Assembly: GCF_030028105.1 (NCBI RefSeq)
Contig: NC_092382.1
Coordinates: forward strand, 6,090,215 to 6,154,214
Direction: 5' to 3'
From: Mobula birostris
Taxonomy: Eukaryota
DNA length: 64,000 bases
The translations under genes were made by a program, and so were the position numbers. This document shows positions 1 to 64,000 of the stretch, in pieces. The notes below the pieces were generated by a model. It saw nothing but the letters and a program-made list of their open reading frames with translations, was not told the origin of the DNA and made no database searches. Position 1 is the stretch's first letter, and each line of letters opens with the position of its first letter.

Positions 1-78
1 AACCTTCCCTCCATACCCCCTGACCCCCGTAGCCACAAGGGCCATATCTAACTCCCTCTTAAATATAGCCAATCAACT
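1..78 (-). mobile_element. CR1 LINE 3' end fragment
   Basis: Reverse complement of the CR1 3' region at ~24185-24260 (gagggagttagatatggcccttgtggctacggggg). Confidence 0.75.
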
Positions 79-89
79 CTGGCAATTAA

Positions 90-505
90 TCCTTTGCCAG
101 AGAACAGCCTGTCCCAAACCACACTTGTCAGATCCTTTCTGACACCATCAAAATTGTCCTTTCTCTAATTTAGAATCTCAACCTATGATCCAGACCTCTC
201 TTTTTCCATATTTACTTTGAATCTCATGGAATTATGATCACTAATTTCTGTCACCAGCCATGGATTATTTCCTCACAGCTTATTGCACACTTCTGGATCA
301 GGAATTCTACGCAATGATTAAGGGCACATTTGACAAACTCTACCCCATCTACTTTTACAGTATGGGAGTCCCAGTCAATATATAGAAAGTTAAAATGAGT
401 TACTGAATCAACCTTTGTTTCTTGGCATGGTCTGCAATCTCTCTACAAATTTGTTCCTCTAAATCCCTCAGACTGTTGGGTGCAACCAAGGCCCAATAAT
501 GGTTA
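90..505 (-). repeat. Decayed CR1-like fragment, part of the duplicated ZNF intron
   Basis: Same-strand match to ~35375-35780 (ZNF-B intron) and inverted match to ~16995-17410 (ZNF-A intron). Confidence 0.75.
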
Positions 506-974
506 TGTCATGGTCCGGTCTGTGAAGTCCACATTCCGGTTCATGGTCTGGTCCGTGGACTCAGGACTCCGGGTCTTCCAGCTGTCCCTCGTTTGGTTGA
601 ATTAATCACAGGCACCTGATTCGAATCTGGGGCTTGCAACGTAAGTAGCGCTGGGGTCGAGTGTGGGCGGCTGGTTTGTCTTGTCAGGCCCCCTTGGAGC
701 AACCTGCTGATGGAAGGCTAGTGAAACCATTTGTGATCTCTAGGCCTGGTTGGAGGACCACCGCTTCATGGAGCCTTGTTACCACTCATTTTACAGTACC
801 CTTTGTGGTATGGACTTGGCTGTTTCCTGAGCCAGCTGAGTGGCCGTCAGCCACTCTGAGCTAGATCGGGATCCGGGTGTTTCCGTGGCCAGCTGAGGTT
901 GCTGGCCGAAATGAGACTCGGAGCTTCCCCGGAGCAGAGATGGAACTGTCTGTCATTCTTTGGTGTTTGTCTCT

Positions 975-1490
975 CCTTGTCCTCGCCTCCGTGGGGTAAG
1001 ACAGGCCATTTTTCCGTTGCCCTGCGGAGGGTCCTGTCTTGTCTTGTCCTGTCCTCGCCTCCGTGGGGTAAGTCCGCCCGTTCTGCCGTTACCTGCGGAG
1101 GGTCTTGTCTTGTCTTCGCCTCGATGGGGTAAGTTGGGCCGTTCTAACGTTGCCCCGTGGAGGGTCTTGTCTCTCCTTGTCCTCGCCTCCGTGGGGTAAG
1201 TCAGGCCGTTTTGCCATTGCCCTGTGGGGGGATCTGTCTTGTCTTGTCCTCACCTCAGTGGGGTAAGACAGGCCGTTTTGCCATTGCCCTGCGGAGGGTC
1301 TTATCTTGTCCTGTCCTCGCCTTGGTGGGGTACGTCCGGCCGTTCTGCCGTTACCTGACGGAGGGTCTTGCCTTGTCCTCGCCTCGGTGGGGTAAGTCCG
1401 GCTGTTCTGCCGTTACCTGACGGAGGGTCTTGTCTTGTCCTCGCCTCGGTGGGGTAAGTCCGGCCGTTCTGCCGTTACCTGACGGAGGGA
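975..1490. repeat. Minisatellite, ~55-65 bp unit (ttgtcctcgcctc..ggggtaagt..gccgtt), about 8-9 copies
   Basis: Repeated motif read directly from the sequence. Confidence 0.9.
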
Positions 1491-1666
1491 CCTGTACCAC
1501 CTTCGTGTGGAGATGAAGTTCAGTCCCGGCTTGTCTTAGGACAAGTCCCGACTCGATGTCTACGTTCTGTCCTGTCTCATGTTAGTGTCGTGTTAATGAT
1601 GAGTCCCGGCTTGTCGAAGGATAAGTCCCGGCTCTGTGTTGATGTTCGGTTCCCGGTCTGTCTCTG

Positions 1667-1960
1667 AGCTCCGAGAACCCAAGCCTCGACGATCCCACAG
1701 CCCAGCTCCGAGAACCCAAGCCTCGACGATCCTGCAGCCCAGCTCCGAGAACCCAAGCCTCGACGATCCCGCAGCCCAGCTCCGAGAACCCAAGCCTCGA
1801 CGATCCCACAGCCCAGCTCCGAGAACCCAAGCCTCAACGATCCCGCAGCCAAACTCCCAGCCTGCAAGCCAAGCTCAAGACCCAAGACCCCAGCCTGCAA
1901 GCCAAGCTCAAGACCCAAGACCCCAGCCTCAAGCCTCAAGAGCAAAGACCCCAGCCTGTC
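1667..1960. repeat. 37-bp tandem repeat (agctccgagaacccaagcctcgacgatcccacagccc, ~5 copies) followed by ~33-bp cccagcctgcaagccaagctcaaga repeats
   Basis: Directly visible; explains the repetitive ORFs at 1577-2202. Confidence 0.9.
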
Positions 1961-2429
1961 TCCAAGCTCAGTCCTCTAGACCCCAGCCATGTCCTGTCCT
2001 GAAGCCATGTCATGTCCTTGCCTGGTTCTGGGGTCCGAGCCCGAGGCAAGACCCAGGTTCTGTGTCCTTATCCAGCCTCAGGCTCGGAGTACAAGCCTTA
2101 TCTCCTAGTCCATGGTTCCTAGTCTTGGTGCCGCTTTCCCTAGCCCAAGTCTGCGTTCCTGTCCCTGCTCCTGGTCTGAATCCTGTCACATCCCTACTCT
2201 AGTCAAGTCCAGATCCTTGTACTTCAGTGTCTGTGTCTCGCATTTTGGTCTGATCCCAACGCCCCTATTGTGACAACAGGAGACAGGTAGTTGGTCACTT
2301 GTTATACCGGGTCTCCCATCAGAGGCACTGGGAAATTAAATTCAGCTAGCAGAGCATCTCAAGAGAGAAATATTGAGAAATCACTTTCACCATTTGGCCA
2401 CAGACCAGACATGGATCGGGGTATTAAAA

Positions 2430-2960
2430 CAGAATCAGAATCAGGTTTAATATCACCGGCATGTGATGTGAAATTTGTTAACTTAGCAGCAGCAGTTCAA
2501 TGCAATACATAATCTAGCAGAGAGAGACAATAATGAATAAAATTAAAAATAATAACAATAATAATAAATAAACAAGTAAACCAATTACAAATATTGAATA
2601 GATTTTTTTTTAAAGTGCAAAAACAGAAAGACTGTATATTTTAAAAAAAAAGTAAGATAGTGTCCAAAGATTCAATGTCCATTTAGGAATCGGCTGGCAG
2701 AGGGGAAGAAGCTGTTCCTGAATCACTGACTGTGTGCCTTCAGGCTTCTGTACCTGCTTTCTGATGGTAACAGTGAGAAAAGGGCATGCCCTGGGTGCTG
2801 GAGGTCCTTCATAATGGACGCTGCCTTTCCGAGACCCCGTTTCCTAAAGATGTCCTGGATACTTTGTAGGCTAGTGCCCAAGATAGAGCTGACTGGATTT
2901 ACAATCTTCTGCAGCTTCTTTTGGTCCTGTGCAGTAGCCCCTCCATACCAGACAGTGATA
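2430..2960 (-). mobile_element. Rex1/Babar-like LINE 3' fragment
   Basis: (agaatc)n tail, then sequence resembling the 3' ends at 13280-13560 and 14400-14660. Confidence 0.6.
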
Positions 2961-4179
2961 CACCAAACCAGACCACAAGTTTATCTAAAATGAAGTGTCT
3001 CCTGATCCTCAGCCATTTCCAAGGCTGGCAATGTTCTTGGCTCAGTTACAGAAAACAGAGTTAGGAAAAATTCCCCTCATCTACTTTCCGCATCGAGGGG
3101 GCAATTGATAGCTGCCCTGCCAAAACCTGAAATGTTATATCATCACACAATTTCTGAAATCCCGGAAATGCTCTTATCACCTGTTTCTGAATTTTATAAA
3201 TGGAAGTTGGAGATGTCTTTCACCTCTAAACAGGCTCTGAAGTGCAACGAAACCCTGAGCCTGGACTTTTACTTAAAACAACACCGCCGTCACATTCCTG
3301 TTTGTGTTTCACTCTCAACCTGCTGATTCAGGGTCTCCGGCTCCTTTCACTCAGGTGGAGCTTTGCCTGGTGAACGGAGTCATTCGACCATTACTGGTGT
3401 CAGGTCCCTGCGCTGGGACTGTTGGACTGATCGATTACACAAAGCCGCTTTACCAGTGGCATCAATGACACTGCTTGATGAAAATTTTCTCTGCCCTGTT
3501 AGCGCCTGTGTAAGTTTCTTCATCTGAACTATTGTGCACCACAGGGCAGAGGTTTAATTATAAAGATCCCAGTGAACGTACCTGTAGCCATTCTGATTCT
3601 GACTAACGATTGTTGATTGTTGTCCTCTTGTTTACATTTGGTCACAGTGTAGGACAGCCCCGCCTGCTAGTGATGCCCTGAATTACACAAAACAAGCAGA
3701 CAGTGAGTCAGACGGAGTAGGAATACTTTGCAAATGTGACAGTATTGCCATCCCCTGTATCAGAGCAGCAGTTCACTTAGGGACCAAACATTCCCTGTTA
3801 ACTGTTACCACGTCTGCATGTCTGTCCAGTGATATCTGGCAAATCCTACTGATAGAGTCACAGAGCAACAGATCACAGACACAGACCCTTCAGCCCAATG
3901 AGACAATGCTGACCACATTGCCCACGGAGATGGCCCCAATTTCCTGTGTTTGATCCATTTCCCTCCTGGCCTCTTCACTCTATCTACACATCCCAAATGC
4001 TTCTAGAATTATACAATTGTGCTGCCTCGTCCACTTCCTCTGTCCGTACCCTCCACATCATCACCAGCCTCTGCATGAAACCGTTGCTGCTCGTGTTGGT
4101 TTTACAATCTATTTACCACTCCTCTGCCCATTTAGATCCCCTATAAACTACGATAATCTTCACCGTGAGTACCATCTAC

Positions 4180-6200
4180 TAATTTTGTGTCATCTGTGAA
4201 CTTACTGGTCAAGCTTGTGCACTTGCATTCAAATCATTGCTATCAAATAACGAATATCAAATGTCCCAACTTGTAGCTTTGTGGTACACCACTAGTTACC
4301 CGCCCCCATTCTGAGGAGAAGCCTTCAACCACCACTCTTTGCTTGCTACCTTCAAGGCAATTTTTAAATCCATCTAACTTTCTCTCTCTGTACCACATGG
4401 GACCTTATCTCCCAGACCAAGCTGTCATGAGGCATCTTGCCAAAGGCTTTACTGTAGTTCAATGTACAACATCCACTCCCCCACCCTCACTGACAATCAT
4501 CTTCAAAACCTTAAAATGTATTGTTCAACACAACTTTCCATGCACAATGCCATGGTGACTCCTGATCAGTCTCTGTCGATCCAAGTGTTGGTAGATATTC
4601 TGTGTGTGATCGGTCCATATTGTGGAAAATTATCTCCGGCACCTCCCCTTCCATTTTCTCCACTTACCACCAAAAAACCAAAGTGGCACCCCGTAGTAAG
4701 CTTATGTTTCTCCAAATGCTCAAAGTTTCTGTCCCCAAGTATCCGTTCCAAGGGTTGGCCCACCCCCTGATGTAACACTCACTGGTCTATAATCCCCAGG
4801 ATTAAACCTACTGGGTTTATTGAATTACAGAACAACATTTGACAGCCTCCAATCATGTGTTACTACCCCTGTGGCCAGAGAGGATACAATGATCATTGTC
4901 AATGCCCCGTAACCTCCCCCCTCACTTCCTGTAGTAACGTGGTGTGTATTGGTAGATTCAACAACATCTCTTTCTGAACGTTTCCATGCTGCTATGTTAT
5001 CGTCACAATCACTGTCCATCTCATTGGTAACTCTGAAGCAAAGCATTCATTAAACATCTTGCCAATCACCGCATCCTCCAGGCACATTTCCACCTTTGCT
5101 CCTGAGTAGTCCGAGTCCTACCCTCAATCTATTCACCATCCTCTTCTTCACCCACATGTAGAATGCCTTGAGCTTTCCTATATCCTACTTCCCAAGGACT
5201 TCAAGTTCCCTTTGACCTCTAAGTCACTTCTTAAGCTCCATCCAGGCTACCTTATAATTCTCTGGAGCCTTGCTTGAATGTTGCTTCCTAAACCTAAATA
5301 ATGAGTCCTTTTCCCTGTTGCTTAAATGTTCCCATCTCTTGTGAACCACGGTTTGTTTATATAAACATTCTTTCACTTTTTGTGGAACAAATCTACCTCG
5401 AACTGCATTGAGGTGTTCCTGAAACAGCCTTCACAGTTCCATTGTGCATTTCCCTTTAAAAATGTTTTCCCAATTTACACTCTCAAGTTGCTCCGAATAC
5501 CATTGCAACTATCCATCCACTAATTAAATACTGTCTCGTAGGGTCTGCTATTATCCTTGTCCATGACAAAAGTTGGGGTGTTGTGGTCACTGTCTCAAAA
5601 GGGCCACCCATTGTGACATCTGTCACCTGACCAGCATCATTGCCTCATACTAGATACAGTACGGCAACTCCTCGAGTTAGCCCATACACATACTGTATCA
5701 AGAATCCTTCCTGGACACACAACACATTCTGCCTCATTGACACATTTTGGAGCAAGGAGGTGGAATCAACATCAGGAAAGTTGAGATCAACAATGATAAC
5801 AACCTTCTTGCTTCTGCACCTTTCCCAACGCTGCCAAGTTATCTGCTCTCATTATCCCCGTGGCTTTGGGGGAGGCCTATAGAATACTCACAGAATGATA
5901 GCCCCCTTCCTATTTCTGAATTTCACCCACATCGATGTCCTCTGTTTATGTAGCTGTGATACCATCCCTAATTAGTACAGACAATTCTCCCCCTTTCACC
6001 CCCCACCCCCATATGTATTATGAAACAACTAAAACCTGGAGCATCAAACACCAATCCTGCCCTTGTAACAGTCACGTCTGTGTAATGGTGATAACATGTA
6101 CCATCCATGTTCTAAGTTACTTTTATTCTTAATACTTGTTGTATTGAATTAAACACATTTCTAACTCACTACCTGATGCCCTGTCCACAACCGATCCTTC
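4180..6200 (-). mobile_element. Old, degraded CR1-like ORF2 fragments
   Basis: Patchy similarity to the reverse complement of CR1 RT/APE sequence (e.g. tgtggtacaccactagttac); no intact ORF. Confidence 0.5.
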
Positions 6201-7159
6201 CACAGTCTCTTTGAACATTGCATCTACCTTTATATCAACTGTTCTATCACCTGACCAAACACTCTGGTTCCCATCCCACAACGACTGAGTTTAAACCAAC
6301 CCCGGCAGCTCCAGCAGTCCTGGCTACAAGAACATTTGATCATCTCAAGTACAGATATAACCCATGCCTTTGGTACAGGGTCAAATGGGAACATTGTAAA
6401 ACCTAATTCTGCTTCATCACAGATTCGTAGGTTCTGACAATTTATTAGTAGAAAAGTACTTGATGACGACAGGGTACGTAAATATAAATTATTGGTTGGC
6501 TGTTGCTAGTTAGGACTGAATGAAATGTGGTGCTGGAACATTTGGTTTCAAGAGGGTTTGCTCTTTGCAGAGGCTTGCTCAAACATATTCTAGGCAACTA
6601 TATCATTACAGCTTGCAATAGACAGAGGAATCAATGACATGTTGCTGTAGTTCATGGTCACTCCACATTTCTGCGGTCACTACAGCAGGAGACAACTGCG
6701 GCGTCTTCTAAAGGGAGGAAATTCTCAACGCATTTTGAGATAATTGTGACCTAACACAGACAAGCAAGGAAACATCAGAAGTGATGTTTGAAATGAGCAA
6801 ACAATATGAGGGAATGTGCATGGCTTCACAGAGCTGCTGCTGACAGTACATTAGTAGATCTAGAATGATTGCAACTGGGCCTGATAGAGGCATAAATGGT
6901 ATTTCTAGGCTTATTAAGTCTCACTTCAGCTATTTCCTACTTTCCATGGTACAGAAACGTAATGTCTAAAGGACTAGCGTTTGAGTAACTGAGACTCACC
7001 AAACTTTCTCCTGAGTGAATCAGTGGAAACTCTGATTCAGGATGGTGCTCTCAGTCCTCGGGCTGTTTCATTGTTGCTGTTCCCTCATCTTCAGTTGTGG
7101 TTTTGTTCCAGTCATGGGCTTTTCTTCCAATAAATCTCTCAGCCCAGATCTAACTTTAA

Positions 7160-7572
7160 CCGGAGAGATAATGAAGCATAGACATAAACCAGATAGAGGT
7201 TTCTAAGATTATGAAAGACATAGATAGAGTAGACAAGGAGTATCTTTTCGCTGTTTAGAAATGTCTAATACCAGAGGACATGTAATGAAGGTGTGAGGGA
7301 GTGGATGCAAAGGAAATGTGAGGGTAAGTTGTTCTACTCAGAGAGGTGTAGATGCTTGGAATCTGCTGTCTGTTATGGTAGTGGAAGCAAATACACGGGG
7401 GCTTTTAAGAGACGTTCAGATAGGCACATGGGTGTGAGGAAGATTGAGAGCATATGGAAATTGTATAGGTGGGAGTTATTGGGGAGGTTGATTAACTTTT
7501 CAGCTGGTTTGGCGCACCATTGTGGCCGATGCGCCTGTTCCTGTGATGTACTGTTCTGTGTTCTGTTCTATC
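7160..7572 (+). mobile_element. CR1 3' end fragment
   Basis: Resembles CR1 ORF2 C-terminus and 3' UTR; (tgttc)n tail. Confidence 0.65.
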
Positions 7573-8971
7573 TTCAGCATCTTGAGTTTCTCTTTGACTC
7601 CCACTGGCAGATAGACAGGTGACAGTGAGGGGGGAATTTCAAAATGTCAATTGAATTCTGAAACCCCTGTCTATATCTACTGGTGCAAACAGACAAAAGC
7701 ATATTTAATCACAGCCACTCCCTGTGAGGGATGGAATGGAAACTCATTTCCTGCTTTGCTTCCAAAGGAACTTCAGAACCAAACATCTGAGCACAGAACA
7801 GAAATACTCGCTCAACATCTCATAAACCCGAACAACCTGATCCCCTGATTCATTTTATCTGGGTCAAAACATGTGTGATGTCCCGGAATCCAACCTCTGA
7901 GGGTCACAGCCCACACCGAGAGCCTCGCACATCTTTTCCACATCTCACACTGAGAGATTCACACTACCAATATCCAGCCCCCGGAGACGTCTGCTTCATT
8001 GCGGAAGGAGGAACATCCAGCCGCATCTGTAATAACACAAACGTGGACCGAAGCCCAAACACTGCCAGTTCCATATTCCTGGAGCCCCCATCCCAAGATT
8101 ATATCTCAAGCACCAACTCTCCCAGGGCTCTTTGCCGCTGGTAATATGCGGCAGTGTCTCAGCTAATGCCAGTTCAATCTTCTTGCTGCGTGGGATCTCG
8201 CCCAGTACAGCTGGCTGCCATGTTTCCTGCAGTGTAGCAGGAACAAAATGTAAAATTATAAAGTAGAAAATGCTGGGAACTCAGTACGTCAGACTACATC
8301 TCTGAAAGGACAAATGGTGGAAGACCCAGTTTCAGAACTGAGACTGTCCAAGGTGCTGCTGACCTGCTGAGCATTTCCAGTATTTTCTCCTCCTTCCTTT
8401 AAATTTCCTGCAACTGTAGTATTCTCTCCCTCTTCATTTTAATTCACTGATAGTAACTGATTGTAAAATATCAGCAACACCCTAAATTGTAAATGCCACC
8501 CCACCCCAACCCATTTGTTAGTTCTCAGTTCATTCTGACCCTGGTGTAATACATTCCATACAGTCAATGCTCACAGCATCCTTTCCTCCCACTGTCACTC
8601 TGTTACATTTGCTTCTGCGGCCACTGTCTCTACGCTGAGAGCCGGTGACCACAGAGCGATAAAAAGTACAACACTTGCTGCAGCTCTGACGGGCTGTTAC
8701 CCTGGAAACGGAGGAAGTGGCTCACCGAAAATAACCGAAAAAGGAAACAACAAACTCAACATCAGATGCTGTGAGTGTCAGTATTACAAAGATTAACACT
8801 GCAGCCATTTTGTAACGGGGAAACTAAAATTGAAATGGCTGCTTTTACCCTGCCACCTGCTGTGTTCAATTAAACCTCTGGTAGCTCCAGCTATCAAAAA
8901 CCCAATCCTGGAAAAGATGCAAAACAAAACTTCACAATGAAGACAAAGTTTGAAAGAGAGATTGCTGAAAT

Positions 8972-9369
8972 ATATCATTGCAGCAATGGTACTGTATACA
9001 GGCTGGACAGAGGTTGAACAAGATGGGTGACATATATCATTGAGGTGGTGAGATACAGGCTGGACAGAGATTGAACAAGATGGTTGATATATATCATTGA
9101 GGTGGTGAGATACAGGCTGGACAGGGAGTGAACAAGATGGGTGATATATATCATTGAGGTGGTGAGATACAGGCTGGACAGAGATTGAACAAGATGGGTG
9201 ATATATATCATTGAGGTGGTGAGATACAGGCTGGACAGAGATTGAACAAGATGGGTGATATATATCATTGAGGTGGTGAGATACAGGCTGGACAGAGATT
9301 GAACAAGATGGGTGATATATATCATTGAGGTGGTGAGATACAGGCTGGACAGAGATTGAACAAGATGGG
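8972..9369. repeat. 57-bp minisatellite, ~7 copies
   Basis: Unit gagattgaacaagatgggtgatatatatcattgaggtggtgagatacaggctggaca; 19-aa periodicity in ORF 8975-9325. Confidence 0.95.
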
Positions 9370-9539
9370 CAGGGGATGAGCAGATGGAGCCAGATGGGAG
9401 CAGGGGATCAAGGGCGATCTCTGATGGTCCTCCAGCAAAACACAGATCCTGAAATGATAGTACTCACTAGTAGATAACAGATATCAGTAGTATACCAAAG
9501 CCAGAACAAACAATAACTTTGGTATATGCCCTTTTCCAC

Positions 9540-10080
9540 TTCACACATTTCATCAATGCTCCGCAGAAAGTATCCCATCTGGGTACTTCACATCTTCACA
9601 CAGCTACTGCTCTTCCTTTAACTGAATGAAGTAGTGGAGAACTGTGGACACAGCTGAGCACATCATAGAAACCAACCTCCCCTCCATGGACTCAGTCTAC
9701 ACTTCCCACCGCCTCAGTAAAGCAGCCAACGTAATGAAAGATCCCCACAACCTGAACATTCTCACTTCTCACCCTCCCACAGGGGTGAAGATAAAATAAA
9801 ACAGAAACATACCACCCAGGCTCCATGAAGATGTCCATTCTGCTGTTATAAGCGAACTGAATGTTCCCCAGGGTGATGAGTGGACTCCTGACCTCACAGT
9901 CTAAATCGATGTGACCTTGCACCACATATCTACCTACACTGCACTTTCTCTGTAACCATAAGGATTTGTTCCACTCTGGTATTGCTTTACCTCAATGAAC
10001 TGCTGCAATGTATTGATCTGTGCGGATAATACCGAACTCACGGTTTTCACTCAACCTCTGTACATGTAAAACAAAATAAA
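9540..10080 (+). mobile_element. Degraded Rex1-like LINE 3' fragment
   Basis: Resembles the other Rex-type 3' ends; inverted paralog at ~41600-41990. Confidence 0.5.
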
Positions 10081-10399
10081 GATTCCCCATTTTAATCGTG
10101 TGGAAATATTAGACAGACTGGGTTGCTCCTTTGGAACTTCTGGAGGGAGTGTACATAATTATGAGAAACCCAGATAAATGAACAAGACTTAATTCTCTCA
10201 TTAACCGAGCCAGATATCGGGAAACACTGTCAGCATTTCGGCAAGTCGTAGTCATGGAAAGAAAATGTAAATAAACTTCCCAGACCCCCGAGAGGACGTG
10301 AGAGATCTGGATCTCACTGTCCTGTCTGAACGGGGAAAGATGAAACTACTCATACACGTGAAGCAGTGACCCAAGGGTGCTATCACTATGTTTAACCCT

Positions 10400-11020
10400 C
10401 GAGTCTGCAAGAACACAACGGGACGAATGGCCGCTTCCAGTCTGCTGGAAATATGTAAAACAACTATCGATCCAGGTGAAGTTTGGATCCGAGACCGGGC
10501 CGGGTGATGGAGATAAAGGTCCCCAGGTACAACTCACCGGATGGGTTCGGTCTCGGCATCACCACCTCATCCCGCTCCTGGGACCAGATCACCAGGGGCT
10601 GAGCGGCGGCTCATCTCAGACTCTTCCGTGTGAAGGTCTCACAACTCGGACCGACCCCAAGGCCGCCAGTTCGAGGAAGTTAGCGGAACTCACCGCCAAA
10701 CATCAGGTCCCCGCTCCCCCCGGGATCGGCTTCAGTACTCTCCGATGGGAAATTGTCGGTCTCCTTCACCCTGGTGACCGGCCTCAATACTCACCGACGG
10801 GAACCTGCTCGATTTGCCCCGCAGACAGCGATCCGCTTCAACAGAGAACGGAAAGAAAACCAGCGCCCATCCGGGGACTGTGAGGGCGGGGCGGAGGCGG
10901 GGCCTCGGAAGCAAAACCCCGCGGATGCTGCAGATCTGCGTTCAACGGGAGCGAGACCCGGGATCACGTGACGGGTGGAGGGTCTCCCACGTGACCCGGT
11001 GACTCCGCCCCCTCACTCCT
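10400..11020 (-). promoter_or_regulatory. CpG-rich promoter and first-exon region of a leftward (minus-strand) transcript
   Basis: Dense CpG; GC-box cluster at 10884-10903; CACGTG at ~10965 and ~10988; minus-strand GTGAGT donor at 10794-10789, with similar donors near 10535 and 10692. Confidence 0.55.
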
Positions 11021-11559
11021 CGATCGTGGAATTAATTTCCATCTTCTGCAGCCCCGTGTTGCCCCAACCACTCACCTCCCACCCCCGTCACTATTTCCAC
11101 CTTCCCACCTCCCCCTCACCTGGATCCACCTCTCACTCCCCAGCTCTTGCCCCATCCCCACCCCTCACCTCTTTTCTCGGACTATTTCCCGTCCACTCTC
11201 AGTCCAGAGGGAGGGTCTCGGCCCGAAATGTTGACGGTCCATTTCCCTCCACAGATGCTGCCCGACCCACTGAGTTCCTCCGGCAGTTTGTTCTTTGGTC
11301 TGTGTGACCCGTGTTAGTGTGGGGAGCGGGATTTTACACCATATTCCCGGTACAGTCTCAACAAAACACAAATAATTGTCACTTTGCCCGGACCATTGGC
11401 CCCGCTTGCAGGGCAACAGTCTGCCGGTGTTTGCCCCCCAATGTGGTGAATCGCCACCACCGTGGGCTCAGACATTTCCACAGATGAGCCCCTCCTGTCC
11501 CCACCGGGACAAACATCCTGTCCGCCCCCTCTCTCCCCGTCTTCATCCTCTCCCTCCCC

Positions 11560-12100
11560 GGGGAACCGGCATCAAACCGACGGGCCGAGCGGTCTCCTCC
11601 TACCTCTCAGCGACACATCAGACTCCGGCCGCAGGAGACGCTTCACAAACGCCCCAACTTCCCTCGGAGGGAAATGGAAATAAATCAGAAAGCGGACATT
11701 TACTTTGACGGTTGTCCCGCCGTGACGGAAAGTTCGGGAGACGGAGTCAGCGGGGGTAACGCCCTCTCGGCTGGTCCGCCTCCTCTATTGGTTGGAAGTA
11801 TTGATTGACATCGCTTCGCACCAATGAGAATAGAGCAGCGCATGAATGCTCTGTTGACACCACTGGGGGAGGGGCTGGTCACGTGATTAGTAGCCCGGCC
11901 GTTAAACCGACCAAGCTCGAGCTCACCAGCGCGCGGGGCACAAAAGGCCCCGGATGATCGGTTGAGGTGAGAAGGGATCTCCGGGTTGGGGGTCTCACCG
12001 GGCGGCGTTTCCAACACCGACTTCGGGTAGTTGCTGTGACTCCGGACTCCGTGACCCGCAATCCCGGGACAGTCCTGCTCTCTTCCCTCTCTCTCAGCCC
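11560..12100. promoter_or_regulatory. Putative bidirectional CpG promoter of ZNF-A
   Basis: ATTGG 11787, CCAAT 11821, GGTCACGTGA 11877; plus-strand donor GAG|GTGAGA at 11967; polypyrimidine acceptor AG at 12096-12097; minus-strand donor GAG|GTAGGA at 11603. Confidence 0.6.
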
Positions 12101-12599
12101 CACCATCCGTACACGGGCCCCGGGGAGCTTCCGGCTGATGAGGGAATGGGAACCGATGGGTCTCTCAGACAGAGCTGAGCTCCAGCTGTCTAAATGCAAG
12201 GATCGGGAACTCGGAGAAAGGGAACAAAATCTTTTACATCAGCTGTTGTGAAAATCACCTTTGTTCTGCCTCCAGTCACAAACAAGAGAAAATCTGCAGA
12301 TGCTGGAAATCCGAGCAACACACACAAATTGCCGGAGGAACTCAGCATTAGTACTCTTTTCCATAGATGCTGCCTGGCCTGCTGAGTTCCCCCAGCATTT
12401 TGTGTCTGTTGCTTGTTCCACCCCCTCTTGTTCTGGACTTTCTACCCGTGAGAACATGTTTTGTCCCACTCTCTCTGGGTACATAATGATATCAAACACC
12501 TTTGTCCTGGGCAACAAGTAGCTTTCACATCACAAATGTGCCAGACTCCAATGAGACAGACTACTGCCCTTCCCTTCATATTCATTGGCATTGCCATCA

Positions 12600-12950
12600 C
12601 TGAGTTCACCACCGTCAGTCACCTGGGGGAGGGTTCAGGGGAAATATTTATGTACAATACAGAAACTGGTGTTACCTGTGTGTATTGTGGTGATGCAAAA
12701 GTTGCTGGAGAATTTGAAAGTGGGAAGAAGTGGAGTGATAGTTTGAAATCTGACTTTTTAAAGCGTCATTTAGCAAGCAAATCAGATATGGACAATGTGC
12801 AAAAGCTCTGGCGAGAAAATCCTTCATTACCCGTTACAGGCCTGCTACATAGGTTGTGTGAGAGTGCAGATGAACTCCATCAAACCCAGAGGAGATCAAA
12901 GTTCTTACTGACAGTGATTTGCTAGCAGTTAAAATGAATACCTCTCTATA
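12600..12950 (+). mobile_element. hAT-like transposase N-terminal relic (also at ~38050-38400 and ~62895-63200)
   Basis: Translation TCVYC...F.SGKKW...LKRHLASK resembles the TTF/BED-like zinc finger of hAT/ZNF862-type transposases; frameshifted. Confidence 0.5.
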
Positions 12951-13004
12951 TAAAATTCACTGTGCACATGTTGTCACTGGTTAAAAGAATGAACAGTACA
13001 AGAT

Positions 13005-13742
13005 TTACTTTACTTTGTACTTTATTGTCGCCAAACAATTGGTAGTAGAATGTATAATCATCACAGCGAAATTTGATTCTCCGCTTCATACTCCCTGGAT
13101 TACAAATATTAAATATTATAAATATTAAAATTAGTTAAAATTAGTAAATATTAAAAATTTAAATTATAAATCATAAATAGAAGATAGAAGAATGGGAAGT
13201 AAGGTTGTGCAAAAAAACCGAGAGGCAGGTCCTTGCTCCAGATATTTGGAGAGTACAGCCCAGATCCGGGTCAGGATCCATTCAGCAGTCTTATCACAGT
13301 TGGAAAGAAGCTGTTCCCAAATCTGGCCGTACGAGTCTTCAAGCTCCTGAACCTTCTCCTGGAGGGAAGAGGGATGAAAAGTCTGTTGGCTGGGTGGGTT
13401 GCGTCCTTGATTATCCTGGCAGCACTGCTCTGACAGCGTACGGTGTAAACTGAGTCCACGGACAGAAGATTGGTTTGTGTGATGCGCTGCGCCGTGTTCA
13501 CGATCTTCTGCAGCTTCTTTCGGTCTAGGACAGGACAACTTCCATACCAGGTTGTGATGCACCCTAGAAGAATGCTTTCTACAGTGCATCTATAAAAATT
13601 AGTGAGGGTTTTAGAGGACAGGCCAAATTTCTTTAGTTTTCTCAGGAAGTAAAGGTGCTGGTGGGCCTTCTTGGCAGTGAACTCTGCCTGGTTGGACCAG
13701 GTCAGGTCATTTGTGATATTTACCCCGAGGAACTTAAAGCTC
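13005..13742 (-). mobile_element. Rex1/Babar-like LINE 3' fragment, specific to the ZNF-A copy
   Basis: ARIIKDATHPANRLFIPLPSRRRFRS..FFPTVIRLLN C-terminus and (cttta)n tail; absent at the paralogous site ~63260. Confidence 0.85.
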
Positions 13743-13899
13743 TATGTGCAGACCGGTCATTACAAATTAGAGGGGACATTGGTGGCGGAACCTCCACTGT
13801 CCCTTATGCCCTCACCTACAAGATGTGCGTCCAGCTGCAGCTTGTAACCCTGCACTTTATGGAGTTGGAACTTGAAATGGATCAATTCCAGATCATCCA

Positions 13900-14183
13900 G
13901 GCAGTGATGCAGCCAGTCAGGATGCTCTCAGTTGTGTTCCAGTAGAAAGTTCTTAGGATTTGGGACTCAATCCCAAGCTTCTTCAGCCGTCTGAGGTGAG
14001 CAAGGTACTGTTGTGCTTTTTTCACAACACAGCCGGTATGTACAGACCATGTGAGGTCCTCGCTGATGTTTATGCCAAGGATCTTAAAGCAGTTCACTGT
14101 CTCAACCCCAGATCCATTGATGTCAATCGGGATTAGCCTGTCTCCATTCCTCCTGTCGTTCACAATCAGCTCCTTTGTTTTTT
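13900..14183 (-). mobile_element. Older Rex1-like RT fragment, continuing at ~16658-16700
   Basis: FKILGINISEDLTW..KKAQQ motif; paralog at 35935-36097 and 36915-37310. Confidence 0.75.
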
Positions 14184-16657
14184 TTAGATTAGATTGGATT
14201 CAACTTTATTGTCATTGTGCCAAGTACAGATACAAAGCCAATGAAATGTGGTTAGCATCTGACCAGAAATGCAAAGAATCGTGTTATTTACAAAATAACT
14301 GAATAAAAAAGTGCTACAGCACACAAATGTAAAAGTACTGAGACAGTACAATACGGATGCAATACTGCTTAGCGCTGTGACGAGAGGTTCAGCAGGGTCA
14401 CAGCCTCAGGGAAGAAGCTCTTCCTGTGCCTGTTGGTGTGGGAGCGGAGGCTCCTTTAGCACCTCCTTGATGGGAAGAGAGTTAAAAAGTCCATGGTTAG
14501 GGTGAGATGTATCCTTGATAATTCTTTTCGCTCTACCCAGGCAGCGTTTATGGTAGATGTTCTCAATGGTGGACAATGGGCTGTCGATAATCCGCTGGGT
14601 AGTCTTCACCACACACTGGAGTGCTTTGCGCTCTGATACAGGACAATTGCCATACCACACTGAGATGTAGTTGGTGAGTATGCTCTCAATGGTACAGCAG
14701 TAAAAGTCTGTCATATCCTGGGACAGAGGTGAGCTTTCTTGTTGCTCCGCAGGAAGTAAAGGTGCTGTTGTGCCTTCTTGATCAGGATGGAGGAGTTCAG
14801 GGACCAGATGAGATCCTCGGAAAAGTGGACACCAAGGAATTTGAAGCTTGATACACGCTCCACTACAGTTCCGTTGATGTAGATGGGGACGTGAGTGTGG
14901 CTCCTGGCATGCCTGAAGTCCACAATGATCTCCTTGGTCTTCTGGGTGTTAAGGGCCAGATTGTTGTCGGCACACTACACAGCCAGGTGCTGGACCTCGT
15001 CCCTGTAGGCTGTCTCATCATCCCCTCTGATCTGGCCAACCACCATGGTGTCATCTGCGAACTTGATTATGGAGTTAGAACCATGTACAGGAATGCAGTC
15101 ATAGGTGAAAAGGGAGTACAGAAGAGGGCTCAGCACACAGCCCTGAGGCACGCCGGTGTTCGGGGTGAGAGTGGAGGAGGAGAGGTTGTCTAACTTAACT
15201 GATTGGGGTCTGTTAGTCAGAAAGTCCAAGGTCCAATTGCAGAGGGATGAGCTGATAGCAAGCTGGCGAAGTTTGGTGATCAGCTTGAAGGGGCTTACAG
15301 AATTGAATGCTGAACTAAAGTCAATGAACCTCATTCTGACATAGGAGTTGGGGCTGTCCAGGTGGGTCAGGGCAGAGTGAAGTGCCGTGGAGATGGCGTC
15401 CTCTGTTGACCTGTTGGTGTGAAAGGCAAATTGATGGGGGTGCAGGGTAGTGGGCAGACAGGATTTCAGATGTGACAGAACCAGTCTCTCAAAGCACTTT
15501 GCAATGATGGGGGTGAGTGCAACTGGGCGGAAATCATTCAGGCTCGTGGCAGTGGAATGCTTCGGCACTGGCACGATGGTGGTGATCTTGAAGCTTGTGG
15601 GGGACAACACCCTGGGCCAGGGACAGATTAAAAATGTCTGTGAAGACCCCGGCCAACTGTCCTGCACAGACTCTGACCACACGGCCAGGTATTGCATCCG
15701 GACCAGCTGCCTTCCGTACATTCACCCTGCTCAGGGTCCACAAACATCGGAGGTGGAAAGTGAGAGAGACAGTTCACCAGGTGGGAGATCCGCTTTGAGG
15801 GTGACCTCCTTGTTCCCTCGATCAAAGCGAGCGTAGAAGTAATTGAGCTCATCAGGGAGGGTAGCAGAGCTGGAAGGGGGCACAGTACTAGGAGGTTTGA
15901 AGTCTGTAATGACCTGTATGCTATGCCACATGGGCTGGGGGTCAGAGGAGTTGAAATGCTCCTCGATTCTCTGTTTGTAAATGTGTTTAGCCTGAGAGAT
16001 TCCCCTCCTCAGGTTGGCCCTGGCTGAGCTGTAAGCCTCCTGGTCTCCAGACCTGAAGGCTGAATCTCTGGCTTTGAGCAGGAGGTGAACCTCTCTGTTC
16101 ATCCATGGTTTCTGACTGGGGAAAACTTTTATTTGTTTTAGTGATGTCTCTCTATCTACACACTTGTTGATGTGCTCAAGGACAGAGTTGGTTTATAAAT
16201 CAATGTTAATCTGAGAGTCTGTGGTGGCATGGGCAGCAAACATGCTCCAGTCTGTGTGCTGGAATTGGTGCTGAAGAGCAGAGTCAGCCCCCTCCAGCCA
16301 GATCTTAATAGTCTTCATTGTGGGTTTCACATGGTTAATGACCGGGCTATACTTGGGAAACAGAAACAGTGAAAGATGGTCAGATTGTCCCAGGTGGGGG
16401 AGGGTAGTGAGTTTGTAAGCATCAGCCACATTTGTGTAGACATTGTCTAAGGTTTTATTCCACGTGGTGGTGCATAATACATTTTGGTAAAATCTTGGAA
16501 GCACGGTACGTAGGTTACAATGATTAAAGTCCCCAGCGACAGTCAAAGCTCCATCTGGATGCAATGTCTGCAGCTTGCTAATAGCAGCACTGAGGTCTTT
16601 CATGGCTACTTTAGCATTAGCATCCAGTGGAACATAAACTGCGACAGCAATGATGCA
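14184..16657 (-). mobile_element. Rex1/Babar LINE, 5'-truncated (endonuclease end + RT), frameshifted
   Basis: AGDFNH and GQSDH endonuclease motifs; RT motifs [32 protein letters not shown]; (ttaga)n tail; nested in the older fragment with tgtttt on both sides. Confidence 0.9.
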
Positions 16658-16747
16658 TGTTTTGTGACAATGAGGGGAGGTTGTTTTCTTGACACCAGTC
16701 AGATGTTGTTCAGACACCAGATACAGTCAGCAATCAAATGGTTGAGC

Positions 16748-16901
16748 CTGGAGCCTTCTCCTCCCCACCCTCCCGCCACCTTCTTTATTGGGTCTCTGCC
16801 CCTACCCTCTTCAGTCCTGACGAAGGGTTATGGCCGGAAACGTTAACTGATCATTTCCACGGATGCTGCCCGACCTGCTGAGTACCTCCAGCGTGTTGTG
16901 A
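16748..16901 (+). mobile_element. Penelope-like terminal repeat fragment with hammerhead-like core (16811-16850)
   Basis: tcagtc-CTGACGA-agggttatggccg-GAAA-cgtt-aactga followed by gatgctgcccgacctgctgag; absent from the paralogous intron at ~35880. Confidence 0.65.
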
Positions 16902-16904
16902 ATG

Positions 16905-18490
16905 GTGCGATGAATGTGCTGTGCTGTGTATATCACAATGCAAGAAGCATCGCAGGAAAGCCAGATGAGCTCAGGACAGGGAATTATGATATTGTAGCCA
17001 TAATTAGGACTTGGTTGCACCCAACGTCTGAGGGATTTAGAGGAACAAATTTGTAGAGAGATCGCAGACCATGCCAAGAAACAAAGGTTGATTCAGTAAG
17101 TGATTTTAACTTTCCATATATTGACTGGGACTCCCATACTGTAAAAGGACTAGATGGGTTAGAGTTTGTCAAATGTGCCCTTAATCAGTAAGTAGAATTC
17201 CCGACGTAGAAATGTGCAATAAGCTGTTAGGGAATGATCCAGGGCTGGTGACAGAATTTAGTGATCATCATGCCATGAGATTCAAAGTAAATATGGAAAA
17301 AGAAAGGTCTGGACCAGGGGTTGAGATTCTAAATTGGAGAAAGGTCAATTTTGATGGTATCAGAAAGGATCTGACAAGTGTGGTTTGGGACAGGCTGTTT
17401 TCTGGCAAAGGAGTACTTGGTAAGTGGGAGGCCTTCAGAAGTGAAATTTTGAAGGTATCTAGTTTGTACATGTCTGCCAAAATAAAAGTTGAAAGGTAAC
17501 TGGTGCTGGGAACCTTGGTTTTCAAGCGATATTGAGGTCCCGAATATTTTGTCCCTCTGAATGCCTCAGACTGTTGGGTGCTACCAAGACTCACTAATGA
17601 CTACATTATCATAATTCCACCCCAAGCTCATCCAACTTTTTTTTAGTCGTCTTCTGTGGGTTTCTAAAAGCTTCCCAATCGTCTTTGCTCTTTTGTTTAC
17701 CCTCTCTTTGGCTCTTATGTTGGCTTTGGTTTCTCATTTCAGCCACGGTTGTGTCCTCCTGCCTTTCCAATGTTTCCACATCTTTCGGATGTATCGATCA
17801 CTGAGCTCCTGAATTGCTCCCAGAAACTCCAGCCATTGCTGCTCCATTGTCACTCCTACCTTTTCCCTTCCAGACAAGTTTGGCCAGCTTCTCTGTCATA
17901 GAAACATGGAGAAGTTCAGTACACAAACAGGCTATTTGGTCCATCTGGTCAATGCTGAAAAATCATTCAAGCTGTCTAATGCAACTACCTGTACTGGGAC
18001 CATCGTCCTCCAGACCCCTACCATCCAGGCTCCCATCCAAACTTCTTTTAAATGGTGAAACTGAGCTCATATTCACCACTTGTGCTGGCATCTCATTCTG
18101 CACTCTCACAACCATTTCAGTAAAGAGCTTTTCCAAATGTTCCTGTTTAATTATCAACTTCCCCACTTACCCCTGACCTCTGGTTGTAGTCTCACCCAAC
18201 CTCGGTGGAAAAAGCTGCTTGCATTTGCCCTATCTATACCCTCATAATTTTGTATACTTCTAACAAATCCTCAAAGCAATGTATAATTTCTTTCTTTATG
18301 TTTAGAGCCTTTCTTAGATGTGTAAGATGATAAAGGGCATTGATCATGTAGATAGCCAGAGGTTTTTTCCCAGGGCTGAAATGGCTAACATGAGGGGGTA
18401 TAGTTTTACAGTGCTTTGAATCAGATACCGAGGGGATGACAGGGGTAAGTTTTTTTACAGAGAGTGGTGGGTGCGTGGAATGCACTGCCG
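16905..18490. mobile_element. Mosaic of degraded CR1 fragments in the ZNF-A intron
   Basis: GDFNFP.IDW and SDH..MRF APE-like motifs, plus CR1 3' pieces in both orientations. Confidence 0.65.
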
Positions 18491-19150
18491 GCTACTTGTG
18501 TGAGTATTTCAGTTACTGTGGGGCCAGGAACCCATGCAGCTCAGTGGGAACAGGGAATAATACCAATGGGGAGAGTCAGACTGAGCCAGGTCACAGATTG
18601 GAGACGGCAGAAATGCCCCATTCTGATAGAGACAGGAAGAGCATCAGAGAATTTGCTGGTCACTCCAGATACCAGCTCTGTGCCCAGTTAGAAGGTGATT
18701 TCTCTCTCCAACCTGGATTGAACCTCACTGTAACAGTGTGATGCCAGATCACACCTTGGCAACTCAAGTGATCTCATCTGAAATGTTGTCCGACACCCAT
18801 TGATGGATTTTGTAAATCTTTTTACAGGTTAAAAATGACGAGGAATTTATCTACGGGAATCTTGAACACAACACACCAGTTTTGCTGTTCTTGTCCAGAT
18901 ATTTAAGAAGTAGAGCAAGCGAATCACTTGATCGTCCCGCCCGCTCAGACTGTGGGGAGGGATTCACTCAGTCATTTCAACTGAAGATATATCAGCAAGT
19001 TCACACCGGACAAGGCCATTCATTTGTTCTGTGGGTGAGAAGGCATTCAGTTGCTCATCCCACCTGTGGACACATCAGTCAGTTCATCCTGGGCAGAGGC
19101 TGGTCATCTGCTGAATTTGTGGGGGAGGATGCATTCAGTCATCTGACCTA

Positions 19151-20023
19151 ATGGCTCACCAGCGAGTTCACACCAGGGAGCAGCCGTTCACCTGCTCAGA
19201 CTGTGGGAAGGGATTCACTTGCTCAACCAAACTGAAGGTACATCACAGAGTTCACACTGGGGAGAGGCCGTTCACCTGCTCAGACTGCGGGAAGCGATTC
19301 AGCATATCATCTCACCTTCTGATTCACCAGGCAGTTCACACTGAAGTGAGGGATTTCATCTGCTCAGTCTGCGGGAAGAGATTCTCTCAGTCATCCAACC
19401 TACAGAGACACCAGCGAGTTCACACTGGGGAGAAGCCATTCACCTGCTCAGACTGTGGAAAGGGATTCACGCGGTCATCCCACCTGCAGAGTCACCAGCG
19501 AGTTCACACTGGGGAGGGGCTGTTCACCTGCTCAGACTGTGGGAAGGCATTCACTCAGGCATCTCACCTACGGAGACACCAGTCAGTTCACAATGGAGAG
19601 AGGCCATTCACCTGCTCAGTCTGTGGGAAGACATTCACTCAGTTATCCAACCTACAGACACACCAGCGAATTCACACTGGGGAGAAGCCGTTCACCTGCT
19701 CAGTCTGTGGGAAGGGATTCACACAGTTAGCTAACCTACAAACACACCAGTCAGTTCACACTGGGAAGAGGCCGTTCACCTGCTCAGACTGTGGGAAGGG
19801 ATTCACCACATCGTCTCACCTGCTGAGTCACCAGTCAGTTCACACTGCAGTGAGGGATTTCACCTGCCTAGACTGTGGGAAGAGATTCTCTCAGTCATCC
19901 AACCTACAGACACACAAGCGAGTTCACACTGGGGAGAAGCCGTTCACCTGCTCAGACTGTGGAAAGGGATTCACTCGATCATCCAACCTACAGAGTCACC
20001 AGCGAGTTCACACTGGGGAGTGA
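19151..20023 (+). CDS. C2H2 zinc-finger protein ZNF-A, 290 aa, 10 intact fingers, no KRAB/SCAN/BTB seen
   Basis: Cx2Cx12Hx3H repeats with TGEKPF linkers; acceptor ttttacAG|G at 18827/18828; decayed fingers at ~18940-19150 and 20024-20355. Confidence 0.9.
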
Positions 20024-20562
20024 CTGTTCACCTGCTCAGACTGTGGGAAGGGATTCTCTGTCATCTGATCTTTTGGCACACCAGCGAGTTCACACTGGGG
20101 AGAGGCCATTCACTTGCTGTGAATGTGGGAAGGCATTCACACGATCATTTCATCCACTGAAACACCAGTGAGTTCACACTGGTTAAAGGCTGATCACCTG
20201 CTCACACTTTGGGAAGAGATTCTCTCAGCCATCTTCACCAAGGGTGCATCATTGAGTTCACACTGGGGGGAGGCCGTTCTTCTGCTGTGAATGTGGGAAG
20301 GGATTCACTCAGTCATCTAACCTTGTGACACACTAGCAAGTTCACACTGGGGAGAATGTTTCAATAAGCTGCCTGCTGGATATTTGTCCATTACCATTGC
20401 TGAATGCAATTTCAACAGTGACTGTCGGTGCTGAACTCTGCAATTATTGCTGCTGCTCACCACACCCAGTTCTGCACCCTGGTCACTGGGCATGGGAGGA
20501 GCTTATTCTGCTGCATATTCACCTTTAATGGGACTGGAGATTAATATTCTGGATCTGAGACA

Positions 20563-20568
20563 AATAAA
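20563..20568 (+). terminator. Candidate poly(A) signal of ZNF-A
   Basis: AATAAA about 200 bp after the last decayed finger. Confidence 0.5.
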
Positions 20569-22319
20569 TCAGTTCTATTTTAAACGCTGTCTTCATTACT
20601 TAGTGAATTTATAACACACCTTGTACAGTAGAGAGTCAACTCAGGCTGGCTGGACACTGCCAGTGATTCTGTTCTACAACAGTCCTTTTAAATCCTCCCC
20701 TGTTGTTCCCCTTTTGCTCTCCCTGTGGGATGGGTTCCAATCACCACTCTGCGGGTGAAGAGGTTTCCCTTGAATTTTCTGCAGACTAAAGAAGTCGAGC
20801 TGATTGCAGTTCTGTCTGAGATGTTCTTCACCCCTGAAATCTCTGGGCTGAGTTAACCTCCTTATTCAGGGCTCATTTCCACATTATGGGTCATTTTTCC
20901 TGCTTCTAAAGGGTTGTTAGAAAACACCACTGTCCTCTGAAGACTGAAAGCAGGATGGGAAACCATTAGTTGGATGCTCAATGAAGCAGGGTCAGAAACC
21001 AGAGGCGGGTCTGCACAGGGCAGAGTTTGGGGCTCTGAACGATGGTCAGGGTAAGAATGTATGATGAGGAGAAGGAAATCAGCAACGGGGTGGGGCAACG
21101 AATGACAGAGTAGCAACATTTGGAAGCTGATTGACAGGGAAAATAATTCCGTTGACTGATGACACAAACAACGCCTGTGGTGAGGTGCTCCATTGATCGA
21201 GGAACATGTGTGTGTTGGGAATGGTTATATCTATTGAGGGAGTTGTTCCTGCTTGTTTATTCTGTAATATTATATCCAGATGTTTATATTTTAGATTATC
21301 CTATCTGTAATAATGTATTGATTATCATATAAATTGTGAGATTCTGTCCTGAACTGGATCAGGCTGGAATTTATGGTGCCTTAATGAAGTTATGGTGGTC
21401 ATTCATGAGTTTGTATTTTAAAGCAAGATTTTGGTGAATGATATTTGCCACTTCATTGTGCCTTCATATGTAATCAGATTGAGTTAAACTGCTTTAGGAT
21501 CCCGGAATGTGTTGGATTGTGTCTGGTTTCTCGGCATTTGCTGCATTTATTGCCTTGTTTGTTTGTATTGTATGTGTTTTTGATTTTGTTTCTCTTTTTG
21601 TGAACCCCCTTGTGCTGTATTTCTGCAAGGAACCTCTCTGTTTCTGGGAAGAGGTTTCCAACTCTAGTCAGGTGCTCGATGCTTCCCTGTCACCATCTCG
21701 TCTGCTCAGATCGTTGGGATGTCTCCCATGGAGGGTCATACTCTGGTTAATGTTTTCTTCCATAATGATGATTTATTTTTCTCAGTTTGCCTCTCATTTA
21801 AGTTTTCTGGTCTGTATTTCTTATCATGATTGCAGATACACACATGGAGTGCTGAATCCTGTTCAGTTTATATACTTAGAAGTTTTATCTGACAGTTGTG
21901 ATTTTTTTTTTCATGTGTGTTATTCCTCTTCCTCCTTCTGTCCAAGGTTATTTTAATCTAAATGGGTTTGAGTGTAAATAGTCTTTTCTAAAGTTGTCAT
22001 TTCAGTTCTTATTTATCTTTGTAAATTTTACTGATTGAAATAGGACAAAATATTTTCATTAAAAAAGTCAATGTCTGTATTCATGAGAATGTTTATTGCT
22101 TTTGTTGTATTTAACTATTGGGCTCTGTTTGGTAGGTTTTTTAAAGCCTTGAACTAAATTTTGTCAAAGGTTTTCCCTATTTCACACTACTTTCTATTGT
22201 CTTTGCTTGTTGATATTTCAGATACGTGTGTATCAAGAGTCCCGATGAAGGGTCTTGGCCCAAAATGCTGATTTCCATCCATAGATGCTGCCTGAGCTCC
22301 TCCAGCACTTTGTGTTTAG

Positions 22320-24362
22320 TTCAGAAACAAAGGTTCTGAACTTAAAGAGGGGTAACTTTGAAGGTATGAGACGTGAATTAGCTAAGATAGACTAGCAAAT
22401 GACACTTAAAGGATTGACGGTGGATATGCAATGGCAAGCATTTAAAGGTTGCATGGATGAACTACAACAATTGTTCATCCCAGTTTGGCAAAAGAATAAA
22501 TCAAGGAAGGTAGTGCACCCGTGGCTGACAAGAGAAATTAGGGATAGTATCAATTCCAAAGAAGAAGCATACAAATTAGCCAGAGAAAGTGGCTCACCTG
22601 AGGACTGGGAGAAATTCAGAGTTCAGCAGAGGAGGACAAATGGCTTAATTAGGAAGGGGAAAAAAGGACATAAATAATCTTCCAGAAATAGTAGGGGACA
22701 GAGGGTCCAGTGAGATGGAGGAACTGAGCGAAATACATGTTAGTAGGGAAGTGGTGTTAGGTAAATTGAAGGGATTGAAGGCAGATAAATCTCCAGGGCC
22801 AGATGGTCTGCATCCTAGAGTGCTTAAGGAAGTAGCCCAAGAAATAGTGGATGCATTAGTGATAATTTTTCAAAACTCGTTAGATTCTGGACTAGTTCCT
22901 GAGGATTGGAGGGTGGCTAATGTAACCCCACGTTTTATAAAAGGAGGGAGAGAGAAACCGGGGAATTATAGACCGGTTAGCCTAACGTCGGTGGTGGGAA
23001 AACTGCTGGAGTCAGTTATCAAGGATAACAGCACATTTGGAAAGCGGTGAAATGATCGGACAAAGTCAGCATGGATTTGTGAAAGGAAAATCATGTCTGA
23101 CGAATCTCATTGAATTTTTTGAGGATGTAACTAGTAGAGTGGATAGGGGAGAACCAGTGGATGTGGTATATTTGGATTTTCAAAAGGCTTTTGACAAGGT
23201 CCCACACAGGAGATTAGTGTGCAAACTTAAAGCACACGGTATTGGGGGTAAGGTATTGATGTGGGTGGAGAATTGGTTAGCAGACAGGAAACAAAGAGTG
23301 GGAATAAACGGGACCTTTTCAGAATGGCAGGCGGTGACCAGTGGGGTACCACAAGGCTCAGTGCTGGGACCCCAGTTGTTTACAATATATATTAATGACT
23401 TGGATGAGGGAATTAAATGCAGCATCTCCAAGTTTGCGGATGAAACGAAGCTGGGTGGCAGTGTTAGCTGTGAGGAGGATGCTAAGGGGATGCAGGGTGA
23501 CTTGGATAGGTTGGGTGAGTGGGCAAATTCATGGCAGATGCAATTTAATGTGGATAAATGTGAAGTTATCCACTTTGGTGGCAAAAATAGGAAAACAGAT
23601 TATTATCTGAATGGTGGCCGATTAGGAAAAGGGGAGGTGCAACGGGACCTGGGTGTCATTATACACCAGTCATTGAAAGTGGGCATGCAGGTACAGCAGG
23701 CGGTGAAAAAGGCGAATGGTATGCTGGCATTTATAGCGAGAGGATTCGAGTACGGGAGCAGGGAGGTACTACTGCAGTTGTACAAGGCCTTGGTGAGACC
23801 ACACCTGGAGTATTGTGTGCAGTTTTAGTCCCCTAATCTGAGGAAAGACATCCTTGCCATAGAGGGAGTACAAAGAAGGTTCACCAGATTGATTCCTGGG
23901 ATGGCAGGACTTTCATATGAAGAAAGACTGGATGAACTGGGCTTGTACTCGTTGGAATTTAGAAGATTGAGGGGGGATCTGATTGGAACGTATAATATCC
24001 TAAAGGGATTGGACAGGCTGGATGCAGGAAGATTGTTCCCGATGTTGGGGAAGTCCAGAACGAGGGGCCACAGTTTGAGGATAGAGGGGAAGCCTTTTAG
24101 GACCGAGATTAGGAAAAACTTCTTCACACAGAGAGTGGTGAATCTGTGGAATTCTCTGCCACAGGAAACAGTTGAGGCCAGTTCATTGGATATATTTAAG
24201 AGGGAGTTAGATATGGCCCTTGTGGCTACGGGGGTTAGGGGGTATGGAGGGAAGGCTGGGGCGGGGTTCTGAGTTGGATGATCAGCCATGATCATAATAA
24301 ATGGCGGTGCAGGCTCGAAGGGCCGAATGGCCTACTCCTGCACCTATTTTCTATGTTTCTCT
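22320..24362 (+). mobile_element. CR1 LINE ORF2 (RT), 5'-truncated, relatively well preserved
   Basis: KSPGPDG, NYRPVSLTS, YLDFQKAFDKV, GVPQGSVLGP, KFADE, RPHLEYCVQF; (tttctatg) tail. Confidence 0.95.
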
Positions 24363-24639
24363 AGATTTCTCGAATCTGCAGGTCCTCTTGTTTCCCAGAT
24401 ACTTTTGTTTCTTGAAAGACCAAGCCAAGAACAAGCTGGTAGTGGGGTTGTGTGGCTCTGTTGGTAAAATATTAAATAAAATCATTGGAAAGAGGTGGCA
24501 TAGGGTTGGAAGGTGTAGAATTAAGGAACAGCAAATGTAAAAAACAAAAAAATCCCTGATGGGAATTGTAGAGACCTCCAAACTGAAGTAAGTATGTAGT
24601 CCACAAATGACAATGGGAGATAGAAAATGCATCCCAAAA

Positions 24640-26215
24640 GGGCAATGCAGAGGAGATGTACAAGGATGTTGCCTGGATTGGGGAGCATGCCTTATGAGAG
24701 TTGGTTGAGTGAACTCGGCCTTTTCTCTTTGGAGTGACGGAGGATGAGAGGTGACCTGATAGAGGTGTATAAGAAGAGGAGAGGCATTGGTTGTGTGGAC
24801 AGACAGGTTTTTTCCCCAGGGCTGAAATGGCTAACACAAGAGGGCACTGTTTTAGGGTGCATGGGTGTAGGTACAGAGGAGATATAAAGGGTAAATTTTT
24901 TATGCAGTGAGTAGTGAGTGCGTGGAATGGGCTGCCAGAGACAGTGTTGAGGTGGAAACGATGGGGTCTTTTAAGAGTCTCCTGGATAGGTACATGGAGC
25001 TTAGAAAAATAGAGGAGTATGGGTAAGCCTAGGTAGTTCTAGGGTAAGGAAATGTTTGGCACAGCTTTGTGGACCAAGGGGCCTGTTCTGTGTTGTAGGT
25101 TTTCTGTATCTCTAAGGTGCTGCATGTGAGGTTGCTTAACAAGATCACAGCGCATGGAATTACAGGAAAGGTGCTTGTATGGGTCGAAGCTTGGCTGACT
25201 GACCAGGGAGAAAGAGTCAGAATAATGTGGCAATTCTGTTTTGCTGTCACTAACTAATGGTGTTCCATGGGGGTCAGTATTGAGACTGCATCTTTTCATG
25301 TTAAATCTGAATGATATGGATGACGGAATTGATACCTTGGTGACGAACTTTGCAGTTGATACAAAGATAGGTACAGGGCAGGTAGTTTAGAGCAAAGTGG
25401 GAGTCTGCAGATGGACTTCGATAGGTTTGGATAACAGGCAACTAAGTAGTAGATGAAATACAGTGTATGCAAATATATGCTCACGTACAATTGGTAGGAG
25501 GAATAAGGGTGTTGGAAAAAAAAATAAATGGGAGAAAATTCAAAAATCTGAGGTGCATAGGTACTTGGGAGTCCTTGAGCAGGAGTCCGGAAAGGTTTGC
25601 TTGCAGATTGAGTTGATAAAAGATGAAAACGGTAATGTTAACATATAAGAGCAAGGATGTGACACTGTAGCTTTATAACACATCGGTCAGTTCGCTGTTG
25701 GTGTATTGTGAGCAGTTTCCGACCTCCTGTCTGAGAAAAAGATGTGCTCGTATTGGAGCGGGTCTGGAGAAGGTTCATGAAGGTTCTAGGAATGAAAGGG
25801 TTAACTTAGGATCGTTAGACGGCTTTGACCCTGTACTCACTGGTCCAGAAGAAAGAGAGGGGATCTCATTGAAACCTATCAAATATTGAAAGGCCTGGAC
25901 AGAGTGGCTATGAAGAAGATGCACCCTACGCTGTGTGAGTCTGGGACCAGAGGCCACGGCCTCAATGTATAGAGCATCCACTGAGAGCAGAGATGAGGAG
26001 GAATTTCTGTAGTCAGGGAGTGGTAAATCTTTGGAATTCATTGCCACAGATGGAGCAGAGGCCAAGTCAGTGAGTGTATTTTAAATGGATGTTGAAAGAT
26101 TATGGGGAGAAGGCAGGAGAATGGGGTTGAGAGAGATAATCAATTGGACACGAAGGAATGGTGGAACAGACTCGATTGGCTGAGCAGCCTCTGTCTCACA
26201 TCTCATGGCTCATGG
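24640..26215 (+). mobile_element. Degraded CR1 fragments (at least two)
   Basis: Similar to 60350-60800 and to CR1 RT C-terminus; many stops. Confidence 0.75.
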
Positions 26216-26739
26216 ACTGAAGAGGCTAGTGCGGTTGCATTAGGGTTAAGGTATCGTGAGGGTATCCACGCCTGGATTATTTCCTATTGATGCTGCCTGG
26301 CCTGCTGCGTTCCACCAGAATTTTCTGTGTGTCGCTTGAATTTCCAGCATCTGCAGATTTTCTCGTGTTTACACCCTGGATTATTGTATTCAGTTTTGGT
26401 GGTTCTGCTGTAGGAGAGAGGACGTCAAGCTGGAATGAGTGCAGGAGAGATTTACGAGAATGGTGCCGGTACTCGAGGGACTGAGTTCTGGAGAGAGGCT
26501 GGGCAGGTTGGGACTTCACACCTTGAAGTGCAGGAGATTGAGGCTGACATGATGCAAGTGTTCCAAACCCTGAGTGTCCAGAACTGGGGAACGTGCGCAG
26601 TCCTTTTCCCCACTTTTGTGGAACCAACAACCAGACGGCACTGGTTCAAGGTGAGAGAGGATTGATTTAATAGGGATGCCAGGGGAAAATTATTAATCCG
26701 CTCTCCCTTCCGGTTCATCGTTTAACTAACTCGATGAGT

Positions 26740-27275
26740 CCACTCTCAGGTTAAAGGAGCAACACCTCATATTACATCCGGGTAGTCTACAACCCGATGG
26801 CATGAACATCGATATCTTTAACTTCTACCTCTTCCTTTTCCTTTCATCAACACACACACCCGTCTCCTCCATTCTGTCTCCCCACTTCTCTCTTCTCCAC
26901 TGTGGACCGTCTCCCTCTGGTTCCTCTTTTACTTCCTCTTTTCCCCATGGTCCGCTCTCCTATCCTATCAAATTCCTTCTTTTCAGTCCTTTGCATTTTC
27001 CACCTCCCACCTCTCAGCGTCTCACTTCATCTCCCACCTCCCCCACCCACTCACCTTCACTCTTACCTGGCTTCACCTACCATCTACCAGCTTGGACTCT
27101 TCCACTCCCCGCATCATCTTGTTCCAGCTTCTCCCCACTTCCAGTCCTGATGAAGGGTCTCGGCAGGAAATCTCTGTTTTGCTTTATCCCCCTCTATAGA
27201 AGCTACCTGACCTCCTGACTTCCTCCAACATCTTGTGTTTCTTACTCTGCATCTCCAACACCTGCAGAATCTCAT
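26740..27275 (+). mobile_element. Penelope-like element 3' fragment
   Basis: RLKEQHLILHPGSLQPDGMNID resembles the end of the PLE GIY-YIG domain; C/T-rich tract; cagtc-CTGATGA-agggtctcggcag-GAAA at 27142-27170. Confidence 0.75.
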
Positions 27276-28189
27276 CGGGACAGAGTGCAGAATGCAGAGA
27301 GTACATTGGGTCTCACTAATGTCGAGGAGGACACACGTGGAAAACTGGAAACAGTAGATGACCCCTGTTTGGGACCCTGTCTAGTGGTGAGGAGAGTGGT
27401 TTGGGGCAGGTCTAGAACTTCATCCACTTGCAGAGTTGGCTTCCAGCCCCCTACACCCCTCCTTATTGCTGTAAACCTCTCTCTTTTCTGGACAGCACTT
27501 CCACTTGGTGGTGATTTGCCACAATAACAGGAGCCCCTGATTTGTGGACTCTGTTGTCACCGGGTGGTGCTCTGCCGCAGTAACGCTGAGAGACAGAAAT
27601 GTGACGCTGCAGACTGCTGAAATGTTTATTCAAGATTCAAGGTTGTTTAATTCCATTTCCAACAGACAAGTGTAAATGAGATCGAAATAGTTATTACTCC
27701 GGCTCCAAAGCAACACAAAAACACAATAGTAAAAACATATATCCACAGCTTATGTACTGTGCACGGATTGATCATATGATACTCTATGAAGATGCTTCAT
27801 AAATACCCTATTGTTTGTGAATATGTTCTAAATTTCAGGGCCAAATCATCTCACCTCTGCTGGTAAATCATCCCATGTAATACACTGGTAAAACTGCACT
27901 GCTGGCTCCATAGCTACTCTAAGATTTCTTTCTGCTTGGGGATTAAAACTGTGCATAGAATTCCAGATGTGGCCTCACTAACACCCTGTGCAATAGTAGC
28001 TACACAGGCCCGTTACATAATCTCCACTCCCTGTGCGGTGAAGGCCAAAATACAATCTGCCTTTTGAATTACTTGATGCAGAACCAGAACGTCGTCATTA
28101 GATTTCCTTCCTTTGCTTCTGTGTTATCAGCAGATTTGGACATTTCCCATCTCGTTCCCTCCTCCAGGCAATTAAGCAGTGAATATGTT

Positions 28190-28595
28190 TACTGAACATA
28201 CAAACATGTACCAGAGCCTGTCTGCAGGGTTAGTACTTTGCTCTGGGTGTAAGATGTGGGAATTCCGGGAATCTTCCCGTCTCCCAGACGGCCATATCGG
28301 CGCCCGGTGTGCTGAGATGCAGCTGATGAGAGAACGTGTTAGGGATCTGGAACTGCGGCTTGATGATCTACAGCTTATAATGGAACGTGAGCAGGAGATC
28401 GATAAGTGGGTGACTGTCAGGGAAGGGATGGGAAGAGCTCAGATAGCAGAGAGCACCCCTGTGGCCATCCCCCTCAGTAATTGTTATCTCGTTTTAGATG
28501 CTGTTGAGGGGGATGACCTGACAGAGGACGACCACGGCGATGCGGTCTCTAGCATTGGGTCTGGTTCCGTGGAGCAGAAGGGAAAAAGGAAGATG
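28190..28595 (+). mobile_element. CR1 ORF1 N-terminal fragment abutting the truncated Gypsy element
   Basis: CSGCKMWE..CAEMQLMRERVRDLELRLDDL: zinc-finger/leucine-zipper pattern typical of CR1 ORF1. Confidence 0.7.
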
Positions 28596-28599
28596 ATCT

Positions 28600-31255
28600 C
28601 TGTTTTAAGTCATCATAACCTGAATCCCAACTTTGGCTATCATGGGTATCAGAATCATGCTGCACAGAACCGTCTGCATTGGCAGACTTTTTAGCTGTAC
28701 TTCGAGTTACTGTGCAGGAAGGATAAATGTTAAAATCCATCTGTGGGTCGTCAGTGGTTGGCTTAGTTGTCAACTGAACTGCAGGAACAACCTTACCATC
28801 TGCCAGGTCATTCCCTATCAGCAAAGTAACATCTTCCACCGGTAAACTGGAGCATAATCCGATCTTAACAGGTCCTGAAACCAACCCTGACTGTAAAGTT
28901 ACCTTGTGCAATGGAAAAGATACAATGCTGCCCCCAATGCCTTTAATAAGATTTACCTCACCAATGTCAGTCTCATCACCAAACTTTAGAATACTGTCTA
29001 ATATAAGTGACTGAGAAGCCCTAGTATCTCAAAGAATTTTCACTGGTACCGGGGTTGACCCTTCCATTACTAATATAAACCCATCTGACATAAAATGATC
29101 GAATCCCTTCTTAACTCATTCAGACCTCTCAGTCCTTAACTGAGCCTCAACAGAATGTTCAGAACCCTGTGGGTTTATAGGTGCTTCAACATACTGATCA
29201 CAGGCATGTGGGACTGCCTCCTTTTCCTTTTTCTTCTTCAGGACAGGACAATTAGCCATCATATGACCAGCTTTCTTACAATAGTAACAAGAAAGACCAG
29301 AATATTTCTCCTTCAACTGCTTCCCTTCATCCTCACTCTTGTCACTAAACCCAACTTCAATTTCTGGTTTACCCTGGTTATCCCTGCTACTCCTTTGGAA
29401 GCTCTTATTCTGGGTAAACTTAACCTTATGAGTTAAAGCAAACACATCTGCTAATCTAGCAGACTCCTGCAAAGTGGCAGCATCCTTTTCATTTAAATAC
29501 GTCTTTATGTCATCAGGGATGCACCTCCTGAATTCTTCAGTTAAAACCAAATCTTTCAAGCTGTTAAAATCATCATTAACATTTTTATATGTGCACCAGC
29601 GGTCAAAACACACAAACTTCTCATAAGCAAATCCATATAAGTCTGGTTCACAGATTTCCTCAAATTTCTAAACTTTTGCCTGTATGCTTCTGGGACCAAC
29701 TCATAAGCACTGAGCACAGCCTGTTACACTATGTCATAATCAGCTGCTTCAACAACAGTCAAAGCAGAATAGGCTCGCTGAGCCTTCCCCTTAATTACAC
29801 TTTGTAAGAGAATGGGCCAACCCTCTTTTTGCCACTTTAAACTCAGAGCAACCTTCTCAAAATGCTGAAAGTATTTATCAACCTCTGCCTCATCAAATGG
29901 AGGTAGCAATTTAACTTTCCGACTGGCCTCAAACTTATCCCCAGAGTCTAACGCGAGACCCTTTTGCTGCAATCTCTCTATCTTTTCCAGCTCGAACAGC
30001 CTCTGTCTTTCTGCTTCTTCCCTGTTTTTCTGCCTCTTCTCTCTGTTTTACTGCCTCTCTAGCCTCAACCTGCCTCTGCCGTTCCACAGCCTCCATCTTT
30101 AATTTTTCTAACTTGTACGGGAGCCCAAGCTCACTAGGTTTACTTTCAGGAAACACCTCCAACTCCTCCACTTTAAACACACCCTCATATACATAATGTT
30201 CAGCTATTATCCTCTGCATCTGTGACCTCCTCATTGTCGATTTCACCTTCACAAGTTTTAACCTTTCAGCAATACTCAAAACGCAATCCTTCTGGTGTCC
30301 TTTAGTGCCTCAGAGGTTGGCGCTTCCAGACATCTATCAACATCCATTGCTTCTGCCACACAAATAAATCAAAAGGGATTTCACCAATGAAGTTGGTTAG
30401 TAATCTATACACCCCCAAATCTGTTCATATCCAGGATGCAGGCCCCAATTTTTTTATGAACCATAACGCTCTAGAAACGAACCAGCAGCAATAAACTACA
30501 CCTGGAGTCTGGTTTTGATGTTAAATCCACTATCTTTATTAGCATCTACTAACAATATAGTATTTTAAGCAAGATAAACAGAAGTTAACAGTGTTATGCG
30601 TACGTGTGTGTAAATATAACTCCCAAACTATTGAACTCGGGGGAAACAAAGCTTGGAGTCTTGAGATGGTGAACTATGAAAGTTCAGTTCAACCACAGAG
30701 CAGTTGAGGAGAGAGAGATATTTGTAATCCAGGGTAAATGTCGAGAGAAGGCAATAACGTGAATTCAAGTTTCCATGGTGGTAAAACGAGAGAACAGTCG
30801 CTGCAGATTTTATCCGTCATCGTTCCAAATCCATTTACGAATTATCACAGGAAGTGACTTGTCACAAGGGGTATCGTCTTCAAGTGAATTACCACACCAC
30901 ACCCAGGCAAGTGTTAACACATAGGTGGTCTTCATAGGATACCCCAAATCCGATCCACTCCTATGGATCAAATGAGGTGACAACCACACATTTGATGTTC
31001 GCTGAATCGATAATTAACCCACCCTTGTGGGCAGAGGAAAGTTCCAAACAGTGACCCTTGGCCACCAGTTCCCTTGTTTCGAACCTTCCATTTTTCCTCC
31101 TTCATCTCCATCTGACTCTGAGTATCTGTGTCCTCGGTTAAAACAAGCAGCGAGCGATGTAAACAAGCTGCAAGTCAGACTGATTTCCATTCTTAATCTC
31201 TCTCTCTCTCTTAAAATGACAGTCCACAGAAAATGAAACCTAGGGATTCATAACA
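28600..31255 (-). mobile_element. Gmr1-like Gypsy element copy A (5' LTR, PBS, gag, protease; 3'-truncated)
   Basis: LTR ~30452-31255 with TGTTATGAA termini; PBS-like TGGGGCCTGCATCCTGGAT at 30447-30429; gag with SCAN-like segment and CYYCKKAGHMMANC knuckle; collinear with copy B. Confidence 0.9.
30452..31255 (-). repeat. 5' LTR of Gypsy copy A
   Basis: Paralogous to ~47875-48687; minus-strand AATAAA at 30540-30535. Confidence 0.85.
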
Positions 31256-31493
31256 ATGGCCCAGTGTGAACTGACTGGTGTGCCAGTAGGTGGGATGACT
31301 GAGTGAATCTCTTCCCACAGTCTGAGCAGGTGAACGGCCTCTCCCCAGTGTGAACTCGCTGATGACTCTGTAGGTTGGATGAGTGAGTGAATCTCTTCCC
31401 ACATTCTGAGCAGGTGAACGGCCTCTCCCCAGTGCGAACTGACTGGTGTGCCAGTAGGTGGGATGACCGGGTGAATCTCTTACCACATTCTGT

Positions 31494-32882
31494 TCAGGTG
31501 AATGGCTTCTCCCCAGTGTGAACTCGCTGGTGTTTCTGCAGGGTGGACGAATCAGTGAACCTCTTCCCACAGACTGAGCAGTTGAACGGCTTCTCCCCAG
31601 TGTGAACTCGCTGATGTCTCTGTAGGTCGGATGACTGAGTGAATCTCTTCCCACATTCTGAGCAGGTGAACGGCCTCTCCCCAGTGTGAACTCGCTGGTG
31701 TTTCTGTAGGGTGGACAAATTAGTGAATCTCTTCCCACAGACTGAGCAGGAGAATGGCCTCTCCCGCGTGTGAGCTGACTGGTGTGCCAGCAGTCCGGAT
31801 GACCTATTGAATCTCTTCCCACATTCTGAGCAGGTGAACGGCTTCTCCCCAGTGTGAACTCGCTGATGACTGTGTAGGTTGGATGAGTAAGTGAATCTCT
31901 TCCCACATTCGGAGCAGGTGAACGGCTTCTCCCCAGTGTGAACTCGCTGGTGACTCTGTAGGTGGGATGAATCAGTGAATCTCTTCCCACATTCGGAGCA
32001 GGTGAACGGCTTCTCCCCAGTGTGAATTCGCTGATGACTCTGCAGATCGGATGACTGAGTGAATCTCTTCCCACAGACTGAGCAGGTGAACGGCTTCTCC
32101 CCAGTGTGAACTCGCTGATGTCTCTGTAGATCGGATGACCGAGTGAATCTCTTCCCACATTCTGAGCAGGTGAATGGCTTCTCCCCAGTGTGAACTTGCT
32201 GATGTCTCTGTAGGGTGGACGAATCAGTGAATCTCTTCCCACATTCTGAGCAGGCGAACGGCTTCTCCCCCGTGTGAACTCGCTGATGACTCTGTAGGCA
32301 GGATGACCAAGTGAATCTCTTCCCACATTCTGAGCAGGTGAACGGCCTCTGCCCCGTGTGAACTGACTGGTGTGCCAGTAGTCTGGATGACCTAGTGAAT
32401 CTCTTCCCACATTCTAAGCAGGGGAACGGCTTCTCCCCAGTGTGAACTTGCTGATGTCTCTGTAGGGTGAATGACTGAGTGAATCCCTTCCCACAGACTG
32501 AGCAGGTGAACGGCTTCTCCCCAGTGTGAACTCGCTGGTGACTCTGTAGGTGGGATGAATCAGTGAATCTCATGCCACATTCTGAGCAGGTGAACGGCTT
32601 CTCCCCAGAGTGAATTCGCTGGTGTTTCTGTAGGGTGGATGAATCAGTGAATCTCTTCCCACAGAATGAGCAGGTGAACGGCTTCTCCCCAGTGTGAACT
32701 CGCTGATGTCTCTGTAGGTCGGATGACTGAGTGAATCTCTTCCCACATTCTGAGCAGGTGAATGGCTTCTCCCCAGTGTGAATTCGCTGATGTCTCTGTA
32801 GGATGGATGAATCAGTGTATCTCTTCCCACAGACTGAGCAGGTGAATGGCTTCTCCCCAGTTTGAACTCGCTGGTGAGCCAT
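31494..32882 (-). CDS. C2H2 zinc-finger protein ZNF-B, 462 aa from the MAHQRV ATG, 16 intact fingers
   Basis: ORF 31494-33059 starts at TTG; the homologous ATG is at 32882; acceptor at 33290/33289. After the in-frame TGA there are one broken and two intact fingers up to the LTR at 31255. Confidence 0.88.
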
Positions 32883-33799
32883 TAGGTTAGATGACTGAGT
32901 GAATCCTTTTTCCTTTCCCAGAAATTCAGCAGATGACCAGCCTCTACCCAATGTGAACTGACTGGTGTGTCCGCAGGTGGGAAGACCGACTGAATCCTTT
33001 CTCACACACAGAACAGATGAATGGCCTTGCCCAGTGTGAACTTGCTGATATACCTTCAATTGAGATAACCGAGTGAATCCATTCCCACTATCTGAGCAGG
33101 TGAACGGCCTTTCCCTTGGAAAGTTATGGGCATGTCAGTCGGTCAGAAGACTGAGAGAATACCTTCCCACAGTCTGAACAGGAACGATGGTCGATCCCTT
33201 GCTCCAGTTCTTAAATATCTTGACAGGGACAGCAAAACTGGCGTGCCGTGTTTGAGATTGCTGGAGGCAAATTCCTTCTCGTTTTTAACCTGTAAAAAGA
33301 TTTACAAAATCCATCAATTGGTGTAGGACAACATTTCAGATGAGATTACTTGAGTTGCCAAGGTTTGATCTGATATCACACTGTTACAGTGAGGTTCAAC
33401 CCAAGTTGGACAGAGAAATCATCTTCTGCATGGGCACAGTGCTGGTATCTGGAGTGACCAGCAAATTCTCTGATGCTCTTCCTGTCTCTATAAGAATGGG
33501 GCATTTCTGCCATCTCCAATCTGTGACCTGGCTCAGTTTGACTCTCTCCATTGGTATTATTCCCTGTTCCTGCTGAGCCCCATGGATGCCTGGCCCCACA
33601 GTAACTGAAACACCCTCTCACAAATAGTCTTTCTTGACATGCATCTGGGATTTTCTTTTATGTATTATTAACTTAAAGTGCCACAGTTTTAACGCCATAT
33701 AAAAAATTCCTGCTGAGATGAATGGTTGGTCCACACAGCTGTTAAAAGGACTTGGAGTGAATTTTTGTATTATTTCAGGTTCTTGTCACAGTCACAGAA

Positions 33800-35085
33800 A
33801 ATTACAACACAGAAACAGGCCCTTTGGGCCATCTGGTTTGTGCTGAACTATTTAAACTGCCCACTTCCATACCCCTACCATCCATGTACCTATGCAAACC
33901 TCTTAAATGTTGAAATTGAGCTCGCATGCACCACTTGTGCTGGCTGCTCATTCCACACCCGGATGACCGTCTGTGTGAAGAAGTTTCCCCTCATGTGCGC
34001 CTAATATCTCACCTTTCACCCTTAACCCATGGCCTCTGGTTGTAGTACCGCCCAATCTCAGTAGAGAAAGCCAGCTTGCATTTACCCTATCTATACCCCT
34101 CTATCACAATCAAATCTCCCCTCGGTCTTCTACATTCTAAGGAATAAAGTCTTGACCTGCTCAATCTTTCCTTATAACCCAAGTCCTCCAGACCTGGCAA
34201 AATCCTTGTGAATCTTCTCTGAACTCTTTCAACCTCTTTTACATCTTCCTGTAGGTTGGTGACCAAAACCGCACACAATACTCCAAATTAGGCCTCACCA
34301 ATGTCTTGTACAAAGTCAACAGAACATCCATCTATTGTTGTCAGTACTTTGGTTCAAAAAGGCCAACGTGCCAAAATCTTTCTTTCCATCCCTATCTAAC
34401 TGTGACACCACTTTCAGTGAAATACAGACCTGTATTCTCAGATGCCTTTCTTCTACAGCAATCCTCAGTGCCCTAACATTCACTGTGTAAGACCTAGGTC
34501 CAACCAAAATGCAACACCTCACACTTGTCTCCATTAAATTCCATTTTGCATTTCTTATCCCATTATTCCAGCTGATCCAGATTGCACTGCAAGCCATGAT
34601 AGTCTTCCTTGCTGTTCACGACACCACTAATCTTGGTGTGATCCACAAATTTGCTGATCCAGTTAACCACACTATCAACCAGATTACTGATATAGATGAC
34701 ACACAATAACAGATACAGCACTGATCCCTGTGGCAAACCACTAGTCACAGGCCTCCAGTCAGAGAGGCAACCATGTGCTACCACACTCTGGCTTCTCCCA
34801 AAGACAGTGACTCACCCAATTTACTATCTCATCTTGAATGCTGAGTGACTGAACCTTCTTGACCAATCTCCCATATGAGACTTTGCCCAGTGCCTTGCTA
34901 AAGTCCATGTAGACAACATCCACTGCCTTGCCTTCAACCACTTTCCTCATAACCTCCTCAAGAGACTCTATAAGATTGGATAGACATGACCTACCGTGCA
35001 CAAAGCCATGCTGTCTATCCTTTATCAGTCCACACCTATCCAAATACTTACAGTATATATCCGGTTCCTGCACATACATTCCAAT
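33800..35085 (-). mobile_element. Degraded CR1 RT fragment in ZNF-B intron (paralog ~52650-54050)
   Basis: QHGFVHGRSCLSNL, YMDFSKA, GLPQGSVL motifs with frameshifts. Confidence 0.8.
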
Positions 35086-36096
35086 AACTTACCCAAAACC
35101 TGTTGGGAAACTTTCAGAAACCAAAAGCAGACAACTAAAAAAAAAAGTCAGGTGAGCTCAGGGCATGGAATCATGATACTGTTGTCATTCATGCGTCTTG
35201 GTAGCACCCAACAGTCTGAGGCATTTAGAGGAACAAAATATCCTGGCCTCAATATCTCTTGAAAAGCAAGGTTCCCTGCACCTGTAACTTTTCAACTTTT
35301 ATTTTAGCAGGCATGTATAAACTCTACATCCTCAAAATTTCACTTCTGAAGGCCTCCCACTTACCAAGTACTCCTTTGCCAGAAAGCAGCCTGTTCCAAA
35401 CCACACTTGTCAGAGCCTTTCTCATACCATCAAAATTGACCTTTCTCCAATTTAGAATCTCAACCCGTGGTGCACACCTCTCGTTTTCCATATTTACTTT
35501 GAATCTCATGGCATTATGATCACTAATTTCTGTCACCAGCCCTGGATCATTTCCTAACAGCTTACTGCACACTTCTACGTCAGGAATTCAAATTACAGAT
35601 TAAGGGCACATTTGACAAACTCTACTCCATCTAGTCCTTTTGCTGTATGGGAGTCCCAGTCAATATATGGAAAGTTAAAATCACTTACTGGAACAACCTT
35701 TGCATCTTGGCATGGTGCAATCTCTCTACAAATTTATTCCTCTAAATCCCTCAAACTGTTGGATGCAACCAAGTCCCCACAATGGATACAACTTCATAAT
35801 TCCCTGTCCTGAGCTCATCTGGCTTTCCTACGATGCTTCTTGCATTGTGATATACACAGCTCAGCACATCATCGCACCATGCTCAACCATTTGATTGCTG
35901 ACTCTGTCTGAGGTCTGAACAACATCTGACTGATGTCAAGAAAACAAACTCTCCCTCATTGTCACAAAAACAAAGGAGCTGATTATGGACGACAGGAGGA
36001 ATGGAGACAGGCTAATCCCTATTGACATCAATGGATCTGGGGTTAAGACGGTGAACAGCTTTAAGTTCCTCGGCATAAACATCACCGAGGATCTCA

Positions 36097-36912
36097 CATA
36101 TAACCATATAACAATTACAGCATGGAAACAGGCCATCTCGGCCCTTCTAGTCCATGCTGAATGCTTACTCTCACCTAGTCCCACCAACCTGCACTCAGCC
36201 CATAACCCTCCATTCCTTTCCTGTCCATACAGCTATCCAATTTTACTTTAAATGACAATATCGAGCCTGCCTCTACCACTTCTGCTGGAAGCTCATTCCA
36301 CACAGCTACCACACTCTACCACTCCCCTCATGTTACCCCTAAACTTCTGCCCCCTAACTCTCAACTCATGTCCTCTTGTTTGAATCTCACCTACTCTCAA
36401 TGGAAAAAGCCTATACACGTCAACTCTATCTATCCCCCTCATAATTTTAAATACCTCTGTCAAGACTCCCCTCAACCTTCTACGCCCCAAAAAAATAAAG
36501 ACCCAACTTGTTCAACCTTTCTCTGTAACTAAGGTGCTGAAACCCAGGTAACATTCTAGTAAATCTCTGTATTCTCTCTATTTTGTTGACATCTTTCCGA
36601 TTATTCGGTGACCAGAACTGTACACAATACTCCAAATTTGGCCTTACCAATGCCTTGTACAATTTTAACATTACATTCCAGCTCCTATACTCAATGCTCT
36701 GATTTATGAAGGCCAGCACACCAAAAGCTTTCTTCACCACCCTATCCACATGAGATTCCACCTTCAGGGAATGATGCACCATTACTCCCAGATCCCTCTG
36801 TTCTACTGCATTCTTCAATGCCCTACCATTTACCATGTATGTCCTATTTTGATTATCCTACCAAAATGTAGCATCTCACACTCACCAGCATTAAACTCCA
36901 TTTGCCATCTTT
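36097..36912 (-). mobile_element. CR1 3' fragment nested in a Rex1-like fragment
   Basis: LYKALVRPNLEYCVQFWSP; splits ctcaca|tggtctgtac, which is contiguous at ~14040-14055. Confidence 0.85.
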
Positions 36913-37251
36913 CATGTACATGGTCTGTACATACCGGCTGTGTTGTGAAAAGAGCACAGCAGCACTTCTTTCACCGCAGATAGTTGAAGAAGTTGGGGAT
37001 GGGGCCCAAAATCCAAAGGTCTTTCTACAGGGACACACAATTGAGAGCATCCTGACTGGCTGCATCACTGCCTGGTATGGGAACCTGCAGAGAGTGGTGC
37101 AGACAGCCCAGCACATCTGTAGATGTGAACTTCCCACTATTCAGGACATTTACAGAGACAGGTGTGTAAAAGGGGCCCAAAGGATATTGGGGACCCAATT
37201 CACCACAACCACAAACTGTTCCTGCTGCTCCCATCCAGGAAACGGTACCAC

Positions 37252-40200
37252 AGCAAAGGGACCAACAGGCTCCGGGACATCATCTTCTACCAGGCCATCA
37301 GACTGATTAATTCATGCTGATACAATTGTAAACTATGTTATATCGACTGTCCTATGTATAAACTATCTGTTATAAATTACTGTGAATTGCACTTTTAACA
37401 TTTAGATGGAGATGTAAAGATTTCTACTCCTCATGTATATGAAGGACGTATGTAATAAAGTCAATTCAATTCAATTCACCCTCTCCACTATCTGTTCTGT
37501 CATTCTGGCTCCCATTTCCCCTACAACTTATTTTAACCACACCCCCCCTCTCCCCACACTAGCACTAGCGAGCCTTACCACTGGGATATTAGTCCCCTCT
37601 TGTTCTGTTCCCCTCACTAACAAATCCCCTATCACCCCTTTGACTTTTCTCTGCCAGGTAATCTCAACAGTTTCTAAAGTGGTCCACCTGTTGTTGTGGG
37701 GGATGGCCACAAGAGTACTCTGCAATGGCTATTTAACCTCATTCCCCTTCCTGACTCTCACCCAGTTTCCTGCATCCTGCACCTTGGGTGTAACTCACCT
37801 CTCTTCATGTCATATCTATCACCCCCTCCAACTCCTGGATGATCCAGAATTCATCCATTTCAAGTTCCAACTCCTTAAACTGCAGGGTTACAAGCTGCAG
37901 CTGGATGCACATCTTGTACGTCATGGCATCAGGGACACCGGAGCTCTCCCCACCTTCCCACCAATCTCCCCTCAAATTTGCAATGACCAGTGTGCACATA
38001 AAGCTTGTATTATGCAATTTTCCCACATGTGCACAGTGAATTTTATATAGAGAGGTATTCATTTTAACAGCTATCAAATCACTGTCTATAAGAACTTTGA
38101 TCTCCTCTGGGTTTGTTTAAGTTCATCTACACTCTCACACAACCTAAGTTGCAGGCCTGTAACAGGTAATGATGGATTTTCTTGCCAGAGCTTTTGCACA
38201 CAGTCCATGTGTCATTTGCTTGCTAAATGACGCCTAAAAGTCAGATTTCCAAATATCACTCCACTTCTTCCCACTTGCAAATTCTCCAGCAACTTTTGCA
38301 TCACCACAATACACACAGGTAACACCAGTTTCTGTATTGTACATAAATATTTCCCCTGAACCCTCCCCCAGGTGACTGACGGTGGTGAACTCAGTGATGG
38401 CAATGCCAATGAATATGAAGGGAAGGGCAGTAGTCTGTCTCATTGGAGTCTGGCACATTTGTGATGTGAAAGCTACTTGTTGCCCAGGGCAAAGGTGTTT
38501 GATATCATTATGTACCCAGAGAGAGTGGGACAAAACATGTTCTCACGGGTAGAAAAGTCCAGAACAAGAGGGGGTGGAACAAGCAACAGACACAAAATGC
38601 TGGGGGAACTCAGCAGGCCAGGCAGCATCTATGGAAAAGAGTACTAATGCTGAGTTCCTCCAGCAATTTGTGTGTGTTGCTCGGATTTCCAGCATCTGCA
38701 GATTTTCTCTTGTTTGTGACTGGAGGCAGAACAAAGGTGATTTTCACAACAGCTGATGTAAAAGATTTTGTTCCCTTTCTCCGAGTTCCCGATCCTTGCA
38801 TTTAGACAGCTGGAGCTCAGCTCTGTCTGAGAAACCCATCGGTTCCCATTCCCTCATCAGCCGGAAGCTCCCCGGGGCCCGTGTACGGATGGTGGGGCTG
38901 AGAGAGAGGGAAGAGAGCAGGACTGTCCCGGGATTGCGGGTCACGGAGTCCGGAGTCACAGCAACTACCCGAAGTCGGTGTTGGAAACGCCGCCCGGTGA
39001 GACCCCCAACCCGGAGATCCCTTCTCACCTCAACCGATCATCCGGGGCCTTTTGTGCCCCGCGCGCTGGTGAGCTCGAGCTTGGTCGGTTTAACGGCTGG
39101 GCTACTGATCACGTGACCAGCCCCTCCCCCACCGCTGTCAACAGGGGAGTCACGCGCTGCGCTATTCCCATTGGTGCGAAGCAATGTCAATCACTGCTTC
39201 CAACCAATAGCGGAGGCGGACCAGCCGAGAGGGCGTTACCCCCGATGACTCCGTCTCCCGAACTTCCCGTCACGGCGGGACAACCGTCAAAGTAAATGTC
39301 CGCTTTCTGATTTATTTCCATTTCCCTCCGAGGGAAGTTGGGGCGTTTGTGAAGCGTCTCCTGCGGCCGGAGTCTGATGTGTCGCTGAGAGGTAGGAGGA
39401 GACCGCTCGGCCCGTCGGTTTGATGCCGGTTCCCCGGGGAGGGAGAGGATGAAGACGGGGAGAGAGGGGGCGGACAGGATGTTTGTCCCGGTGGGGACAG
39501 GAGGGGCTCATCTGTGGAAATGTCTGAGCCCACGGTGGTGGCGATTCACCACATTGGGGGGCAAACACCGGCAGACTGTTGCCCTGCGAGCGGGGCCGAT
39601 GGTCCGGGCAAAGTGACAATTATTTGTGTTTTGTTGAGACTGTACCGGGAATATGGTGTAAAATCCCGCTCCCCACACTAACACGGGTCACACAGACCAA
39701 AGAACAAACTGCCGGAGGAACTCAGTGGGTCGGGCAGCATCTGTGGAGGGAAATGGACCGTCAACATTTCGGGCCGAGACCCTCCCTCTGGACTGAGAGT
39801 GGACGGGAAATAGTCCGAGAAAAGAGGTGAGGGGTGGGGATGGGGCAAGAGCTGGGGAGTGAGAGGTGGATCCAGGTGAGGGGGAGGTGGGAAGGTGGAA
39901 ATAGTGACGGGGGTGGGAGGTGAGTGGTTGGGGCAACACGGGGCTGCAGAAGATGGAAATTAAATCCATAGAGGATTAACAAAGAGGTTAGAGAGTATTT
40001 GTTATAGAGAGTGCAATGAAGATTCACCAGACTGATCCCTGGAGTAGTGGGTCATCATATGAAGAAAGATCAAATGTGATAACCCTTTCATTTATAGAAT
40101 CGAGGACTGAGAGGTGAACACATTGAAATGCACAACATCATTACAGGCTGAACCAGGGATCCCAGTTTCTGAAAAAGGGGATGGACTGTCTGGGACTGAG

Positions 40201-40470
40201 ATGAGGGGAAATGTCTCCACTCCGAGGGTGGTGAATGTCTGTAAATCCCCACCACAGAGGGTGGTGAAGACTCAGTGATCGTCCTCACATAAAACAGAGG
40301 CCGGCAGATGTGTGGAGACCTAAAGTATCAAGGAAATGAGGATCGGGCAGAAACATGTGGCTGAGATGGGAGAGCAGCCATCATCTTCGAGGAGCTGAAT
40401 GGCCACCTCCTGCTGTTTCTCACTTGATGTTTCAGTGTTCCTGTCCAGTGAAGTTGGAGGAATGTGAATA
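37252..40470 (-). repeat. Promoter block copy 2 (ZNF-B); inverted duplicate of 60805-64000
   Basis: The last bases of the window reverse-complement to 37252-37295; ORFs are collinear throughout. Confidence 0.92.
38900..39430. promoter_or_regulatory. Putative bidirectional CpG promoter of ZNF-B
   Basis: CCAAT 39204, ATTGG 39170, TCACGTGACC ~39109; same donors and acceptor as copy 1. Confidence 0.6.
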
Positions 40471-42569
40471 GAATTGAGTGTTTACAAACATGGACGGATT
40501 TAAATGAAACCTGCACATTTCCGGTTTGGGTCTGAATTGTGTGTTGGACCGGGATGGGAATCGAGCCCGTGACTCTGTGACCTTGGGGTGGAGGGAAAGG
40601 GACAGGGACGATTTGGAGGGACGAAGTAAAAATGTATCTGGAGTAAATATGGAATAATGTGGGAAATGTGGCGGATGGGTCTGGCAGCATGTGAGGGGCG
40701 AAGAGCAGCAGAGTCACCGGTTCAGGTGGGAGACCCTCCACCAGCACATGATCCCGTTTCCTGTTCACGTTTTCCCACAGATCTGCAGCATCTGCCGGTC
40801 ACTGCTGGAGTGTACGTGTAACTTCATCTTTCGCCCGTTCAGACAAGGCAGTGAGATCCGGATCTGTCATGTCCTCTCGTTGTGGGTGGACAATGTTTTA
40901 TTCTGCAATATTTTCAGCATGTTTCCATATAACCACATAACAATTACAGCACAGAAACAGGCCATCTCGGCCCTTCTAGTCCGTGCCGAATGCTTACTCT
41001 CACCTTGTCCCAGGCCTCAGACCATAACCACTGGGCCGAGGCCTGGGACTAGGCCTCATTCCACTGTTTTTACCTGCTGAAGGGCAGCCAATGTTTCTGG
41101 GTGTCTGACCCATTCATATGAGAACTTAGCCTTTTGTATTTATCTGAGCTTTTCATAAATGTGTACAGTTTAGTTCAGCTTCACTCCAGAATTTCCAAAG
41201 CAACAACCCAGTCAGTCAAATAGTTCCACACAATTAAAGTAGTTTACAGTATTACATTTTAATTTTATTTTGTGTTACTTATATAATTTAACTATTTAAT
41301 ATGTATATTCTTATTTTAAATCAAAGGTAAAAATCTATTGTTATGAATTAAATTCTGTTGCTGCTGTAGAGACAACAAATTACATAAGATCAGCCAGTGC
41401 TATTAAACCTGATTCTGATAATTGGTCTGGGAGACCCACCACCGGTCACCTGATCCCAGTTACCGCAGATCGTAATGCGAGATTGAAGCCTTTTCTATTT
41501 ATTGGTGTTCATCAGTTCAGTTAACTTTTCCTCTGTGGTTCCAAAGCAGAAGCTCAGTCTGTCTAATATTTCCACACAATTAAAATGGGGACTTATCATG
41601 TACTGAGCTACAGCTGCAGAGAAAGTGCAGTGCAGATAGACATATGGGGCAGGGTCACGTCGAGTTACATTGTGAGGTCGAGTCCATTCTATTGGACTGG
41701 AGACCATTAATTTGGCTGACAACTGCAGACAGGAAGCTGTCCATGAACCTGGTGGTACGCGCTTTAAGACTTTTGCATCTCTTCCCCGATGGAGGTTTGG
41801 GTTTGCAGCAATAATGTCCAAAGTTGTGGGCATCTTTGAGTACAAGGCCTGCTTTCCCGAGGCAGGGGAAGTGTAGGAAGAGTCCATAGAGGGGAGGCTT
41901 GTTTCTATGATGTTTCCAGATGAGACCAAAGTTCTCTGCAGTTCCTTGCAGTCATGGGCAGAGCTTTAGCCATACGAAGTTGTGAAGTATCGAGAAGAAG
42001 CTCAGAGACCTCGGCCTTCACCCTGCCTTGTGTAGCTGGATCCTGGACTTCCTGTCAGATGGCTGGCAGGTGGTAAGAGAGGGATCCCTCACCTCTGTCT
42101 CTTTGACCCTCAGCACACATGCCCCACAGGCTTGAATCCTTGGCCCCCTCCTTTACTCTCTGTGCACCCATGACTTGTGTCGCCACCCACAGCTCCAATC
42201 TGTTAATTAAATTTGCTGACGACACTATATTGATTGGCCTAATCCCAAATAATAACTTTCAATTGATCAAATGCTTCCTGACAAGGCTCGGTCCAAACAG
42301 ACTTTTCACCCTTCTTCAGGAGATTAGCCAGAGGAAGAGCGATATCAGCAAAGTTCTTCCAGAACTTACGATAATATCCAACCATTCCCAGAAACCTTTC
42401 AAGAGCCTTCTTACCAGTCTGTCACAAAAACTGTGGGTCAACTGTCTAAGAAAAATAACAAGATGGCTTGAGTGGCAAAAATAGATTGAGGTGCTTTTAT
42501 TTACAAAAAGAGTGGAAAAACAAAAACTTGGATGTCCACATGAAAACAAGAATTTAAAAAAAAAAATAC

Positions 42570-42593
42570 TATATTATATATATATATATATAA

Positions 42594-42633
<40 letters not shown>
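42570..42633. repeat. (TA)n(CA)n microsatellite
   Basis: Direct reading. Confidence 0.95.
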
Positions 42634-42635
<2 letters not shown>

Positions 42636-44686
42636 CTTGCAATTGTCACCTGTCCGGTTAACAGCCACCCTCAGACTAAACAGAAAAAAAAACGACCCAA
42701 AGCCTTGGTAACCTGAGGCTTATAACTGCTAAGCCAATCTCCCTAGACTAACCAAAAGCTAATTAACTCAATTATCTTCCATTTCACACAATCTAAAACT
42801 CTACCACCAGTTCTCACAATAAACACATATACTTCATCACAGGATTCACCATTTCCCGGTTAAATAACTTGTATAAACCCCAAAACTTTACCACAAGATG
42901 AGTAATTAGGTAACATAACCCTTGTCCCAGGTAAAGATGGTATCCTCCACCATCGGCACACCTGTGCAGGTTGCTGCTGCCTCTATATAAGACAGCTCTA
43001 TGCAGCAGCTCTGTTTCAGACCCAGTGACTGTGGAGGAGAGAGACGTCAGATTATCATGACACTTCGGCAAAACACTTATTGGAAAGATGAATATGAATA
43101 AATTCACCTGAGATAATAAAACTGTGACATAGTGTGTTTCTTTTTTTCATACCTATTACTGCTGGGGATGAGTGTAAAATTGTGACTGTTGATTTATTGT
43201 GACGCGTGCACTCACCACAATAACAGAGGGAATAATGTGCGTGGATGACCCTTTGAGTGTTTTACTGAGTGTGCCATGAGATATCTGTAATCAGTGACGG
43301 GCCTTCATCACACAGTCGGAATAGGAACTTCAGAAATTGCCTGGATTTTGCCTGCACAGGAGCCAACTTGCCTTGACCTACAACACAGCCAAGACAGATC
43401 ACAGTGGCATGGCCAAATTCACTCTTAGCTAAGTCAACTGTAAGGTTGGCCCTGGAAAGCCTGTCAAACAGCTCTTCTACTACAGCTCTTCCCAAGTGTC
43501 ACTCCCTGTGACTAAGTCATCAATATAGGCATCTGTGTGTCCTAACTCTTGAACTGCAGAATCAATCATTCTCTGGAATGTTCCTGGAGCATATTTCATT
43601 CCAAATGGCGAAACATTATATTCATACAACCCAGAAGGTGTCACAAATGCAGAAATTTCTCTACCTCAGTCCGTCAATGGAACACACCAATACCCTTTCA
43701 ACAGATCAATCTTTGTAAGAAATTACCTTTTCCAACCTTATCAATGCAATCATCCACCCTAGGGATAGGATAGGCATCTGTTTTTGTTACTGCATTTACC
43801 TTCCTATAATTAGTGCAAAATCTAACACTACCATCAAGTTTGGGCACAATAACGCAGGGTGAGCTCCAATCTGATGTTGAACGCCTAATAATACCACTTT
43901 CAGCATATATTCAATTTCTTGCTCAGCCAATTTACACTTTTCTATATTCATGCGATATGGGTGTTGTTTAATCGGTTTGGCTTGACCCATATATACGTCA
44001 TGTACTGCAACCGTGGTTTGCTTGGGAACATTGGGAAATAAAACTTTAAACCTCAGAATTAATTCCTTCAGCTGTTGTTGTTGCTTTGGCTGCAGATGAG
44101 CCAACTTGTTGTCCACGTTTTTGAGAACAACCGAGTTCATTAGCCTAACTGGGACCATGTTTGGCTTGTGAAAAGTCTCAGACGAGTCAATTGTTTCATT
44201 CTCAGGGCTGTCAGATTTATATGTTTGACAACACTCACCGATGGTGCCTGCTTGGCAGAATAAGGCTTTATCATATTGATGTGTACCACCTGTGTTAGTT
44301 TACGTCAGTCGTGTGTTTTAATAACATAATTCACATCATTAATTTGAGAGACTATTTCATACAGTCCATTGAATTTCACTTGAAGTAGAATCATCAACAT
44401 TGGAGATAAGGCAAGCACATTATCCCCCACCTAGTATTTTCTTTTGTTTTGGTCCGCTTAACAAACCAACACTTCACTTTGTTTTGAGAAATCTTTAAGT
44501 TTTGTCTCGCTAGACTACAGGCCTGGTAGAGTTTATTTTTGAACTTCAAAACATAGTCTAACAAGTTAACATATACATCCCCATCAATCCACTGTTCCTT
44601 TAACAAGGTCAAAGGTCCCCTCACTCTATGACCAAATACAAGTTCAAATGGGCTAAAGCCCAGTGATTCCTGTACCAACTCTCTTA

Positions 44687-45148
44687 AGCCTGATTTATAC
44701 TTGTGCGTCAAGTGTACACCATAGGCACTATGTACCCTACGCCGCAGGGTAACGTGCACCTCTTCAAAAAAGTAACTCACGCGTCGCGGCGATGCAGACC
44801 GCAACAACTGTGATTGGTTCGCTTGGTAGCATTGCATTTCCGGTTGCTTTTCTCCACCATGTCTGTACACTGATGCAAAATAAATGGTTGGAGACAATGA
44901 ACCAAATCGTCAAATCTACCTGCCGACATCCAAAAATATTTGAAATGCATTTACTCGTCCATGTCTCTCATGATGAAGCTCAACAGTGTCAGAGAAACCC
45001 CACCGCCAACTTGCGTTTTGGTGGTGAAGTGCAGAGCGATGCAGACACAACTACGCATGCTTGCTGCGGCGTAGGGCTACACAAAAATTAAATCAGGCCT
45101 ATGGTGTAGGATACGGCGTATCCCGAATGCACAAGTATAAATCAGCCT
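44687..45148. mobile_element. PIF/Harbinger-type MITE inserted in the integrase
   Basis: ~20-bp TIRs AG(C/G)CTGATTTATACTTGTGC; TTA duplicated at 44684-44686 and 45149-45151; removing it restores LLFTVRELVQESLGFSPFEL. Confidence 0.9.
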
Positions 45149-47874
45149 TTACGGTGAACAAAAGCAAATGTATTCCTTCATCCCATTTTTTTCCATTTTC
45201 AACACAGTATGTCTTAATCATTGTTTTGACGGTAGAATGAAATCTTTCTAAAGCCCCTTGTGATTCCGGATGGTACGCAGACGATGTAATTTGCTTAGCT
45301 CCCAGTTCATAAACTACCTGCTGGAATAATCCATTTGTAAAATTACTTCCTTGATCAGACTGGATTTCTTCATGCAAACCAAATAAAGTAAAAAACTTGT
45401 TAAGAGCCTTTGTCACAGTTTTAGCTTTAATATTTCTGAGAGGTATTGCCTCTGGGAATCTGGATGCAGTACACATAATAGTTAGTAAATACTGATTAGT
45501 CTTTGGGAATGGGCCAACACAATCCACTATAAATTTGGAACAGGGTTCTTCGAATGCAGGTATAGGCCGGAGTGGGGTCACTGGGGTGACCTGATTAGGT
45601 TTACCCACAACTTGACAAGTGTGACAGGATCTGCAAAAGGTCACAACATCTTTCCTCAAATTAGGCCAGAAAAATTCTCTCATAATCCTGTTTACAGTTT
45701 TATTCTCTCCAAAATGGCCACCTAAGGGCATAGTGTGGGCCAAAGTTAAAATTTCAGTCCTATAAACTTTAGGAACTACAACTTGGTGAATAATTGTCCA
45801 TTCCTCACTCGCAGGTATAGCAGGTGGCCTCCACTTCCTCATTAACACTCCATCCTTGAGATAATACCCTACTGACATTTTCTTAATCTCATCATCTGAG
45901 AGAAATGTTTCTTATAAAGCTTCAATCTCAGGGTCTCGGTTCTGTTCTGCTATAAACTCCTTCCTAGACAGGGATAAATCTTTCTCATCAGACTTACTAC
46001 CTGAATCCTGTTGAAACAATGAAGGCTGAAAGGTCCCTGACAAGTCATCATAACCTGAATCCTGGTCAACCTGATTTTGGCTATCAGGGGTATCAGAATC
46101 ATGCTGCACAGAACTGTCTGCATTGGCATACTTTTTAGCCATACTTCGAGTTACTGCGATAAATGTTAAAATCCATCTGTGGGTCGTCAGTGGTTGGCTT
46201 AGTTGTCAACTGCACTGCAGGAACAACATTACCATCTGCCAGGTCATTCCCTGACAGCAAAGTAACATCTTCCACTGGTAAACTGGAGCATAATCCGATC
46301 TTAACAGGTCCCAAAACCAACCCTGACTGTAAAGTGACCTTGCGCAATGGCACGGAAACAATGCTGCCCCCAATGCCTTTAATAAGATTTACCTCACCTA
46401 TGTTAGTCTCATCACCAAACTTTAGAATGCTGTCTGATATAAGTGACTGAGAAGCCCCAGTATCTCGAAGAATTTTCACTGGTACCGGGGTTGACCCTTC
46501 CGTTACTAATACAAACCCATCTGACATAAAATGATGGAATCCCTACTTAACTCAGTCAGACCTCTCAGTCCTTAACTGAGCCTCAGCAGAATGTTCAGAA
46601 CCCTGTCGGTTTATAGGTGCTTCAACATACTGATCACAGGCATGTGGGACTGTCTCCTTTTCCTTTTTCTTCTTCAGGACAGAATAATTAGCCACCATAT
46701 GACCAGCTTTATTACAATAGTAACAAGGCAGACCAGAATATTTCTCCTTCAACTGCTTCCCTTCATCCTTAGTCTTGTCACTAGTCCCAGCTTTAATTTC
46801 TGGTTTACCCTGGTTATCCCTGCTACTCTTTTGGAAGCTCTTATTCTGGGTGAACTTAATGTTATGAGTTAAAGCAAACTTAACTGCTAATCTAGCAGAC
46901 TCCTGCAAAGTGGCAGCATCCTTTTCATTTAAATACATCTTTATGTCATCAGGGACACACATTTTGAATTCTTCAATTAAAACCAACTCTTTCAAGCTGT
47001 TAAAATCATCATTTACATTTTTATATGTGCACCAGCGGTCAAAACACACAAACTTCTCATAAGCAAATTCCATATAAGTCCGGTTCACAGATTTCCTCAA
47101 ATTTCTAAACTTTTGCCTGTATGCTTCTAGGACAAACTCATAAGCTTTGAGCACAGCCTGTTTCACCATGTCATAATCAGCTGCTTCATCAACTGTCAAA
47201 GCAGAATAGGCTTGCTGAGCCTTCCCCTTAATTACACTTTGTAAGAGAATAGGCCAACCCTCTTTTGGCCATTTTAAACCCTGAGCAAACTTCTCAAAAT
47301 GCTGTAAGTATTTATCAACCTCTGCCTCGTCAAATGGAGGCACCAATTTAACTTCCCGACTGGCCTCAAACTTATCACCAGAGTCTAACGCTAGACCCCT
47401 TTGCTGCAATCTCTCTATCTTTTCCAGCTCGAACAGCCTCTGTCTTTCTGCTTCCTCTCTGTTTTTCTGCGTCTTTAGTCTGAACCTGCCTCTGCCTTTC
47501 CACAGCCTCTATCTTTATTTTTTCTAACTTGTGCGGGAGCTCTAGCTCACTAGGTTTACTTTCAGGAAACACCTCCAACTCCTGCATTTTAAACACACCC
47601 TCAGATACATAATACTCAGCTATTTTCCTCTGCATCTGTGACCTCCTCATTGTCGATTTCACCTTCACAAGTTTTAACCTTTTAGCAATACTCAGCAACT
47701 CAATCCTTCTGGTGTCCTCTAACGCCTCAGAGGTTGGCGCTTCCAGACATCTATCAACATCCATTGCTGCTGATTTTCCAGACACAAATAAATCAAAAGG
47801 GATTTCTACAATGAAACCGATAACTGATCAATACGCCTCCAAATCTTTTCCTATATCGGATGCAGGCCCAAATT

Positions 47875-48687
47875 TTGACCCTGTAACACTTTAGAAATGA
47901 GTCAGTAGCAATAGACTACACCTAGAGTCTGTTTTTGATGTTAAATCCACTATCTTTATTAGTACCTACTAACAATATAGTAACTTAAGCAAGATAAACA
48001 AAAGTTAACAGTGTTATATGTATATATGTGGGTAAATATAACTCCCAAACTACTGAGCTCAGGGGAAACAAGGTTTGGAGTCTTGAGATGGTAAACTATG
48101 AAAGTCCAGTTCAACCATAGAATAGTTGAGGAGAGAGAGGTATTTGTAATCCAGGGTAAGTGTGGAGAGAAGTCAATAACGTTGAATTCCACAGCATACA
48201 TGGTGGTAAAACGAGAGAACAGTCACTGTAGATTTTATCCGTCGTCATTCCAAATCCACATACAAATTATCACCAGAAGGTACTTGTCACAAGAGGTATC
48301 GTCTTCAAGTGAATTTCCACACCACACCCAGGCAAGGGTTAACACATAAGTGGTCTTCACAGGATACCCCAAAATAGATCCACTCCTATGGATCAAACGA
48401 GGTGACAACCACACATTCAACGTATGCTGAATCAATAATTAACCCACCCTTGGGGGCATAGGAAAGTTCGAAACAGTGACCCTTGGCCAGTAGTTCTCTT
48501 GTTTTGAACCTTCCATTTTTCCTCCTTCATCTCTGTCTGACTCTGAGTGTCTGTGTCCTCGGTTAAAACTAAACAAGCTGTGAGTGATGTGAACAAGATG
48601 CAAGTCAGACTGATTTCCATTCTTAATCTCTCTCTCTCTCTCTCAAGATGACAGTCCACAGCAAATGAAATCTAGGGATTCATCACA
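47875..48687 (-). repeat. 5' LTR of Gypsy copy B
   Basis: Begins TGTGATGAATCCC; AATAAA at 47960-47955; PBS-like sequence at ~47871-47855. Confidence 0.85.
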
Positions 48688-51600
48688 ATGGCCGTTCCCC
48701 ATTGTGAACTGACTGGTGTGCCAGTAGGAGGGATGGCTGAGTGAATCCTTTCCCACATTCTGAGCAGGTGAACGGCTTCTCCCCAGTGTGAACTCGCTGA
48801 TGACTGTGTAGGTTGGATGACTGAGTGAATCTTTTCCCACAGACTGAGCAGGTAAACGGCTTCTCCCCAGTGTGAACTCGCTGATGTTTCTGTAGGGTGG
48901 ATGACTGAGTGAATCTTTTCCCACAGGCTAAGCAGGTGAATGGCTTCTCCCCAGTGTGAACTCGCTGATGATTCTGTAGGGTGGATGAGTGAGTGAATCT
49001 CTTCCCACAGACTGAGCAGGTGAACGGCCTCTCCCCAGTGTGAACTCGCTGATGTTTCTGTAGGGTGGATGACTGAGTGAATCTTTTCCCACAGGCTAAG
49101 CAGGTGAATGGCTTCTCCCCAGTGTGAACTCGCTGATGATTCTGTAGGGTGGATGAGTGAGTGAATCTCTTCCCACAGACTGAGCAGGTGAACGGCCTCT
49201 CCCCAGTGTGAACTCGCTGATGATTCTGTAGGGTGGATGACTGAGTGAATCTCTTCCCACAGACTGAGCAGGTGAACGGCTTCTCCCCAGTGTGACCTTG
49301 CTGGTGTGCCACTAGGTTGGATGACTCAGTGAATCTCTTCTCAGAGACTGAGCAGGTGAACAGCATCTCTCCAGTGTGAACTCGCTGGTGAGCCATTAGC
49401 TCAGACGAGCAAGTGAATCCCTTCCCACAGTCTGAGCAGGTGAATGGCCACTCCCCACTGTGAACTGACTGGTGTGCCAGCAGTCTGGATGACTGACTGA
49501 ATCCTTTCCCACATTCTAAGCAGGTGAAAGGCTTCTCCCCAGTGTGAACTCGCTGATGACTCTGTAGGCTGGATGACTGAGTGAATCTCTTCCCACATTC
49601 TGAGCAGGTGAATGGCTTCTCCCCAGTGTGAACTCGCTGATGATTCTGTCGGCTGGATGAATTAGTGAATCTCTTCCCACAGACTGAGCAGGTGAACGGC
49701 TTCTCCCCAGTGTGAACTCGCTGATGACTCTGTAGGCTGGATAACTGAGTGAATCCCTTCCCACATTCTGAGCAGGTGAACGGCTTCTCCCCAGTGTGAA
49801 CTCGCTGATGACTCTGTAGGTTGGATAACCGAGTGAATCTCTTCCCACAGACTGAGCAGGTGAATGGCTTCTCCCCAGTGTGGACTCGCTGATGTCTCTG
49901 TAGGCTGGATTGATCAGCGAATCTCTTCCCACAGACTGAGCAGGTGAACGGCTTCTCCCCAGTGTGAACTCGCTGATGTTTCTGCAGGGTGGATTGATCA
50001 GCGAATCTCTTCCCACAGACTGAGCAGGTGAAGGGCTTTTCGCCAGTGTGAACTCGCTGATGTCTCTGTAGGGTGGATGAATTAGTGAATCTCTTCCCAC
50101 AGACTGAGCAGGTGAATGGCTTCTCCCCAGTGTGAACTCGCTGATGACTGTGTAGGTTGGATGACTCAGTGAATCTCTTCCCACAGACTGAGCAGGTGAA
50201 TGGCTTCTCCCCAGTGTGGACTCGCTGATGTCTCTGTAGGCTGGATTGATCAGCGAATCTCTTCCCACAGACTGAGCAGGTGCACAGCTTCTCCCCAGTG
50301 TGAACTCGCTGATGTGCCAGTAGGTTGGATGACTGAGTGAATCCTTTCTCACATTCTGAGCTGGTGAATGGCTTCTCCCCAGTGTGAACTCGCTGATGAA
50401 TCTGTAGGTTGGATGACTGAGTGAATCTCTTCCCACAGACCGAGCAGGTGAACGGCTTCTCCCCAGTGTGACCTCGCTGATGTGCCACTGGGTTGGATGA
50501 CTCAGTGAATCTCTTCTCAGAGACTGAGCAGGTGAACAGCATCTCTCCAGTGTGAACTCGCTGGTGAGCCATTAGCTTAGATGAGCAAGTGAATCCCTTC
50601 CCACAGTCTGAGCAGGTGAACGGCCACTCCCCACTGTGAACTGACTGGTGTGCCAGCAGTTTGGATGACTGACTGAACCCTTTCCCACATTCTAAGCAGG
50701 TGAACGGCTTCTCCCCAGTGTGAACTCGCTGATGACTCTGTAGGCTGGATGACTGAGTGAATCTCTTCCCACATTCTGAGCAGGTGAATGGCTTCTCCCC
50801 AGTGTGAACTCGCTGATGAATCTGTAGGCTGGATGAATTAGTGAATCCCTTCCTACAGACTGAGCAGGTGAACGGCTTCTCCCCAGTGTGAACTCGCTGA
50901 TGACTCTGCAGGTTGGATGACTGAGTGAATCTCTTCCCACATTCTGAGCAGGTGAACGGCTTCTCCCCAGTGTGAATTCGCTGATGATTCTGTAGGCTGG
51001 ATGAATTAGTGAATCTCTTCCCACAGACTGAGCAGGTGAACGGCTTCTCCCCGGTGTGGACTCGCTGATGTCTCTGTAGGCTGGATGACTCAGTGAATCT
51101 CTTCCCACATTCTGAGCATGTGAACGGCTTCTCCCCAGTGTGAACTCGCTGATGTTTCTGTAGGGTGGATTTATCAGTGAATCTCTTCCCACAGACTGAG
51201 CAGGTGAATGGCTTCTCGCCAGTGTGAACTCGCTGATGACTCTGTAGGGTGGATGAATTAGTGAATCTCTTCCCACAGACTGAGCAGGTGAACGGCTTCT
51301 CCCCAGTGTGAACCCGCTGATGACTCTGTAGGTTGGATGACTCAGTGAATCTCTTCCCACAGACTGAGCAGGTGAATGGCTTCTCCCCAGTGTGGACTCG
51401 CTGATGTCTCTGTACGCTGGATGACTCAGTGAATCTCTTCCCACATTCTGAGCAGGTGAACGGCTTCTCCCCAGTGTGAACTCGCTGATGTTTCTGTAGG
51501 GTGGATTGATCAGCGAATCTCTTCCCACAGACTGAGCAGGTCATTGGCTTCTCGCCAGTGTGAACTCGCTGATGTCTCTGTAGGGTGGATGAATTAGTGA

Positions 51601-51748
51601 ATCTCTTCCCACAGACTGAGCAGGCGAACGGCTTCTCCCCAGTGTGAACTCGCTGATGTGCCAGTAGGTTGGATGACTGAGTGAATCTCTTCCCACAGAC
51701 TGAGCAGGTGAATGGCTTCTCCCCGGTGTGAACTCGCTGGTGAGCCAT
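48683..51748 (-). CDS. C2H2 zinc-finger protein ZNF-C, 1021 aa, 36 repeats (33 with intact C2H2)
   Basis: 13 + 36x28 aa; acceptor at 52156/52155; stop codon lies inside the first bases of the LTR. Confidence 0.93.
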
Positions 51749-52649
51749 TAGGTCAGATGACCGAGTGAATCCTTCCCCACAAGTTCAGCAGATGACCAGC
51801 CTCTGCCCATTGTGAATTGCCTGGTGTGTCCACAGGTGGGATAACCGACTGAATCCCTTCTCACACACAGATCAGATGAATGGCCTTGTCCAGTGTGAAC
51901 TTGCTGATGTACCTTCAATTGAGATAACCAAGTGAATCCACTCCCACTGTCTGAGCAGGTGAACGGCCTTTCCCCTGTGCAAAATGACGGGCATGCTAGT
52001 CAGTCAGATGACCAAGTGAATCCCTCCCCACAGTCTGAGCTGGAAGGATGGTTGATTGAAATCCTTGCTCCACTTTTCAAACATCTGGACAGAGACAGCA
52101 AAACTGGCGTACCGGGTTTGAGATCCTAGGAGCTAAATTCCATCTCGTTTTTAACCTGTAAAAAGATTTACAAAATCCATCATTGGGTTAGGACCAAATT
52201 TCAGATGAGATTACTTGAGTTCTCAAGGTTTGATCTGGTTGCAATGAGGTTCAACCCAAGTTGGAGAGAGAAATCATCTTCTGACTGGGCACAGTGCTGG
52301 TATCTGGAATGGCCATCAATTCCTTGATGCTCTTCCTGTCTCTATAAGAATGGGGCATTTCTGCCATCTCCAATCTGTGACCTGGCTCAGTTTGCCTCTC
52401 TCCATTTGTATTATTCCCTGTTCCTGCTGAGCAGCATGGGTGCCTGGGCCCACAGTCACTGAAACAGTATCAGGCAAATTGTCTTTCTTGTCATGCATCT
52501 GGGATTTTCTTTTATGCATTATTAACTTTAAAGTGCCACAGATTTAACACCATATACAAAATTCCTGCTGAGATGAATGGTTGGTCTGCACAACTGTTAA
52601 AAGAACTTAGAGGGAATTTTTGTATTATTTCAGGTTCTTGTCACAGTCA

Positions 52650-55600
52650 TCGAAAATTACAATACAGAAACAGGCCCTTTGGGCCATCTGGTTTGTGCTG
52701 AACTATTTAATCTGCCCACTCCCATACCCCTACCATCCAGGTACCAAACAAACCTCTTAAATGTTGAAATTGAGCTCGCATGCACCACTTGTGCTGGCTG
52801 CTCATTCCACACCCGGATGACCATCTGTGTGAAGAAGTTTCCCCTCATGTTCTCCTTAACGTTTCACCTTTTACCCTTAACCCATGGCCTCTGATTGTCG
52901 TCCCACCCCATCTCAGTGGTAAAAGCCAGCTTGCATTTACCCTATCTATACCCCTCATAATAGTGGTATACCTCCATCAAATCTCCCCTCAATCTTTTAT
53001 GTTCCAAGGAATAAAGTCCGGACTTGTTCAATCTTTCCTAATAACCGAAGTCCTCCAGACCTGGCAACATCCTTGTGAATTTTCTCTGAACTCTTTCAAC
53101 CTCTTTTACAACCTTCATGTAGGTAGGTGACCAAAACTGCACACAATACTCCAAATTAGACCTCACCAATGTCTTCCACAAGTCAATATAATGTCTATCT
53201 ATTGTTGTCAGTACTTTGGTTCATGAAGGACAATGGGCCAAAATCCTTCTTTCCATCACATCTATGACACCATTTTCAATAGACAATAGGTGCAGGAGTA
53301 GGCCATTTGGCCCTTCGAGCTGGTACTGCCATTTACTGTGATCATGGCTGTTCATCCACAATCAGTACCCGGTTCCTGCCTTCTCCCCATATCCCTTGAC
53401 TCTGCTATCATTAAGAGATCTCTCCAACTCCTTCTTAAAAGCATTCAGAGAATTTTCCTCCACTGCCTTCTGAGGCAGAGCATTCCACAGATTCACAACT
53501 CTCTGGGTGAAAAAGTTTTTCCTCAACTCCATTCGAAATGACCTACCCCTTATTCTCAAATTGTGGCCTCTGGTTCTGGACTCCCCCAACATCAGTGAAT
53601 TGAGGACTTGTATTCCCACATCCCTTTCTTCTACAACACTCCTCAGTGCTCTACCAGTCACGGTGAAAGAACTCCCTTGGTAGGTCATACCAAAGTGCAA
53701 CACCTCACACTTGTCTGCATTAAATTCCATTTTCCATTTCTCAAACCATTTTCCCAGTTGGTCCAGATCGCACAGCAGCCATGATAGTCTTCCTCATTGT
53801 TCACTACACCACCAATCTTGCTGTCAGCTACAAATTTGCTGATCCAGTTAACCACACTATCATCCAAATTACTGATATAGATGACAAACAACAACAGATC
53901 CAGCACTGATCCCTGTGGCACACCACTAGTCACAGGCCTCCAGTCAGAGAGGCAACCATCTGCTACCACACAGCGGCTTCTCCCAAAGACAGTGTCTCAT
54001 CCAATTTACTATCTCATCTGGAATGCTGAGTGACTGAACCTTCTTGATCCACCTCTCATATTCCACCTCTGTAACCTGTACAGGGTCGAGGAATTTAATG
54101 CTGCTTTGCCTCTCTTCTATAGACTCTGCGTTCATCTCCTGAGCAAAAAATATCTCCCACATCTATTTTGTCTCCTCATATGGATTACCATTCTGATCTT
54201 GCAGAGGATTAATTTTTTCCCTTGCAATCTTTTCACACTCAACATATCTGCAGAATCCATGAGGATTCTCCTTGACCTTGTCTGCTGGGGCAACCTCATG
54301 CCTTCTTTGTCTTTCATAAGTGTTCACTTGAATTCCCTGTATTTCATAATTACCCATTTGTTCCGATCTGCCTGTACCTGGTATGCACCTCCTTTTTATT
54401 GATCTGGGAGATGAAAGCCAAAGGGGTGATAGAACTGCATGGTGTGGGGTGGGGTTGGGGGGGGGGGGTTTAAACTAAAGTTGCAGGGGGAATGGGAGCC
54501 TGAATAACAGAACAGATAGTGCAGGGTTTGCGGCAACATTTGTTGTTCAGACCTCAGACAAAGTCAGGAATGAAAGACGTTGAGCATGGTGCAGTGAATA
54601 TGCTGAGCCCTGTATATATCGATACAAGCAGTAGCATAGGAAAGGCAGATGTGTTCAGGGCATGGATCAACCCCCGGAATTATGACACTAGGATCTGGCA
54701 ACTGTGGCCTGGGACAGGCTGCTTTATGGCAAAGGTGTGCTTGGTAAATTGAGGCCTTCAAAGCGAAATTTTGAAAGTACAAAGCGGGTATGTGCTTCTC
54801 AGAATAAAAGGTGAGGATAGAAACTGTATGGAACCTTGGTTTTCAAGAGATATCGAGACCCTGGTGAAGCACAAAATGGAGTTGCAGAACAGGGATGGGC
54901 AGGTAGGTTCTTGTGGATTAGAAGAAATGCAAGAGAACACATAAGAAATAAATCAGGACGGCTAAATGAAGGCATGAGATTGCCCTCACAGAAAAGATGA
55001 AGGATAATCCTCAGGGATTCTGGAGATAGATTAAAAGCAAAAGGATTGCAAGGCACAAAGTTGGTCCTCTGGAAGACCGGAATGGCAATCCATGTGTGGA
55101 ACCAAAGCAAACGGGGGAGATCTTAAATATTCTTTTCATCCCTATTTACTCAGATGGACACAGTGTCAATGAGAGTGTGGAAAAGCGGCATTAAAATCAT
55201 GGACCCGCACAGATTAAAGAAGAGGGTGGATAAATCTCCGGGGCATGACAAGGTGCTCCCTCAGTCCCCATGGGAGGCAAGTGCAGAAATCGTCGGGCCC
55301 CAGCAGAGATAATTAATTCATCCTTAGTGAAGGGAGAGTTATCAGAGGATTGTAGGATAGCCAAAGTTATTTCGCTGTTCAACATAGAACATGGAAATCT
55401 ACAGCATATTCCAGGCCATTCAGCCCACAATGTTGTGCCAACCATGAAATTTACTCTAGAAACTGCCTAGAATTTCCCTAGCACATGGACCTCTATGTTT
55501 CTAAGCTCCATGTACCTATCTAAGAGGCTGTTAAAAGACCCTATTGTATCTGCCTCGACCACCACTGCTGGCAGTGCATTCCACACACCCACCACTCTCT

Positions 55601-56280
55601 GTGTAAAAAAACTTACCCCTGACATCCCCTTGGTACCTATTTCCAAGCGGCTTAAAACTACATCTCTCACGTTAGCTATTTCAGCCCTGGGAAAAGCCTC
55701 TGGCTATCCACACGATCAATGCCCCTCATCATCTTATCCAGCTAAAAAAGGCTTTGTTGGAAGTAAGCAAACATATGAGGGTATAGATAGGGTAAATGCA
55801 AGCAGCTTTTTCCACTGATGTTGAGTGGGACGACAACCAGAGGTCATGGGTAAGTGACTTCCCCATTTATACAGCACAATACAGGCCCTTCGGCCCACAA
55901 TGCTGTGCTGAACATTACTTACTTTAGAAATTCCCTAGAGTTCCCCATAGCCCTGTATTTTTCTAGGAGCCTCTTAAAAGACCATAATGTATCCGGCTTC
56001 ATCACAGTCGCCGGCAGCCCATTCCACGCACTCACCACTCTGTGTAAAAAACTTACCCCTTGTGGTGATGTCACGTGTCAGGACGTGACTGGACAGAGTT
56101 CCCAGCATGAGCAGAAATGAAGAATGATCGAGAAGCATGACAGTGTAAGACATGGTTTTGCTGCTGTTAAATACAAGTTCAGTTCTGCAGAATATGGTTT
56201 GTTATTAGTAACCCACGGTACGTATAAAGAACACAACACCCCTGACATCTCCTTCGTACCTGCTTCCAAGCACCTTAAAA
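52650..56280. mobile_element. Nested, degraded CR1 fragments in the ZNF-C intron
   Basis: GVPQGSVL, KFVAD and FFTQRVV motifs in both orientations; a younger 3' piece is nested at ~53280-53595. Confidence 0.75.
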
Positions 56281-56289
56281 CTGTGTCCT

Positions 56290-56770
56290 CTCTGCAGATT
56301 TTCTCTTTTTAGTGATTGGAGGCAGAACAAAGGTGATTTTCACAACAGCTGATGTAAAAGATTTTGTTCCCTTTCTCCGAGTTCCCGATCCTTGCATTTA
56401 GACAGCTGGAGCTCAGCTCTGTCTGAGAGACCCATCGGTTCCCATTCCCTCATCAGCCGGAAGCTCCCCGGGGCCCGTGTACGGATGGTGGGGCTGAGAG
56501 AGAGGGAAGAGAGCAGGACTGTCCCGGAAGTCACAACAATTATCCCTCAGTCGGTGTTGAATCCCCTCCCCAACAATCTCCCTGACACCCGGAGACTCGC
56601 TCCTACCTGCTGCAGGTCTTCTCAGGCCCACCGTGTACTGTGCGCATGCGTGATATTCGGCAACGTCAGCACCCTCACGCCTGCGCATTCGATCGGTGCT
56701 TCGGCGACGGCGAAGGCGAAATGATTAACGCAGGAATTTATGGGTAATCCCGGCGCCATTAAAAGTTCCT
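56290..56770 (-). promoter_or_regulatory. Putative promoter and 5' exons of ZNF-C
   Basis: 56290-56560 matches the exon-2 part of the promoter block. Upstream sequence is different and CpG-rich: donor CAG|GTAGGA at 56606, TGCGCATGCG (NRF1-like) at 56641, CGCCATT (YY1-like) at 56754. Confidence 0.6.
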
Positions 56771-57735
56771 GCAAGCACAGGTTCCATGTCCATACCTAAT
56801 TTTCTTTTGTGTGTATGGAAAAGTCAGCAACTGTTCTAACGCAGAAAGCGGCTCCCATAAACAATATACTCAATATCAACGTGTATCTAATGCCAAAGTA
56901 CAACCCTCTTACAATATAGATATAAAATACAAGAGATTCTGCAGTTGCTGGAAATACAGAGACGCACTCACACCCAAGATGCTGGAGGAACTTTGCAGTT
57001 CAGGCAGCAACTAAGCAGAGGAGTACACAGCGTCGGCATGCTGAAGGGGCTCGGCAGAAACGTTGTCTATTTATTCCTCTCCACATTCGTTGCCTGATCT
57101 ACTGATTTATTCCAGTATTTTGCAGAAATTAACCAACTTTTTTTTTCAATCAATAAGTTTCCAAATATTTCTGATCTTTCATTTGTAGGCACATCCTGCT
57201 GGTCAGATTCCTCCTCCTCCCCATAAACTCTAGACCCCACCTCTCTCTGGAGCCTCAAAGCCCTGACTCAGGCCGGCATCTCATTGGTTTCTGAATCTGC
57301 TCCATTGAAGATTCATTTGCTAGTCTGCTGTCAGACTTCAGAGGCGCATTGCAACAACCCAGCTGTCTGAGGCACAGTCCTTTGAAATTAGTGAAAGTGA
57401 CCAAAAACATTGAAAAGAGCAGCGAAGACGGAGTTTAGCTAAATTATTTCACAGCACTGAAGAACTTCAAATACACAGGGAGCTCATCGTCTTATTCAGC
57501 CTGGAGAAAATCATGCAGGGAATTCATGCAGGTGTATAAGATGATGAGAGATATTGGTCGTGTGGATAGCCAGAGGCTTTTTCCCAGGGCTGAAATGCCT
57601 AACACGAGGGGCATAGTTTTAAGGTGCTTGGAAGCAGGCACACAGGAGATGTCAAAGAGTGGTGGGTGTGTGGAATGCACAGCCAGACACATTGGTAGAC
57701 GTGGATACAATAGGGTCTTTTAAGACACTCTTAGA

Positions 57736-59229
57736 CAATCGACAATAGGTGCAGGAGTAGGCCATTCAGCCCTTTGAGTCAGAGCCACCATTCACTGTGA
57801 TCATGGCTGATCATCCACAATCAGTATCCAGTTCCTGCCTTCTCACCATAACCTTTGATTCCACTATCTTTAAGAACTCTATCCATCTCTTTCTTGAGAG
57901 CATCCAGAGACTTGGCCTCCACAGCCTTCTGGGGCAGAGCATTCCATATATCCACCACTCTCTGGGTAAAAATGTTTTTCCTCAACTCCGTTCTAAATGG
58001 CCTACCCCTTATTCTTAAACTGTGGCCTCTGGTTCTGGACTCACCCATCAGCGGGAACATGCTTCCTGCCTCCAGCGTGTCCAATCCCTTAATAATCTTA
58101 TGTTTCAATAAGATCCCCTCTCATCCCTTTAAATTCCAGAGTATACAAGCCCAATCGCTCCAATCTTTCAACATATGACAGTCCTGCCATCCCGGGAATT
58201 AATCTTGTGAACCTACGCTGCACTCCCTCAATAGCATGAATGTCCTTCCTCAAATTTGGAGACCAAAATTGCACACAGTACTCCAGGTGTGGTCTCACCA
58301 GGGCCCTGTACAACTGCAGAAGGACCTCTTTGCTCTTATACTCAATTCCTCTTGTTATGAAGGCCAGCATGCCATTAGCTTGCTTCACTGCCTGCTGTAC
58401 CTGCATGCTTGCTTTCAGTGACTGATGTACAAGAACACCTAGATCTTGTACTTCCCCTTTTCCTAACTTGACGCCATTTAGATAGTAATCTGCCTTCCTG
58501 TTCTTTCCACCAAAGTGGATAACCTCACATTTATTCACATTAAACTGCACCCGCCATGCATCCGCCCACTCACCCAACCTGTCCAAGTCACCCTGCATTC
58601 TCATAACGTCCTGCTCACATTTCAGACTGCCACCCAGCTTTGTGTCATCAGAAAACTTGGTGATGTTACTTTTAATCCCTTCATCCAAATCATTAATATA
58701 TATTGTAAACAGCTGTGGTCCCAGCACTGAACCGTGCGGTACCCCACTGGTCATCGCCTGCCATTCTGCCATTAATCCCTACTGTTTGTTTCTTGTCTAC
58801 CAAACAATTTTCTATCCATGTCAGTACCCTACCCTCAATACCATTTGCTCTAATTTTGCACACTAACCTCCTATGTGGGACTTTATCAAAGGCTTTCTGA
58901 AAGTCCAGGTACACTACATCCACTGGCTTTCCCATATCCATTTTCATAGTTATGTTCTCAAAAAATTCCAGAAGATTAGTCAAGCATGATTTCCCCATCG
59001 TAAATCCATGCTGACTGGGACCTATCCTGCCGCTGCTATCCAAATGTGCTGCTATTACATCTTTTATACTTGATTCCAGCATCTTCCCCACCACTGTTGT
59101 CAGACTAACTGGTCTATAATTGCCTGTTTTCTCTCTCCCTCCTTTCTTCAAAAGTGGGATAACATTAGCTACCCTCCAATCCACAGGAACTGATCCTGAA
59201 TCTATAGACATTGGAAAATGATTACCAAT
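57736..59229 (-). mobile_element. CR1 LINE RT fragment inserted into an opposite-strand CR1 3' end (57500-57735 and 59230-59365)
   Basis: NYRPVSLT, YLDFQKAFDKV, KFSDD, RPHLEYCVQFWSP; tagaca at both junctions. Confidence 0.9.
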
Positions 59230-59364
59230 AGACAGGTATATGGAGCTTAGGAAAATAGAGGGCAATGCGGTCGGGAAATTCCAGGCAGTTTCTGGAGCAG
59301 GTTACATGATTGGCACAACATTGTGAGCCGAGGGGCCTGTAATCTGCTCTAGATTTCTGATTCT

Positions 59365-59650
59365 ATGAAGTTCAAGGGAAATCTCTTCTCCTGCAGAGTA
59401 GTGACGAGTTGCAACCTGTCATCATGGGGAGAGTGAGAGGTGAAGTGAACAACAGGGCTAGACTGTAAAATACTGATATGGAACAGAAACATGGGCAGGG
59501 AGCAGACGGATTGAGTGGCCTCTCTAGTGTACAGAGTGAGTGTGGTAGAGACAGTAAGTATCTGTGACATGAGATTTGAAACAGAACTGATTTATCTTTG
59601 ACAGATCCACAATATTAAACACCAGTCTAGTTTAAGGCTAACATCAGAAG
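59365..59650 (-). pseudogene. Orphan remnant of a ZNF gene 3' end
   Basis: Reverse complement aligns by eye with 20505-20785 (3' UTR and poly(A) region of ZNF-A). Confidence 0.65.
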
Positions 59651-59654
59651 AACG

Positions 59655-60805
59655 TTGGATTTGATAAGGTACACCATGCAAGGCTTATTGAGAAAGTAAG
59701 GAGGCCTGGGATCCAAGGGGAGATTGCTTTGTGGATCAAGAGCTGGCTTGCCCACAGAAGGCAAAGAGTGGTTGTAGACAGGTCATATTCTGCATGGAGG
59801 TCGGTGACCAGTGGTGTGCCTCAAGGATCTGTTCTGGGACCCCTACTCTTCGTGATTTTTATAAGTGATCTGGATGAGGAAGTGGACAGATGGGTTAGTA
59901 AATTTGCTGATGACACAAAGGTTGGAGGTGTTGTGGATAGTGTGGAGGGCTGTCAGAGGTTACAGCAGACATTGATAGGATGCAAAACTGGGCTGAGAAG
60001 TAGAAGATGGAATTCAACACAGACAAATGTGAGGTGGTTCACTTTGGTAGGTCAAATATGATGGCAGAATATAGTATTAATGGTAAGACTCTTGGCAGTG
60101 TGGAGGATCAGAGGCATCTTGTGGTCCGAGTCCATAAGTCACTCAAAGCTGCTACACAGGTTGACTCTGTGGTTAAGAAGGCGTACGGTGCATTGGCCTT
60201 AATCAACCCTCGGATTGAGTTTAGGAGCTGAGAGGTAGTGTTACAGCTAAATAGGACCCTGGTCAACCCCACTTGGAGTACGGTGCTCAGTTCTGTTCGC
60301 ATCACTACAGGAAGGACGTGGAAACCATAGAAAGAGTGCAGAAGAGATTTACAAGGATGTTGCCTGGATTGGGGAGCATGCCTTATGAGAATAGGTTGAG
60401 TGAACATGGCCTTTTCTCCTTGGGGTGACGGAGGATGAGCGGTGACCTGATAGAGGTGTATAAGATGATGAGAGGCATTGATCTTGTGGATAGTCAGAGG
60501 CTTTTTCCCAGGGCTGAAATATTTGCCACAAGAGGACACAGGTTTAAGGTACTGGGGTGTAGGTACAGAGCAGATGTCTGGGCAAGTTTTTTTACGCAGA
60601 GAGTGATGAGTGTGTGGAATGGGCTTCCAGTGACGGTGGTGGAGGTGGATATGATAGGGTCTTTCAAGAGACTCCTGGACATGGAAGTTAGAAAAATAGG
60701 GGGCTATGGGTAACCCTAGGTAATTTCTGAGGTAAGGATATATTCAGCACAGCATTGTGGCTGAGGGGCCTATGTTCTGCTGTAGTTTTTCTATGTTTCT
60801 AATTT
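59655..60805 (+). mobile_element. CR1 LINE 3' fragment
   Basis: GVPQGSVLGP, KFADD, FFTQRV motifs; (tttctatg) tail. Confidence 0.9.
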
Positions 60806-63800
60806 CTATTCACATTCCTCCTGCCTCACTGGACAGGAACACTGAAACACCAAGTGAGAAACAGCAGGAGGTGGCCATTCAGCCCCTCTAACCATCAACA
60901 GAATGGTGGCAGCTCTCTCATCTCAGCCACATGTTTCTGCCCGATCCTCATTTCATCGATCCCTCCGGTCTCCACACATCTGCTGGCCTCTGTTTTATGT
61001 GAGGACGATCACTGAGTCTTCATCGGCCTCTGTGGTGGGGATTTACAGACATTCACGACCCTCGGAGTGGAGACATTTCCCCTCATCTCAGTCCCGGACA
61101 GTCTACCCCCTTTTTCAGAGACTGGGATCCCTGATTCAACCGGTAATGATGTTGTGCATTTCAATGTGTTCACCTCTCAGTCCTCGATTCTCTAAATGAA
61201 AGGGTTATCACATTTGATCTTTCTTCATGCGATGACCCCACCACTCCAGGGATCAGTCTGGTGAATCTTCATTGCACTCTCTATAACAAATACTCTCTAA
61301 TCTCTTTGTTAATCCTCTATGGAATTAATTTCCATCTTCTGCAGCCCCGTGTTGCCCCAACCACTCACCTCCCACCCCGTCACTATTTCCACCTTCCCAC
61401 CTCCCCCTCACCTGGATCCACCTCTCACTCCCCAGCTCTTGCCCCATCCCCACCCCTCACCTCTTTTCTCGGACTATTTCCCGTCCACTCTCAGTCCAGA
61501 GGGAGGGTCTCGGCCCGAAATGTTGACGGTCCATTTCCCTCCACAGATGCTGCCCGACCCACTGAGTTCCTCCGGCAGTTTGTTCTTTGGTCTGTGTGAC
61601 CCGTGTTAGTGTGGGGAGCGGGATTTTACACCATATTCCCGGTACAGTCTCAACAAAACACAAATAATTGTCACTTTGCCCGGACCATTGGCCCCGCTCG
61701 CAGGGCAACAGTCTGCCGGTGTTTGCCCCCCAATGTGGTGAATCGCCACCACCGTGGGCTCAGACATTTCCACAGATGAGCCCCTCCTGTCCCCACCGGG
61801 ACAAACATCCTGTCCGCCCCCTCTCTCCCCGTCTTCATCCTCTCCCTCCCCGGGGAACCGGCATCAAACCGACGGGCCGAGCGGTCTCCTCCTACCTCTC
61901 AGCGACACATCAGACTCCGGCCGCAGGAGACGCTTCACAAACGCCCCAACTTCCCTCGGAGGGAAATGGAAATAAATCAGAAAGCGGACATTTACTTTGA
62001 CGGTTGTCCCGCCGTGACGGAAAGTTCGGGAGACGGTGTCAGCGGGGGTAACGCCCTCTCGGTTGGTCCACCTCCGCTATTGGCTGGAAGCAATGATTGA
62101 CATCACTTCGGACCAATGGGAACAGCGCATCGCGTGACTCCTCTGTTGACAGCGGTGGGGGAGGGGCTGGTCACGTGATCAGTAGCCCGGCCGTTAAACC
62201 GACCAAGCTCGAGCTCACCAGCGCGCGGGGCACAAAAGGCCCCGGATGATCGGTTGAGGTGAGAAGGGATCTCCGGGTTGGGGGTCTCACCGGGCGGCGT
62301 TTTCAACACCGACTTCGGGTAGTTGCTGTGACTCCGGACTCCGTGACCCGCAATCCCGGGACAGTCCTGCTCTCTTCCCTCTCTCTCAGCCCCACCATCC
62401 GTACACGGGCCCCGGGGAGCTTCCGGCTGATGAGGGAATGGGAACCGATGGGTCTCTCAGACAGAGCTGAGCTCCAGCTGTCTAAATGCAAGGATCGGGA
62501 ACTCGGAGAAAGGGAACAAAATCTTTTACATCAGCTGTTGTGAAAATCACCTTTGTTCTGCCTCCAGTCACAAACAAGAGAAAATCTGCAGATGCTGGAA
62601 ATCCGAGCAACACACACAAATTGCTGGAGGAACTCAGCATTAGTACTCTTTTCCATAGATGCTGCCTGGCCTGCTGAGTTCCTCCAGCATTTTGTGTCTG
62701 TTGCTGGTTCTACCTCCTCTTGTTCTGGACTTTTCTACCCGTGAGAACATGTTTTGTCCCACTCTCTCTGGGTACATAATGATATCAAACACCTTTGCCC
62801 TGGGCAACAAGTAGCTTTCACATCACAAATGTGCCAGACTCCAATGAGACAGACTACTGCCCTTCCCTTCATATTCATTGGCATTGCCATCACTGAGTTC
62901 ACCACCGTCAGTCACCTGGGGGAGGGTTCAGGGGAAATATTTATGTACAATACAGAAACTGGTGTTACCTGTGTGTATTGTGGTGATGCAAAAGTTGCTG
63001 GAGAATTTACAAGTGGGAAGAAGTGGAGTGATATTTGGAAATCTGACTTTTTTAAGCGTCATTTAGCAAGCAAACCACGTTTCCTGTTACAGGCCTGCAA
63101 CATAGGTTGTGTGAGAGTGCAGGTGAACTCCATCAAACCCAGAGGAGATCAAAGTTCTTACTGACAGTGATATGCCAGCTGTTAAAATAAATACCTCTCT
63201 ATATAAAATTCACTGTGCACATGTTGTCACTGGGTAAAAAGAAATGTACAGTACAAGATTTATGTGCACACTGGTCATTACAAATTAGAGAGGACATTGG
63301 TGAGAAGGTGGGGAGACCCCCAGTGTCTCTGATGCTCTCACCGACAAGATGTACATCCAGCTGCAGCTTGTAACCCTGCACTTTACGGAGTTGGAACTTG
63401 AAATGGGTGAATTCTGGATCATCCAGGAGTTGGAGGGGGTGATAGATATGACATGAAGAGAGGTGAGGTACACCCGAGTGCGGGACACAGGAAACTGGGT
63501 GAGAGTCAGGAAGGGGAATGAGGTGAAATCGCTATCGCAGAGTAATCTTGTGTCCATCCCACACAACAACAGGTGGATCCACTTTAGAAACTGTTGGGGG
63601 GATTACCTGGCAGAGGAAAGTCAAAGGGGTGATAGGGGATTCGTTAATGAGGGGAACAGAACAAGAGGGGACTAAGCTTGCTAGTGCTAGTGCGGGGAGA
63701 GAGGGTGATGTGGTTAAAATAAGTTGTAGGGGGAATGGGAGCTAGAATGACAGAACAGATAGTGGAGAGGGTGAATTGAATTGAATTGACTTTATTACAT

Positions 63801-64000
63801 GCATCCTTCATATACATGAAGAGTAGAAATCTTTATGTTATGTCTCTAAGTGTGCAATTTGTAATTTACAGTAATTTATAATAAATAGTTTGTACATAGG
63901 ACAGTCAATATAACATAGAAATGCAGTTGTATCAGCATGAATTAATCAGTCTGATGGCCTGGTGGAAGATGATGTCCCAGAGCCTGTTGGTCCTTTTGCT
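60805..64000 (+). repeat. Promoter block copy 3; 5' end of a probable fourth ZNF gene continuing beyond the window
   Basis: Inverted duplicate of 37252-40470; ATTGG 62079, CCAAT 62113, GGTCACGTGA ~62169. Confidence 0.9.

Follow-up and report, generated by a model that had tools for sequence, protein, structure and literature searches.

A sense-oriented Gmr1-like LTR as the probable message tail of tandem C2H2 zinc-finger genes in Mobula birostris

Where does a zinc-finger (ZNF) gene end when a retrotransposon lies in sense orientation directly behind its last finger? The question is raised by a window of 64,000 nt from Mobula birostris (the whole stretch of DNA analyzed here), in which three tandem C2H2 ZNF genes, ZNF-A, ZNF-B, and ZNF-C, are found amid LINE-like fragments (Table 1). 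Downstream of the ZNF-B and ZNF-C ORFs there is a sense LTR, and it holds the first poly(A) hexamer. A first-pass annotation of this DNA had claimed that the LTR gives the stop codon of two ZNF genes and that it has been co-opted as their 3' UTR and terminator. Here, we report how the three finger frames end, what the LTR belongs to, and how much of the arrangement chance alone would explain.

Table 1 Features of the ZNF-LTR locus (positions in the window)
Feature	Position	Strand	Remarks
ZNF-A	ORF 19151-20023; through AATAAA 19151..20568	+	10 fingers; own TGA 20021-20023; without LTR; comparison gene
Element B internal region	28607..30450	-	PBS-like motif, gag (ATG 30347), protease; broken, truncated before integrase
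5' LTR of element B	30451..31255	-	89% identical to LTR C; AATAAA at 30540
Three finger units behind ZNF-B stop	31256..31493	-	6-nt deletion just before junction
ZNF-B ORF	31494..32882	-	462 codons; 16 fingers; own TGA 31496-31494
Element C internal region	42248..47874	-	PBS-like motif, gag, protease, integrase, RT, start of RNase H
5' LTR of element C	47875..48687	-	bases 3-5 are the ZNF-C stop; candidate 3' UTR
AATAAA in LTR C	47955..47960	-	about 85 nt from LTR 3' end; G/T-rich stretch downstream; candidate poly(A) signal
ZNF-C ORF	48683..51748	-	1,021 codons from first ATG (MAHQ); 33 canonical C2H2 fingers
5' part of ZNF-C last exon	51749..52155	-	decayed fingers; stops before ORF; presumed splicing
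Putative ZNF-C promoter/non-coding first exon	56291..56740	-	GC-rich; donor-like site; predicted

The LTR turns out to give the stop of one ZNF gene only, ZNF-C. Its frame ends CGG CCA T/TG (the slash marks the junction) followed by TGA at 48685-48683, i.e., bases 3-5 of the LTR, exactly as first described, and both the last codon and the stop are supplied by the LTR. The finger frame of ZNF-B does run on as GGG CCA T/TG TTA TGA (31250-31248) inside its LTR, but the ORF has already been stopped by an in-frame TGA three fingers before the LTR, and the TGA within LTR B closes an untranslated finger frame. The upstream TGA replaces the first Cys of a finger that is also missing its last His; because the finger with the stop has also lost this residue, the codon fits a real and aged stop. 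A sequencing error at this TGA is disfavored, rather than rejected, by the second lesion in the same finger. ZNF-A keeps its own 3' end, as had been stated, with decayed fingers behind the TGA and an AATAAA at 20563; it also ends by a nonsense codon within the finger array. The minus-strand AATAAA hexamers at 47960 (C) and 30540 (B) were likewise found where they had been placed, 723 and 708 nt past the respective LTR TGAs, and each is the first AATAAA/ATTAAA after its LTR start.

Base 4 of LTR C differs from that of LTR B and creates the TGA at bases 3-5, while LTR B has its stop at bases 6-8. At position 48684 the B-type letter makes up 94-100% of the depth in four public runs; since this letter dominates, the exact stop of ZNF-C is copy-specific. 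Four of the 24 runs, none of which is on record as RNA, were aligned to 46000-48770 at 85% likeness: X1 is a DNA run, and X5, X8, and X10 are RNA by guess only, X5 and X8 coming from one study and X10 from a second organism. That C's letter at 48684 is absent in the RNA-guessed runs is uninformative on ZNF-C expression because the DNA run X1 is also without C letters at many sites.

We call the segment an LTR because of its TG start, the terminal inverted repeat of copy B, the AATAAA, the PBS-like motif, and its place before gag. The PBS-like motif just behind the 5' LTR is decayed; it may resemble a tRNA-Pro PBS. The termini of Metaviridae LTRs are given as TGTTRNR...YNYAACA in the accessible part of PMC3601003; the start of LTR B fits TGTTRNR and its 3' end is the near-complement, and LTR C deviates at base 4 and is missing 5 nt of its 3' end. 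In three runs, contigs with an uninterrupted finger array have loose ends that put the breakpoint at 48687. In the 64-kb window LTR C matches only LTR B, and no partner LTR, target-site duplication, or finger remnant was found within the window behind element B or C, both of which are truncated. A search of metagenome and viral contigs for the LTR-start motif gave 0 matches.

Gmr1-like elements are defined by an integrase that precedes RT (PMC3587641, accessible part). In element C the integrase (46157-44442) precedes RT (about 43900-43325) according to tblastn with three polyproteins, and Pfam rve and Integrase_H2C2 match the element. The gag of element C starts at ATG 47764 and contains a SCAN domain and a weak zinc knuckle; the SCAN match (PF02023) has E = 1.7e-9 in C, above the cut-off, and 8e-4 in B, below the cut-off. 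Gag identity is 44-57% to the 10 best database relatives, with 44-45% for the Mobula gag relatives. Its predicted domain order and SCAN-like capsid identify the element as Gmr1-like Ty3/gypsy, in broken form. Element C carries several frameshifts and stops as well as two nested insertions; it is truncated at ~42248 and without a 3' LTR. A solo LTR of another family (~43312-42418), with an apparent 5-bp target-site duplication, is apparently nested between RT and RNase H of element C, and a 460-bp element (44686-45149), whose terminal inverted repeats are imperfect and 38 nt long, is nested in the integrase, followed by a short integrase repeat.

Two further readings of the gag were rejected. 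A domesticated gag is contradicted by a broken gag and a dN/dS in the neutral range, and a gag-finger fusion by closed frames, with gag downstream of the ZNF-C fingers. If element C were spliced to the ZNF-B acceptor, a stop would be met in all three frames before the ATG of the finger ORF.

How much of the junction would any sense LTR provide? In both LTRs the three phases reach their first stop at codons 15, 5, and 1-2, i.e., within 15 codons in every phase, so a sense LTR in a reading frame brings a stop anyway. AATAAA is present in 34% of 2,000 shuffles of LTR C, and Ty3/gypsy (Metaviridae) LTRs typically carry, close to their 3' end, an AATAAA followed by G/T-rich sequence (PMC3601003, accessible part). 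The stop and AATAAA of B and C are thus not more than chance for a sense LTR, the two cases being one duplicated junction. Two independent co-options as a sign of selection were considered and rejected, one duplicated junction being simpler.

Of the proposed co-option as 3' UTR and terminator, the anatomy of ZNF-C stands, i.e., a sense LTR with the stop and the first poly(A) hexamer; the ZNF-B stop speaks against it, and co-option by selection gains no support, LTR divergence being equal to that of introns and the early TGA of ZNF-C a copy-specific base change. Between B and C, LTR divergence is 84/794 (10.6%) versus 157/1567 (10.0%) in pooled introns (p = 0.67); no purifying selection on the LTR is seen in this comparison of two copies, in which constraint on a short motif would be missed. 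The first-pass annotation had also suggested that small RNAs, for example, could regulate these mRNAs together with the transposon. We consider it very unlikely that the LTR 3' UTR was selected for such co-regulation. The LTR would be sense in the predicted mRNA, so antisense small RNAs could pair with it, and ZNFs and retroelements are described as co-evolving across animals (PMC10547256, accessible part); however, the LTR is as diverged as introns, there are nine perfect runs of at least 20 nt (LTR B versus C), the 30-nt run around AATAAA among them, and both element copies are broken.

The reading that we favor, with somewhat more confidence than doubt, is one insertion, duplication within the cluster, and an LTR that passively gives 3' UTR and poly(A) signal. 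A Gmr1-like Ty3/gypsy element would have inserted once, in sense, into the linker that follows one of the fingers and so truncated the array; duplication of the gene and the 5' LTR-gag block within the cluster would then have yielded B, C, and probably more paralogs. Transcripts leaving the finger array would run into LTR U3, encounter a stop after a few codons, and probably be cleaved at the LTR's own AATAAA ~0.7 kb on, with predicted tails of ~0.74 kb (C) and 0.97 kb (B). In ZNF-C a later base change would have moved the stop one codon forward, and in ZNF-B a nonsense change three fingers upstream would have taken over as the stop. We infer that B and C are expressed and that cleavage takes place at the LTR AATAAA; the LTR probably supplies the message tail of both ZNF-B and ZNF-C.

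An identical acceptor-like site opens all three last exons, at 18828 (A), 33289 (B), and 52155 (C). Each last exon starts with ~0.3-0.4 kb of paralogous decayed fingers (18828-19150, 33289-32883, and 52155-51749). Stops or frameshifts close this stretch, and in A, B, and C the long frame has its first ATG inside a finger. As far as the sequence goes, these ZNFs seem to be without an effector domain, with dead fingers serving as 5' UTR. The putative promoters of A, B, and C are GC-rich units found at 11-13 kb, 38-40 kb, and 56.3-56.7 kb, respectively. The putative promoter/first-exon units at 11027-13007 (+), 38025-39968 (-), and 61320-63262 (+) are 95-99% identical among ZNF-A, ZNF-B, and a fourth ZNF gene (D), which lies off the right window edge and is known here by this promoter unit; 237 bp (56291-56527) of the putative ZNF-C unit has 98% identity to the units of A, B, and D. 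In contrast, the finger exons of A and B are 78% identical and the introns of B and C 88-92%, which suggests that promoters have been swapped within the cluster or that gene conversion has acted there. The promoter-unit duplicates also repeat a short ORF fragment (12452-12925, 38234-38542, and 62745-63164). It presumably resembles the start of a hAT-type transposase; a Pfam scan of two of its copies found nothing. Searches with the ZNF proteins gave generic matches (best 64% identity); among the ZNF matches listed, 0 of 120 had C-terminal ends like the junction peptide, and a search with the degenerate N-terminal region of ZNF-B gave 0 of 7 candidates.

Was there one insertion or were there two? 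B and C are 86-87% identical over intron, exon, junction, and element (28607-34876 versus 46042-54061). GGCCAT precedes both junctions and is a rare linker form (2/20 linker sites in B and 2/30 in C, junction included). The last finger of ZNF-C is nearest to the last of ZNF-B (92% versus 85% for the next, n = 19); the last finger of ZNF-B is 93% identical to the first finger of ZNF-C and 92% to the last. One insertion followed by cluster duplication, with a presumed single origin, is the simplest reading, and B and C read as one duplicated block with the same junction and not as independent cases. LTR elements integrated before a duplication are reported to be copied along with ZNF blocks in mouse KZFP clusters (PMC12575710, accessible part).

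It may be asked instead whether the element family targets ZNF finger linkers, with independent insertions, alike in phase and orientation, into paralogs that had been duplicated before. We regard this as quite improbable, with observations on both sides. Between B and C, the divergence of the internal region is 128/1821 (7.0%), with 6.5% in gag and 5.8% in protease; this is lower than the LTR's (p = 0.003) and that of pooled introns (p = 0.002), but not than that of the nearest intron part (8.1%, p = 0.40). Transitions prevail more strongly in the LTR (transitions:transversions 59:25) than in the introns (74:83, p = 0.0007). A low internal divergence and a transition-rich LTR would favor targeting, but intron parts themselves are 8-12% diverged, and because promoter units are 95-99% identical versus 78% for exons, patchy divergence is normal in this cluster. 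The dN/dS of gag/protease, 0.67 over 497 codons, lies inside the range of neutral simulations (median 0.62-0.77) and is compatible with neutrality.

The same rare linker hexamer at both junctions would also follow from a sequence-specific integrase, and the match of the last ZNF-B finger to the first ZNF-C finger, as good as to the last, fits independent insertions too. Many distinct contigs are found at the LTR start, any flank included: 14 in the DNA run X1 and 11, 10, and 9 in X5, X8, and X10. Among the sites listed (40 of 282 rows) at which >=90% of the DNA-run depth is unlike C, B has C's letter at 1 of 28, and therefore B and C have almost no common history after leaving the majority type. 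These counts point toward targeting; the star pattern, however, equally follows from rapid duplication of the cassette, and no precedent for targeting was found in the literature as judged by title or abstract start. As to the flanks, none of the 24 loose ends listed, of 515, has a non-finger flank at the LTR start, a number too small to use.

The preferred reading, a single insertion with a passive LTR tail, must also be weighed against the view that the insertion disabled or truncated the genes, such that B and C are silent or decaying, or their transcripts end elsewhere, and the LTR is without a role. We judge this unlikely. The ZNF-B nonsense codon and the degenerate state of some ZNF-C fingers (33 canonical fingers among about 36 units) are in line with it; however, ZNF-A, without an LTR, also ends by a nonsense codon in the array, which makes the ZNF-B stop a normal ending here, and both genes have putative promoter units. 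The 1,021 codons of ZNF-C are without a stop or frameshift, next to broken gag/pol, where neutral simulation at 3.5-5% change gives a mean of 5-7 stops, leaves the frame open in 1/300 and 0/300 runs, and lets ~10 indels be expected. Please note that recent duplications inside the ZNF-C array make this open-frame test overstate selection. The context of the first ATG is modest, and other ATGs lie upstream of it. The array ends in a near-perfect two-finger tandem duplication at 48850-49230 (HSTN, QSTK, HSTN, QSTK), and longer internal blocks are also repeated, a sign of recent array turnover.

The public runs bear on both readings. Two of the 32 pieces listed, out of 5,144, bridge the junction, in favor of an LTR tail: 48561-48727 (X5) and 48555-48727 (X8), both from RNA-guessed runs, and one contig does not equal a single transcript. 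Relative to C, either contig has 13 changed letters and 7 gaps, compared with 11 and 13 for B; because of these differences from C, the bridging contigs are a third variant, neither B nor C, and the finger-LTR cassette probably has more paralogs. That no contig among the pieces listed is identical to B or C across the junction would suit disabled genes. Contigs of X5 and X8 have a 91-nt deletion (47904-47994) that removes the LTR AATAAA; its ends are not splice-type, and the DNA run X1 does not show it. Not every copy keeps AATAAA, which again leans to the disabling side. No splice-type ends were seen among the 11 skip joints listed (14 further joints exist).

Summed contig depth over 48046-48603 versus 46000-47952 is 9.2x (X5), 9.0x (X8), 4.9x (X10), and 1.0x (X1), with the drop at the AATAAA bin. 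We rejected this step as evidence: contig depth cannot rank gene parts, and 3' bias on element transcripts gives the same shape.

LTRs that give genes new ends are a known mechanism. In the accessible parts of the sources, host genes are described as being strongly terminated by sense LTRs (Lee et al. 2008, PMC2553571; Conley and Jordan 2012, PMC3517506), and 639 human poly(A) sites are counted as LTR-associated, with a plus-strand bias (PMC2553571). As in those host poly(A) sites, a sense LTR here lends its own, candidate poly(A) signal; unlike in the human and mouse surveys so far as accessible, the donor is Gmr1-like Ty3/gypsy, lies within a coding finger array, and also gives a stop (in ZNF-C only). 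Young mouse KZFP clusters (PMC12575710, accessible part) resemble this locus in that LTR elements multiplied with ZNF gene blocks, but here the ORFs start inside a finger, the last exon has no KRAB, and the element is the gene 3' end. With Gmr1-like retrotransposons (Goodwin and Poulter 2002, as cited in the accessible part of PMC3587641), the element shares the integrase before RT and the SCAN-like capsid in gag, whereas both copies here are broken and without a 3' LTR in the window.

The proposed birth of SCAN-ZNFs from Gmr1 gag (Emerson and Thomas 2011, as described in the accessible part of PMC4592553) likewise has a Gmr1-like insertion in a tandem ZNF gene, but here the order is fingers, LTR, gag, with gag behind stop and AATAAA and no gag-finger fusion frame. 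With gag located downstream of the stop, and a C2H2 finger present in 0 of the 120 long gag relatives among the matches listed, the locus is not a SCAN-ZNF precursor as described there. Titles and abstract starts, with subscription journals largely missing, mentioned neither this locus nor a gypsy element that targets ZNF genes; the supplements of PMC12575710 and PMC10547256 may hold comparable cases. The accessible parts of PMC10547256 and PMC4131045 have no bearing on the finger-LTR junction.

We give little credence to a Gmr1-like family that is site-specific for C2H2 linkers, repeatedly truncates ZNFs, and leaves LTR tails with transposon 3'-end and small-RNA signals, and equally little to such targeting being a present-day parallel to the meeting of Gmr1 and ZNF genes from which SCAN-ZNFs are proposed to stem. 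If linker targeting were true, an LTR element would be directed against a class of genes thought to repress elements of this kind, a situation for which the literature search gave no precedent, and the proposed route to SCAN-ZNFs would become testable in a living genome. If the single-insertion reading is true, the locus would be a clear non-mammalian case in which a retrotransposon re-ends a tandem ZNF gene, is multiplied with it, and founds a subfamily with a common LTR tail, and it would be useful for annotation and for the study of ZNF-TE co-evolution.
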